Source: Clostridiales bacterium
GTDB lineage: Bacteria; Bacillota; Clostridia; Peptostreptococcales; Anaerovoracaceae
Assembly (NCBI GenBank): GCA_009778945.1
Contig: WRFF01000001.1
Span: forward strand, 1-41,600
Reading direction: 5' to 3'
DNA length: 41,600 nucleotides
Shown here: in pieces, positions 1-41,600 of the stretch
Layout: every line of letters begins with the position of its first letter
How positions within the stretch are numbered: position 1 is the first letter of the stretch
Program-made: the position numbers and the translations under genes
Notes under the pieces: generated by a model
Database searches by the model: none
The model's input: the letters and a program-made list of their open reading frames with translations, nothing else
Told to the model about the DNA's origin: nothing

Positions 1-121
1 TCTTGGCCTTATTGTATCCCATCTTTCGGCAATTTCAAATACTATCGCCTCTTTGACTTCTCAACCTTCGTTAGCGTTTTTCACTTCGCTCCTTAAGGGG
101 CGCACTTACTTTTGCAACTGA

Positions 122-799
122 CTAATTCGAAGCGGAGACACTGCTCCCCGGGCCCTGTGCTGCTCCGCTGTTTCCGCCGCCGTTACCCGGCCCTCTGTTG
201 CCGAAGCCGGACAGTTGATCGGCTTGGGCCTGTGTGATCGTTCCGGCTTTCACCAGCGAGGCAAGCGCGTCTTTTGACGCGTTGGCCTGAGCCTGTCTTA
301 CGGCCGTCATCTGGTCCTGCGACAGGCCCAAATTTCCGAACGGTCCGGGCCTGCTGTTTGAGCCTGTCCCGCCGGGCCTGCCGTTTTGAGTGTTTTGCCC
401 GGATCCGCCGGGCTGTGCGGGTGGAGTAGACTGCCCGGACCCGCCGGGCTGCGCAGGCCGGCCGTTTTGCCCGCCTTGCCCGGAACCGCCGGGCCTGCCG
501 GAACCGCCAAAACCGGTGCTTGCGGAAAGGATCGAATTCGCCTGATCCTGCGTAATCGTTCCTTTTGCCACAAGCGCATCCAGCTCTGTTTTCAGGTTCG
601 CCTGCACCGCCGTGCGGTACGCCGTCATCTGATCCTGCGTCAGGCCGGCCGGATTGCCGCCGCCCTGGCCGTTCGCTGAATTGTTCGGATTCTTCGCCGA
701 AGCGTTGGCGGTCGCTGTTGCGCTACCCGTTGCGCAGGATGACAATATGGCCATAGCCGCAATCACGACCAAACTTATTACGATTTTCTTCATCTTCAT
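122..799 (-). CDS. Secreted lipoprotein, G/Q/P/S-rich low complexity, with an internal duplication of a ~35-aa helical motif (possibly DUF2680/YckD-like)
   Basis: 225-aa ORF. The N-terminus MKMKKIVISLVVIAAMAILSSC is a signal peptide plus lipobox. The motif L[TS]QDQMTA.R...LV.[AK]GTITQ.QA occurs twice. A purine-rich SD (GAGAGGAAG) lies just upstream on the minus strand. Confidence 0.6.
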   Translation of the reverse strand: MKMKKIVISLVVIAAMAILSSCATGSATATANASAKNPNNSANGQGGGNPAGLTQDQMTAYRTAVQANLKTELDALVAKGTITQDQANSILSASTGFGGSGRPGGSGQGGQNGRPAQPGGSGQSTPPAQPGGSGQNTQNGRPGGTGSNSRPGPFGNLGLSQDQMTAVRQAQANASKDALASLVKAGTITQAQADQLSGFGNRGPGNGGGNSGAAQGPGSSVSASN

Positions 800-994
800 C
801 GCTTCCTCTCAATGCAAGATTCAATCCGCTAATTAGAAACAGGTTTCCATAAAGAATGCTTCTTTCTTTGTAAATTGAATACTGCCATATGATTTCTTTC
901 ATGCTATTCGCTTTCCATTAACGCAGCGTTAAAATTTTCCGCCCCGGTTTTTCGGTTCGGGTTCTGTTTGGAATCCGGAAAGAGGAAATATACC

Positions 995-1105
995 ATGATG
1001 CTATACTATTATTATGAGTATTATGGCTATCATAAATATTATTATTATAAAAAAATCATGCATAACCGAAAAAATCACAAAATCACACTCTGTCGCTGTT
1101 ATTAA
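995..1105 (+). CDS. Candidate Tyr-rich mini-ORF (36 aa: MMLYYYYEYYGYHKYYYYKKIMHNRKNHKITLCRCY) in an AT-rich island; may be a chance ORF
   Basis: Hand translation. GAGGA at 982-986 lies 8 nt before the ATG at 995. 12 of 36 codons are Tyr (mostly TAT). The stop TAA is at 1103-1105. Below the ORF-track length cutoff. Confidence 0.2.
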   Translation: MMLYYYYEYYGYHKYYYYKKIMHNRKNHKITLCRCY

Positions 1106-1347
1106 AAAATTTCAGCATAATACCGTGAATGGATAATTCTTTTCTTGACATCAAAACTGTGATATTTTGGCGAAAAACCTGAGTAAAGAACGATTTTCTG
1201 CTTGATTATCGCCTAGTTCACCTGTTTTTTCGGTTTTATTGAGGAAAATTCGTTCTTTACTCCAATTTTGTGCCACAAATCAACCTGTTCACTGTCAAAC
1301 GCCGTCCCATGTGAACCGCAATGCCTGGAAATTACTCCGCTAAACAG
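1105..1347 (-). repeat. 243-bp repeat, copy 1 of a near-identical pair. It contains a long imperfect palindrome (arms 1168-1198 / 1244-1275, ~45-nt spacer).
   Basis: Hand alignment to 12441-12683 gives about 13 mismatches or indels over 243 bp. The arms TGGCGAAAAACCTGAGTAAAGAACGATTTTC and GAAAATTCGTTCTTTACTCCAATTTTGTGCCA are reverse complements with a 13-bp perfect core. The core is homologous, in reverse orientation, to the elements at 29723-29829 and 34184-34289. Confidence 0.85.
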
Positions 1348-1529
1348 TCTTTCTTAAATTGCGCCCCTTGGCCGCTGCCCTCATATCGAAGACTTCACCG
1401 CAACCTCTATGCGCGAACAACTTACTGCAACTTATTGTCTCCTTTGGGGTCGCATTCATGTTTCCGAGTTTCGAACAGGGGGCAAATCTTGCCCTGATGC
1501 GATATTGCTTGCGCGGCGGCAGGTTTTTC

Positions 1530-1538
1530 TGTTATACT
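1530..1538 (+). promoter_or_regulatory. Possible extended -10 promoter (TGtTATACT) that would give rpsB a ~330-nt leader
   Basis: TG at 1530-1531 and TATACT at 1533-1538. There is no good -35 at 17-bp spacing. Confidence 0.25.
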
Positions 1539-1874
1539 ATTTGTCGCGTCTGCGCTACGCAATTTGCGGACGCGAGGGAACCGCCGGATTCAACGAGCGG
1601 TCCCGGAACGAGTGAGCACGCCATATGGCTGCGGGTTGGTGACGCAATTCCATCAACCACTAATTAGTTTATTGAATTGGCGAGGCAGTTTGCCGTCGTG
1701 CAAGGCGCAATAACGCAGCCGTACTGGTAGTACAGCGAGGCTTTGCAACATAGCAGGATGGCAAAATAGCCGCAAAAATGTAAAGTATTTAGTGGTCGGC
1801 GGAATAACGGTGGGCATGCCGAAGCGAAGGCCCGCACGATACTGTGTGGCGGAAGTAAAACCGGAGGTGAAATT

Positions 1875-2810
1875 ATGCCAGTTATTTCTATGAAACAATT
1901 GCTCGAGGCAGGCGTCCATTTTGGGCATCAGACCCGTCGGTGGAATCCGAAGATGGCGCCGTACATCTTTGCCGAGCGCAACCAGATCTACATTATTGAC
2001 CTGCAGCAGACCGTCTCGCTGATCGACGACGCCTACACGTTCATCCAGGATGTCGTGCGCATGGGCAAGCCGATCCTTTTTGTCGGCACAAAGAAGCAGG
2101 CGCAGCAGGTTGTCAAGGACGAAGCGGAACGGGCCGGCCAGTTCTATGTGAACGAACGCTGGCTCGGCGGAATGCTGACCAATTATAAAACGATCTCGGG
2201 CCGCATCGATCGGCTGCATGAGATCGAAAAGATGGAAGAGGACGGCGTGTTTGAGCAGCTTACGAAGAAGGAAGTGCTGAAACTGCGCCAGGAGCATGAC
2301 AAACTTGAAAAATTTCTGGGCGGCATCAAGGATATGCACCGGATGCCGGGTGCGGTCTTTGTGGTCGATCCGAAGAAAGAACGGATCGCGGTGAAAGAAG
2401 CGAGGATATTGGGGATCCCTATCGTCGGTATCGTGGATACGAACTGTGACCCGGACGACGTCGATTATGTGATCCCCGCCAACGACGACGCCATCCGCTC
2501 GATCCGGCTGATCACGGCGGCCATGGCGGACGCGGTTGTTGAGGCGAATCAGGGCGAGGATTTCTCGGAGAGCGAAAGCGGCGCCGGTGCGGCGTCCGAA
2601 TCCCTGTTTGTCAATATGGAAGCAAGCGAGGAACAGGATAAAGCGGCTGAAATGCTCATGGAAGAAACCTTGGAGGATATGGCCGACGAAGCGGAAGACC
2701 GCGAAGAACAAGCCGAAGAAGCGTCCATGGAAACGGCGGTCTTTGAGATGCCGGACGAGACGGAAGCAGACGCGGATGCGGACGAGGACGAAGAAGAAGA
2801 CGATTTTTAG
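1875..2810 (+). CDS. rpsB: 30S ribosomal protein S2 with a long acidic C-terminal extension
   Basis: 311 aa. [27 protein letters not shown] is the canonical S2 N-terminus. SD GGAGGTG lies upstream. The C-terminal ~85 aa are D/E-rich. Confidence 0.97.
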
Positions 2811-2866
2811 GCGCCGGATTCGGCAGGCCGAAAGACAAAAAGGACAGGGACAAGGAGGTAACAGCG

Positions 2867-3787
2867 ATGGCAATCACATCTGCTTTGATTAAAGAACTGC
2901 GCGAGCGAACCGGAGCGGGGATGCTTGACTGCAAAAATGTGCTCATAGAGGTTGAGGGCGACATTGAAAAGGCAATCGACGAACTGCGCAAGAAGGGCCT
3001 TGCGAAAGCCGCGAAGAAATCGGGGCGCATCGCCGCGGAAGGGCTGGTGCGTGTTATAAAGACGCCGGACAGCAAAAAAGCGGGCATCATCGAAGTCAAT
3101 ATCGAGACAGATTTTGCGTCGAAGAACGAGGAATTCGTTCGTCTCGTCGATACGCTGGCGCAGCAGACGCTGACGACGAAAGCGAAGGACGTGGAAGCTT
3201 TTCTTGCGGAGCCTTACGCGGGCGGCAGCGAGACGGCTCGGGATTTTCTGACAAATTTCATCGCGAAGATCGGGGAAAATATTTCCGTGCGGCGCTTCGA
3301 CATATTGGAATCCCCCGGTGTGGTGTATGTGGATTATCTGCATCTCGGCGGAAAGATCGGCGTGATCATCGGTCTCCGGACGGAGGCGACGCCGGAAGAA
3401 GCCGAGACGCTCGGCAAGGATGTCGCAATGCAGGTTGCTTCCATGAACCCGCTCTTCATTGATGAAAGCGCGGTGGATCCGGAATATATCGAAAAAGAGA
3501 AAGAGATTCTCATCGATCAGGCGCTCAAAGAGGGCAAGCCCGCCGATATTGTGGAAAAGATGGTCATGGGCCGCCTGAAAAAGGAGCTGAAAGAGACCTG
3601 CCTGCTGGAGCAGAAATTCGTAAAGAACAGCGATCTGACGGTGGCGCAGTATGTGAAGGACGGGGCGAAAGCGATCGGCAAGGATGTCGCGGTTGTCTCG
3701 AAGGTCCGCTACGAGGTCGGAGAAGGCATTGAAAAAAAGGAAGAGAATTTTGCGGAAGAGGTTGCAAAACAAATGGCCGGGCAGTAG
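2867..3787 (+). CDS. tsf: Elongation factor Ts
   Basis: 306 aa. [24 protein letters not shown] is the UBA-like N-terminus of EF-Ts. SD AAGGAGG. Sits in the conserved position after rpsB. Confidence 0.97.
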
Positions 3788-3801
3788 TCGGAAAATGTGG
3801 T

Positions 3802-3836
3802 AAAATGCGAGGGACAGTTGTTCCTCGCATTTTTAT
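3802..3836 (+). terminator. Rho-independent terminator or attenuator after tsf
   Basis: AAAATGCGAGG-gacagttgtt-CCTCGCATTTTTAT: a GC stem extended by A/T pairing and followed by a T-run. Confidence 0.6.
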
Positions 3837-3861
3837 ATGCAACAGCAGGGCAGGGCGGAAG

Positions 3862-4566
3862 ATGGAACCGAAATATAAAAAGGTTATTCTGAAAATCAGC
3901 GGAGAAGCGCTTGCGGGCGCCAATCATTTTGGGCTCGACGACGCGATGCTGGGCATGGTTGCGGAGGAAGTCCGGGAGATTTATGATCTCGGCGTGCAGA
4001 TCGCGATCGTGGTCGGCGGCGGCAATTTCTGGCGGGGCAGGACAAGCGAAAATATGGACCGCGCGACAGCGGATTATATGGGGATGCTTGCGACGACGAT
4101 CAACGGGCTTGCGCTTCAGTCGGCGCTCGAAGGGATCGGCCTTGCGACGCGTGTGCAGACAGCGATTGAAATGCGGGAAATCGCCGAGCCGTATATCCGC
4201 CGCAAGGCGATTGCGGAGATGGATCGCGGCGACATCGTGATCTTCGCGGCCGGTACCGGCAATCCGTTCTTTTCGACGGATACGACGGCGGCGCTCCGGG
4301 CGGCGGAAATCAATGCGGACATTATCCTGCTCGCGAAAAAGATCGACGCGGTGTATTCGGATGACCCGAACGTAAATCCGAACGCTGTCCGCTATTATAA
4401 ACTGACGCATCAGGAAGTGTTGGAAAAAGATCTAAAGGTGATGGACAGTACGGCGGCTTCTTTGTGCCGCGACAACGGGATCCCGATCCATGTCTTTGCG
4501 CTGGCCGAACCGGGCAATATGCTCAGGGCTGTATGCGGGGAACCGATCGGGACGATCATCACATGA
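3862..4566 (+). CDS. pyrH: UMP kinase
   Basis: [17 protein letters not shown]...[10 protein letters not shown] is typical of PyrH. The start was moved to the ATG at 3862, inside the longer ORF 3805-4566 that runs through the terminator hairpin. Confidence 0.93.
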
Positions 4567-4580
4567 GTCAGGAGGAAAAA

Positions 4581-5138
4581 ATGGATAGGGATGTGCAGGA
4601 AATCTTTGCGGAACGAATCGAAAAAAGCCTCGCAAATCTTCGGGAAAATCTGAATACCGTTCGCGCAGGGCGCGCCAATCCGGCGCTGCTCGATAAGATT
4701 TTGGTGGATTATTATGGGACGCAGACCCCGCTGAAAGGCGTCGCGAATATCTCGGCGCCGGATCCGAGGACACTTCTGGTCGTTCCGTTTGATCCGAAAT
4801 CCATGCATGAGATCGAAAAGGCGATCGGCGCCTCATCGCTCGGTATCCATCCGGGAAATGACGGGAAAGCGATTCGCCTGCAGATCCCGGCACTGACGGA
4901 AGAACGCCGCAAAGAGCTCACGAAACTTGTAAAAAAATACGGGGAGGATGCGAAAGTCGCGATCCGCAATGAGCGGCGCAATGCGAACGAGCTATTGAAA
5001 AAACAGGAAAAGGCGGGCGATCTTACGGAGGACGATCTGAAGGATGAGGAGAAGAAATCGCAGAAAAAGGCGGACGACGCGATAGATCAAATCGATAAGA
5101 TCGTTGCGGCAAAAGAGGCGGAAATTCTCGAGGTTTGA
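4581..5138 (+). CDS. frr: Ribosome recycling factor
   Basis: 185 aa from the ATG at 4581, preceded by GGAGG at 4571-4575. Contains NLNTVRAGRANPALLD and IRNERRNANE motifs. The ORF-track start at 4464 overlaps pyrH and is unlikely. Confidence 0.95.
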   Translation: MDRDVQEIFAERIEKSLANLRENLNTVRAGRANPALLDKILVDYYGTQTPLKGVANISAPDPRTLLVVPFDPKSMHEIEKAIGASSLGIHPGNDGKAIRLQIPALTEERRKELTKLVKKYGEDAKVAIRNERRNANELLKKQEKAGDLTEDDLKDEEKKSQKKADDAIDQIDKIVAAKEAEILEV

Positions 5139-5869
5139 TGACGGGACAACCAACAGCTTTGCAAGCGATTCCCGGACATATCGCATTGATTATGGACGGG
5201 AACGGGCGGTGGGCGGAAAACCGCAGCCTTCCGAAATTTAAGGGGCATGAGGCGGGTATGGATGCGATGATCCGCGTTGTGCGCCATGCTTCGGATATCG
5301 GCGTGAAACACCTGACGGTCTACGCGTTCTCCACGGAAAACTGGAAGCGCAGCGTCGGTGAGGTGGCGGGGATATTTGACCTTTTACTTATTTATGTCAA
5401 CCGCGAGCTTGAAGAGCTGCATCGCAACGGGGTACGTGTGGATATTCTGGGCGACCGTACGCCGTTTTCGAAGAAGGTCAACGCCGCGCTTGACAAGACA
5501 ATTCAAAAAACAAAGGACAACGACGGACTGCGGTTTCATATCGCTCTAAATTACGGAGGCCGGGCGGATATTCTCATGGCGGCGAAAGATTTTGCCATGA
5601 CGTTTGCGGAAGGGCATTTGGAAAAAAGCCTCAAAGATTTCGATGAAAGGGATTTTGCGCGGTATTTGTATACGGACGGCACGCCGGATCCGGATTTGCT
5701 GATTCGCCCCGGCGGGGAGAAACGCCTTTCCAATTTCTTATTATGGCAGATTGCCTATGCGGAATTGGTTTTTTCGGATGTTCTGTGGCCGGATTTCGGC
5801 CCTGAAGACCTCGATCTTGCGATCGGGGAATATGGGGCGCGCAAGCGACGTTTTGGAGGACGAATATGA
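5138..5869 (+). CDS. uppS: Undecaprenyl (isoprenyl) diphosphate synthase
   Basis: HIALIMDGNGRWA and FSTENWKR motifs. The ATG at 5138 overlaps the frr stop (TGATG); an alternative TTG lies at 5135. Confidence 0.93.
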   Translation: MTGQPTALQAIPGHIALIMDGNGRWAENRSLPKFKGHEAGMDAMIRVVRHASDIGVKHLTVYAFSTENWKRSVGEVAGIFDLLLIYVNRELEELHRNGVRVDILGDRTPFSKKVNAALDKTIQKTKDNDGLRFHIALNYGGRADILMAAKDFAMTFAEGHLEKSLKDFDERDFARYLYTDGTPDPDLLIRPGGEKRLSNFLLWQIAYAELVFSDVLWPDFGPEDLDLAIGEYGARKRRFGGRI

Positions 5870-6705
5870 AAACACGCATTAAATCCGGAGTGCTTATGCT
5901 GCCTTTTCTGATTCTCGTTTTTCTGGGGGGCTGGTTTCTGTTTGCGGGCGTATTTGCGCTGACGATTTTTTGCCTGAGGGAATATGCGGGCGCTTTCGGT
6001 GAGAAGCGGCCGGCCGCCTGGGTCTTCATTGCGAGCGCGGTGATCCTGTTCGCCGGCTATCTGATACCGCCGTTTCGCAGCTATATTATACTTCCCTGGA
6101 TCTTCGTTTCGGTCATCCTGTGTTTTCTGTCGATGTTCCCCATGGAAAAGCGCGGCCTGATGCAGGGGTTTGCCACTTTTGTCGGCGTCTTTTATGTGAT
6201 TTTCCTGGCTTTCCATATCGTCCTTGTAGATGCTTTCCCCAACGCGACAGACCCTATCCACATCTCGAAGGATTTTCAGTTTTCCGGGATCCACAGCTTT
6301 GTCTGGATCATCGTGCTCGCCGCGTTCGGTACGGATGTTTTTGCGTTCTTTACGGGACGGCTGATCGGTTCCAGAAAACTCTGTCCGCAGATCAGCCCGA
6401 ATAAAACGGTTGAGGGCGCCATCGGCGGCATGCTCGGCAGCGTCATTCTCTGCGGCTTGTTCGGCTGGTTTTTCCTGCCCGGCGGTTTTTTGGACTGCGT
6501 GATCATCGGCCTGCTCGGCGGCGTTGTCTCGCAGCTCGGAGATCTGTCCGCGTCTGTGCTCAAACGCCATATCGGCGTGAAGGACTGGGGTACGCTGATC
6601 CCGGGGCACGGAGGCCTTCTGGACCGCGTGGACAGCGTGCTGTTCACGGCGCCGCTTGTCTTTTACTATCTCCTGTTTAAGACGGCGATTCTTCAGGCGC
6701 TTTGA
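5866..6705 (+). CDS. cdsA: Phosphatidate cytidylyltransferase
   Basis: 279 aa, multi-TM. SPNKTVEGAIGG...GDLSAS..KRH.GVKDWG.LIPGHGG.LDR.DS is the CdsA signature. ATGA overlap with uppS. Confidence 0.93.
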   Translation: MKTRIKSGVLMLPFLILVFLGGWFLFAGVFALTIFCLREYAGAFGEKRPAAWVFIASAVILFAGYLIPPFRSYIILPWIFVSVILCFLSMFPMEKRGLMQGFATFVGVFYVIFLAFHIVLVDAFPNATDPIHISKDFQFSGIHSFVWIIVLAAFGTDVFAFFTGRLIGSRKLCPQISPNKTVEGAIGGMLGSVILCGLFGWFFLPGGFLDCVIIGLLGGVVSQLGDLSASVLKRHIGVKDWGTLIPGHGGLLDRVDSVLFTAPLVFYYLLFKTAILQAL

Positions 6706-6720
6706 TTTCGGAGGAACGGA

Positions 6721-7302
6721 ATGGAAATTCTTAAGGATCGGATTATAAAGGACGGTGTGGCAGTCGGCACGGAAATCCTCAAAGTTGATTCTTTTTTAAA
6801 TCATCAGATTGACGTGCGGCTCTTCGAGGAGATCGGGGACGAATTCCGCCGGCGTTTCGCGGATGTGTCCGGCCAGGTGGATAAGATCCTGACCGTCGAA
6901 GCGTCCGGTATCGCCGTCGCGGCTTTTGCGGCGCGCGCGTTCGGTTATCCTCCGGTCGTTTTCGCAAAGAAAGAAAAACCCAACACCATGGACGAACAAT
7001 ATTATTTTTCCGAAGTAATGTCTTTCACAAAGCGCACGATGAGTTCGATCCGTATTGCGAAAAAATTTCTTTCGGCCGGCGACCGCTGCCTTATCATCGA
7101 TGATTTTCTCGCGCACGGACAGGCGGCGCTGGGGCTCTGCCATATCGCAGACCAGGCGGGCGCGTTTATCCTCGGCGTCGGGACCGTGATCGAGAAATCC
7201 TTTCAGGGCGGCGGTGAGAGACTGCGGGAGAAGGGGGTCCGCGTGGAATCCCTCGCCGTTGTGTCAAAGATCGAAAACGGCGAAATCTTTTTCCGGATAT
7301 AA
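6721..7302 (+). CDS. xpt: Xanthine phosphoribosyltransferase
   Basis: 193 aa. LKDRIIKDGVAVGTEILKVDSFLNHQID and LIIDDFLAHGQAA (PRPP-binding) motifs. SD GGAGG upstream. Confidence 0.9.
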   Translation: MEILKDRIIKDGVAVGTEILKVDSFLNHQIDVRLFEEIGDEFRRRFADVSGQVDKILTVEASGIAVAAFAARAFGYPPVVFAKKEKPNTMDEQYYFSEVMSFTKRTMSSIRIAKKFLSAGDRCLIIDDFLAHGQAALGLCHIADQAGAFILGVGTVIEKSFQGGGERLREKGVRVESLAVVSKIENGEIFFRI

Positions 7303-7382
7303 ACGGGCATTAATAAATTTCCATATATTGTGTCCCATCGCAAAAAAATATCAAAAAAACCCAAAATAAGCGAAAAACGCGC

Positions 7383-7411
7383 TTGTAATGTCTTTGAGAT
7401 TTTTTTATAAT
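7383..7411 (+). promoter_or_regulatory. Sigma-70/SigA-type promoter for the BMP/ABC transporter operon
   Basis: TTGTAA (7383-7388), 17-nt spacer, TATAAT (7406-7411). Confidence 0.6.
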
Positions 7412-7458
7412 ATATAAATATTCAGCGGCGTTTTTATGTTTAGAAGGAGAGGTATGAA

Positions 7459-8637
7459 ATGAAAAAAATATGGATTGTAGCGGTGGCGGTGATTCTTGTG
7501 ATTGCCCTGGCCGCCTGCGGCGGAAACAAAGGCTCGGCGCCGTCGGCACCGGCGCCCGGCCCTGGAGGGTCCCCCGGAAACAGCGCACCCGCGGGCGGCG
7601 GCGGCGGCCCGTCCACGACACAACCGCTCGTCGTAGGATTCATCTATATAGGCACCATCAACGACGGCGGCTATACCCAGTCGCAGCATCAGGCGACGAT
7701 GGCGCTGCAGAAGGCTTTGGGCGACAAGGTCAAATGCATCTGGCTGGAAAACATCGACGATACGAATTCGCAGGCTGCGCAGGACGCGGCGAAGCAGCTG
7801 ATCGATCAGGGGGCGACTGTCGTCATAGGCACAAGCTTCGGCTTCGGTGACGGCCTTTTTCAGATGGCCCAGTCCGGCAATTATAACAATATAAAATTCC
7901 TGCATTTCTCGGGCAGCAATATCAACGACACGAATTTCGGCAATTATTTCGGCGCGATGGAGGAACCCCGCTACCTGTCGGGTATCATCGCGGGGATGCA
8001 GACCAAGTCAAACAAGATCGGTTATGTCGCGGCATATCCGAATACGGAAGTGCAGATCGGAATCAACGCGCTTGCGCTCGGCGCACAGTCGGTGAACCCG
8101 AATGCCACGGTGTCTGTCGTCTACATCAACAGCTGGTATGATCCCGCGCAGGAAAAAGCTGCGGCGGAAGCGCTGCTCTCGCAGGGCTGCGATGTGATCG
8201 CGCAGCACTCCGATACGCCGGGGCCGATGCTCGCGGCTGCGGCTGCCGGCAAGCTGGGTATCGGTTATGATCTGGACAACAGCCAGCTTGACGGCCTGCA
8301 GGACTCCTATCTGACGGCTCCGATCTGGCATCAGGAGACCTATCTGATCCCGGCGGTCACGGCGATGATCAACGGCACATGGAAACCCGAATCCTATTAC
8401 GGCAACATGGCGGACGGTATGGTTGCTCTTGCGCCGCTGACCAAAAATGTGACGCCGGAGGCGAAGGCCAAGGTGGAGCAGGTCGAAGCGCAGATCAAAG
8501 CCGGGAATTTCCCGATTTTCAAAGGCCCGATCTATGACAACCAGGGCAATGAAGTCGTCAAGGACGGCCAGACGCTGGACCGCGCCGCTATCTGGACAAC
8601 AAACTATCTCGTGAAAGGCGTGACGGCGGCCCAATAG
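7459..8637 (+). CDS. BMP-family (PnrA/Med-like) substrate-binding lipoprotein of a nucleoside-type ABC transporter
   Basis: 392 aa. Signal peptide plus lipobox (LAAC), then a G/P/S linker, then a BMP-like core (GFIYIGTINDGGYTQSQH...). SD AGGAGA upstream. Followed by an ABC ATPase and two permeases. Confidence 0.85.
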   Translation: MKKIWIVAVAVILVIALAACGGNKGSAPSAPAPGPGGSPGNSAPAGGGGGPSTTQPLVVGFIYIGTINDGGYTQSQHQATMALQKALGDKVKCIWLENIDDTNSQAAQDAAKQLIDQGATVVIGTSFGFGDGLFQMAQSGNYNNIKFLHFSGSNINDTNFGNYFGAMEEPRYLSGIIAGMQTKSNKIGYVAAYPNTEVQIGINALALGAQSVNPNATVSVVYINSWYDPAQEKAAAEALLSQGCDVIAQHSDTPGPMLAAAAAGKLGIGYDLDNSQLDGLQDSYLTAPIWHQETYLIPAVTAMINGTWKPESYYGNMADGMVALAPLTKNVTPEAKAKVEQVEAQIKAGNFPIFKGPIYDNQGNEVVKDGQTLDRAAIWTTNYLVKGVTAAQ

Positions 8638-8672
8638 GCTTCGGCCCGACGAGGAAACGGAAAGCGATACGC

Positions 8673-10208
8673 GTGGAAGAGCGGAGCAGCGGCGGACCCG
8701 AGGAGGTTCGGATACCGGCCATTGAAATGCGGGGGATTACAAAATCCTTCGGTTCCGCCAAGGCCAACGACCGGATCGGCCTGACCGTTTATTCAGGGGA
8801 GATCCACGCGCTGCTCGGCGAAAACGGCGCGGGGAAAAGTACGCTTATGAACATGCTGTCGGGGATCTACCGCCCCGACAGCGGTTCTATTTTTATCAAC
8901 GGAAAAGCGGCGCATCTGACATCCCCGAAAGACGCGATCGCGAAAGGCATCGGGATGATTCATCAGCATTTCAAACTGGTGGATGTCCTGACCGCGCGGG
9001 ACAATATCATTCTGGGGGGCGGTTCCGGATTTTTTTTGCGGGAAAAAGAACTGAATGAAAAAATTCTGCGTCTTTCCGACCAGTACGGGCTCGACGTCAA
9101 GCCCGCCAAAAAAGTCTACGAGATGTCGGTCGGCGAAAAGCAGACGCTTGAAATCCTGAAGGTGCTCTATCGCGGCGCCAGGATCCTCATCCTGGATGAG
9201 CCGACGGCGGTGCTGACGCCGCAGGAGATCGAAAAGCTTTTCGCGATCATCCGCAATATGAAAGCGCGGGGGTGCGCGGTCATTATCATCACACATAAAC
9301 TCGGCGAGGTAATGGCGATCAGCGACCGCATCACCGTGCTGCGCCGCGGCGAGGCGATTGCGACAGTCGAGACGAACAGGGTTGAGATACCTGCGCTGAT
9401 CGAGATGATGGTGGGGCGCAAAGTTGATCTTTCGATCAAGCGCGTACGCTATGAAGACAGGAAGGAACTGCTGCGCGTAGACGGCGTGACCGTGATCAAT
9501 CACGAGAAAAAGACGGCGCTCGACGGCGTGAGTTTCACGTTGCACGGGCATGAAATCCTCGGCGTGGCCGGCGTGGCGGGAAGCGGGCAGAAAGAGCTCT
9601 GCGAGACGATCGCGGGACTGCAGGAGGCGGAAAAGGGGCGCATTTTTTTTGAAAACGAAAATATACTCGGCAAGACGCCGAGGGACATCATCCGGCTCGG
9701 CATCCGCATGGGCTTCATCCCGGAAGACCGGCTCGGCATGGGGCTCGTCGGCTCCATGGATATCGTACAAAATATCATTCTGAAGGAATATCAAAACCAA
9801 CGGGGTTTCATCCTGCGGCGCGGGCCGAGCGTGGAAAAGGCCAAGCAGATCGTGGACCGCCTGGAGATCCAGACACCGAGCATCCGCACGCCGGTGTCGC
9901 GTCTTTCCGGAGGCAATATCCAAAAAGTGCTGCTTGGACGCGAGATTGATTCCAACCCCAAAGTGCTCATTACAGCGTATCCGGTGCGCGGGCTCGATAT
10001 CGGCGCTTCCTACCGCATCTACGATCTGCTGGGTGAGCAAAAGGGGAGAGGCGTCGGGATCATCTTTATCGGCGAGGACCTTGATGTGCTGATCGAACTC
10101 TGCGACCGCATCCTCGTGCTCTCCGGCGGTAAAGTCACCGGCATTTTGGACGCTGCACAGGCTTCAAAGGAAGAAGTTGGTTTCCTTATGGCGGGAGGCG
10201 CCGCGTGA
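8673..10208 (+). CDS. ABC transporter ATP-binding protein with two fused nucleotide-binding domains
   Basis: 511 aa. Walker A GENGAGKST, signature LSGGNIQK, Walker B ILILDEPT. The start (GTG 8673) is uncertain; an in-frame ATG at 8727 is possible. Confidence 0.88.
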   Translation: MEERSSGGPEEVRIPAIEMRGITKSFGSAKANDRIGLTVYSGEIHALLGENGAGKSTLMNMLSGIYRPDSGSIFINGKAAHLTSPKDAIAKGIGMIHQHFKLVDVLTARDNIILGGGSGFFLREKELNEKILRLSDQYGLDVKPAKKVYEMSVGEKQTLEILKVLYRGARILILDEPTAVLTPQEIEKLFAIIRNMKARGCAVIIITHKLGEVMAISDRITVLRRGEAIATVETNRVEIPALIEMMVGRKVDLSIKRVRYEDRKELLRVDGVTVINHEKKTALDGVSFTLHGHEILGVAGVAGSGQKELCETIAGLQEAEKGRIFFENENILGKTPRDIIRLGIRMGFIPEDRLGMGLVGSMDIVQNIILKEYQNQRGFILRRGPSVEKAKQIVDRLEIQTPSIRTPVSRLSGGNIQKVLLGREIDSNPKVLITAYPVRGLDIGASYRIYDLLGEQKGRGVGIIFIGEDLDVLIELCDRILVLSGGKVTGILDAAQASKEEVGFLMAGGAA

Positions 10209-11317
10209 TCCTTCCTTTCAAAATCGCGAAACGCGACGATGTGCCGAAAAACAAAGCGGCGCTCATCCTGATCCTATCCATCGTGCTTGCCCTTGTTTTG
10301 TCCGGCGTCGTGCTGCTTTTCTTCGGGCTCAACCCGATCAAAGTTTTCGGCACGATCGTGACCGGTTCGCTCGGCAGCGCGATGCGCATCCAGCAGACTC
10401 TGATCAAGGCGATTCCGCTGACGATCGCTTCGCTCGGGATCCTTGTTGCGTTCAAAATGAAATTCTGGAATATCGGCGGCGAAGGGCAGATTATGATGGG
10501 CGCGTTTGCGGCCTCCTGGGTGGCGCTGAACAACGGGGATCTGCCGAGCCCGATCCTTCTTCCGCTGATGGCGGTCGCCGCGATTGTCGGCGGCGGCGTC
10601 TGGGCTTTGATTCCGGCCCTTTTTAAGGCGAGGATGGGTACAAACGAGACCATCTTCACGCTGATGATGAATTATATCGCGATAAAATTTGTCACCTATC
10701 TGCAGTATGGCCCCTGGAAAGATCCTGCCGCAAAAGGCTTTCCGAAGATTCCGGCGTTCTCGGGCAACGCGGTCCTGCCGAATGTTTTCGGGCTGCACGC
10801 AGGCTGGATCATCATGATCATCCTCGTGGCCGCAGTATTTTTATTCATGAACTATACGAAAAAAGGCTATGAGATCACGGTCGTCGGAGAGTCCCTGGAT
10901 ACGGCGCGCTACGCGGGCATGAACGTCTCCGCGATTATCCTCGTCGCGATGTCGATCTCCGGCGGCCTGCTCGGCCTTGTCGGCATGGTCCAGGCGAGCG
11001 CGATCGAACATACGCTTACCTGGGGCCTTTCCTCCGGTTATGGTTTCACGGCTATTATCACGACCTGGCTGGCGCGGCTCAACGCGATCACGACGCTCTT
11101 CGTTTGCCTGGCCTTCGCCATGCTGCTGCAGGGCGCGGATTATATCCAGCTCGCGCTGAATGTCCCTTCGTCCGTTGCGGGGATCGTAGAGGGCATTATC
11201 CTCTTCTTCGTACTCGGCAGTGACTTCTTCCTGCGCTATCGCGTCCAGTGGATCGGGCTCGCGCGCGCGCGCGCGGAGGCGGACGGTCTGCCGCTGAGGG
11301 GGGGTGCAGCCGAATAA
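10205..11317 (+). CDS. ABC transporter permease (BMP/nucleoside family)
   Basis: 370 aa, polytopic and hydrophobic. GTGA start/stop overlap with the ATPase gene. SD GGGAGG 6 nt upstream. Confidence 0.85.
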   Translation: MILPFKIAKRDDVPKNKAALILILSIVLALVLSGVVLLFFGLNPIKVFGTIVTGSLGSAMRIQQTLIKAIPLTIASLGILVAFKMKFWNIGGEGQIMMGAFAASWVALNNGDLPSPILLPLMAVAAIVGGGVWALIPALFKARMGTNETIFTLMMNYIAIKFVTYLQYGPWKDPAAKGFPKIPAFSGNAVLPNVFGLHAGWIIMIILVAAVFLFMNYTKKGYEITVVGESLDTARYAGMNVSAIILVAMSISGGLLGLVGMVQASAIEHTLTWGLSSGYGFTAIITTWLARLNAITTLFVCLAFAMLLQGADYIQLALNVPSSVAGIVEGIILFFVLGSDFFLRYRVQWIGLARARAEADGLPLRGGAAE

Positions 11318-12243
11318 TGGAAGCTTTCCTGGCCGCCTCTATTGTCGCCGCGATGCCGCTACTTTTCGCGACGCTCGGAGAACTCATCACAGAGAAATCC
11401 GGCAGTCTCAACCTCGGCGTCGAGGGTATGATGCTGATGGGCGCCGTGATCGGTTTCATCACCGCGTTTTACACAGGGAACCCGGGCGCCGCGCTGCTTG
11501 GCGCGTTTGCCGCGGGTGCGGGCGGCGCGCTTATTTTTGCTGTCATTACGGTCACGCTGCGCGGCAACCAGGTTGTCACCGGACTGACGCTGACCATCTT
11601 CGGCACCGGCTTTTCCAGCTTTGTCGGCGATCCGCTTATCGGCCAATCCGTACCGCAGGCGGTGCAGGCGTATTTCGCGGCGCGGCCGATCCCGGGGCTT
11701 GGGGATATCCCGTTCCTCGGCCCTGTCTTTTTCCGGCAGGACGTCTTTGTCTATCTCGGCTACGTGCTTGTGGTTCTCGTCTCCATCTATCTTTATAAGA
11801 CACGGTTTGGGCTCAATATGCGCGCGGTCGGTGAAAATACGGCGGCGGCGGACGCTTCCGGCGTGAACGTAGATTTTCAAAAATACGCGCATATCGTCTT
11901 CGGCGGCGGCCTTTGCGGCCTCGGCGGCGCCTATCTCGCGCTCGTCTTTGTCCCGATGTGGCAGGCGGACGTCGTGACAGGGCGCGGCTGGATCGCTGTC
12001 GCGCTTGTCATTTTCGCGTCGTGGAATCCGACCAAAGCTTTCTTCGGCTCATTCCTCTTCGGCGCCTTGTCTATTCTCGGCCTTCGTCTTCAGAGCATGG
12101 GTTTCCAAATCTCCCAGTATCTCGTCGATATGTTCCCTTATGTGGCGACCATCGTGATCGTCATTCTTTCGACGCACAAAAACAGAAAAGAGGATCTGCC
12201 GCCGGCGGATCTCTCCGTTCCCTATTTCCGCGAAGAGCGGTAG
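11317..12243 (+). CDS. ABC transporter permease (second subunit)
   Basis: 308 aa from the ATG at 11317 (TAATG overlap with the upstream stop). MEAFLAASIVAAMPLLFATLGELITEKSGSLNLGVEG is typical of this permease family. Confidence 0.85.
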   Translation: MEAFLAASIVAAMPLLFATLGELITEKSGSLNLGVEGMMLMGAVIGFITAFYTGNPGAALLGAFAAGAGGALIFAVITVTLRGNQVVTGLTLTIFGTGFSSFVGDPLIGQSVPQAVQAYFAARPIPGLGDIPFLGPVFFRQDVFVYLGYVLVVLVSIYLYKTRFGLNMRAVGENTAAADASGVNVDFQKYAHIVFGGGLCGLGGAYLALVFVPMWQADVVTGRGWIAVALVIFASWNPTKAFFGSFLFGALSILGLRLQSMGFQISQYLVDMFPYVATIVIVILSTHKNRKEDLPPADLSVPYFREER

Positions 12244-12274
12244 GGGGCAATAAATCAGGTATTTGTCTACCGAG

Positions 12275-12302
12275 CGCGCGGCATAGGCGTTGCTGCGCGT
12301 TT
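12275..12302 (+). terminator. Probable terminator hairpin after the ABC operon
   Basis: CGCGCGGCA-taggcgt-TGCTGCGCG: a 9-bp stem with one G-U pair. It is followed only by TTT, so the T-tract is weak. Confidence 0.4.
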
Positions 12303-12440
12303 AGGACCCGACTTGACCGAATTAGTGCATACATCCCCTCGCCCAGCAAATCATGAAATGGCTGATTGCCAACGATTACGAGAGGCCACACTCTCCAAAT
12401 ACTCAAAAAGCGGTTAACTCAGGAGATAGACAGCGCGTTG

Positions 12441-12683
12441 AAAAATTTCAGCATAATACGTGAACGGATAATTTTTTTCTTGACATCAAAACTGTGATAT
12501 TCTGGCGAAAAATCTGAGTAAAGAACGATTTTCTGCTTGATTATCGCCTATTTCCCCTGTTTTTTCGGTTTTATTGAGGAAAATTCGTTCTTTACTCCAA
12601 TTTTGTGCCACAAATCAACCTGTTCACTGTCAAACGCCGTCCCATGTGAACGGCAATGGCCTGGAAACCTCTCCGCTAAGCAG
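12441..12683 (-). repeat. 243-bp repeat, copy 2 (palindrome arms 12503-12533 / 12579-12610)
   Basis: Near-identical to 1105-1347 and in the same (direct) orientation. Confidence 0.85.
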
Positions 12684-12866
12684 GGTCGAGTCAAGTCCCG
12701 AAGGTGGTGTCAGTCTCCCACAAGGCTGACGCCTTTCGTTCCGATGGCCGCGGCTGTAGCCGCAGCCTATATGTTTATGCCATCCGAATTGCAACGATTT
12801 CTCACGCTGACAGACTTATTGCCTCCTGTTTTGCTTTTGAAATGACATTCATCCGTCCCTTGTGGT

Positions 12867-12929
12867 TTCCGGCGATTTGTGTAATAAAATTCCGGCGATT
12901 TGTGTAATAGAGTTTCGGCGATACTTGAC
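12867..12929 (+). repeat. Iteron-like direct repeats upstream of the AAA ATPase gene
   Basis: TTCCGGCGATTTGTGTAATA occurs at 12867-12886 and again at 12890-12909 (23-bp period). A degenerate third copy TTTCGGCGATACTTGAC (12913-12929) overlaps the -35. Confidence 0.7.
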
Positions 12930-12953
12930 TTTTCGTTAAATAATCATTAGAAT
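12925..12953 (+). promoter_or_regulatory. Promoter predicted to give a leaderless mRNA for the DUF4143 ATPase
   Basis: TTGACT (12925-12930), 17-nt spacer, TAGAAT (12948-12953). The ATG at 12960 lies 6 nt after the -10 and has no SD. Confidence 0.5.
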
Positions 12954-12959
12954 TTCAAT

Positions 12960-14255
12960 ATGAATATTGAATATGAAAGATTGATTGAAAATACGCTGTC
13001 AATTTTGATGGAAGAGTTCCCCGCGATAGCTGTTGAAGGGTTGAAAGGCGTGGGGAAATCTGTAAGCGCCGGACGGCTCTCGCGGACGGTATTTGAATTG
13101 GATCAGGCGCGCGATCGGGCGTTGATCGAAAATGATATGGGGGTACTTTCCAGAGAAACGCCGCCTGTTCTGGTTGATGAATGGCAAAGAGTGCCGTCCG
13201 TATGGGATTTCGTGCGGCGGCAAGTGGATAAAGTCGGCACACCGGGTTCGTTTTTGCTTACAGGCTCCGCAAAAAACGCGAATCTCGATCTCCATTCGGG
13301 CGCAGGCCGCATATTTCGGCTCAAGATGTATCCGCTTTCACTGGAAGAGCGCGCGATAGAAAAAAAGACCGTATCACTCGCATCGCTCTTTGAGCAGCAA
13401 AGACCTTTCTCCACAAACATTCGGGGAACCACATCGATCTCCTTTGGGGACTATATGGAAGAGGTCTTGGCGTCCGGTTTGCCGGCGATTCGAAATTATT
13501 CATCGAAGCGGCGGAAACAAATGTTGGGTACTTATTTGGATTATCTTCTGTCTCATGAATTTTTGCAGCAAGGAATCCAAATCAGACAGCCAAGGACATT
13601 GCTCAGATGGTTGACAGCTTATGCCGCCGCGATTTCAAGCGATACAAATTACGGGGAAATTCTCGATACGGCTACGCCCGGCGAAGGGGAAAAGCCTGCG
13701 GCAAAGACGACAATCGCATACAGAGAAGCGCTGGAAAGGCTATGGCTCATAGACGAACTCCCGGTTTGGCTTCACGGAGAAGATTATTTTTCAAGACTGA
13801 AACGAGCCCCCAAACATTATCTGGCCGATCCGGCGTTGGCGGCTTATCTGCTCAATTTTGATATTGACAGCTTGACGAAAAGCGGCACGAACCGACAACC
13901 GGCACGAACCGTTTTTGATGAAAAGGCCGGAGGGATCACCGGACGGTTGTTTGAATCCTTGATTCATCTCAGCCTGAAAACCTACGCGATGGTCAATGAC
14001 GCGGAACTATCCTTTATCCGGACACGGAATGGCGATCATGAAGTCGACTTTATTCTTCAAAAGGGCCGCAAGGTTATTGCGATAGAAGTGAAGATGTCCA
14101 TAGAGATCGAAAGCGGTGATACAAAGCATTTGAAGTGGCTCCGGGGCACGCTGAAGGAAGGCCTGACGGATGCCCTGATTGTTAATACCGGACCGGTAGC
14201 CTATAGGCGGGACGACGGCATTGCGGTCGTACCGGCGTCGCTGCTCGGAGCATAA
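12960..14255 (+). CDS. AAA+ ATPase of the AAA_14/DUF4143 (COG1373) type with a restriction-endonuclease-like C-terminus
   Basis: 431 aa. Walker A GLKGVGKS, Walker B VLVDEWQ, then FLLTGSA. The C-terminal HEVDFIL...IAIEVK resembles a PD-(D/E)xK-like motif. Confidence 0.75.
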   Translation: MNIEYERLIENTLSILMEEFPAIAVEGLKGVGKSVSAGRLSRTVFELDQARDRALIENDMGVLSRETPPVLVDEWQRVPSVWDFVRRQVDKVGTPGSFLLTGSAKNANLDLHSGAGRIFRLKMYPLSLEERAIEKKTVSLASLFEQQRPFSTNIRGTTSISFGDYMEEVLASGLPAIRNYSSKRRKQMLGTYLDYLLSHEFLQQGIQIRQPRTLLRWLTAYAAAISSDTNYGEILDTATPGEGEKPAAKTTIAYREALERLWLIDELPVWLHGEDYFSRLKRAPKHYLADPALAAYLLNFDIDSLTKSGTNRQPARTVFDEKAGGITGRLFESLIHLSLKTYAMVNDAELSFIRTRNGDHEVDFILQKGRKVIAIEVKMSIEIESGDTKHLKWLRGTLKEGLTDALIVNTGPVAYRRDDGIAVVPASLLGA

Positions 14256-14401
14256 ACTCAGAGGGTTTTGGTTTCCCTTGGCAAACGCGGCAGCGCGAGG
14301 GAACGCGCCCCTTCGTCATAACGGATGAAAATTACTGCGCTATTCATACAAACGATAGCAGGAATAAACAGGGAATTTACCGATGCTGAAAAACAAAAAG
14401 C

Positions 14402-14409
14402 TGTATAAT
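14402..14409 (+). promoter_or_regulatory. Possible -10 element (TGTATAAT) for the Hdr/MetFV operon
   Basis: TATAAT at 14404-14409 preceded by TG. No convincing -35. SD GAGGAG lies before the ATG at 14448. Confidence 0.3.
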
Positions 14410-14447
14410 TTTTTTATACGGTAGATTCCACAGAGGAGTTCGTCATT

Positions 14448-15509
14448 ATGTCAAAAGTCTTAATCATCGGCGGCGGCCTGGCCGGCGCCGTTACGGCAAA
14501 AGAATTGGCCTCTCAAAATGTTTCGGTGGTGATCGCGGAAGCCTCCGGCTCTTTTGGCGGCAAAGTGCGCGGTTACGGGTGCAAGTCCACGGACAAATGC
14601 GCGAACTGCGGGGTGTGCCTTACAAGGGGCCTGTGGGATTCCGTGGAAAATAACCCGCTTATTGAGATATTGCCGAATACACGGCTTGTTGACCTGATGG
14701 GGGGAAAGGGCTGTTTCACGGCGACGCTGAACACCGGCGGCGCGGTGAGCCCCATGGACGGCATCTCCGACGTGGTGGTCGCGACGGGTTTTGAGCAGAT
14801 GAAAAGAGAGCATGTCAACGCCTTCGTCGAACTGGACGGGGCGGGCCCGGACGACCGGTCCGTAATCACGGGAAGCGACATCGAAAGAATATTCCTGAAT
14901 CGCAGCAAGACGCGTCTGTTTGACCGGGCGCCCGAGCGGATCGCGTTCATCCAATGCTACGGTTCGAGGGACGCGAAGGAAAGGGCCATGTATTGTTCGC
15001 GCGTATGCTGCGGGTATTCGACAAGAGCCGCCAAGGTTATAAAAAATTATTATCCGGACTGTGAAATCACATTTTTTTATATGGAAATGCAGCAGGTGCG
15101 CGGCGGGAATTATTTCGACGAACTCAAAGAGCTCGGTATACGGTTCATCAAGTGCCGGCCGGTCAAGATCCAGGCGGGGGATCCCGCGTCCGTATGGTTT
15201 GACAACCCCGATACGGGGCGCCGCGAAAGACTTGATTTTGACGGAATCGTGCTGAGCGACGGAATACGGCCTTCGGACGGCGCTGCCAGGACCGCGGAGC
15301 TGTGCGGGCTCGGCCAAACCGAAGACGGATTCTTGCGCTATGTTACGGACAGCGGCGACGCGGAACGGACAGGCGTATATATAGCAGGCTGCGCGGGCGG
15401 CCCGGCGCGCATCGAAGAGGTATACGGCGAGTCCGTGGCGGTGGCGCAGCGCATCCTTTTTCAAAAAGAAGCGCCGATTGAAAAAACGGAAAACGGGAGC
15501 GGTGAATGA
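14448..15509 (+). CDS. Minimal HdrA-like FAD oxidoreductase (thioredoxin-reductase-like core only)
   Basis: 353 aa. VLIIGGGLAGA dinucleotide motif, IAFIQCYGSRD...YCSRVCCGYS and GVYIAGCAGGPARIEE are HdrA hallmarks. It has no ferredoxin-type CxxCxxCxxxCP domains. Confidence 0.75.
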   Translation: MSKVLIIGGGLAGAVTAKELASQNVSVVIAEASGSFGGKVRGYGCKSTDKCANCGVCLTRGLWDSVENNPLIEILPNTRLVDLMGGKGCFTATLNTGGAVSPMDGISDVVVATGFEQMKREHVNAFVELDGAGPDDRSVITGSDIERIFLNRSKTRLFDRAPERIAFIQCYGSRDAKERAMYCSRVCCGYSTRAAKVIKNYYPDCEITFFYMEMQQVRGGNYFDELKELGIRFIKCRPVKIQAGDPASVWFDNPDTGRRERLDFDGIVLSDGIRPSDGAARTAELCGLGQTEDGFLRYVTDSGDAERTGVYIAGCAGGPARIEEVYGESVAVAQRILFQKEAPIEKTENGSGE

Positions 15510-16921
15510 TGAACGCGCTGATTCTGGGCAATAACAAAATAAACGCAGAGGCCGCAAGGGTTCTTGCGGAAAGCGGCGTCGGCGCGGAGGTTTTGACGGA
15601 TGTTTCCGAAATCCTGAAATTCTCCGGCGAACCCGGCGGTTACACCGTTGTGACGCAGGACGGGACGGCCCGCTTCACCTCCGTGATCGTAACGGAGCCG
15701 CCGCGTTATGCCGCCGTAGAGGCGGACGGAGGGACATCCGTCTGCCTGGCGGACGAGGCGGAGACAGAACGCCTTTTCGATCCGAAAAGGCGCGACAAGA
15801 TCCTGATTCTGCTCGATTTCGCCGAAGAAACTCCCGAATACCTGGCGGCAAAGGCCGTCCGGCTTGCAGCCCGCCTCGCGAAGGACAAAAAAGACGTTGT
15901 ATTCCTGTCCAAAACCGTGAAAAGCGGCTACGGAGACGGCGAACTTTGCGACAGAGAGGCGAGAAACGCCGGCGTACAGTTCGTGAAATACGAGAAGGCG
16001 TCGGTTCGCTACGATGCCGGGGAAGATATCTTTTGCGTTGAGGCGAATGACGGCGTATTTGAAATCAGCCTTCGATCGCCGTTTCTCGTCACCGCCGGTT
16101 TTGAGGAATCGGGCCAACTCAAGCGCATCGCGAAAAAATTGCGCGTGCGCGGGAGTACGAAAGACGGGATAAACGACGACAGGTTTTTCCTGTACAGCGC
16201 GTTTACGCTGCGCCGCGGGATTTATTATCTGAATCCCGCCCTGACCGCTGGAGACGAGAAACAAAGGGTGAAAGAGGCCCTGCAGCCCCTGATGGAGGAT
16301 ATGGCCTCGATCGGGGCGGACGGCTATGTAAGGGAAATCATCCGGGGCATGGAGATACCGGAAGTCGATCCGAATAAATGTGCGTTTTGCTATTCCTGTT
16401 ACCGGGCCTGCCCGCACGGAGCGCTCGAACCGGACGGCAAAGCCTCCGCGATGAAGGTGATCGAGCCGCTTTGCCAGGCCTGCGCCATCTGCGAAGCGAT
16501 CTGCCCCGCCCAGGCAATCAGCCGGACGGGTGGCGGACCCGCGCCCGCGGGCGGGGGAAAATGTAAGATTTATCTCTGCGAAAACGGCGCGGCCGAAGCG
16601 TTTGACGAAATACTGCCGTCGCTTGGCGACCGCGGGCGCCTGATCGATAGCGTGCGGATTTCCTGCGGAGGAAGCGTGGGGGCCGAATTGCTGACAGGTG
16701 ATTTTAAAGATTATGAGACCGTCATCGTCGCGTGCTGCGTGGAAGATGCATGCCGCCATATGGACGGAGACAAGCGCGCGTGCAAGCAGACGGGGCGCGT
16801 CGCGAATCTCCTGAACAAGGCGGGCCTCGGCGGCAAACACGCCCATGTGATCCATACTTCCCTCGCGATGAAAGACGTGATGAAAGAACAACTGACGCAT
16901 ATACTGGAGGAATCAAATTGA
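15506..16921 (+). CDS. Fusion protein: degenerate HdrA-like N-domain + 2x[4Fe-4S] ferredoxin domain + MvhD-like C-domain
   Basis: 471 aa. The N-terminus ALILGNNKINAEAA sits where GxGxxG is expected. CAFCYSCYRACP and CQACAICEAICP are ferredoxin motifs. The C-terminal IYLCENG...ISCGG...VACCVEDACRH is collinear with the MvhD encoded at 23380. ATGA overlap with the upstream gene. Confidence 0.65.
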   Translation: MMNALILGNNKINAEAARVLAESGVGAEVLTDVSEILKFSGEPGGYTVVTQDGTARFTSVIVTEPPRYAAVEADGGTSVCLADEAETERLFDPKRRDKILILLDFAEETPEYLAAKAVRLAARLAKDKKDVVFLSKTVKSGYGDGELCDREARNAGVQFVKYEKASVRYDAGEDIFCVEANDGVFEISLRSPFLVTAGFEESGQLKRIAKKLRVRGSTKDGINDDRFFLYSAFTLRRGIYYLNPALTAGDEKQRVKEALQPLMEDMASIGADGYVREIIRGMEIPEVDPNKCAFCYSCYRACPHGALEPDGKASAMKVIEPLCQACAICEAICPAQAISRTGGGPAPAGGGKCKIYLCENGAAEAFDEILPSLGDRGRLIDSVRISCGGSVGAELLTGDFKDYETVIVACCVEDACRHMDGDKRACKQTGRVANLLNKAGLGGKHAHVIHTSLAMKDVMKEQLTHILEESN

Positions 16922-17601
16922 TAGTAGCCGAACAAAAACCGATCGATGAGCTCATCCGGTCGCTCGAAGGTTTCAAGAAGATCGTGATTGCTTCCTGCGG
17001 GACCTGCGTGACGGTATGCATGTCCGGCGGCGAGAAAGAGGCGCTGGCCGTGCAGGGCCTGCTGGAGGCAAACGCAAAGGAAAAAGGGCAAGACATTTCC
17101 GTTTCGGTCGTCGATCTGAAACGGCAGTGCGACGATGAATTTATAGATGATCTGGAGGCGGAGCTGCTGGACGGGGATGTGGTCCTTTCGATGGCCTGCG
17201 GCGTGGGCGTCCAGTTCCTGGCCGGAAAATATGCGGACAAGGTGGTGCTGCCCGGCCTCAACACGACGTTTTACGGCGCGGCGAAAGAACTGGGTTATTG
17301 GACGGAGCTGTGCGCGGGATGCGGAAACTGCCTGCTCGAAAGGACCGGCGGCATCTGCCCGATTGCCCGCTGCTCCAAAAGCATTTTCAACGGGCCTTGC
17401 GGCGGGTCGCAAAATGCCAAATGCGAGATCGACAGCGAGATCGACTGCGCCTGGCAATTGATTTACGACAAACTGACCGCCATGGGCCGGCTCGACACGC
17501 TTCTGGAGATCCATGAAATACGTGACTGGAGCACGAGCCGCGACGGCGGCCCCCGCCACCTCCGTAAAGATGACGTCAATCTGGACGATGCCGGGAAATA
17601 G
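16918..17601 (+). CDS. metV: MetV, small cysteine-rich subunit of methylene-THF reductase (MTHFR_C domain)
   Basis: 227 aa from the TTG at 16918 (GGAGG 6 nt upstream; overlaps the preceding TGA). Contains SCGTCVTVC and CAGCGNCLLERTGGICPIARCSKSIFNGPCGG. Confidence 0.8.
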   Translation: MIVAEQKPIDELIRSLEGFKKIVIASCGTCVTVCMSGGEKEALAVQGLLEANAKEKGQDISVSVVDLKRQCDDEFIDDLEAELLDGDVVLSMACGVGVQFLAGKYADKVVLPGLNTTFYGAAKELGYWTELCAGCGNCLLERTGGICPIARCSKSIFNGPCGGSQNAKCEIDSEIDCAWQLIYDKLTAMGRLDTLLEIHEIRDWSTSRDGGPRHLRKDDVNLDDAGK

Positions 17602-17611
17602 GAGGGGCCGC

Positions 17612-18529
17612 ATGGAAACCGAAAAAAGCAATCTGCAAAAGATGCTCGAAGCCGGGGAATTCGCGATCACGGCGGAAATCGGGCCGCCGATGAGCGCGGA
17701 CGGAGAGACCGTCCGTGAGAAGGCCCGGGAGCTGAAAGGGAACGTGGATGCCGTCAATGTGACGGACAACCAAACCTCAATCGTGCGCATGTCGTCTATC
17801 GGCGCGTCCTGTCTGGCGCAGTCGGAGGGCGTCGAGTGCGTCATGCAAATGGTCATGCGGGACAGAAACCGCATTGCGCTGCAAAGCGATCTTTTAGGCG
17901 CGTGGGCGATGGGGCTGAAAAATCTGCTTGTGCTGTCCGGCGACCATCAGTCGTTCGGGAACCATCCGGGCTCCAAAAATGTTTACGACGTGGATTCCAT
18001 CCAGTTCCTGCAGGCCGTCACGAACCTGCAGGAAAACGGCGTGTTCATCGGCGGCAGCAAATGCAAGGCCCCGCCGCATTTCTTCCTGGGCTCTACAACC
18101 AATCCTTTTGCGGACCCGGAGCCGCTCCAGTTGATCCGGCTTGAAAAAAAGATCAACGCCGGCGCGAAATTTATTCAGACGCAATGCGTGTACGACCTCG
18201 AACGGTTTGAACGCTTTATGGAAAAGGTACGCGAGCGCGGCTTGCACGAACGGGCTTATATAATGGCCGGTATCTTTGTGAACAAATCCCTGAAGTCGAT
18301 CCAGATGACCCAGCAGGTGGCGGGGATGAGCGTGCCCGACTCCTATGTGAAGAGATTCGAGGAGGCGGAGGACAAGCAGGCGGAGGGCGTTGAGATAGCC
18401 GTGGAGCTTGTGAAAAAGCTGCGGACTGTCAAAGGCATAAAAGGCATACATATCATGGCCGTCGGCTGGGAAGAAATCGTGTCTACGGTAATCCGGCAAG
18501 CGGGGTTTTTGCCGAGGCCGGTAGTATAG
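17612..18529 (+). CDS. metF: Methylenetetrahydrofolate reductase, catalytic subunit
   Basis: 305 aa from the ATG at 17612 (AGGAGG upstream). FAITAEIGPP...VNVTDNQ...LVLSGD...YDVDS motifs fit the MTHFR TIM barrel. Confidence 0.88.
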   Translation: METEKSNLQKMLEAGEFAITAEIGPPMSADGETVREKARELKGNVDAVNVTDNQTSIVRMSSIGASCLAQSEGVECVMQMVMRDRNRIALQSDLLGAWAMGLKNLLVLSGDHQSFGNHPGSKNVYDVDSIQFLQAVTNLQENGVFIGGSKCKAPPHFFLGSTTNPFADPEPLQLIRLEKKINAGAKFIQTQCVYDLERFERFMEKVRERGLHERAYIMAGIFVNKSLKSIQMTQQVAGMSVPDSYVKRFEEAEDKQAEGVEIAVELVKKLRTVKGIKGIHIMAVGWEEIVSTVIRQAGFLPRPVV

Positions 18530-18542
18530 GAAGGTGCGGAAA

Positions 18543-18923
18543 ATGAATGATTTTAAAAATGACGTAAGGAACACCCCCGGCGGCGCAAACGTACTGAACT
18601 GCTTTCTCTGCGGCTCCTGTACGGCGTGCTGCCCGGTCAATGAAATCGACGACGATTACAATCCGCGCAAAATCATGCGCATGGTCCTGTTGGATATGGA
18701 GGACGATGTGCTGAAGTCGGATGAAATCTGGAAATGCAACCAATGCCATGCGTGCGTCGCACACTGTCCGCAGGACGTGCGCTTTGCCGACATCGTGCGC
18801 GCGCTTCGGGAAATTTCCATCGAACGGGGCTTTCGTGACGAGGCCCTGCTTGCAAAAGTACGGGAATACGACGAAGAGCTGAAACGGCAAAGGCTTGAGA
18901 AAATCAAGGAGGAACTGGCGTGA
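18543..18923 (+). CDS. hdrC: HdrC-like 2x[4Fe-4S] protein (short form)
   Basis: 126 aa. CFLCGSCTACCP and CNQCHACVAHCP match the HdrC-type pattern. The ATG at 18543 has AGGAAGG upstream; an alternative GTG lies at 18534. Confidence 0.7.
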   Translation: MNDFKNDVRNTPGGANVLNCFLCGSCTACCPVNEIDDDYNPRKIMRMVLLDMEDDVLKSDEIWKCNQCHACVAHCPQDVRFADIVRALREISIERGFRDEALLAKVREYDEELKRQRLEKIKEELA

Positions 18924-21900
18924 AAAAACCGGTTATGGTAGTCGGCGGCGGGATCGCCGGAATCCAGGCCTCCCACAATCTGGCCGAGATGGGTGTCCCG
19001 GTATTTTTGGTGGAATCGTCCCCGTCCATCGGCGGCCGGATGGCGCAACTGGACAAGACTTTTCCCACGAACGATTGCTCGGCGTGCATCCTGGCGCCGA
19101 AAGTGACGGAGTGTTTCAATCATCCGCTGGTGAAGACGCTCTCTTACAGCGAGGTCGTCGAGATCAAGGGCGAGGCGCCCGATCTGACCGCGGTTATTCG
19201 CCGCAAACCGCGCTTTGTGGACGAAGCGGCGTGCACCGGGTGCAATGACTGTTTCGAGTCCTGCCCCGTGACGGTAAAATCCGAATTCGATATGGGGATG
19301 GGCGACCGCAAGGCTATCTATAAGCCGTTTGCGCAAGCCGTGCCGAACAAAGCCGTGATCGACAAGAAGGGCACGTCGCCGTGCAAATTCGATTGCCCCG
19401 CGTATATGGACGCGCACGCGTATGTCACGCTTGTGGGCGCCGAAAAGTATGAGGAAGCGCTTGGCGTGATACGGCGCACGACGCCGTTTGCGGGCGTGCT
19501 CGGGCGCGTATGCGTCCATCCGTGCGAGTCGAACTGTTCGCGCCGGTTTGTGGAAGAGCCTGTCTCTATCGCGTCGCTGAAAAGGTTTGTGTCCGACCAG
19601 GTAAAAGCGCAGGGCGGCCTGAGCCCGCTTGAGATCAAGGCGAAGCCGAAGGAAAAGAAAGCCGCCGTGATCGGCGCGGGCCCGTCGGGCCTGAACTGCG
19701 CGTACAAACTGGCGCAGGCCGGCTATGGCGTTACGGTATTTGAGGCGCTGCCCGTTCCCGGCGGCATGCTGAAAGTGGGCATCCCGGACTACCGGCTGGA
19801 TAAAGATATTTTGGCCGAAGAGATCCAATTGATCGAGGATATGGGCGTCGAGATCAAACTCGGGAAGGCGCTCGGGAAGGATTTCACGCTGGCGCAGCTC
19901 AGGGAGGAAGGATACGGTGCCGTGTATGTGGCGATCGGCGCGCACAAGGACCAGCGCCTCGGCATTCCCGGCGAGGACGCGGAAGGCGTGATCTCTTCGG
20001 TCGAGTTCCTCCGGGACGTCAATTTGGGCGGCAGAACGAAGCCCGGCCAAAAAGTGCTTGTGATCGGCGGCGGGGACGTCGCGATGGACGCGGCGCGCTC
20101 GGCGCTCCGGCTCGGGTGCGACGTGACGGTTGTCTACCGCCGCAGCCAGAGCGAGATGCCCGCGGCCGAACTGGAAATAGAACACGCCACGGACGAGGGC
20201 GTACAGTTTATGTATCTGACCGCACCGGCGGAAGTGATCGTAAAAGACGGCCGGCCGGCCGGTCTGAAATGTGTGAAAAACAAGCTCGGGGCGAAGGACG
20301 CGAGCGGCCGCAGAAGGCCTGTGCCGATAGAGGGATCGGAATTTACCCTCGACGCGGACTGCATTATCTACGCGGTCGGGCAGCGCGCGGAGCGGGAGAA
20401 ACTGCTCGAAGCGGGCCTTGATATTTTTAACGAAAAGGGCGCCATGGTTTGCGACCGCGCCACCGCGAAGACGAATATGGACGGTATTTTTGCGGGCGGC
20501 GACGGCAGCCGCGCCCCGACGACCGTGATCGAGGCCATTGCGGACGGCAACCGGGCCGCGAACGCGATTATCAATTATCTGGAAGGCTCGGAACTTCCGC
20601 TGGACCCGTTCGTCCTGCCGCAGACAAACATCGAGGAAGTCGATACGCGCAGTTTCAGCGCAAACGCGCGCGCGCGGATGCCTTTGATCGCTATGAAACG
20701 CCGCAGGACAACCTTTGACGAGGTGGAGGCCGGCTATACGAAAGAAGAGGCGGTGTATGAGGCGAAGCGGTGCGTCGACTGCTCGATTTGCTGCGAATGC
20801 CAGCTTTGCGTACAGGCCTGCAAGGCAAACGCCCTGTACCACGAGCAGCACGAAACGATCGTCGAGATCCCTGTCGCGTCGGTGGTCTTTTCGTCGGGCT
20901 ATGACGCGACGGCAGAAATACCAACAGGTTTCGGGTACGAGCGGTACCAAGACGTCGTGACAAGCCTGGAATATGAACGCATCCTGTCCGCGGGCGGGCC
21001 TTACACAGGCCATGTCCAGCGGCCCTCCGACGGCCGTCCGCCCGAGCGGATCGCGTTTATTCAGTGCGTCGGTTCCCGCGACGCTTCCTGCGGCAACGAT
21101 TATTGCTCGTCCGTATGCTGCATGTATGCGATCAAAGAGGCAATGATCACGAAGGAACACCTTACCACAGTCAAGGATATCGACATCTATTATATGGATA
21201 TGCGCGCGTTCGGTAAGGATTTTGATAAGTATATCGATTCGGCCAAGGAAAAATACCATATCGGGTTCATCCGCAGCCGCATCGGGGGCATTGAGGAAAA
21301 TCCGGAGAACGGGCGCCTCGCGCTGCGGTATGTCGCGGAGAACGGCAGGGGAATGTCGGCCGAGTACGATATGGTGGTGCTTTCCGTCGGGATGAAGCCG
21401 AACGCGGAAAATGTGAAACTTCTGTCCAGGATCGGCGTCAAGACCGATAAATACGGCTTTGTATGGTCGAACGAGTTCAATTCGCCTGTTACGAACAAGG
21501 AAGGGTTCTACGCGTGCGGCGTGGCCGCGGGCCCGAAAGATATCCCCGAAACGGTCATTGAGGCGAGCGCGGCCGCCGCCGCCGCGGCAAAGGACGCCGG
21601 GCTGCGCGAGATCGATTTATATGAGGATTACAGCGCGTTTTTCAAGGACGAACCGCTGCCTCCGATGCGCGACGTTTCAAAAGAACCGATCCGGATAGGC
21701 GTGTTCATCTGCCACTGCGGCGTAAACATCGCCGGGTATGTGGGCGTGGACGACGTTGCCGAATACGCGAAGGCACTGCCGTTTGTCGAGCATGTCGAAA
21801 CCAACCTCTATACCTGTTCGATCGATTCGCAGGCGGCGATCGCGGAGAAGATACAGGAATATAACCTGAACCGTGTCGTCGTCGCGTCGTGTACGCCGCG

Positions 21901-23383
21901 CACCCATGAACCGCTGTTTCATGGGATGATGAGAAGGGCCGGGCTCAATCCCTATCTTTTCACGATGGCCAATATACGCGATCAATGTTCCTGGGTCCAT
22001 ATGGACAACAACGAGATTGCGACCCATAAGGCGAAAGATCTGGTGCGCATGGCGGTCGGCAAGGTGACGTATGCAAAGCAGCTCACGCGCAAGAAGATTG
22101 ACGTGACTAAATCCGCACTCGTCATAGGCGGCGGCGCGGCCGGCCTGGCAGCGGCGCTGAGCGTTGCGGAGACGGGCTATCCCGCTTATCTGATCGAGCG
22201 TACGGATGCGCTCGGTGGGAACGCGGCCCGGGTCGCCACAAGCAATCTCGGCAGGCCCGTATCCCCTTACGTGCGGGAACTGATCGAAAAAGTCAGCAAC
22301 CATCCGCTGATCACCGTTTTCCTGAACACCACCGCGGAGTCTACGGAAGGCTTTGTGGGCAATTTCAAGACGGCGCTCAAAAGCGGCGATCTGACGCACG
22401 AGGTCGAACATGGCGTTGTCATCGTCGCGACCGGGGCAAACGAGCGGAAGCCGGACGAGTATCTGTACGGAAAAGATAAGCGCGTTATGACGATGCTGGA
22501 GTTTGAGAAATTTGCGGAAAACGGATTCGCGGACCTGAAAGCGAAAAAGGTCGTGATGATCCAGTGCGTCGGGTCCCGTGAGGGCGACCGCCCGTACTGC
22601 AGCCGCGTCTGCTGCAACCAGGCGGTGAAAAACGCGATCCTGCTGAAAGACCTGGATCCCGAAATTGAGGTGACGATCCTGTACCGCGAGATTCGGACAT
22701 ACGGGCTGAACGAGCTGAATTATGTCGAAGCCCGCAGGAAGGGCGTGCGGTTTGTGCTTTACGACGTGGAGCGGAAGCCGGTTGTGACGAAGGCCAAAGG
22801 TAGCCTGAAGGTGACGGTTTTCGAGCCGCGCCTCGGGAAAGAAATCGAGCTGGAGGCGGATCTGCTCGCGCTCAGCTCCGCCATCGTGGCCGACGCGGAA
22901 AACAACAAGCAAATCGCGCAGATGTTCAAAGTGCCGCTGAATCAGGAAAATTTCTTCCTCGAGGCGCACGTGAAACTCCGTCCGGTCGATTTTGCGACGG
23001 AAGGCGTGTATCTGTGCGGGCTGGCGCATTCGCCGAAGTCCATAAAGGAAAGCATTATACAGGGCCGCGCCGCGGCCGGCCGCGCGATGACGGTCATAGC
23101 CAAAGAGCAGCTTGAAACCGAAGGCATGATCGCGTTTGTCGATCCGAACCTCTGCGTCGCGTGCGGCGCGTGCGTGGAAGTCTGCGCCTATAACGCGGTC
23201 GAGATACAGGACGTACCCGTTCGCGGCGGCACGGTCAAACGCGCGGTGGTGAACGACGTCCTGTGCAAAGGCTGCGGAACGTGCTCGGCTACCTGCCGAT
23301 GCGGCGCGATCGACGTGAACGGATTCTTGGATAAACAGGTGCTCTCCGAGATCGAGTACCTGCTGCGCCGGAGCGCAATATGA
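18920..23383 (+). CDS. hdrA: Giant HdrL-type protein: HdrA module 1 interrupted by a GltD/NfnB-like NAD(P)H-FAD module (~19380-20585), then a complete HdrA module 2 (~21680-23383)
   Basis: 1487 aa. VMVVGGGIAGIQ...TFPTNDCSACILAPK (HdrA). CPAYMD...GRVCVHPCESNC...AAVIGAGPSG...VLVIGGGDVAMD...FAGGD (GltD-like). IAFIQCVGSRD...CSSVCC. Then IGVFICHCGVNIAGYV...ALVIGGGAAGL...MIQCVGSRE..YCSRVCC...CVACGACVEVC/CKGCGTCSATC. GTGA overlap with hdrC. Confidence 0.85.
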   Translation: MKKPVMVVGGGIAGIQASHNLAEMGVPVFLVESSPSIGGRMAQLDKTFPTNDCSACILAPKVTECFNHPLVKTLSYSEVVEIKGEAPDLTAVIRRKPRFVDEAACTGCNDCFESCPVTVKSEFDMGMGDRKAIYKPFAQAVPNKAVIDKKGTSPCKFDCPAYMDAHAYVTLVGAEKYEEALGVIRRTTPFAGVLGRVCVHPCESNCSRRFVEEPVSIASLKRFVSDQVKAQGGLSPLEIKAKPKEKKAAVIGAGPSGLNCAYKLAQAGYGVTVFEALPVPGGMLKVGIPDYRLDKDILAEEIQLIEDMGVEIKLGKALGKDFTLAQLREEGYGAVYVAIGAHKDQRLGIPGEDAEGVISSVEFLRDVNLGGRTKPGQKVLVIGGGDVAMDAARSALRLGCDVTVVYRRSQSEMPAAELEIEHATDEGVQFMYLTAPAEVIVKDGRPAGLKCVKNKLGAKDASGRRRPVPIEGSEFTLDADCIIYAVGQRAEREKLLEAGLDIFNEKGAMVCDRATAKTNMDGIFAGGDGSRAPTTVIEAIADGNRAANAIINYLEGSELPLDPFVLPQTNIEEVDTRSFSANARARMPLIAMKRRRTTFDEVEAGYTKEEAVYEAKRCVDCSICCECQLCVQACKANALYHEQHETIVEIPVASVVFSSGYDATAEIPTGFGYERYQDVVTSLEYERILSAGGPYTGHVQRPSDGRPPERIAFIQCVGSRDASCGNDYCSSVCCMYAIKEAMITKEHLTTVKDIDIYYMDMRAFGKDFDKYIDSAKEKYHIGFIRSRIGGIEENPENGRLALRYVAENGRGMSAEYDMVVLSVGMKPNAENVKLLSRIGVKTDKYGFVWSNEFNSPVTNKEGFYACGVAAGPKDIPETVIEASAAAAAAAKDAGLREIDLYEDYSAFFKDEPLPPMRDVSKEPIRIGVFICHCGVNIAGYVGVDDVAEYAKALPFVEHVETNLYTCSIDSQAAIAEKIQEYNLNRVVVASCTPRTHEPLFHGMMRRAGLNPYLFTMANIRDQCSWVHMDNNEIATHKAKDLVRMAVGKVTYAKQLTRKKIDVTKSALVIGGGAAGLAAALSVAETGYPAYLIERTDALGGNAARVATSNLGRPVSPYVRELIEKVSNHPLITVFLNTTAESTEGFVGNFKTALKSGDLTHEVEHGVVIVATGANERKPDEYLYGKDKRVMTMLEFEKFAENGFADLKAKKVVMIQCVGSREGDRPYCSRVCCNQAVKNAILLKDLDPEIEVTILYREIRTYGLNELNYVEARRKGVRFVLYDVERKPVVTKAKGSLKVTVFEPRLGKEIELEADLLALSSAIVADAENNKQIAQMFKVPLNQENFFLEAHVKLRPVDFATEGVYLCGLAHSPKSIKESIIQGRAAAGRAMTVIAKEQLETEGMIAFVDPNLCVACGACVEVCAYNAVEIQDVPVRGGTVKRAVVNDVLCKGCGTCSATCRCGAIDVNGFLDKQVLSEIEYLLRRSAI

Positions 23384-23871
23384 AAGGGGCGTCTTCCATG
23401 AAAGAAAACGAGAAGAAAACGCCGAACAAAGACTGGGACCCGGTCATCGTCGCCTTTTTGTGCACCTGGTGCTCGTACTCTGGGGCGGATCTTGCCGGAA
23501 CGAGCAGGTTGCAATACCCGCCGAATATCCGCATCATCCGCGTGCCGTGCTCGGGGCGCATCAATCCGCTCTATATTATAAAGGCGCTGACGGAAGGCGC
23601 GGACGGCGTCATGGTGTCGGGCTGCCATCCTGGCGACTGCCACTATTTGGCGGGCAATCTGTTTGCGCGCAGGCGTTTTGTCGTATTGAAAAAACTGCTT
23701 GAAACCTGCGGCCTGAATCCGGATCGCGTCCAGTTCACCTGGGTTTCGGCGTCGGAAGGCGGAAGGTTCGCGGAAGTGATCAAAGAGGTCACGGCCAATG
23801 TCAAAAAGATCGGCCCGAACAGGATTGTGCCGGGGTTCGCGGAAGACTGCAAGGAGGCGAGCGCCGAATGA
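23380..23871 (+). CDS. mvhD: MvhD/FlxD-like hydrogenase iron-sulfur subunit (FlpD family)
   Basis: 163 aa. VAFLCTWCSYSGADLAG...IRIIRVPCSGRINP...GADGVMVSGCHPGDCHY. ATGA overlap with the upstream gene. Confidence 0.85.
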   Translation: MKGASSMKENEKKTPNKDWDPVIVAFLCTWCSYSGADLAGTSRLQYPPNIRIIRVPCSGRINPLYIIKALTEGADGVMVSGCHPGDCHYLAGNLFARRRFVVLKKLLETCGLNPDRVQFTWVSASEGGRFAEVIKEVTANVKKIGPNRIVPGFAEDCKEASAE

Positions 23872-24725
23872 TTTATGAAGAGATGACAAAACAGATAAGG
23901 GAGGCCGCAAAAAGGCTTCTCAAAGAAGGCGCCGTCGACGTGATTTTGGCGTACCGGGGCGGAGGCCTGAACGAAATGCAAGTCCCGTTCTTCGTAAAGA
24001 AACCGGAGGACGCGGAGCTGATTGAATGGGGCGACCGCTGCTATCAGAACCTTGCGCCCTATGTACACGGGCTGAATAAAAAAGTCGGGATCCTGGCAAA
24101 ACCCTGCGACGTCCGCGCTATCGTGCAGTACATCACGGAATTTCAGATTGAACGCGACAAGGTAACGATTATCGGCGTGGACTGTATCGGCATGGTGGAT
24201 GAAAACGGAAACGCCCGGCCGGGCTGCAGCGAATGCCGCGTGCATAAACCGCCGGTTTACGACGAATACATCCGGGACGAACGGGCGGCGAACCTGCCGG
24301 CAATCGAACCGAAGGCCGGGGAAACGACGCTGGAAGAAAACCTGGAGCGTTTCCAGAAGGAGATTGACAAATGCATCCTGTGTTACTCCTGCCGCCAAGC
24401 CTGTTACGGCTGCTATTGTAAAACCTGCTTCATCGAGCGCGATATGCCGGATTGGCAGCCCGCGGAGATCGATACGGGTACGAAAATAACCTTTCACATG
24501 GGCCGCGCGATGCATCTCGCCGGGCGCTGCGTCGACTGCGGCGCGTGCGAGGCCGCATGCCAGTCGGGCGTCAATGTGCGGTATATCATCCGCGAAGTCA
24601 CGAAATTCATCGAGGACGCTTACGGATACAGCGCGGGAATGGATGCGGAGGAGCCGCCCGCATTGCTGACAAATAAATTTGACGACAAAGAGTTCGGTTT
24701 TTTGGGAGGTGAGCGACATGAGTGA
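23868..24725 (+). CDS. FlxB/FlxC-like iron-sulfur protein related to sulfhydrogenase beta / AsrA
   Basis: 285 aa. CILCYSCRQACYGCYCKTC plus CVDCGACEAACQSG have the same cluster layout as the next gene (CQSCGICTYVCPTCHC / CTGCGRCIRSCPAG). ATGA overlap. Confidence 0.5.
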   Translation: MIYEEMTKQIREAAKRLLKEGAVDVILAYRGGGLNEMQVPFFVKKPEDAELIEWGDRCYQNLAPYVHGLNKKVGILAKPCDVRAIVQYITEFQIERDKVTIIGVDCIGMVDENGNARPGCSECRVHKPPVYDEYIRDERAANLPAIEPKAGETTLEENLERFQKEIDKCILCYSCRQACYGCYCKTCFIERDMPDWQPAEIDTGTKITFHMGRAMHLAGRCVDCGACEAACQSGVNVRYIIREVTKFIEDAYGYSAGMDAEEPPALLTNKFDDKEFGFLGGERHE

Positions 24726-25701
24726 AGCCGCGATCAAGCTGACAAAGGGCGAACTCGAAAAAATGCTGGCCGCTTTGATGCGCGACAGAACGGTATTCGC
24801 TCCGGGGTCGACCGGCGCGAAGCTGGAATATCTGCCCGTGGATGACGTCTCCGACATCGTGTTCGGTGACGAGCTTCCCTACAAATCCCCCAAGGATGTT
24901 TTTTTCCCGAGGTGCGAAAAGATCGTCACGTTCTCGGAGAACGGGGCGGAGGCCGAACTGCCGGAAACGCAGACGGTTCTGTTCGGCGCGCGCCCTTGCG
25001 ACCTGGAAGCGCTCGATATGCTGAAGACGATCCTCACGCAGGGCAAGTTCAAAGACCCGTTTTTCGCGGCGCGCTATGAGAACGCGCTGATCATCGGGCT
25101 GGCCTGCGCGGAGAAAAAACCGGGGTGCTTCTGCGACCAGCGCGAGACCGATCTGGACTACAGTGAAAAATGTGATCTGTTTTTGAGGGCGGACGGCGAC
25201 AAATTTGAAGTGCTGTACGTTTCCGATAAGGGAAAAAAAGCGCTGGGCGCGCATATCCCGGGGCTGGAACAGTTCAAAAATACCCCGAGGGAATTCCGGC
25301 CTGCGGAGACGCTTTCTTTGGACGCGGCCGAAGATGACCTGTTTACCAAAATCGACTGGGAAGAAATCACGGAGACCTGTCAGAGCTGCGGTATCTGCAC
25401 CTATGTCTGTCCGACCTGTCACTGCTTCATGTTTAAAGACGTGGAGGAGGACGATAAGGCATATCGGTACAGAAACTGGGATAGCTGCATGTTCCCGAAA
25501 TTTACGCTTCACGCTTCCGGGCACAATCCGAGGGCGGCGAAACGCGAACGCTATCGCCAGCGCGTTGCGCACAAATACGTGTATATCAAGGAAAACTTCG
25601 GCATGACCGCCTGTACCGGCTGCGGCAGATGTATCCGGAGCTGCCCCGCCGGCATGAGCATCAAAACGGTGGTCGAAGGGATCCGGGAGGAGCTTCAATG
25701 A
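24718..25701 (+). CDS. AsrA / sulfhydrogenase-beta / FlxB-like 2x[4Fe-4S] protein
   Basis: 327 aa from the ATG at 24718 (GGAGGTG upstream; 8-nt overlap with the upstream gene). CQSCGICTYVCPTCHCF...NWDSCMF...RYRQRVAHKY...CTGCGRCIRSCP. Confidence 0.7.
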   Translation: MSEAAIKLTKGELEKMLAALMRDRTVFAPGSTGAKLEYLPVDDVSDIVFGDELPYKSPKDVFFPRCEKIVTFSENGAEAELPETQTVLFGARPCDLEALDMLKTILTQGKFKDPFFAARYENALIIGLACAEKKPGCFCDQRETDLDYSEKCDLFLRADGDKFEVLYVSDKGKKALGAHIPGLEQFKNTPREFRPAETLSLDAAEDDLFTKIDWEEITETCQSCGICTYVCPTCHCFMFKDVEEDDKAYRYRNWDSCMFPKFTLHASGHNPRAAKRERYRQRVAHKYVYIKENFGMTACTGCGRCIRSCPAGMSIKTVVEGIREELQ

Positions 25702-26537
25702 ATATGAACCCCTATCTTCCGCTGAAGGCGGAAATCGTGGATATCGTCCAGGAAACGACCGATTCGGAGCTCGATGTCAAAACCTACGCGCTGAAGCTCG
25801 GCGGCGGCGCGAAGATGGAGTTTATGCCCGGCCAGTTTGTGGAGCTTTCTGCCCCGGGCGTGGGCGAGGCGCCGTTCGGCTTCGCGTCCAATCCTCTCCG
25901 AAACGACACGATCGAAATCTCAATCAAGCGGACCGGGATGGTGACGGACGCGATCCACTCGCTCGAAATCGGCGACAGCATTTTTATTCGCGGGCCTTTC
26001 GGAAACACCTTTCCGGTGAAAGGGCTCGAGGGAAGCGATATCCTGTTTATTGCGGGCGGGCTCGGGCTTGCGCCGCTCCGTCCGCTCATCACTTATATCT
26101 TCGAGGAGGAAAACCGCGCAAAATACGGAAAGATACAGATGCTGATTGCCGCGCGCACACCCACGGATTTCATCTTTTTCCGCGATTATGCGGAATGGCG
26201 CAAAATAAAAGACGTAGAGATCACGCTCACGATCGACAACGAGGTCCCGAACTGGGCCGAACGGGTCGGGTTCCCGCACAATCTGGTTACGGAGATGTCG
26301 TTTGATTTGGAGAAGACTTATGCGGTTCTGTGCGGCCCGCCGATCATGATCAAAGCGGTTTCCCAAAAGCTCATGGAGATGGGGATGCCGCAGGACCGCA
26401 TTCTGACGACGCTGGAAATGCGTATGACCTGCGGCGTCGGGAACTGCGGGAAATGCAATATCGGCCATCAGTACGTATGCGTGGACGGGCCTGTCTTCAG
26501 CCTCGCGGAGCTGGAGGGAATGCCCGATGAGTATTGA
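25698..26537 (+). CDS. AsrB / sulfhydrogenase-gamma / FlxA-like FAD-NAD(P)H oxidoreductase with a C-terminal [2Fe-2S] site
   Basis: 279 aa. FMPGQFVELS, ILFIAGGLGLAPL, CGPPIM and C-terminal CGVGNCGKCNIG..VCVDGPVF. ATGA overlap. Confidence 0.75.
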   Translation: MNMNPYLPLKAEIVDIVQETTDSELDVKTYALKLGGGAKMEFMPGQFVELSAPGVGEAPFGFASNPLRNDTIEISIKRTGMVTDAIHSLEIGDSIFIRGPFGNTFPVKGLEGSDILFIAGGLGLAPLRPLITYIFEEENRAKYGKIQMLIAARTPTDFIFFRDYAEWRKIKDVEITLTIDNEVPNWAERVGFPHNLVTEMSFDLEKTYAVLCGPPIMIKAVSQKLMEMGMPQDRILTTLEMRMTCGVGNCGKCNIGHQYVCVDGPVFSLAELEGMPDEY

Positions 26538-26610
26538 GCGCGGCGCATGGGAACGGCGCAATAAATGATTTTTGTGAAAAGATTGTTTCGGAAAGGATAG
26601 AACGCAAAAA

Positions 26611-27486
26611 ATGGCGGAACTGTTAAAAGGCATGGAAGTCGCAAACGGAATGAAACAGCGGCTCATAGACAAGAATAACGAACTGATTGCGAAAGGGGTT
26701 GTCCCGTGCCTTGCCATCGTCCGGGTCGGGGGGCGGCCCGACGATCTGGCGTATGAAAGGGGCGCGCTGAAGCGCTTTGAAGGCCTTGGGATCCGGGTAA
26801 AGGTTGCGGAGATACCAGAATCGGCCACACAGGAGGCGTTTGAGCGGGAATTTTCCGAAATAAACGGGGATCCATCCGTTCACGGGATCCTGCTGTTTCG
26901 GCCGCTTCCGAAATCGCTGGACGAAGAGCCTGTCAAAAAACTCATCGATCCCGAAAAAGATGTGGACTGCATGTGCGCCGCCAACATCGCAAAAGTATTT
27001 ATGGGCGATGATTCGGGTTACGCGCCCTGCACGCCCCAGGCAGTCGTGGAGCTTCTGAAGCACTACGAAATCCCGCTTGCAGGCGCACAAATTGCGTTGA
27101 TCGGGCGTTCCATGGTTGTCGGCAAACCGCTTGCCATGCTACTGCTCAAGGAAAACGCTACGGTCACTCTTTGCCATTCCAAAACCGTGAATTTGCCGGA
27201 AGTTTGCCAGAGAGCGGACATTGTGGTCGCCGCGGCGGGCTCCGCCAAAATGGTAACGAAAGATTTTGTCAGGCCGGGTGCGGTCGTAATCGACGTGGGC
27301 ATCAATGACGACGGGGCCGGAGGCATCTGCGGCGACGTGGCTTTTGACGAGGCGGAAGCCGCCTGCGGCGCCATCACGCCCGTGCCGGGCGGCGTCGGGA
27401 GCGTCACGACCTCGGTTTTGGCCATGAATACGCTGAAGGCAGCGGAGCGCGCGCTCCTGCGTCCGGGCGGTCGGCCGGAGGGATAA
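26611..27486 (+). CDS. folD: Bifunctional methylene-THF dehydrogenase / methenyl-THF cyclohydrolase
   Basis: 291 aa. PCLAIVRVG, VHGILLFRPLP, CTPQAVVELL, IGRSMVVGKP and ITPVPGGVGSVT. Confidence 0.93.
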   Translation: MAELLKGMEVANGMKQRLIDKNNELIAKGVVPCLAIVRVGGRPDDLAYERGALKRFEGLGIRVKVAEIPESATQEAFEREFSEINGDPSVHGILLFRPLPKSLDEEPVKKLIDPEKDVDCMCAANIAKVFMGDDSGYAPCTPQAVVELLKHYEIPLAGAQIALIGRSMVVGKPLAMLLLKENATVTLCHSKTVNLPEVCQRADIVVAAAGSAKMVTKDFVRPGAVVIDVGINDDGAGGICGDVAFDEAEAACGAITPVPGGVGSVTTSVLAMNTLKAAERALLRPGGRPEG

Positions 27487-27594
27487 GCAGACGGAAAACT
27501 CGAGGAAACACCGGTAAATAACCTGAAATTGGTATCGGTATTTCCCTAAATTTATTATGGCATATTGCAAAAAGTAAAAATTAAGGAGGAAACA

Positions 27595-29271
27595 ATGAGT
27601 TTTAAGTCAGACATCGAAATCGCACAGGAAACGGAAATGCGGCCGATCGCGGAGATCGCGGAAAAACTCGGCATCGACGAGAAATACGTGGATCCATACG
27701 GAAAATACAAAGCAAAGATCGATTACAATATTTTGGACAATTATGCGGACAAACCGAACGGGAAGCTCGTGCTCGTGACGGCGATCACGCCTACGCCGGC
27801 TGGCGAAGGGAAAACGACGACGACCGTCGGCCTTTCGGACGCGCTTCGGTATATCGGCAAGAAGAGCGTTGTGGCGCTGCGGGAACCGTCGCTCGGCCCC
27901 GTGTTCGGCGTGAAAGGCGGCGCCGCGGGCGGCGGATACGCGCAGGTCGTCCCGATGGAGGATATCAACCTGCATTTCACCGGGGATTTCCACGCGATCG
28001 GCGCGGCGAACAATCTGCTCGCAGCCATGCTGGACAACCATATCCATCAGGGCAACGAGCTCGGTATCGATGGGCGCCGGATCATCTGGAAGCGCTGCAT
28101 GGATATGAACGACCGGCAGTTGCGCTTCGTCGTGGACGGCCTCGGCGGCAAAGCGAACGGCACGCCGCGTGAAGACGGGTTTGACATCACGGTCGCATCG
28201 GAGATCATGGCAATTCTGTGCCTGTCGAAAAATATCCGCGATATGAAGGAGCGGATCGGGCGCATTATCGTCGCGTATACGTATGACGGCAAGCCGGTGA
28301 CGGCAAGCGATCTGAAGGCGCAGGGCGCGATGGCCGCGTTGTTGAAAGAAGCGCTTAAACCCAATCTTGTACAGACGCTCGAAGGCACCCCGGCGTTTAT
28401 CCATGGCGGGCCTTTTGCGAATATCGCGCATGGCTGCAATTCGGCGATGGCCACGCGCCTCGCGCTCAAACTCGGCGATTACGCCGTGACGGAAGCCGGC
28501 TTCGGCGCGGATCTCGGAGCGGAAAAATTTATGGACATCAAATGCCGCGCATTGGGGATCAAGCCAAGCGCAGCCGTCATCGTGGCGACGGTCCGCGCGC
28601 TGAAGCACCACGGGGGCGTCCCCAAGACCGAGTACGGCGTCGAAAATCTCGAAGCGCTCGAAAAAGGGCTCCCGAACCTGCTGCAGCATGTGGCGAACGT
28701 CACGCAGGTTTTCGGCATCCCCGCGGTCGTCGCCATCAACCGGTTCCCGACCGATACGGAAGCGGAACTCAAACTGATCGAAACCAAATGCCGCGAACTC
28801 GGCGTCAACGTGGCGCTTTCGGAAGTGCATTCCAAAGGCGGCGCGGGCGGCGAAGCGTTGGCGAAGGAAGTCGTCCGGCTGTGTGAGACGGAGAGCGTGC
28901 TGAACCATCCCTACGATCTGACGGATTCGATCGAAGACAAACTGTACAAAATCGCCACGAAAGTCTATCACGGCTCAGGCGTCGCGCTCACGGCGGAGGC
29001 GAAGAAACAGGTTGAGCTGCTGACGTCGCTGGGCTTCGCGGAATTCCCGATCTGCATGGCGAAGACGCAGTACAGCTTTTCGGATAACGCCGCGCTGATC
29101 GGCGCGCCGAAGGATTTTGAGGTGACGGTACGCAATCTGAAAGTATCGGCGGGCGCGGGCTTTATCGTGGCGCTTACGGGCGATATCATGACGATGCCGG
29201 GCCTTCCAAAAGTGCCGAGCGCCGAAAAGATCGACGTGGACGACAACGGAAAGATCGAAGGATTGTTCTAG
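27595..29271 (+). CDS. fhs: Formate-tetrahydrofolate ligase
   Basis: 558 aa from the ATG at 27595 (AAGGAGG upstream). SDIEIAQE...[16 protein letters not shown]...[19 protein letters not shown]. Confidence 0.96.
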
Positions 29272-29296
29272 GAAGCATTGATTGAGGAGCCCGAAG

Positions 29297-29740
29297 ATGA
29301 ATAAAGAAAACCTTCTGGATACCTTGCTGGCGCGTCAAAACGCCAGCAAGGAAGGGTATCTGGACCGTGAAGCGATCGCCGCTGTCGCGGAAGAATTCGC
29401 GATGCCGGAAACGAGGGTGTTTGAGATCGCTTCCTATTACGCGATGCTCGAAATCGAGCCGCAGGCAAAATACGTGTTGGAGATTTGCAACTCGACGCCC
29501 TGTTATTTTTCGAAGTCGAATGAAGTCGCGGCCTGGGTCGAAGGCGAACTGGACGTAAAGCCCGGCGACGTCACAGGCGACGGCTTGTTCAGTTGGCATT
29601 ACACGCCTTGCGTAGGGGCATGTGATATCGGCCCTGTGATCAAGGTTCGGGATACGGTGTACGGTGATCTGACAAAGGAAACAGTTCACGCGCTGATTCA
29701 GGATCTCAGAAATGCGAAAAATGGCAAAAAATTTCGGTAA
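29297..29740 (+). CDS. NuoE/HydC-like [2Fe-2S] subunit associated with the formate dehydrogenase
   Basis: 147 aa. ICNSTPC...YTPCVGACDIGPV is the thioredoxin-like 2Fe-2S motif. The last ~7 codons (KNGKKFR*) lie inside the left arm of the palindromic element. Confidence 0.8.
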   Translation: MNKENLLDTLLARQNASKEGYLDREAIAAVAEEFAMPETRVFEIASYYAMLEIEPQAKYVLEICNSTPCYFSKSNEVAAWVEGELDVKPGDVTGDGLFSWHYTPCVGACDIGPVIKVRDTVYGDLTKETVHALIQDLRNAKNGKKFR

Positions 29741-29829
29741 TGGACGATTTTATTGCAAAAAAGGCCGCGAAAAGACAAATAACGGCGATATTCAGGGTGA
29801 AATTCATCCATTACCGAAAAAAAATTGCC
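29723..29829 (+). repeat. Palindromic element copy between the nuoE-like and nuoF-like genes (arms 29723-29751 / 29800-29829)
   Basis: GGCAAAAAATTTCGGTAATGGACGATTTT ... AAATTCATCCATTACCGAAAAAAAATTGCC, with a 12-bp perfect core (TTCGGTAATGGA). The spacer is homologous to the spacers at 34213-34259 and, in reverse complement, at 1199-1243. Confidence 0.75.
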
Positions 29830-29874
29830 AAAAACTAACTCGCTTCTGTTATTACAATAAATGGAAAGGACGTT

Positions 29875-31143
29875 GTGCAAATAATGAATAAAGAACCTGT
29901 TTTGCTGAAGCGGATAGGGAAAATGCGGGATCCCGCGTCGGTGGAGGAATATACCGGCCTGGGCGGGTTTGCTGCGCTCCGTAAGGCCGTCCAGATGGAT
30001 AAGGAAGATATCCTGAAGGAAATCGACACCGCCAACCTGAGAGGGCGCGGCGGCGCGGCCTATCCGGCCGGCCGCAAATGGCGCCAGCTTTATGGGATCG
30101 AAGGGACCCCGAAATATATCGTGTGCAACGCCGACGAGGGCGAGCCGGGGACGTTTAAAGACAAGGTGCTTTTGGAGAAGGACCCGCTCAGCGTCATCGA
30201 AGGCATGCTGGTCGCAGCCTGTGTATTCGATTCGCCGGAAGGCTTTATCTATATCCGCGGCGAGTATCACACGGTCCGGCAGGCGTTCCAAAAGGCCGTC
30301 GACAGCGCGGCGGCGGCCGGGTTCCTCGGAAAAGACATCCTGGGCGTCAAAGGGTTTGACTTTACGATCACGATCGTATCGGGGGCCGGCGCCTATGTCT
30401 GCGGCGAGAATTCGGCGCTTCTGAACTCCATCGAAGGGAAGACGGGGCGCCCCCGCGTCAAACCCCCGCACCTGGCTGAGGTCGGTTTGAATCAGAAACC
30501 TACGCTTGTGAACAACGTCGAGACGTTCGCCTGTATCCCGGTTATTTTGAATATCGGCGGAAAGGCGTTTCTTGAGATGGGGGCCGAGGACGGGGGCGGC
30601 ACGAAGCTTGTTTCGATCTCGGGGCACCTGAAAAATCGCGGGGTGTTTGAAGTGCCGCTCGGCACTCCGTTCGAGGATGTGCTCTACGCGGAGGAATATG
30701 GCGGCGGGCCTTTCGAAGGCAAGCCGATCAAATTTCTGCATTTGGGCGGGCAGTCGGGGCCGCTTGCGTTTCCGGAGCAAATAGGCGGCGCGTACAGTTA
30801 TAAGGGCCTTGAAGACAAAAAGCTGGCGATCGGGTCCGGCGCTATCGTGGCCATGGACGAGAGCGTCAGCGTTGTGGAATATTCGAAAAAGGTGATGGAA
30901 TTCTTTGTCTACGAATCCTGCGGCAAATGCACCCCGTGCCGTATCGGGACGACCCGGATACTGGAACTGCTTGAGGATTTTGTGAGCGGCGCTGCGGAAA
31001 AAGGGGACATCGAGAAACTCGACGCCATGCTGACGCAGGTGATGGCCTTGTCCGCCTGCGGGCTGGGACAGACCGCGGGCGTGGCCGTACGGTCGGCGCT
31101 CACCCATCGGCGGGCCGAATTTGAGGCGCGTATCAGCGGGTAA
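29875..31143 (+). CDS. NuoF-like NAD(H)/FMN/[4Fe-4S] subunit, minimal form without extra ferredoxin domains
   Basis: 422 aa. RGRGGAAYPAGRKW, CNADEGEPGTFKD, ESCGKCTPCRIGT and LSACGLGQ. The start is ambiguous (GTG 29875 or ATG 29884). Confidence 0.85.
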   Translation: MQIMNKEPVLLKRIGKMRDPASVEEYTGLGGFAALRKAVQMDKEDILKEIDTANLRGRGGAAYPAGRKWRQLYGIEGTPKYIVCNADEGEPGTFKDKVLLEKDPLSVIEGMLVAACVFDSPEGFIYIRGEYHTVRQAFQKAVDSAAAAGFLGKDILGVKGFDFTITIVSGAGAYVCGENSALLNSIEGKTGRPRVKPPHLAEVGLNQKPTLVNNVETFACIPVILNIGGKAFLEMGAEDGGGTKLVSISGHLKNRGVFEVPLGTPFEDVLYAEEYGGGPFEGKPIKFLHLGGQSGPLAFPEQIGGAYSYKGLEDKKLAIGSGAIVAMDESVSVVEYSKKVMEFFVYESCGKCTPCRIGTTRILELLEDFVSGAAEKGDIEKLDAMLTQVMALSACGLGQTAGVAVRSALTHRRAEFEARISG

Positions 31144-31234
31144 AAAGCCGGTCAGGAGAAGCGCATGAAGGAAAGGGTATATAGCTGCGAAAACTCATTT
31201 TATGTGGGAATTGGAAGCTGTTGGAGGTAAACTG

Positions 31235-33964
31235 ATGTCGACTGCTGAAAATAAAGAAAATACGACAAATATAGTCCAGTTAAAAATTGACGGGAAGCCG
31301 GTCTCCGTCCCGGAGGGGACGACCATTTTGGATGCCGCATCCGAACTGGGGATCGAAATCCCGACTCTGTGCCATTTGAAGGATCTGGCGCCGGACGGTT
31401 CGTGCCGGCTGTGCATTGTGGAAATAGAGAACGGCCGTAAGGGCGGGCTCCTTCCGGCTTGTTCGGAGCACTGTGCGGAGGGGATGAAGGTCTCCACGCA
31501 TTCGGATAAGGTTGTGGAATCCCGCAGGTTCGTGCTGGATCTCATGCTGAGCGTACATCCGCTGAATTGTTTCGGCTGTGGCAGAAACGGGGACTGCAAA
31601 CTTCAGGAGTACGCGCTGGATTACGGTCTTGAAGCGACGAGCTTCACGCACGGAAAGGGTGCGCAGCGAGGGGAAAAAGATACCTCAAATCCGCTGTTCG
31701 ACTACAATCCGGAGCTCTGCCTGATGTGCGGAAGATGCATACGAATCTGTGAGCAGATGCAGGGACGGGATGTCATCAGCATGACGGGCAGGGGGTTTGA
31801 CTGCCATATGACCCCTGCTTATTTGCTGCCTTGGAGCGAGTCGGTCTGTGAATCCTGCGGGAACTGCGTATCGTATTGCCCCACCGGGGCGCTGACGTCG
31901 AGAGACAGCAGAAAGTACAGAATGTGGGAGGTCTCGAAGGTGCGCACGACCTGCCCGCATTGCGGCACTGGCTGCCAGATGGATCTTTTGGTGAAAAATA
32001 ATAAGGTTGTGGGCGTCGAGCCGGCGGACGGGCCTGCCAATCAGGGGCTGCTCTGCGTCAAGGGCAAATTCGGGTCACACAAATTCATCCATTCCGGGGA
32101 TCGTTTGACGCATCCCCTCATAAAAAGGAACGGGGTCTTTGAGCGAGCAAGCTGGGATGAGGCGCTCGGCCTTATCGCAACAAAATTTACGGAGATCAAG
32201 GAAAAACACGGGCCGGACGCGATCGCGGGCTCCTCGTGTTCGCGCGCCCCGAACGAAGACAATTATGTATTTCAGAAGATGGTGCGCACGGCGTTCGGCA
32301 CGAATAACGTGGACAACTGCGCCAGGGTATGCCATTCGGCGTCGGTCCACGGCCTCGCGATGACGCTCGGATCGGGCGCCATGACGAACCCGATCCAGGA
32401 CATTACGCGGGACATCGACGTGATCCTTCTCATCGGTTCGAACCCGACCGAGGCGCATCCGGTGATCGGCGCGCAGATACGCCAGGCGCTGAGGCGCGGA
32501 ACGAAGCTGATCGTCGTCGACCCCCGGAAAATAGACCTCGTCAAAGACGCGGAAATCCATCTGCAGATCCGCCCCGGGACGAACGTGGCTTTCGCCAACG
32601 GCATGGTGCACGTCATCATCGAAGAAGGGCTCGCGGACAAAGAGTTTATCGAGGCGAGGACGGAGGGCTTTGAGGAGCTTTCCGAAATCGTCAAGGAATA
32701 TACCCCCGAAAAGGTCTCTGAGATCTGCGGCATCGACCCGGAGGGCCTGCGCCGGGCGGCCCGGCTCTACGCCAAAGCCGACAAAGCCCCGATCATCTAC
32801 TGCCTCGGCGTGACAGAGCATTCAGCCGGCACGGAAGGCGTCATGAGCCTTTCGAACATCGCGATGTCTGTCGGAAAACTCGGTCGGTCCGGTTGCGGCA
32901 TCAATCCGCTGCGAGGCCAGAACAACGTGCAGGGCGCGTGCGACATGGGTTGCCTGCCGGACAAATTCCCCGGTTATCAGAACTCCACGGCGCCCGAGAG
33001 CATCGAAAAATTCGAAAAGGCGTGGGGCGTGAAGCTCAATCATGAAATGGGAATGACAGCCACGCTGGTCCCTCAGGCCGCCATAGACGGGAAGATCAAA
33101 GGGTATTATATCTTCGGAGAGGACCCTGTCGTCTCCGACCCGGATACGGAGCATATCAAGAAAGGTCTCGAAAGCCTCGACTTCCTTGTCGTGCAGGAAC
33201 TGTTCATGACCGAGACGGCGGAGCTCGCCGACGTCGTCCTGCCCGGCATGAGCTACGCCGAAAAAGAGGGCACCTTCACAAACACGGAGCGCAGGGTGCA
33301 GCGGGTACGAAAAGCGGTCAGCCTCGAAGGTGAAATGCGCCTTGACACGGATATTTTCTGCGACGTGATGACCCGAATGGGCGTTCCCTGCCGCTATGAC
33401 AGCGCCGCCGATATTATGTGCGAAATCGCGTCGGTCACGCCGTCCTACGGCGGCATCTCTTTTGAACGCCTCGACGCGGGCGAATCCCTGCAGTGGCCGT
33501 GCCCGGACAAGGACAGCAAAGGCACCTATTTCCTGCATAAAGACAAGTTCACGCGCGGGTTGGGCTGGTTCTATCCCGCCGTTTTCAAGGAGCCGATGGA
33601 ACTGCCGGACACCGAGTATCCGATGACGATGGTTACGGGGCGCATGCTGTACCACTACAACGCGGGAGCCATGACGGCGAGGACGGAAGGGATCAACGAG
33701 ATTTCGGGCAGTTCGTACATCGAGATGAACGCCTCCGACGCGGCAGCGATGGGCGTGAAAGACGGAGACCGGGTAAAGGTCGCCTCCCGCCGCGGCGAGA
33801 TCGAGACGACGGCCCGGGTCGGCGATATAACCAGTCCGACGGAAGTGTTTATGACGTTCCACTTCCCGGACGGCAACGTGAATAAACTCACGAACCCGGT
33901 GTTTGACGATATCGCCCACATCCCGGAATACAAGGTGTGCGCGGTGCGGGTCAGCCGGGCCTAA
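31235..33964 (+). CDS. fdhA: Molybdopterin (Mo/W-bisPGD) formate dehydrogenase catalytic subunit with an N-terminal NuoG-like Fe-S domain; Cys-type
   Basis: 909 aa from the ATG at 31235 (GGAGG 7 nt upstream). N-terminal 2Fe-2S (CHL...DGSCRLC), ferredoxin motifs (CLMCGRCIRIC, CESCGNCVSYCP), TTCPHCGTGC and NCARVCHSASVHGL, with Cys (TGC 32330-32332) at the Sec/Cys position. Confidence 0.9.
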   Translation: MSTAENKENTTNIVQLKIDGKPVSVPEGTTILDAASELGIEIPTLCHLKDLAPDGSCRLCIVEIENGRKGGLLPACSEHCAEGMKVSTHSDKVVESRRFVLDLMLSVHPLNCFGCGRNGDCKLQEYALDYGLEATSFTHGKGAQRGEKDTSNPLFDYNPELCLMCGRCIRICEQMQGRDVISMTGRGFDCHMTPAYLLPWSESVCESCGNCVSYCPTGALTSRDSRKYRMWEVSKVRTTCPHCGTGCQMDLLVKNNKVVGVEPADGPANQGLLCVKGKFGSHKFIHSGDRLTHPLIKRNGVFERASWDEALGLIATKFTEIKEKHGPDAIAGSSCSRAPNEDNYVFQKMVRTAFGTNNVDNCARVCHSASVHGLAMTLGSGAMTNPIQDITRDIDVILLIGSNPTEAHPVIGAQIRQALRRGTKLIVVDPRKIDLVKDAEIHLQIRPGTNVAFANGMVHVIIEEGLADKEFIEARTEGFEELSEIVKEYTPEKVSEICGIDPEGLRRAARLYAKADKAPIIYCLGVTEHSAGTEGVMSLSNIAMSVGKLGRSGCGINPLRGQNNVQGACDMGCLPDKFPGYQNSTAPESIEKFEKAWGVKLNHEMGMTATLVPQAAIDGKIKGYYIFGEDPVVSDPDTEHIKKGLESLDFLVVQELFMTETAELADVVLPGMSYAEKEGTFTNTERRVQRVRKAVSLEGEMRLDTDIFCDVMTRMGVPCRYDSAADIMCEIASVTPSYGGISFERLDAGESLQWPCPDKDSKGTYFLHKDKFTRGLGWFYPAVFKEPMELPDTEYPMTMVTGRMLYHYNAGAMTARTEGINEISGSSYIEMNASDAAAMGVKDGDRVKVASRRGEIETTARVGDITSPTEVFMTFHFPDGNVNKLTNPVFDDIAHIPEYKVCAVRVSRA

Positions 33965-34053
33965 ATGTAATACTGCTTCTAAGGAAACACTGATTAAATC
34001 TCTGGAACATATCTGCGATGTTATTTAGCCCAAACCCTTCGTTGGAAATACTC

Positions 34054-34080
34054 GCTTTGCAACCAGCAAAGCTCCGTTTT
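34054..34080 (+). terminator. Weak terminator-like hairpin after fdhA
   Basis: GCTTTGC-aacca-GCAAAGC followed by TCCGTTTT. Confidence 0.3.
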
Positions 34081-34183
34081 CCGCCTCGATTTTGTGCAAA
34101 ATCCCTATCGCAGATACATACCGTTTCTTTAAGCAACGCTTCCCTAAGCAAAAAAGTTGCGTGCAGAGAAATGCGAGAAAAAT

Positions 34184-34289
34184 AGCACAAAATGGCGGTT
34201 ATGTATGATTTTATTGCGAAAAAAGCTGAAAAAAGGGTGAATAAGGGTGTTTCGGAGGCAAAATTCATACATAACCGCAATTTTGTGCT
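34184..34289 (+). repeat. Palindromic element copy upstream of fdhD (arms 34184-34212 / 34260-34289)
   Basis: AGCACAAAATGGCGGTTATGTATGATTTT ... AAAATTCATACATAACCGCAATTTTGTGCT: a nearly perfect ~29-bp stem around a 47-nt spacer. Confidence 0.8.
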
Positions 34290-34335
34290 AAAAAACAGCT
34301 CCGCTGCTGCCAAAATAACAAGTGGTATGCGATAA

Positions 34336-35097
34336 ATGAAGATCGGAACAACCAAATATCCTATTAAACGCTATCAAGATGGCCGTTATTCGGAGCTGTT
34401 GGACGATGTGCTGGAGGAATATGTCCTGTCGATCTATCTGGAAGACGCGCTGCTGGTCAAGCTGATCTGCGTACCGGAATATCTGGAAGAACTTGTTCTC
34501 GGCTATCTATACTCGGACGGCCTCATCGCTTCGGCGGAGGACGTTGAATCCATCATGATTGAAGGCCAGGCCGCCCGCGTCACATTGGCCGCAGGCGCCG
34601 CGGCTGCGGCGGATTTGCAAAACGCGAAAGACGCAGACTTGATCGTCACGGACAGCGGTGATTTCGTCGAGGTCCCGTACCGGTTCCGGCGGCCGGCCGA
34701 GGTCGTTTTGCGGAAGGCGGAATGGGACCCGGATGTCGTCCTCCAAAACGCCAATCTGCTGCTCGAAAAATCCAAAATCTTTCGGGAAACCGGAAACGTC
34801 CATTCCGTCATGATCTGCCGCGGCGCGGAGCTGCTGTATTTCTGCGAGGACATCGGCCGCTACAACGCTTTCGACAAATGTATGGGCAGGGCGCTGAAGG
34901 ACAAGACGGACCTGTCCCACGCGTGCGTCTATACGAGCGGGCGTATCCCGAGTAGCATTGCGCTGAAGACGCTGCGCGCCGGGATCCCCATGATTGTCTC
35001 GCGCTCGGCCCCCACCGACCTGACCCTCCGCATCGCCGCCGAATACGGGCTGACCGTCGTCGGATTCGCCCGCGGGGACCGGTTTAATCTCTATTGA
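34336..35097 (+). CDS. fdhD: Formate dehydrogenase accessory sulfurtransferase FdhD
   Basis: 253 aa. The C-terminal TSGRIPSSIALKTLRAGIPMIVSRSAPTDLTLRIAAEYGLTVVGFARGDRFNLY is typical of FdhD, and the gene sits next to fdhA. Confidence 0.85.
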   Translation: MKIGTTKYPIKRYQDGRYSELLDDVLEEYVLSIYLEDALLVKLICVPEYLEELVLGYLYSDGLIASAEDVESIMIEGQAARVTLAAGAAAAADLQNAKDADLIVTDSGDFVEVPYRFRRPAEVVLRKAEWDPDVVLQNANLLLEKSKIFRETGNVHSVMICRGAELLYFCEDIGRYNAFDKCMGRALKDKTDLSHACVYTSGRIPSSIALKTLRAGIPMIVSRSAPTDLTLRIAAEYGLTVVGFARGDRFNLY

Positions 35098-35179
35098 GTT
35101 TCTTAATAAAAGTATGTGGATCTTGGGGATCGTTCAGTTTGCCTTTCACGGTTCGGTTTGGCCTCCTTTTGTTTGCCGT

Positions 35180-35857
35180 TCAGTCGAGCTTTACGCCGGC
35201 TTCATCCGCGAGGGCCTGGGTCAGGCGCCATACCTCGGTGCGCGGGTTTTGGTCGGCGTACTTCGTATCATCCGACCAGACGCCGGAAAGCCGCTTTGCG
35301 TTTTTGAGCGCACGCGCAGGGCTGCCTCCGCATTTTAGAATGTCGCCGAAAATAGAGTCTTTCGTCTTGACACCGCCGGAATACGTTTTTCGCCCCGAGA
35401 GCACGCCGCCCGCGCGGAAAATCTCCGTCAGTTTTGCGTTCAGCTCCTGCCTGGCCATCGCGCTGTCCGTATAATGGAAATGCAGATAGATCCAAAGCTC
35501 AAATGATTCGTTGGACCAGGCGGCGATATAGCGTTCAATGCCCGGATATGCTTTTCGCTGCAGGCCGGCGAGCTTGATCGCGTGATTGAAACTGCCTTTC
35601 CCAAACGCGTCCCGGTCGAATACGGCCGCCACATTGCCGCTCGGCAGGCGCATTTTGCCGTATTCCGTTTCGACGATTTCAAAGAAGCTTTCGGCGCTCC
35701 TGACGAGCGATTCCGTACCCCGTCCAACCCCTTTCACCTCCACAAGAGACGACAGATCCCTGCCGCCCCTGTCATAAAAATAGCTCAAAAGCCCGGCGAA
35801 ATAATTGGGCTCCGTCCTTGTCCCCTCGCATACGATCAACCATTGTCCGCTATCCAT
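35180..35857 (-). CDS. RloB-like (Toprim-related) protein, orphan
   Basis: 225 aa. LIVCEGTRTEPNYF...VFDRD...IAAWSNESFELWIYLHF matches the RloB family pattern. There is no adjacent AAA ATPase partner. Confidence 0.7.
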   Translation of the reverse strand: MDSGQWLIVCEGTRTEPNYFAGLLSYFYDRGGRDLSSLVEVKGVGRGTESLVRSAESFFEIVETEYGKMRLPSGNVAAVFDRDAFGKGSFNHAIKLAGLQRKAYPGIERYIAAWSNESFELWIYLHFHYTDSAMARQELNAKLTEIFRAGGVLSGRKTYSGGVKTKDSIFGDILKCGGSPARALKNAKRLSGVWSDDTKYADQNPRTEVWRLTQALADEAGVKLD

Positions 35858-35992
35858 TTATCCGATGCCGGTCATTCAGGATTCGTCGCATAACAAATTT
35901 GTATAATGCGGCGCTTTTCTGTTAAAAGAGAATTTGGATAATTTAACCTATTCATCATTCGGCTTCAAAATATATTGAATAATTTCTTACAA

Positions 35993-37735
35993 CTATAACG
36001 CCCGGCTTCTGTCGAAATAGCGGGTATGAAGAAGTTTGTGCGCCTTTTCGCCGAACGGCTCGCCCAGGAACTCTTCGTAGAGTTTTAGGACCTCTTTGTT
36101 TTCGTGTGCGCAGCGGATCGGGTTTTCGGCGTCTTCCTCGTAAAGGGCAAGCTGCCGCTTTTTCAGGATCCCGGCTATTTTTCCGGGATAAGAGGGCTGG
36201 CCGCCCCCGCCTATGCACCCGCCGGGGCAGGCCATGATTTCTATGGCATGATACTCGGATTTTCCGTCCCTTATATCCTCGAGAAGCCTTCTTGTATTTC
36301 CGAGCCCGTGCGCGATCGCGATATTCAGGCGCGTCCCGCTAAAATCGACGCTGGCTTCGCGAAGCCCCTCCATGCCTCGGAGCTGGCTGAATTCGATTTT
36401 GTCGAGCTTCTTATTCGTATACCGTTCATAAGCGGTCCGGACGGTCGCTTCTATGACGCCGCCCGTCGACCCGAAGATGGCGGCTGCGCCCGAAGACTCG
36501 CCCATAAGCGAATCGAACGCTTCGTCCGGCAGGCTCCCAAACGAAATCGCGGCTTCTTTGATCATTTCGGCAAGCTCTGTTGTGGTGATCACATAGTCCA
36601 CGTTCGCGAAATCGTGGTGCTCGAGCTCGGGGCGATGGAGCTCATATTTTTTGGCAAGGCAGGGCATCACGGAGACGACCGTCATATCTTCCGGCCGCAC
36701 GCCTACGCGCTCTGCGAAATATGTCTTGGCTACCACGCCGAACATCTCATGAGGCGACCGGCAGGTCGAAGGGATATCCAGGAGTTCCGGGAATTGAAAT
36801 TCTATGAAATTGATCCAGGCAGGGCAGCAGCTTGTGAGCATAGGAAAGCGCCCGCTGTTTTCGATCCTCTGCAGGAGTTCCGCAGCCTCTTCCATGACCG
36901 TAAGGTCTGCGGCAAAGTTCGTGTCCATCACATAGTCAAAACCGAGCCGCCTGAGGGCTGCGATCATTTTCCCCGTAACTCTCGCGCCGGGCTTCAACCC
37001 AAAGAGTTCGCCGAGCGCTACGCGGACAGCGGGCGCCGTCTGTACGACCACCAGTTTTTCCGGGTCGTTCAGCGCCTTCCATACTTCCCGGGTGTTGTCC
37101 GCTTTGACAAGGGCGCCCGTGGGGCATACGCTTACGCATTGTCCGCAATACGTACATTCGGTTTCGGATATCGGCGCGTCAAACGCCGTCCCGATCACCG
37201 TTTCGAAACCCCTGTTTATCGCGGAATATACGCCTACCGTCTGAACCACGTTGCACATCGTTTCGCAGCGGCGGCACAGGATGCATTTTTCGGGATCCCT
37301 GATCAGCGAATAATTGGAGATGTCTTTCGGATGGCTTTTTCGCTTGCCTTCCGGCGTGAATTCCTTGATATTCAGCGTTGCAGCCAATGCCTGGAGTTCG
37401 CATTTCAGATTTTTCTCGCAGACCAGACAGTCTTTCGGGTGATCAGACAGGATCAACTCGACGATCGCGCGCCGTGCGTTTACGGCCCTGGGGGAATTCG
37501 TATGGATGACCATACCCTCCGTCACCGCAGTGGCGCAGGCGGGGGCCAGCGTCCTCGCGCCTTCGACCTCCACCATGCAAACGCGGCAGTTTGCGCTTTG
37601 GTTGATCATATTGATATCGTGAAAATTCATGTGACACAGCGTTGGGATATTGACGTTCGCCAGTTTGGCGGCGTCAAGGATCGTAGTCCCTTCCGCTGCG
37701 GTTATCGGCATATTATTTATTGTGAGATTGATCAT
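35993..37735 (-). CDS. hydA: [FeFe] hydrogenase catalytic subunit (multimeric, bifurcating-type group A)
   Basis: 580 aa. H-cluster motifs TSCCPAW, MPCLAKKYE and EIMACPGGCIGGGGQP. N-terminal 2Fe-2S plus ferredoxin domains. Confidence 0.93.
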   Translation of the reverse strand: MINLTINNMPITAAEGTTILDAAKLANVNIPTLCHMNFHDINMINQSANCRVCMVEVEGARTLAPACATAVTEGMVIHTNSPRAVNARRAIVELILSDHPKDCLVCEKNLKCELQALAATLNIKEFTPEGKRKSHPKDISNYSLIRDPEKCILCRRCETMCNVVQTVGVYSAINRGFETVIGTAFDAPISETECTYCGQCVSVCPTGALVKADNTREVWKALNDPEKLVVVQTAPAVRVALGELFGLKPGARVTGKMIAALRRLGFDYVMDTNFAADLTVMEEAAELLQRIENSGRFPMLTSCCPAWINFIEFQFPELLDIPSTCRSPHEMFGVVAKTYFAERVGVRPEDMTVVSVMPCLAKKYELHRPELEHHDFANVDYVITTTELAEMIKEAAISFGSLPDEAFDSLMGESSGAAAIFGSTGGVIEATVRTAYERYTNKKLDKIEFSQLRGMEGLREASVDFSGTRLNIAIAHGLGNTRRLLEDIRDGKSEYHAIEIMACPGGCIGGGGQPSYPGKIAGILKKRQLALYEEDAENPIRCAHENKEVLKLYEEFLGEPFGEKAHKLLHTRYFDRSRAL

Positions 37736-37747
37736 TTTGCTCTCCCG

Positions 37748-39547
37748 CTATTTCAGTACAATCGCGTTCTTCGGACATTTGTCTGCGCAGACGCCGCATT
37801 TGATACAGTTTGCGGTGTCGATTTCGTGTACTTCTTTCACGCCTCCCTTTATGCAGGAAACGGGGCAGGCTCTTGCGCAAAGCGTGCAGCCGTTGCACAG
37901 TTCCGGAATGATGGTATACGAAGCCAGCGCCCGGCATACGCCGGCGGGGCAGCGCTTCTCCAGAACATGCGCCACATATTCGTCCCAAAAATCATCGAGC
38001 GTCGACAGTACGGGGTTGGGAGCGGTTTGCCCCAGTGCGCAGAGGGAACAATCTTTTATCACATGGCTGAAATACCGGAGGTTTTCCAGATCCTCCATGG
38101 TCCCTTCGCCTTCGGTGATCCGTTCAAGGATTTCAAGCAGCCGTGCGTTTCCGATACGGCAGGGCGTGCACTTTCCGCAGGATTCTTCAACTGTGAATTC
38201 CAGATAAAATTTAGCGAAATTCACCATGCAATCGTCTTCGTCGACGACGATCAAACCGCCTGAACCCATCATGCTGCCTGCGGCGTCGAGGGTGTCGAAA
38301 TCGACCTTTAAGTCGAGATTTTTTTCGGAGATCACCCCGCCGGAAGGGCCGCCGGTCTGGACGGCTTTGAATTTCCGGCCCCCGGGGACGCCGCCGCCGA
38401 TTTCCTCGATGATCTCTCTCAGGCTTACTCCCATCGGGACTTCGACAAGGCCGACGTTGTTGATCTTTCCGGCCAGGGCAAAGACCTTGGTGCCGGGAGA
38501 CCCCGGCGTCCCTATTTTTCGAAACCAGGCGCTGCCCTGCAAAATGATCTGCGGGATATTGGCGAAGGTCTCCACATTGTTGATATTGGTGGGTTTGCCC
38601 CAAAGGCCATTTGCCGCGGGGTAGGGGGGCTTCACATTGGGTTCGCCGCGCCCGCCTTCGACAGACTGCATCAGCGCGGTTTCTTCGCCGCAGACAAACG
38701 CGCCGGCGCCCAGGCTTATGTCTATGTGAAAGCCCCAGCCGCTGCCCAGGATGTCGTCGCCGAGGAAGCCTCGCTCTTCGGCCTGGCCCAGCGCTATCCG
38801 CAGACGTTCGACCGCCAGCGGGTATTCGGCGCGGATATAGATGACGCCTTCATCCGCGCCTATCGCGTATCCGCAGATGGCCATCGCCTCCAATATGCTG
38901 TGAGGATCGCCCTCTATGATCGCGCGATCCATAAAGGCGCCGGGATCGCCCTCGTCCGCGTTGCAGACCACGTATTTTTTATCGGAAACGGATTTCGCGG
39001 CAAACTCCCATTTCAGGCCTGTCGAAAACCCTGCCCCGCCGCGTCCTCTCAGGCCGCTTTCTTTGACCGTACGGACAATCTCCTCCCCGGTCATTTCGAA
39101 CAGCGCCTTCCGAAGGGCCTCGTACGCGCCCGCGGCAATCGCATTATCGATACTCTCAGGGTCGATCACCCCGCAGTTTTTAAGTGCGATTCGTTTTTGG
39201 CTCTTGTAAAACGGCATATCCAAATGGTGTGCGATGCGCTCTTTCGTATTCGGTTCCTCGTACAAAAGCCTCTCTACAATCTCGCCTTTGACGATATGGG
39301 TTTCGACGATATCCCTTGCGTCCTCCGCCGTTACTTTTACATAAAAAATATCTTCGGGCAGGATGGCCACGATCGGGCCCTGCTCGCAAAAACCGAGACA
39401 GCCAACCTTTACGACTTCCGCTTTCCCTTCCAGGCTTCTCGCCTTGATTTCTTCATTCAGCGCATGGAGGATACGGTCGCTTTCACAGGATATGCAGCCC
39501 GTGCCCGAACAAACGGTGACGCGCAGCTCGCTTTCTGTCTTACGCAT
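37748..39547 (-). CDS. hydB: HydB, NuoF-like flavoprotein subunit with an N-terminal [2Fe-2S] and C-terminal 2x[4Fe-4S] domains
   Basis: 599 aa. VCSGTGCISC, RGRGGAGFSTGLKW, CNADEGDPGAFMD, ESCGKCTPCRIG, and C-terminal CNGCTLCARACP / CIKCGVCADKCP. Confidence 0.92.
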   Translation of the reverse strand: MRKTESELRVTVCSGTGCISCESDRILHALNEEIKARSLEGKAEVVKVGCLGFCEQGPIVAILPEDIFYVKVTAEDARDIVETHIVKGEIVERLLYEEPNTKERIAHHLDMPFYKSQKRIALKNCGVIDPESIDNAIAAGAYEALRKALFEMTGEEIVRTVKESGLRGRGGAGFSTGLKWEFAAKSVSDKKYVVCNADEGDPGAFMDRAIIEGDPHSILEAMAICGYAIGADEGVIYIRAEYPLAVERLRIALGQAEERGFLGDDILGSGWGFHIDISLGAGAFVCGEETALMQSVEGGRGEPNVKPPYPAANGLWGKPTNINNVETFANIPQIILQGSAWFRKIGTPGSPGTKVFALAGKINNVGLVEVPMGVSLREIIEEIGGGVPGGRKFKAVQTGGPSGGVISEKNLDLKVDFDTLDAAGSMMGSGGLIVVDEDDCMVNFAKFYLEFTVEESCGKCTPCRIGNARLLEILERITEGEGTMEDLENLRYFSHVIKDCSLCALGQTAPNPVLSTLDDFWDEYVAHVLEKRCPAGVCRALASYTIIPELCNGCTLCARACPVSCIKGGVKEVHEIDTANCIKCGVCADKCPKNAIVLK

Positions 39548-40043
39548 CGTTTCCCCCGTCCCGGTATTCGTCCAGCAAGCCTTCTAAATCTTCCGGCTTT
39601 AAGCGGCCGAAGATTTTGCCGTTGACCGTGACGAGCGGCGCCAATCCGCAAGCGCCTACGCAGCGGACGGCGTCAAGCGAAAACAATCCGTCCGGCGTTG
39701 TTTCGCCGACTTCGATCCCGAGGCTCTTCTTCAGCTCGGCAAGGATGGCGTCCGCCCCCCTTACGAAACAGGCGGTGCCCATACAAACGGAGATCGCATA
39801 TTTGCCTTTCGGCTTTGTCTTAAAGAAAGAGTAAAAAGTGACGACCCCATAAACCCTGGACACGGGAACGCCCAGGCGGCCGGCTATGTGCCGCAGGGCT
39901 TCGGGCGGAAGATAGCCGATAAGTTTTTGCGCCTCGTGCAGGATGGGAATAAGCTTCCCGTCCGCCGAAGGAAGGGAAGCGATATAGGCGTCAAGCGCTT
40001 TCAGCGCATCCGCAAAGCTGTCTGTCCGATTGTTTTCAGCCAT
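39540..40043 (-). CDS. hydC: HydC, NuoE-like [2Fe-2S] subunit
   Basis: 167 aa. VCMGTACFVRG...RCVGACGLAPLVTVNG. 8-nt overlap with hydB. Confidence 0.9.
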   Translation of the reverse strand: MAENNRTDSFADALKALDAYIASLPSADGKLIPILHEAQKLIGYLPPEALRHIAGRLGVPVSRVYGVVTFYSFFKTKPKGKYAISVCMGTACFVRGADAILAELKKSLGIEVGETTPDGLFSLDAVRCVGACGLAPLVTVNGKIFGRLKPEDLEGLLDEYRDGGNDA

Positions 40044-40063
40044 AGTAGACCTCCATAAGGTTA

Positions 40064-40092
40064 ATTCTACTTACAAGTTTATCTCTTGTCAA
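40064..40092 (-). promoter_or_regulatory. Promoter of the hydCBA operon
   Basis: On the minus strand: TTGACA (plus-strand coordinates 40087-40092), 17-nt spacer, TAGAAT (40064-40069). SD GGAGGT before the ATG at 40043. Confidence 0.6.
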
Positions 40093-40117
40093 AGATTCGG
40101 GCAGAGAGAAGGTTTTT

Positions 40118-40146
40118 TTGACACAGGGGAAAATTTGCGCTAAGAT
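40118..40146 (+). promoter_or_regulatory. Promoter of ylxM-ffh
   Basis: TTGACA (40118-40123), 17-nt spacer, TAAGAT (40141-40146). Confidence 0.55.
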
Positions 40147-40187
40147 AGTATGTCAATAAAAATGTTTGACATGAAACACGGCGAAAT

Positions 40188-40556
40188 ATGCGAAGCGAAG
40201 AAGCGAAGAAAAGTTTGTTGTACGATTATTACGGCGCGCTGCTGGGAGAACGGCAGCGTGAAGCCTATATGTATTATTACGAGGACAATCTGACGCTCGC
40301 GGAGATCGCGGCGGAACTGGGCGTCACGCGGCAGGCGGTGCATACGGCGCTGAAGCGCGCGGAACAGGCGCTGGAAAGCTGTGAGCGGGAGCTCGGCCTG
40401 ATTGCGAAGCACGAGGCGTACGAGGAGGCCTTGGCGGAGACGGTTCGGCGTATCGACGTGATCCTGAGGGACAAAGTGCGTGCGGCGGGGATCGACGAGG
40501 CTGCGGCGAAAGACCTGCGGCGCATCAAAAAGATCATAAAGGAGCTGGATATTTAG
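40188..40556 (+). CDS. ylxM: YlxM (UPF0122) putative helix-turn-helix protein preceding ffh
   Basis: 122 aa. LLYDYYGALLGERQREAYMYYYEDNLTLAEIAAELGVTRQAVH. Conserved position upstream of ffh in Firmicutes. Confidence 0.85.
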   Translation: MRSEEAKKSLLYDYYGALLGERQREAYMYYYEDNLTLAEIAAELGVTRQAVHTALKRAEQALESCERELGLIAKHEAYEEALAETVRRIDVILRDKVRAAGIDEAAAKDLRRIKKIIKELDI

Positions 40557-40557
40557 C

Positions 40558-41600
40558 ATGGCGTTCGAAGGGCTTTCCGAAAAACTGCAGAGCGTATTCC
40601 GAAAACTGAGCGGGAAGGGCATCCTGTCCGAGCAGGATATCGATGCGGCGATGCGCGAAATCAAGCTTGCGCTGCTTGAAGCCGATGTGAATTTCAAAGT
40701 CGTCAAGGATTTTGTCGCCTCGGTCAAGGAAAAATCGCTCGGGCAGGAGATCCACGCGAGCCTCAATCCGGGGCAGCAGGTGGTGAAGATCGTCAAGGAC
40801 GAGCTCGTCGCGCTGATGGGCGGGACGAACAGCAAGCTGACTTATTCGCCGAGCGGCTTTACGATCCTCATGATGGTGGGGCTGCAGGGCACCGGCAAGA
40901 CGACGACCTGCGGAAAACTCGTGGGCTACCTGCGCAAGGACGGTAAGGACCCGATGCTCTGCGCCTGCGATATCTACCGGCCCGCGGCGATTGACCAGCT
41001 CGAAGTCGTCGGCGGCAAGGCGGGGGCCCCGGTCTACGCCGACCGGGATGAGAAGGACCCGGTGAAAATCGCGGAGGCTGGAATCAAGGAAGCCCGGCGG
41101 CTCGGAAAGAACGTGCTGATCGTCGACACGGCGGGCCGCCTGCAGATCGACGAGGCGCTGATGGAAGAACTGCGCGTATTGAAAAAAGCGATCCGGCCGC
41201 ATGAGATCCTCCTGGTTGTGGACGCCCTGATGGGGCAGGACGCCGTGAGTTCGGCGCAGGGGTTTGCGGAAGGCCTCGGCGTGGACGGCGTCATTATGAC
41301 GAAATTGGACGGCGATTCGCGCGGCGGCGCGGCGCTTTCCACAAAATCCGTCACCGGAAAGCCGATCAAATTCATCGGCGTCGGGGAAAAGCTTGACGCG
41401 CTTGAACCGTTCCATCCGGACCGTATGGCTTCGCGTATCCTGGGCATGGGCGATATGGAAACCCTGATCGAGCAGTTGCAGGAAGATTATGAAGACGAAA
41501 AAGCGGCCGAGCTTGAGCGCAAGATGCGCAAAAATGAGTTCACGCTCGAAGATTTTCTCGAGCAGATGGGGCAGGTTCGGAAAATGGGCGGTTTTGCAAA
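40558..41600 (+). CDS. ffh: Signal recognition particle protein Ffh (5' part; runs off the window)
   Basis: Hand translation: MAFEGLSEKLQSVFRKLSGKGILSEQDIDAAMREIKLALLEADVNFKVVKDF...GLQGTGKTTTCGKL. The frame stays open to the window end, so it is absent from the ORF track. Confidence 0.93.
   Translation, partial: MAFEGLSEKLQSVFRKLSGKGILSEQDIDAAMREIKLALLEADVNFKVVKDFVASVKEKSLGQEIHASLNPGQQVVKIVKDELVALMGGTNSKLTYSPSGFTILMMVGLQGTGKTTTCGKLVGYLRKDGKDPMLCACDIYRPAAIDQLEVVGGKAGAPVYADRDEKDPVKIAEAGIKEARRLGKNVLIVDTAGRLQIDEALMEELRVLKKAIRPHEILLVVDALMGQDAVSSAQGFAEGLGVDGVIMTKLDGDSRGGAALSTKSVTGKPIKFIGVGEKLDALEPFHPDRMASRILGMGDMETLIEQLQEDYEDEKAAELERKMRKNEFTLEDFLEQMGQVRKMGGFA

Follow-up and report, generated by a model that had tools for sequence, protein, structure and literature searches.

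Ten consecutive genes occupy positions 14448-26537 on the plus strand of a 41.6-kb stretch of DNA from a Clostridiales bacterium (the whole of the stretch analysed is called the window; Table 1). Each start/stop overlap claimed for this set by an earlier reading made without database searches (the sequence-only reading) is reproduced when the ORFs are listed and the junctions read directly. These are ATGA overlaps at 15506 (g1/g2), 23380 (g6/g7), 23868 (g7/g8) and 25698 (g9/g10), a metV TTG start overlapping the TGA of g2 at 16918, GTGA at the g5/g6 junction (18920) and an 8-nt overlap of g8 and g9 at 24718. The non-overlapping junctions flank metF, with a gap of 10 nt on the metV side and of 13 nt on the hdrC side, and a GGAGG-type Shine-Dalgarno sequence lies 5' of most of the ten starts. 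Pfam/HMM domain calling on the ten proteins found MTHFR-type, FlpD, Pyr_redox_2 and Fer4 domains and no CCG domain. The Pfam and NCBIfam calls agree with the gene content first proposed, namely MetV, MetF, a short HdrC, HdrA-like modules, two MvhD modules and an AsrA/AsrB-like set.

Table 1. Genes of the ten-gene cluster and of the region downstream of it
Gene	Product	Length (aa)	Position	Strand	Basis of assignment
g1	small HdrA-like flavoprotein	353	14448-15509	+	Pfam Pyr_redox_2; PDB-structure alignments
g2	HdrA/TrxR-like + ferredoxin + MvhD/FlpD	471	15506-16921	+	Pfam Fer4, FlpD; NCBIfam; AlphaFold/Foldseek
g3 (metV)	MetV	227	16918-17601	+	PF12225 2.7e-35
g4 (metF)	MetF, methylene-THF reductase catalytic subunit	305	17612-18529	+	PF02219 5e-41; NCBIfam MTHFR models
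g5 (hdrC)	truncated HdrC-like 2x[4Fe-4S] protein	126	18543-18923	+	TIGR03290 E 1.2e-22
g6 (hdrA)	Moorella-type tandem HdrA, 161.8 kDa	1487	18920-23383	+	PDB phmmer; motifs; published description
g7 (mvhD)	MvhD/FlxD-like [2Fe-2S] subunit	163	23380-23871	+	PF02662 2e-55; VhuD model 5e-42
g8	Fe-S protein at FlxC position	285	23868-24725	+	PDB phmmer
g9	FlxB-like, AsrA/sulfhydrogenase-beta relative	327	24718-25701	+	PF17179 3.5e-32
g10	FlxA-like FAD/NAD(P)H/[2Fe-2S] subunit	279	25698-26537	+	FAD_binding_6, NAD_binding_1, DHODB_Fe-S_bind
folD			26611-27486	+	Pfam
fhs			27565-29271	+	Pfam
NuoE-like			29282-29740	+	Pfam
NuoF-like			29875-31143	+	Pfam
FDH	formate dehydrogenase alpha		31202-33964	+	Pfam
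fdhD			34336-35097	+	Pfam
hydA	[FeFe] hydrogenase, HydABC-type		35993-37735	-	Pfam
hydB	HydABC-type		37748-39547	-	Pfam
hydC	HydABC-type		39540-40043	-	Pfam

The first two genes form a split HdrA-like/MvhD pair. g1 aligns from end to end with sHdrA (6tjr_A, E 8e-28) and HdrA (8rvv_A, E 4e-33). In an alignment of ten loci, the window and nine others described below, it carries the FAD motif GxGxxG and eight invariant cysteines, C45/51/54/57 and the C170/183/187/188 cluster 'CxGSRD...YCSRVCC'. g2 comprises an HdrA/TrxR-like fold (1 to ~280) without the FAD motif, a 2x[4Fe-4S] ferredoxin domain (~285-340) and a C-terminal MvhD/FlpD domain (~356-468), the second FlpD domain of the operon according to Pfam, and it matches positions 439-624 of the NCBIfam HdrA2 profile. 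G8 alone of its dinucleotide motif is invariant among 40 homologues. The AlphaFold model of g2 (pLDDT 82.5) has HdrA 5odh_A as its top PDB match in Foldseek (E 4e-15) and also matches 6tjr_A, and with this model included the count of four HdrA-like folds in the operon stands. The g2 profile finds 491 representatives in a 50%-identity library at E <= 1e-30, and nearly the whole of the profile is matched by ~45 of the best 60 of these.

MetV has 13 invariant cysteines in the ten loci, and a search of the PDB for relatives of this subunit found none. The HdrC-like protein covers positions 3-84 of 144 in TIGR03290 and 24-132 of 198 in the HdrC model NF041779; it has eight cysteines invariant in the ten loci but the C-terminal part of HdrC is missing. 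In the ten-gene clusters HdrC is 126-158 aa long, against mostly 173-231 aa where an unfused HdrC has a CCG neighbour, and the shortening is specific to loci without an adjacent CCG gene. This is what loss of the HdrB partner predicts. The CCG domain of HdrB was sought in two ways. A motif scan of the six frames of the window found none, and an HMM derived from 85 CCG domains of related loci, which finds the HdrB of three control loci with E <= 1e-39, gave nothing at E <= 10 on the 41.6-kb window, bearing out for the window the claim that no frame encodes a CCG protein. By motif and HMM there is also no CCG domain in the nine syntenic loci, ~9-10 kb either side of the cluster, while in related HdrB-containing clusters HdrB adjoins HdrC or is fused with it.

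The HdrA encoded by g6 is of the kind present in MetVF-HdrCBA-MvhD of M. thermoacetica, a system reportedly treated by Mock et al. in 2014. That system is the type IV MTHFR, one of four published types (PMC8760232). GTG 18920 is preferred as the g6 start because of its better-spaced Shine-Dalgarno sequence and the match in length to homologues, the gene caller offering instead ATG 18935 and 1482 aa. In PDB phmmer searches g6 matches HdrA 5odc_A in four stretches (E 1.8e-185). Module A consists of residues 6-150 and 624-890; it is without the N-terminal domain of HdrA and retains Cys194/197 (C53/C56 in g6). A GltD/NfnB-like FAD/NAD(P)H/2x[4Fe-4S] module at ~153-620, related to NfnB (4ylf_B, E 7.8e-87; 5jca_L, E 1.2e-82), splits its inserted ferredoxin domain midway. 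Module B (922-1487) has the N-terminal, TrxR and C-terminal ferredoxin domains and lacks both the inserted ferredoxin domain and the Cys197 motif. The elements of the bifurcating HdrA of methanogens, its TrxR FAD domain, CxGSRD...YCSxVCC cluster and N-terminal, C-terminal and inserted domains, are all present in g6, spread over two modules. In the methanogen protein the cluster of the N-terminal domain is completed by Cys197 from the partner protomer. The complementary losses of modules A and B are as for Moorella HdrA (PMC9012536). The latter, an NADH-oxidising part of a MetVF-associated complex, has a mass of 162.8 kDa, a GltD domain that interrupts the N-terminal TrxR domain, and, at aa 922-1487, an HdrA part at the C-terminus (PMC9430772). 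Judged from its sequence against this description, the architecture of g6 is that of the Moorella type IV HdrA in length and domain boundaries. The multi-HdrA protein and the GltD/NfnB-like module of the sequence-only reading are therefore no novelty, both having been published for M. thermoacetica.

The last four genes resemble the Flx proteins to differing degrees. The C-terminal half of g8 is similar to the Fe-S part of FdhB (9t1s_M, E 9e-25; 8rvu_E, E 4e-19; 7bkb_E, E 2.4e-18), and such FdhB C-terminal regions are its only structural relatives by PDB phmmer. FdhB is itself a subunit of the solved Fdh-Hdr complexes. g9 scores against AsrA (3e-43), HydB (3.5e-41) and 9nez_B (E 8.8e-38); g8 and g9 each have 15 cysteines invariant in the ten loci. 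g10 is kin to sulfhydrogenase gamma and PyrK (NCBIfam HydG 2.5e-60, AsrB 4e-59; PyrK superfamily NF000796, 1e-45), with a GGxGxxP motif and four cluster cysteines invariant in the same loci.

A survey of gene neighbourhoods, proposed earlier as a check on the arrangement, found nine further loci, from Clostridia and Synergistales, with the ten genes in this order, always without CCG and with large HdrA proteins 44-78% identical to g6. The taxa concerned are Clostridiales, Anoxybacterium hadale (CP042469), Oscillospiraceae, Synergistales and apparently Bacillota LX-D (GCA_031628995), and the occurrence in cultured bacteria (A. hadale, apparently LX-D) opens the way to experimental testing. metVF lies between g2 and hdrC in all ten loci. 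Cofactor cysteines and nucleotide motifs are invariant in these loci for the six aligned subunits (g1, MetV, HdrC and g8-g10), and equivalent motifs of g2 and of the large HdrA are invariant in wider sets of homologues. Among 80 other GTDB loci, the large HdrA with MvhD adjoins metV/metF in ~37 and homologues of g8-g10 in ~14, so each partnership recurs independently. Large-HdrA/MvhD/Flx-like sets without metVF are found in Desulfobacterales, Syntrophales and a Bacillota ACS cluster (loci L007, L009, L012, L021, L025 and L087). Pfam agrees with the claim that folD, fhs, FDH and HydABC lie downstream, the FDH being linked to NuoE/NuoF and HydABC lying on the minus strand. fhs and/or folD also adjoin the cluster in L001/L002, L005, L006, L057, L084 and L086, as they do in the window, and corrinoid methyltransferase genes adjoin it in L085.

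We think it somewhat probable that the ten genes specify one multi-subunit MTHFR derived from type IV, in which HdrB was lost, HdrC was shortened and a Flx-type set and g1-g2 were added. Such a complex would have a mass of ~440 kDa per protomer. The NAD(P)H dehydrogenase set g8-g10 would dock via the MvhD protein g7. The GltD-like insertion in the large HdrA, the FlxA-like subunit or both would oxidise NAD(P)H, whose electrons would reach an HdrA flavin and be split there. The high-potential electron would pass via the short HdrC and MetV to the flavin of MetF, reducing methylene-THF, and the low-potential electron through a ferredoxin-type domain to ferredoxin. NAD(P)H oxidation would be coupled in this way to methylene-THF reduction, probably with ferredoxin as second acceptor. 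As the reaction should be reversible, methyl-THF oxidation by confurcation would be possible. We infer the assembly of the products, the donors and acceptors, the bifurcation and the feeding of MetV by HdrC from gene content and motifs.

A single complex is suggested by the overlap of most of the nine junctions, g2/metV included, by the conservation of gene order and cofactor motifs, and by the recurrence of the metVF and Flx partnerships. Some ten-gene members, LX-D for example, lack the GltD insertion's NAD(P)H-binding subdomain (g6 ~359-534), which would leave FlxA as their sole pyridine-nucleotide site and argues that Flx is a real entry point. Against a single complex, the Hdr/MvhD proteins of Sporomusa ovata did not co-purify with MetVF (PMC9430772), and in Moorella methylene-THF was never observed to receive electrons from NADH and the missing partner is not ferredoxin, a paper of 2026 favouring menaquinol (PMC13040438). 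The S. ovata MetVF, purified alone, used reduced ferredoxin, with Hdr/MvhD seen in pull-downs only (PMC9430772), and this favours the co-transcription of separate enzymes, a reading that we regard as unlikely: a ferredoxin-dependent, type II-like MetVF, and an independent HdrA/HdrC/MvhD/Flx oxidoreductase, NAD(P)H:ferredoxin or with an unknown acceptor, that would balance the redox carriers of the methyl branch. The existence of the sets without metVF points the same way. The mid-operon position of metVF, kept in ten loci, the g2/metV overlap and the presence of large HdrA/MvhD beside metVF in roughly half of the 80 unrelated loci speak against such a division.

An NAD(P)H-dependent reductase that does not bifurcate, in which Hdr/Flx acts as a wire to MetVF only, functionally like the type III RnfC2-MetVF, is distinctly unlikely. 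Methylene-THF reduction by NAD(P)H is exergonic and does not require coupling, non-bifurcating HdrA-containing enzymes are known (PMC9430772), and, apart from MetF, the FlxA-like and GltD-like modules alone are evident as substrate sites. Yet ten subunits, with four or more flavin sites and over 20 predicted Fe-S clusters, go far beyond the needs of a wire, and the C-terminal ferredoxin domains are conserved, as is the arrangement of module A, which retains the methanogen bifurcation core including Cys197. The remaining alternative, an ordinary type IV enzyme joined by an HdrB encoded elsewhere, appears very improbable. The visible genome amounts to 41.6 kb, and hdrABC is often apart from metFV-mvhD in published surveys (PMC6085437), but ten independent loci have no CCG domain within ~9-10 kb of the cluster, their HdrC is short, and relatives that possess HdrB have it beside or fused to HdrC.

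The operon can be set beside several known systems. NfnAB transhydrogenase consists of a bifurcating NfnB/GltD-like subunit and the PyrK-like NfnA; here the NfnB-like module in g6 and the PyrK-superfamily protein g10 are encoded non-adjacently. g1 is like the sHdrA of Hyphomicrobium denitrificans (6tjr_A) over its full length, and g1 and g2 jointly cover the profile of HdrA2, the HdrA-MvhD fusion of Methanosarcina acetivorans HdrA2B2C2, with its TrxR, ferredoxin and MvhD domains. Here, however, two proteins are involved, the TrxR-like domain of g2 has no FAD dinucleotide motif and the HdrB2C2 partners are missing. A GltD/NfnB-like insertion of ~470-500 aa in the inserted ferredoxin domain of an HdrA, with mvhD next, occurs in HdrL of Desulfobacterium autotrophicum (PMC2702500) and in the ANME-1 HdrA-NfnB fusions HdrA9-11 (PMC9012536). 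These belong to sulfate reducers and methanotrophs and lack the MetVF/Flx arrangement found here. A MAG of a putative acetogen has HdrA and HdrC without HdrB, for which a sulfhydrogenase-beta-like protein was suggested in 2018 as a substitute (PMC6305446); by its description, that set lies beside etfAB rather than in a metVF ten-gene operon.

FlxABCD-HdrABC of Desulfovibrio vulgaris is described as an NADH dehydrogenase/heterodisulfide reductase (Ramos et al. 2015, as cited in PMC10084766). It likewise has MvhD-like and Pyrococcus sulfhydrogenase beta/gamma homologues beside hdrA and hdrC. Through its homology to sulfhydrogenase gamma, g10, an FAD/[2Fe-2S] subunit that binds NAD(P)H, is the counterpart of FlxA; as to FlxB and FlxC, Fe-S subunits homologous to those of the Pyrococcus soluble hydrogenase, comparison through domain models and PDB relatives makes g9 clearly HydB/AsrA-like, whereas g8 looks FdhB-like rather than sulfhydrogenase-like. 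The operon differs in its missing HdrB, its large tandem HdrA and its internal MetVF, and in contrast to FlxABCD-HdrABC no match to DsrC or alcohol dehydrogenase was found among the window ORFs scanned. The gene content agrees with the proposal that a Moorella-type MetVF/Hdr/MvhD set has merged with a Flx-type NAD(P)H module.

Searchable literature yielded no description of the ten-gene arrangement, and the published scheme of four MTHFR types (PMC8760232) has no type that it fits. With the Moorella type IV enzyme it shares MetV, MetF, HdrC, MvhD, the 1487-aa tandem HdrA with its GltD insertion, adjacent metV and metF genes and the Wood-Ljungdahl methyl-branch context. It differs in the absence of HdrB, in an HdrC cut to 126 aa and in five extra genes, g1 and g2 upstream and g8-g10 downstream. 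Its order is g1-g2-metV-metF-hdrC-hdrA-mvhD, as opposed to hdrC-hdrB-hdrA-mvhD-metV-metF in Moorella-like loci with HdrB (L060, L066 and L067). The sequence-only reading had proposed a candidate new class; with g6 matching the type IV HdrA, the operon is better described as an unclassified, HdrB-less variant, a likely derivative of the poorly understood Moorella-type (type IV) enzyme.

Ten genes, here g1 to g10, follow one another on the plus strand. Direct reading of the junctions gives 4-nt ATGA overlaps at 15506, 23380, 23868 and 25698, TTG over TGA at 16918, GTGA at 18920 and an 8-nt overlap at 24718, with gaps of 10 and 13 nt flanking metF. The ten genes and every junction listed by the sequence-only reading, an earlier note that proposed a 'new class' of HdrB-less bifurcating methylene-tetrahydrofolate reductase (MTHFR), are reproduced by this and by the ORF listing of the window. 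A GGAGG-type ribosome-binding site precedes most starts. The public gene call begins g6 at ATG 18935 (1482 aa); GTG 18920 has a properly spaced ribosome-binding site and gives 1487-1488 aa, as is typical in the homologs. A promoter and terminator scan of the window returned fewer matches than shuffled sequence and therefore does not define the operon boundaries, and an Rfam scan of the window gave no match.

Gene assignments were taken from Pfam and NCBIfam and refined by matches to solved structures, among which MetV has no relative. Residues 1-280 of g2 received no Pfam call. An AlphaFold model of g2 (40 homologs, pLDDT 82.5) has its best PDB matches in 5odh_A (HdrA, E 4e-15) and 6tjr_A (sHdrA), and the FAD dinucleotide motif is conserved at a single glycine only. 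On the basis of this model and motif, g2 is an HdrA-fold protein to which ferredoxin and MvhD domains are fused, and it probably does not carry FAD; the earlier tally, four HdrA-like folds and two MvhD modules, is thereby correct. Public annotation of such genes offers only 'FAD-dependent oxidoreductase', '4Fe-4S binding protein' or 'hydrogenase iron-sulfur subunit'.

Features of the window, and compared loci with the ten-gene order
Feature	Position	Strand	Assignment or remark
AAA_14/DUF4143 ATPase gene	12960-14255	+	just upstream of the operon
Ten-gene operon	14448-26537	+	g1 to g10; assignments from Pfam/NCBIfam
g1		+	HdrA-like FAD protein; full-length alignment to 6tjr_A, the minimal HdrA from Hyphomicrobium
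g2		+	2x[4Fe-4S] and C-terminal MvhD (FlpD) domain
g3		+	MetV
g4		+	MetF
g5		+	HdrC, only 126 aa
g6		+	1487 aa, HdrA and GltD/NfnB matches
g7		+	MvhD
g8		+	Fe-S protein rich in Cys; like the Fe-S part at the C-terminus of FdhB, which belongs to solved Fdh-Hdr complexes (9t1s_M, 8rvu_E, 7bkb_E)
g9		+	AsrA/sulfhydrogenase-beta-like; matches sulfhydrogenase beta 9nez_B
g10		+	AsrB/sulfhydrogenase-gamma-like FAD/NAD(P)H/[2Fe-2S] protein
Formate dehydrogenase set	29282-35097		NuoE-like and NuoF-like genes, then formate dehydrogenase alpha, then fdhD
RloB-like gene	35180-35857	-	between fdhD and hydA
L001/L002			exact ten-gene order; Clostridiales MAG
L003			exact ten-gene order; Anoxybacterium hadale, isolate with complete genome
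L004, L005, L006			exact ten-gene order
L057			ten-gene order, more divergent; gene in g2 position matches in the ferredoxin region only
L084			exact ten-gene order; Synergistales
L085			exact ten-gene order; Oscillospiraceae
L086			exact ten-gene order; Bacillota LX-D

The absence of HdrB was examined in two ways. The motif of its CCG domain, C-x(25-45)-CC-x(30-42)-C-xx-C, has no match in the six frames of the 41.6-kb window, and the sole CCG tripeptide within the ten genes belongs to the HdrA-type cluster motif of g1. An HMM built from 85 CCG domains of related loci found HdrB at E <= 1e-39 in three control loci and nothing at E <= 10 among ORFs of at least 30 aa in the window and nine syntenic loci. 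The earlier statement that no frame encodes a CCG protein thus holds for the window. The HdrC-like proteins of the ten-gene clusters are only 126-158 aa long, against mostly 173-231 aa for unfused HdrC with an adjoining CCG gene and at least 385 aa for HdrCB fusions; that of the window matches an HdrC model of 198 positions only from 24 to 132. The short HdrC would be a sign that the loss of HdrB is real at the level of the locus; elsewhere in the genome an HdrB may still be encoded. None of HdrC's eight cluster cysteines varies among the ten loci, and the Cys and nucleotide motifs in g1, MetV, g8, g9 and g10 are likewise unchanged throughout.

The 'multi-HdrA' and the 'GltD module' are both parts of the large HdrA, g6, at first considered a possible novelty. 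In alignment with 5odc_A, residues 6-150 correspond to HdrA 147-291, Cys194/Cys197 included, and 624-834 to HdrA 293-504. The GltD/NfnB-like module (about 153-620; 4ylf_B, E 7.8e-87) lies exactly between HdrA residues 291 and 293, midway in the inserted ferredoxin domain. The second module (923-1095, HdrA 3-175; 1334-1485, HdrA 506-653) has neither the Cys197 motif nor the inserted ferredoxin domain, and the mass of g6 is 161.8 kDa. The HdrA of Moorella thermoacetica is 162.8 kDa with a C-terminal HdrA part at aa 922-1487 and a GltD domain interrupting the N-terminal TrxR domain (PMC9430772). That one half has lost the N-terminal domain and the other Cys197 has been noted for Moorella HdrA (PMC9012536), and the name HdrL for HdrA/GltD fusions dates from 2009 (PMC2702500). 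As g6 shares its architecture, length and domain boundaries with the HdrA of the Moorella MetVF-HdrCBA-MvhD enzyme, it is a known type of protein, and the idea of a novel 'HdrL'-type fusion was rejected.

Full-length relatives of g6 are very common: a pattern search of GTDB species representatives gave at least 600, of which tblastn confirmed 599, and they span Desulfobacterota, Acidobacteriota, Chloroflexota, Bacillota, Planctomycetota and archaea. The ten window proteins were mapped onto 80 loci with such relatives. All six genes of the Moorella-type (type IV) enzyme occur as hdrC-hdrB-hdrA-mvhD-metV-metF in several phyla (e.g. L060, L066, L067); another recurrent arrangement is hdrA-mvhD-metV-metF followed by hdrC/hdrB. 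Four Syntrophales loci (L009, L012, L019, L024) carry large hdrA-mvhD-g8-hdrC-hdrB-g9-g10 without metVF, hdrCB interrupting the Flx-like genes midway, and some Desulfobacterales have hdrA-mvhD-g8-g9-g10 without a CCG gene. The neighborhood survey proposed by the sequence-only reading shows the ten-gene order to recur (Table). In these clusters the g6 homolog is 56-78% identical to that of the window (44% in L057), as against at most 51% in other arrangements, and all sampled relatives at least 55% identical carry the ten-gene order. This suggests from sequence comparison that the arrangement arose once. A 51%-identical relative, L087, has hdrB-hdrA-mvhD-g8-g9-g10-hdrC in an ACS/CODH cluster with no metVF nearby.

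Several further features of the surveyed loci can be noted. In L087 (1-8805), from a Bacillota MAG, the acetyl-CoA synthase product of 1713 aa has two intein/LAGLIDADG insertions in precomputed Pfam matches. A second, divergent MetF-like gene, 32-37% identical to window MetF, lies directly upstream (about 1 kb) of large hdrA in many Desulfobacterota loci (L036, L037, L041, L046, L050, L054, L070, L077 and L082); metV-metF is also found downstream of mvhD where the contig extends far enough, and no CCG gene was seen in several of them. A general association of g1/g2 as a pair with MetVF, suggested by a Desulfarculus locus (L045) where HdrA-like genes follow metF, was rejected; both are generic HdrA-like genes and not orthologs of g1/g2.

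Downstream in the window, formate dehydrogenase alpha is a protein of 920 aa with N-terminal 2Fe-2S/4Fe-4S NuoG-like domains, and the set resembles a formate dehydrogenase that is NAD(P)-linked or bifurcating. Judged by its ORF, which has no in-frame stop, the alpha subunit is not a selenocysteine enzyme. The RloB-like and AAA_14/DUF4143 genes may be small insertions; GC is 0.48 at 12-14 kb, the AAA_14/DUF4143 stretch, versus about 0.56-0.59 in the flanks.

Pyridine nucleotide could enter such a complex at two places. In some ten-gene members HdrA is only about 1300 aa long; that of LX-D (L086 9001-12933) has no equivalent of g6 residues ~359-534, where the GltD insertion has its NAD(P)H-binding subdomain. 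The subgroup of large HdrA proteins of only about 1300 aa also takes in P0100, P0104, P0106, P0108, P0110, P0111 and P0117; large-HdrA relatives other than the ten-gene members measure 1293-1355 aa. In members without the subdomain FlxA is predicted to be the only pyridine-nucleotide site, which speaks for the Flx module as a genuine point of electron entry.

If the methanogen enzyme and Moorella HdrA are a guide, electrons of NAD(P)H would reach the GltD-like FAD and/or FlxA. From FlxA they would pass through g9, g8 and the MvhD g7 to the N-terminal domain of the second HdrA module of g6, whose cluster, completed by Cys56 of the first, would feed an HdrA flavin where the pair is split. The high-potential branch would run through the short HdrC to MetV and MetF, and the low-potential branch through a ferredoxin-type domain to ferredoxin. 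The E0' of NADH is -320 mV and, with methylene-THF at about -200 mV, the reaction of 2 NAD(P)H with methylene-THF and oxidized ferredoxin would be close to equilibrium and could therefore be reversed for methyl-group oxidation. Reversal would fit L085, where genes for a RACo activase, a URO-D-like methyltransferase, a B12-binding protein and a pterin-binding methyltransferase (16655-20695) follow the ten-gene cluster; this corrinoid set hints at methyl-group oxidation rather than acetogenesis.

It is possible, though we incline somewhat to doubt it, that the ten proteins together make up a fifth, self-contained type of MTHFR, bi- or confurcating between NAD(P)H, ferredoxin and methylene-/methyl-THF without HdrB or a thiol/disulfide or quinone partner. 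The second electron partner of the Moorella-type enzyme has been sought since 2014, with ferredoxin, a quinone and menaquinol each proposed (PMC8760232, PMC9430772, PMC13040438). Electrons were never seen to pass from NADH to methylene-THF with the Moorella enzyme, ferredoxin is not its partner and menaquinol is now proposed (PMC13040438), and the Hdr proteins of S. ovata did not co-purify with MetVF (PMC9430772). If a fifth type is real, HdrB of the Moorella enzyme would not lie on the path to MetVF, the variant would point to the long-sought 'third substrate' of Hdr-linked MTHFRs, and many uncultured Clostridia and Synergistales from guts, digesters and sediments would normally have this form. 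A host that can be grown exists in the isolate Anoxybacterium hadale and, to judge from its record name, another in strain LX-D. Given the generic annotation of its genes, the variant also bears on the metabolic reconstruction of MAGs.

In literature searches that paired MetVF or MetF with Flx, absence of HdrB or cryo-EM, the ten-gene arrangement was not encountered, and the Anoxybacterium hadale paper mentions neither these genes nor the pathway. A partial precedent for HdrB absence is an acetogen MAG of NPL-UPA2, reported to combine hdrA and hdrC with a HydB-like gene said to be 'replacing' a missing hdrB (PMC6305446). Accordingly, we do not rate the arrangement as a new category. The sequence-only observation stands, and its interpretation is supported in part: HdrB is absent from the window and a Flx-like module accompanies the Moorella-type set, but 'multi-HdrA' and 'GltD module' belong to a known type of protein. 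Flx subunits are described as homologous to those of the Pyrococcus soluble hydrogenase, the catalytic one excepted; with HdrABC they form an NADH-oxidizing, probably bifurcating complex (PMC10084766). Compared with Flx, g9 fits FlxB, g10 FlxA and g7 FlxD; g8 occupies the FlxC position, yet is FdhB-like. The finding overturns nothing; it delimits a conserved form of the most enigmatic enzyme of the Wood-Ljungdahl pathway, one with Flx-like genes and without HdrB. Beside the four published types, MetF, MetVF, MetVF-RnfC2 and MetVF-HdrCBA-MvhD (PMC8760232), this natural variant offers a cleaner system for the role of the Hdr module, having the same large HdrA, MvhD, HdrC and MetVF as the last, with HdrB lost and a recognizable NAD(P)H dehydrogenase module gained.

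Follow-up and report, generated by a model that had tools for sequence, protein, structure and literature searches.

An HdrL-type fusion of two HdrA modules and an NfnB-like unit encoded in a metVF operon of a Clostridiales bacterium

A single gene in a Wood-Ljungdahl region of a Clostridiales bacterium encodes two HdrA-like modules, the first of which is interrupted by a NAD(P)H unit, and this raises the question of which reaction such a fusion could serve. The window, i.e. the whole stretch of DNA analysed, comprises 41,600 nt (contig WRFF01000001.1, assembly GCA_009778945.1). The gene, hdrL, lies at 18920..23383 on the plus strand and is, as the preliminary description had it, one uninterrupted open reading frame for a protein of 1487 aa (161.8 kDa); it has a strong ribosome-binding site. 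Its start codon is GTG, and this long start is credible because the motif AAGGAGG lies 7 nt upstream of it. Another gene caller placed the start at an ATG five codons downstream (1482 aa). A simple hydropathy scan identified no transmembrane segment (19-residue window maximum 1.77), and the strongest hydrophobic 19-residue windows were those of the Rossmann and ferredoxin motifs.

The motif strings on which the preliminary description was based were all found in the translated protein: VMVVGGGIAGIQ (aa 5-16), TFPTNDCSACILAPK (aa 47-61), GRVCVHPCESNC (aa 195-206), AVIGAGPSG (aa 249-257), VLVIGGGDVAMD (aa 379-390), CVDCSICCECQLCVQAC (aa 618-634), IAFIQCVGSRD and CSSVCC (aa 711-734), IGVFICHCGVNIAGYV (aa 926-941), GGGAAG (aa 1070-1075), and MIQCVGSRE and YCSRVCC (aa 1213-1232). 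The motif CxxCxxCxxxC occurs twice (aa 1412 and aa 1449).

The whole protein aligned to HdrA (5odc_A, E=1.8e-185) in four stretches and, by sequence, the matches of its domains to HdrA, NfnB and Bfu-type NfnA lie far beyond chance. Both modules contain the HdrA thioredoxin-reductase-like FAD domain, with its GxGxxG and C-x(n)-C-x3-CC [4Fe-4S] motifs, and neither is a complete HdrA, the four HdrA domains being divided between them. Module 1 (residues 1-905) consists of the HdrA flavin core, with the Cys194/Cys197 pair, and the inserted ferredoxin domain; the HdrA N-terminal and C-terminal domains are missing from it. The first part of its FAD domain (aa 1-95, 18920..19204, aligned to 5odc_A residues 147-291) includes the GxGxxG (G9-G14) and C53/C56, the equivalents of HdrA Cys194/Cys197. 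The first half of the inserted ferredoxin domain follows (aa 96-151, 19205..19372), with the invariant cysteines C105-C108-C111-C115, and is separated from the second half (aa 624-646, 20789..20857, aligned to 5odc_A residues 293-303) by the NfnB/GltD-like insert (aa 152-623, 19373..20788), delimited by PDB-chain matches, conservation and fold. The second-half motif, C624-C627-C630-C634, is invariant and comes two residues after the NfnB-type C618/C621. The second part of the FAD domain (aa 647-905, 20858..21634, from the 5odc_A alignment) carries the [4Fe-4S] motif C716/C729/C733/C734 and Lys739, the equivalent of HdrA Lys409.

Module 2 (residues 921-1487) has the two domains that module 1 lacks. 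The HdrA N-terminal cluster domain, found in HdrL only here (aa 921-1055, 21680..22084, aligned to 5odc_A residues 3-146), has the invariant cysteines C931, C933, C966, C991 and C1023. It is followed by the FAD domain (aa 1056-1400, 22085..23119, from the HdrA alignment of module 2 alone), with its GxGxxG at G1070-G1075, the cluster motif C1216/C1227/C1231/C1232 and Lys1237 at the counterpart position, which is K or R within the family, and by the C-terminal 2x[4Fe-4S] ferredoxin domain (aa 1401-1487, 23120..23380, from the HdrA alignment and conservation). The inserted ferredoxin domain is absent from module 2, where the alignment passes over HdrA residues 235-317, and so is the Cys pair, with no Cys at aa 1100-1121. 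Since the domains missing from module 1 are present in module 2, and vice versa, the two halves are complementary, as in the fused HdrA dimer BamE. A recent internal duplication as the origin of the two modules was rejected on the basis of their identity (28%).

The boundaries proposed earlier (nt 19380, 20585 and 21680) fit the HMM and PDB limits, which place the NfnB core at aa 152-558 and the start of module 2 at aa 921-923. Two details were refined: nt 20585 suits the NfnB core, but the whole NfnB-like unit reaches approximately aa 623 (nt 20788); and CVDCSICCECQLCVQAC, formerly read as the resumption of module 1, does hold the HdrA motif C624-C634, but its C618 and C621 are part of the NfnB-type cluster.

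The insert matched 9bov_A (Bfu-type NfnA, 1.8e-129), 8oh5_C (9.8e-110) and 4ylf_B (NfnB, 1.2e-88). It has the same fold as NfnB, StnC and Bfu-type NfnA (4ylf, 5jca, 8oh5, 9bov, 9n5u), with which it also has in common the two Rossmann motifs, the YRR signature for NADPH and, CE motif included, the cluster ligands, at 40-44% identity; it differs from them in sitting within another domain, the inserted ferredoxin domain of module 1, which it splits. Its cluster ligands are C155, C159, C198, C202, (E203) and C206, plus C618 and C621 in a permuted segment; the FAD Rossmann motif is G252-G257, and the NADPH Rossmann motif, G383-A388, is followed by Y406-R407-R408. Indeed, the insert is circularly permuted with respect to NfnB, whose residues 12-43 align to aa 591-622: the RRxxFxEV...EAxRCxxC segment is N-terminal in NfnB and behind the core in HdrL. 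This order, core first and CxxC segment last, is common to StnC and Bfu-type NfnA (9bov_A, 8oh5_C, 9n5u_A), unlike NfnB.

The GltD/NfnB fold predicted earlier for the insert was recovered by AF2 modelling, the insert superposing on NfnB with TM 0.81-0.82 and rmsd 2.1-2.2 A. In the model of residues 1-927 (pLDDT 86.6, pTM 0.81), the insert superposed on NfnB over 420 columns (TM 0.82, rmsd 2.2 A) and the rest on HdrA (TM 0.88). In an insert-deleted HdrL construct, module 1 superposed on the HdrA core (TM 0.95, rmsd 1.9 A) and module 2 on full HdrA (TM 0.77; Foldseek, single chains compared). The pTM of this construct, 0.84, suggests that the two modules could take up a defined mutual arrangement.

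Conservation was counted over 110 full-length HdrL sequences. All the cofactor ligands are invariant, including C53 and C56 and the NfnB-type ligands and motifs of the insert; K739 is conserved in 110/110 sequences, and position 1237 is occupied by K in 64 sequences and by R in 45. The full-length homologues (more than 100) share 48-78% identity, and hdrL was found in at least 80 species of many phyla; Desulfobacterota homologues keep the whole 1-1487 architecture at 44-50% identity. The codon of C56 is TGA (selenocysteine) in 32/78 related loci, a replacement that marks this site as redox-critical.

The gene belongs to a ten-gene unit, all on the plus strand. The first gene encodes a short HdrA-like flavoprotein (353 aa, 14448..15509), kept at the same position in seven loci, and the second a 471-aa protein in which a C-terminal part of HdrA is fused to a 2x[4Fe-4S] domain and to MvhD (15506..16921). 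Then come metV (16732..17601 as listed; PF12225, 2.7e-35), whose true start is likely near 16930 because the Anoxybacterium hadale orthologue has 222 aa, and metF (17513..18529; PF02219, 5.1e-41), whose true start is likely the ATG at 17612 (approximately 305 aa). A short HdrC-like 2x[4Fe-4S] protein (129 aa, 18534..18923; TIGR03290, 1.3e-22) precedes HdrL, so that metV, metF, the truncated hdrC and hdrL are contiguous or overlapping. The mvhD gene, for a [2Fe-2S] adaptor (23380..23871; PF02662, 2e-55), overlaps the hdrL stop codon. It is followed by a gene for an FdhB-like Fe-S protein (285 aa, 23868..24725; 9t1s_M 9.2e-25, 8rvu_E 4e-19, 7bkb_E 2.4e-18), akin to the formate dehydrogenase beta subunit of solved Fdh-Hdr complexes in its C-terminal part. 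A sulfhydrogenase beta/gamma-like pair comes next, i.e. an Fe-S subunit (24679-25701; 9nez_B, 1e-37) and a FAD/[2Fe-2S]/NAD(P)H subunit (25629-26537; 9nez_C, 1.2e-59). The latter matches sulfhydrogenase gamma far better than NfnA (4ylf_A, 2.8e-14), of which it is a distant relative; in comparison with NfnAB, HdrL has no clear NfnA partner. No HdrB/HdrD (CCG-domain protein) was found among the ORFs of the window, which further encodes FolD, Fhs, a NAD-linked Fdh and a HydAB-type [FeFe] hydrogenase. With MetV, MetF, FolD, Fhs and Fdh genes around hdrL, the assignment to a Wood-Ljungdahl operon stands. Furthermore, the cultured A. hadale has the same ten-gene operon, flanked by unrelated genes.

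Across hdrL loci, mvhD is directly 3' of hdrL in 75/76 with enough sequence. The metV/metF genes adjoin hdrL in 45/80 loci, and this adjacency recurs across phyla in at least two different gene orders; the other 35/80 have no metVF nearby, an observation that goes against a MetVF-linked reading. A diaphorase trio only is present in 16/80 loci, and the gamma-like subunit gene at 19-25 of 80. By a regex proxy, a CCG-motif (HdrB/HdrD-like) ORF was located no more than 6 kb from hdrL in 18/80 loci and in none of the window-type ones. The Desulfobacterota operon is just metF'-hdrL-mvhD-metV-metF, without a second pyridine-nucleotide module.

The architecture is already known in kind, from HdrL (2009), ANME HdrA variants (2022) and BamE (2026). 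HdrL was defined in Desulfobacterium autotrophicum as an HdrA/GltD fusion followed by mvhD (Strittmatter et al. 2009, PMC2702500), and the window protein, which joins HdrA and a glutamate-synthase-small-subunit-like NAD(P)H unit in one chain with mvhD next, bears out the earlier assignment to this type. HdrL1-3 of D. autotrophicum HRM2 and Sfum_0824 of Syntrophobacter fumaroxidans, the latter detected as a protein under sulfate-reducing conditions, are the same large soluble fusions with a NAD(P)H site and always have mvhD next. The window HdrL differs from them in having Cys, not selenocysteine, at position 56, and its gene, from a Clostridia-like organism, is part of a metVF operon instead of neighbouring dsr or hdrABC genes. 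HdrL was regarded in 2009 as unique to one organism (PMC2702500); contrary to this view, it is widespread. A literature search returned neither biochemistry nor a solved structure for any HdrL.

The ANME HdrA9-11 have an NfnB-like insertion of approximately 500 aa in the inserted ferredoxin domain, and in the fused ANME HdrA3/4 the N-terminal domain and Cys197 are complementary between the units (Chadwick et al. 2022, PMC9012536). In these archaeal variants, insert and fusion are in separate proteins, whereas the bacterial HdrL of the window has both in one chain; the module order is also opposite, with the Cys197 unit first in HdrL. Its partner would be MetVF, while the ANME-1 proteins are tied to NADPH from MetF by speculation only.

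BamE, of the class II benzoyl-CoA reductase of Geobacter metallireducens, is a fused HdrA dimer with a cryo-EM structure, in which only the flavin beside the CxxC pair and a Lys bifurcates, the low-potential exit is the inserted ferredoxin domain and the entry is the MvhD-like BamF (bioRxiv 10.64898/2026.04.10.717634). Like HdrL, it has both HdrA units in one polypeptide and the CxxC pair and Lys in the first flavin domain. Unlike HdrL, it is without an NfnB-like insert, its branches lead to the tungsten subunits BamBC (low-potential) and to the HdrD-like BamD and ETF (high-potential), and at its second flavin a Gln takes the place of the Lys or Arg of HdrL module 2.

The type IV MetVF-HdrABC-MvhD reductases of Moorella thermoacetica and Sporomusa ovata also have metV, metF, mvhD and an HdrA-type flavoprotein in one operon, and bifurcation or confurcation is suspected for them as for the window operon. 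Compared with type IV, however, the window operon lacks HdrB, has an HdrC truncated to 129 aa and HdrL in place of HdrA, and adds the short HdrA, the ferredoxin-MvhD fusion, the FdhB-like protein and the diaphorase pair. This arrangement is outside the four methylene-tetrahydrofolate reductase types listed for acetogens.

In our reading, to which we give a probability of roughly 0.5, HdrL and MvhD would be the soluble core of a bifurcating or confurcating complex at the methylene-/methyl-tetrahydrofolate step, namely an NADP(H)-linked, HdrB-less relative of type IV. The two halves would fold back onto one another as an HdrA dimer, with Cys56 of module 1 completing the [4Fe-4S] cluster held by the N-terminal domain of module 2. 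The pseudo-dimer put forward earlier finds indirect support here: module 1 has the Cys197 equivalent without the N-terminal domain, and module 2 the reverse, a line of argument already published for the fused ANME HdrAs and seen in the BamE structure. Lys739 and the Cys/Sec pair are, as read from the sequence, hallmarks of bifurcation, and we took the module 1 FAD as the probable bifurcating flavin because its Lys739 is invariant and its Cys pair occurs as Cys/Sec in related proteins. The flavin domain of module 2 would be chiefly a scaffold or relay; a second active flavin is possible, as FAD motifs are present in both modules, with Lys in both here.

Judging from topology, electrons would enter via MvhD, reached in this operon by NAD(P)H electrons through the sulfhydrogenase gamma/beta-like pair and the FdhB-like protein. 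From the C716 cluster, the high-potential electron could pass to the HdrC-like protein, MetV and MetF. The low-potential one could pass from the Cys pair to the N-domain cluster and on to the clusters of the inserted ferredoxin domain, which would hand it to both NfnB-type clusters and then to the FAD of the NfnB-like unit, where hydride would be exchanged with NADP(H). This would place NADP(H) where free ferredoxin docks in methanogen Hdr, with either direction possible. Because the insert lies in what is the low-potential output branch of every solved HdrA system, NADP(H) may be the acceptor instead of the donor that, as the preliminary description suggested, could feed the bifurcating flavin directly. 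On the other side, NADP+ is odd as a low-potential acceptor because its standard potential is the same as that of NADH. The Desulfobacterota operon lacks a second pyridine-nucleotide module, therefore the wiring proposed for the window cannot be general.

The same complex could be wired differently, as hypothesised for Moorella, which is less probable but a serious competitor. NADPH would be the mid-potential two-electron donor, entering at the NfnB-like FAD, from which four clusters would lead to the flavin of module 1. This flavin would bifurcate to methylene-tetrahydrofolate (high) and to free ferredoxin (low), the latter being reached by way of MvhD or the C-terminal ferredoxin domain. The reverse reaction could take place in sulfate reducers and acetate oxidisers (methyl-THF + reduced ferredoxin + 2 NADP+ -> 2 NADPH), which would answer the known problem of endergonic methyl-THF oxidation. 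Among solved structures the insert is matched best by StnC and Bfu-type NfnA, in which the module is a plain entry point for NADPH, linked through Fe-S clusters to a distant site of bifurcation; this favours NADPH as donor. No module for another donor is encoded in the minimal operon of Desulfobacterota, and the energetics are balanced (-320 mV vs -200 and about -450 mV). However, the insert is within the inserted ferredoxin domain, through which the low-potential electron exits in Mvh-Hdr, Fdh-Hdr and BamE; the usual entry adaptor MvhD is kept; the FdhB-like protein and diaphorase pair after mvhD resemble a separate entry module; and the Moorella enzyme did not accept ferredoxin as acceptor.

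It is improbable that HdrL does not bifurcate and is a long wire carrying NADPH electrons to MetVF, with its HdrA flavins as one-electron/two-electron converters or structural remnants. Coupling is not required for the exergonic transfer of electrons from NAD(P)H to methylene-THF, which type III enzymes perform with an RnfC-like subunit, and one of the two HdrA flavins of BamE is only structural. However, such a wire would hardly explain why approximately 1000 residues of HdrA machinery, including the Cys/Sec pair, Lys739, the N-domain cluster and MvhD, are kept in many phyla; moreover, the biochemically characterised HdrA-MvhD systems that we found in the literature all bifurcate, the Moorella/Sporomusa type IV apart.

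We consider it equally improbable that HdrL-MvhD serves generally as an NADP(H)-linked redox hub for a partner other than MetVF, such as DsrC or another disulfide via HdrBC/HdrD in sulfate reducers, with the proximity of metVF due to co-regulation. The first proposal for HdrL was the transfer of NADH electrons toward sulfite reduction (PMC2702500), and a later one the reduction of DsrC; the 18/80 loci with a CCG-motif HdrB/HdrD-like ORF, the 35/80 without metVF and the 16 with the diaphorase trio alone agree with it. The window, however, has no HdrB or HdrD, its metV-metF-hdrC'-hdrL genes are contiguous or overlapping, the A. hadale unit is bounded by unrelated genes, and metVF adjacency is found in at least two gene orders across phyla. 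Lastly, an assembly or sequencing artefact uniting separate hdrA, gltD and hdrA genes, a risk raised in the preliminary description, found no supporting evidence and was rejected as extremely improbable: 109 other full-length homologues (1440-1545 aa) from independent assemblies align end to end through all three junctions, the junction motif C618-C634 is invariant, and the same single gene is present in 80 species genomes, complete genomes among them.

In the reading that we favour, that of an NADP(H)-linked, HdrB-less bifurcating complex, HdrL would join two complementary electron-splitting halves to an NADPH unit, in an operon for a step of CO2 fixation.

The hdrL gene is a single open reading frame on the forward strand (18920-23383), uninterrupted as the preliminary description had stated, with a GTG start preceded at 7 nt by an AAGGAGG box and overlapping the stop codon of the gene before it. 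The product has 1,487 aa and a predicted mass of 161.8 kDa, and a simple hydropathy scan of the whole chain revealed no convincing transmembrane segment. All the sequence strings quoted in that description were recovered in HdrL at their reported places. Aligned with the HdrA structure of Methanothermococcus thermolithotrophicus (5odc_A, E=1.8e-185), the protein falls into four separate stretches: HdrL 6-150 matches HdrA 147-291, 624-834 matches 293-504, 923-1095 matches 3-175, and 1334-1485 matches 506-653.

Module 1 (aa 1-905) comprises the HdrA flavin domain and the inserted ferredoxin domain. Module 2 (aa 921-1487), searched alone, matches HdrA 3-234 and 318-653, skipping the inserted ferredoxin domain (HdrA 235-317). 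The TFPTNDCxxC pair is kept in module 1, where C53 and C56 correspond to HdrA Cys194 and Cys197; module 2 has ATSNLGRPVSPY at this position, without any Cys. The N-terminal-domain cluster of each methanogen HdrA protomer is completed by Cys197 of its partner (PMC9012536), and the two modules can thus be seen as complementary halves of an asymmetric HdrA “dimer.” By sequence, the chain holds two HdrA-type FAD Rossmann folds, one NfnB-type FAD/NADPH unit and ligands sufficient for ~9 [4Fe-4S] clusters, all conserved. The inserted and the C-terminal ferredoxin domains account for two sets each, two more are of NfnB type, the N-terminal domain has one, and each module has one C-x(n)-C-x3-CC set.

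The inserted ferredoxin domain has its two CxxCxxCxxxC motifs on either side of the insert (aa 152-623). The insert matches Thermotoga NfnB (4ylf_B, 1.2e-88) and Pyrococcus 5jca_L, and better matches are the Bfu-type NfnA modules 9bov_A (1.8e-129) and 9n5u_A, and StnC (8oh5_C, 9.8e-110). The N-terminal stretch of NfnB (RRRNFEEV...EAQRCLQC, residues 12-43) aligns behind the core, to HdrL 591-622, so that the insert is circularly permuted relative to NfnB, whereas its core-first order is common to StnC and Bfu-type NfnA. Both ends of the insert meet at its Fe-S domain, and it is therefore suited to insertion in a loop. C618 and C621 lie two residues ahead of the resumed HdrA motif (C624-C634), which makes the NfnB-type and HdrA-type clusters adjacent in sequence. 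Y406-R407-R408, a signature common to NADPH-using relatives, follows the second Rossmann motif, and by analogy with that family it probably denotes NADPH specificity. Some HdrL homologues of ~1,300 aa (P0100, P0104, P0106, P0108, and P0110) are without roughly residues 350-485/535 and keep the remainder; the part absent from this subfamily corresponds to the insert's NAD(P)H-binding Rossmann subdomain.

Structure predictions agree with this anatomy. In the model of residues 1-927, obtained from a 50-sequence alignment (mean pLDDT 86.6, pTM 0.81), the insert superposes on NfnB with a target-normalised TM of 0.81-0.82 and an rmsd of 2.1-2.2 Å over ~420 columns, as expected from the GltD/NfnB fold that had been proposed for it. 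The rest of the model superposes on the HdrA core at TM 0.88, the alignment being spread over 903 columns, and is thus predicted to be an HdrA fold split by the insert. When the insert was deleted (1,021-aa construct, pLDDT 83.0, pTM 0.84), module 1 matched the HdrA core at TM 0.95 (rmsd 1.9 Å) and module 2 matched full-length HdrA at TM 0.77. Alignments and fold models, taken together, support the initial interpretation of HdrL as an HdrL-type protein carrying a GltD/NfnB-like insert.

This architecture belongs to a known, named, and widespread family and is not a new kind, its separate design principles having already been published. The name HdrL dates from 2009, when this “heterodisulfide reductase/glutamate synthase fusion,” with mvhD directly downstream, was thought unique to Desulfobacterium autotrophicum (PMC2702500); the window protein shares both the GltD-like insert and the neighbouring mvhD. 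Sfum_0824, seen in the proteome of sulfate-grown Syntrophobacter fumaroxidans, is also an HdrL. A ~500-aa NfnB-like insertion in the inserted ferredoxin domain, as well as fused HdrAs with complementarity between N-domain and Cys197, were described in ANME archaea (Chadwick et al. 2022, PMC9012536), and BamE is a fused HdrA dimer with a cryo-EM structure (2026 preprint, bioRxiv 10.64898/2026.04.10.717634). Fusions do not come up in a 2024 preprint on HdrA evolution, and among the accessible papers none reported biochemistry or a structure for an HdrL.

The protein search returned >100 proteins of 1,450-1,540 aa covering HdrL end to end with 48-78% identity, stemming from many independent assemblies. 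Among species-representative genomes, 598 stretches encode relatives, and the best 80 all span residues ~1-1487. An artificial fusion due to assembly or sequencing error was rejected on the basis of these many independent full-length homologues, the conserved junctions, and the complete genome of Anoxybacterium hadale. As labelled in the records, the carriers include Clostridia-type Bacillota, Desulfobacterota, Anaerolineae, Planctomycetota, Aminicenantes, Latescibacteria, and SAR324, to which the protein search adds Synergistales and Synergistaceae. Cultured carriers are Pelotomaculum propionicicum, Desulfotruncus arcticus, Desulforhabdus sp. TSK, strain NaphS2, and A. hadale. The closest relative (78%) comes from the MAG “Spirochaetes bacterium Th196P1bin3,” with the same gene order as in the window.

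Across 110 aligned full-length members, the putative cluster ligands, both Rossmann glycine sets, C53/C56, and Lys739 are invariant. Lys739 of module 1 corresponds to Lys409 of HdrA, a residue that faces N5 of the flavin at bifurcating sites of the HdrA type (bioRxiv 10.64898/2026.04.10.717634); its module 2 counterpart, Lys1237, is Lys in 64 of the sequences and Arg in 45. The window gene encodes Cys at position 56 (codon 19085-19087). In 32 of 78 related hdrL loci, this codon is an in-frame TGA (FPTNDCAM*, e.g., 10133-10159 in the NaphS2 locus, L074), which indicates selenocysteine; this replacement marks the module 1 Cys pair as a redox-critical site. Truncation or splitting of the TGA-containing genes by gene callers is to be expected.

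Regarding the origin of the two modules, the flavin core of module 1 is 47% identical to methanogen HdrA, that of module 2 is 35-37% identical to it, and the two cores share 28% identity. In the neighbour-joining tree, all module 2 sequences stand apart from a cluster of methanogen HdrA with all module 1 sequences, and internal branching is similar in both clades. The 28% identity and the tree led us to reject a recent internal duplication of one HdrA. The low identity between modules and the separate but similarly branching clades fit a single old fusion of diverged paralogues, followed by co-evolution.

In the window, hdrL is the sixth gene of a 10-gene unit on the forward strand. It is preceded by genes for a short HdrA-like flavoprotein (353 aa, 14448-15509), an Fd-MvhD fusion (471 aa, 15506-16921), MetV (ORF 16732-17601), MetF (ORF 17513-18529), and an HdrC-like protein (129 aa, from 18534). 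It is followed by MvhD (from 23380), an FdhB-like Fe-S protein (285 aa, 23868-24725; 9t1s_M, 9.2e-25), and sulfhydrogenase-beta-like (from 24679; 9nez_B, 1e-37) and gamma-like (25629-26537; 9nez_C, 1.2e-59) subunits. With MetV and MetF inside the unit, and FolD, Fhs, NuoE/F-like proteins, FdhA, and FdhD beyond it, the gene does lie in a Wood-Ljungdahl operon, as first described. The same unit is present in the complete A. hadale genome, flanked by unrelated genes; there it occupies ~185.1-197.6 kb of CP042469.1, corresponding to L081 5477-17877. The mechanical metV and metF ORFs are overlong at the 5′ end and overlap their neighbours; the likely starts are near 16930 for metV and at ATG 17612 for metF (A. 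hadale counterparts of 222 and 306 aa). The first flavoprotein has its own Cys-rich motif, CKSTDKCANCGVC, and Arg where HdrA has Lys409, and the fusion after it joins a C-terminal portion of HdrA to a 2x[4Fe-4S] domain and MvhD. The position of both genes is conserved in A. hadale (L081) and in the related loci L001, L002, L006, L007, L015, and L067.

MetVF-HdrABC-MvhD is the “type IV” reductase, whose mechanism and third substrate are not settled in the literature as of 2026. The HdrL operon of the window differs from it by being without HdrB: Pfam, NCBIfam, and a CCG regex identified no HdrB (CCG domain) encoded in the window. The sole regex match (36485) falls in an antisense frame of an [FeFe]-hydrogenase gene and was discarded.

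The FdhB-like protein had no above-threshold match in Pfam or NCBIfam. Over residues 158-266 it matches the beta subunit of F420-type formate dehydrogenase, in the C-terminal Fe-S part (9t1s_M, 8rvu_E, and 7bkb_E, all beta subunits within solved Fdh-Hdr complexes), and it may serve MvhD in docking or as a relay. The pair at 24679-26537 resembles the beta and gamma subunits of Pyrococcus sulfhydrogenase I and is predicted to be a second NAD(P)H/FAD/[2Fe-2S] module of the operon. Further downstream, 29282-35097 encodes a NuoE-like [2Fe-2S] protein, a NuoF-like protein, a 920-aa FdhA (NuoG-like N-terminus, Cys-type, no in-frame stop), and FdhD, a putative NAD-linked, possibly bifurcating, formate dehydrogenase cluster beside Fhs and FolD. 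On the minus strand, the [FeFe]-hydrogenase large subunit HydA (35993-37735), NuoF-like HydB (37748-39547), and a probable HydC (39540-40043) form a predicted electron-bifurcating HydABC-type hydrogenase. A plus-strand ORF at 36104-38263 (719 aa) has no family match and is probably an antisense shadow of these genes.

We evaluated the gene context by tblastn of the window proteins against the 80 best-scoring species loci, out of the 598 stretches. In this set, which favours close relatives and contigs long enough to show neighbours, mvhD lies directly 3′ of hdrL in 75 of the 76 loci whose downstream sequence is long enough, metV and/or metF are adjacent in 45/80, any member of the FdhB-like/beta/gamma trio is nearby in 25/80, and a CCG-motif ORF occurs within 6 kb in 18/80. 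HdrL-MvhD is thus the constant unit in these 80 loci, and MetVF is its commonest partner. The FdhB-like gene and the sulfhydrogenase-like pair come after mvhD in ~20-25 of the 80, sometimes without metVF. Some loci have metV/metF 5′ of hdrL, in window-like order, and 35 have the order hdrL-mvhD-metV-metF, typical of Desulfobacterota; the NaphS2 operon reads metF′-hdrL(Sec)-mvhD-metV-metF. The extra, shorter MTHFR-family gene directly 5′ of hdrL in NaphS2 (9054-9944) is found in 24 other loci, many from Desulfobacterota, and is additional to the metV-metF pair 3′ of mvhD. Nothing specific on HdrL-MetVF came from papers on Desulfococcus, Desulfatiglans, and haloalkaline or thermophilic acetate oxidisers; the link may be described elsewhere.

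How could electrons flow through such a protein? In BamE, the sole bifurcating flavin adjoins a CxxC pair and a Lys, the second flavin is structural, electrons enter through an MvhD-like subunit, and the low-potential exit is the inserted ferredoxin domain (bioRxiv 10.64898/2026.04.10.717634). By analogy with HdrA and BamE, HdrL would fold as a pseudo-dimer, with the module 1 flavin as the bifurcating one, Cys56 (Sec in relatives) between this flavin and the N-domain cluster, and module 2 mainly providing the N-terminal and C-terminal cluster domains. The module 2 flavin is less likely to be a second bifurcation site, since module 2 has no Cys pair, no inserted ferredoxin domain, and a Lys/Arg variation. 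The NADP(H) site built into the HdrA core and the putative fixed 1:1 asymmetric “dimer” narrow the possible wirings.

We favour a bifurcating HdrL-MvhD complex wired according to topology, to which we assign a probability of about 50%. In every solved HdrA-type system, the branch that here holds the NfnB-like unit serves as the low-potential exit; MvhD, ordinarily the entry, has been kept; and the HdrC-like protein is encoded next to metF. For these reasons, NAD(P)H electrons would enter via MvhD, possibly supplied by the FdhB-like protein and the diaphorase pair 3′ of mvhD, the truncated HdrC-like protein could pass the high-potential electron to MetVF, with methylene-THF as acceptor, and NADP(H) would end the low-potential branch. 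The main alternative is the reaction hypothesised for Moorella, in which NADPH is the donor through the insert and ferredoxin the low-potential acceptor. In its favour are the function of StnC and Bfu-type NfnA, the nearest relatives of the insert with solved structures, and the minimal Desulfobacterota operon; weighed against the position of the insert at the low-potential exit and the retained MvhD entry, we consider it rather unlikely.

A more speculative reading, which we regard as improbable, is that HdrL joins NfnB-type and HdrA-type bifurcation-type flavin modules head to head, through the Fe-S branches whose usual terminus is free ferredoxin, which an internal wire would replace. The exergonic reduction of methylene-THF by the 10-gene complex would then drive NADH-to-NADPH transhydrogenation. 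NADH would enter at the diaphorase pair and proceed by way of the FdhB-like protein and MvhD, giving 2 NADH + methylene-THF + NADP+ -> methyl-THF + NADPH + 2 NAD+. If true, the known types of methylene-THF reductase would be joined by a fifth, independent of ferredoxin, and the missing third substrate of Hdr-type reductases would be named.

The coupling of methylene-THF reduction to energy conservation is a long-standing gap in acetogen bioenergetics, with a reverse-direction counterpart in acetate-oxidising sulfate reducers and syntrophs. The question is experimentally approachable, because the cultured A. hadale has the same 10-gene operon and further cultured relatives carry HdrL. HdrL shows a widespread HdrB-less version of the Hdr-type reductase, and its recurrent tight link with MetVF in the absence of HdrB bears on this question of Wood-Ljungdahl bioenergetics.
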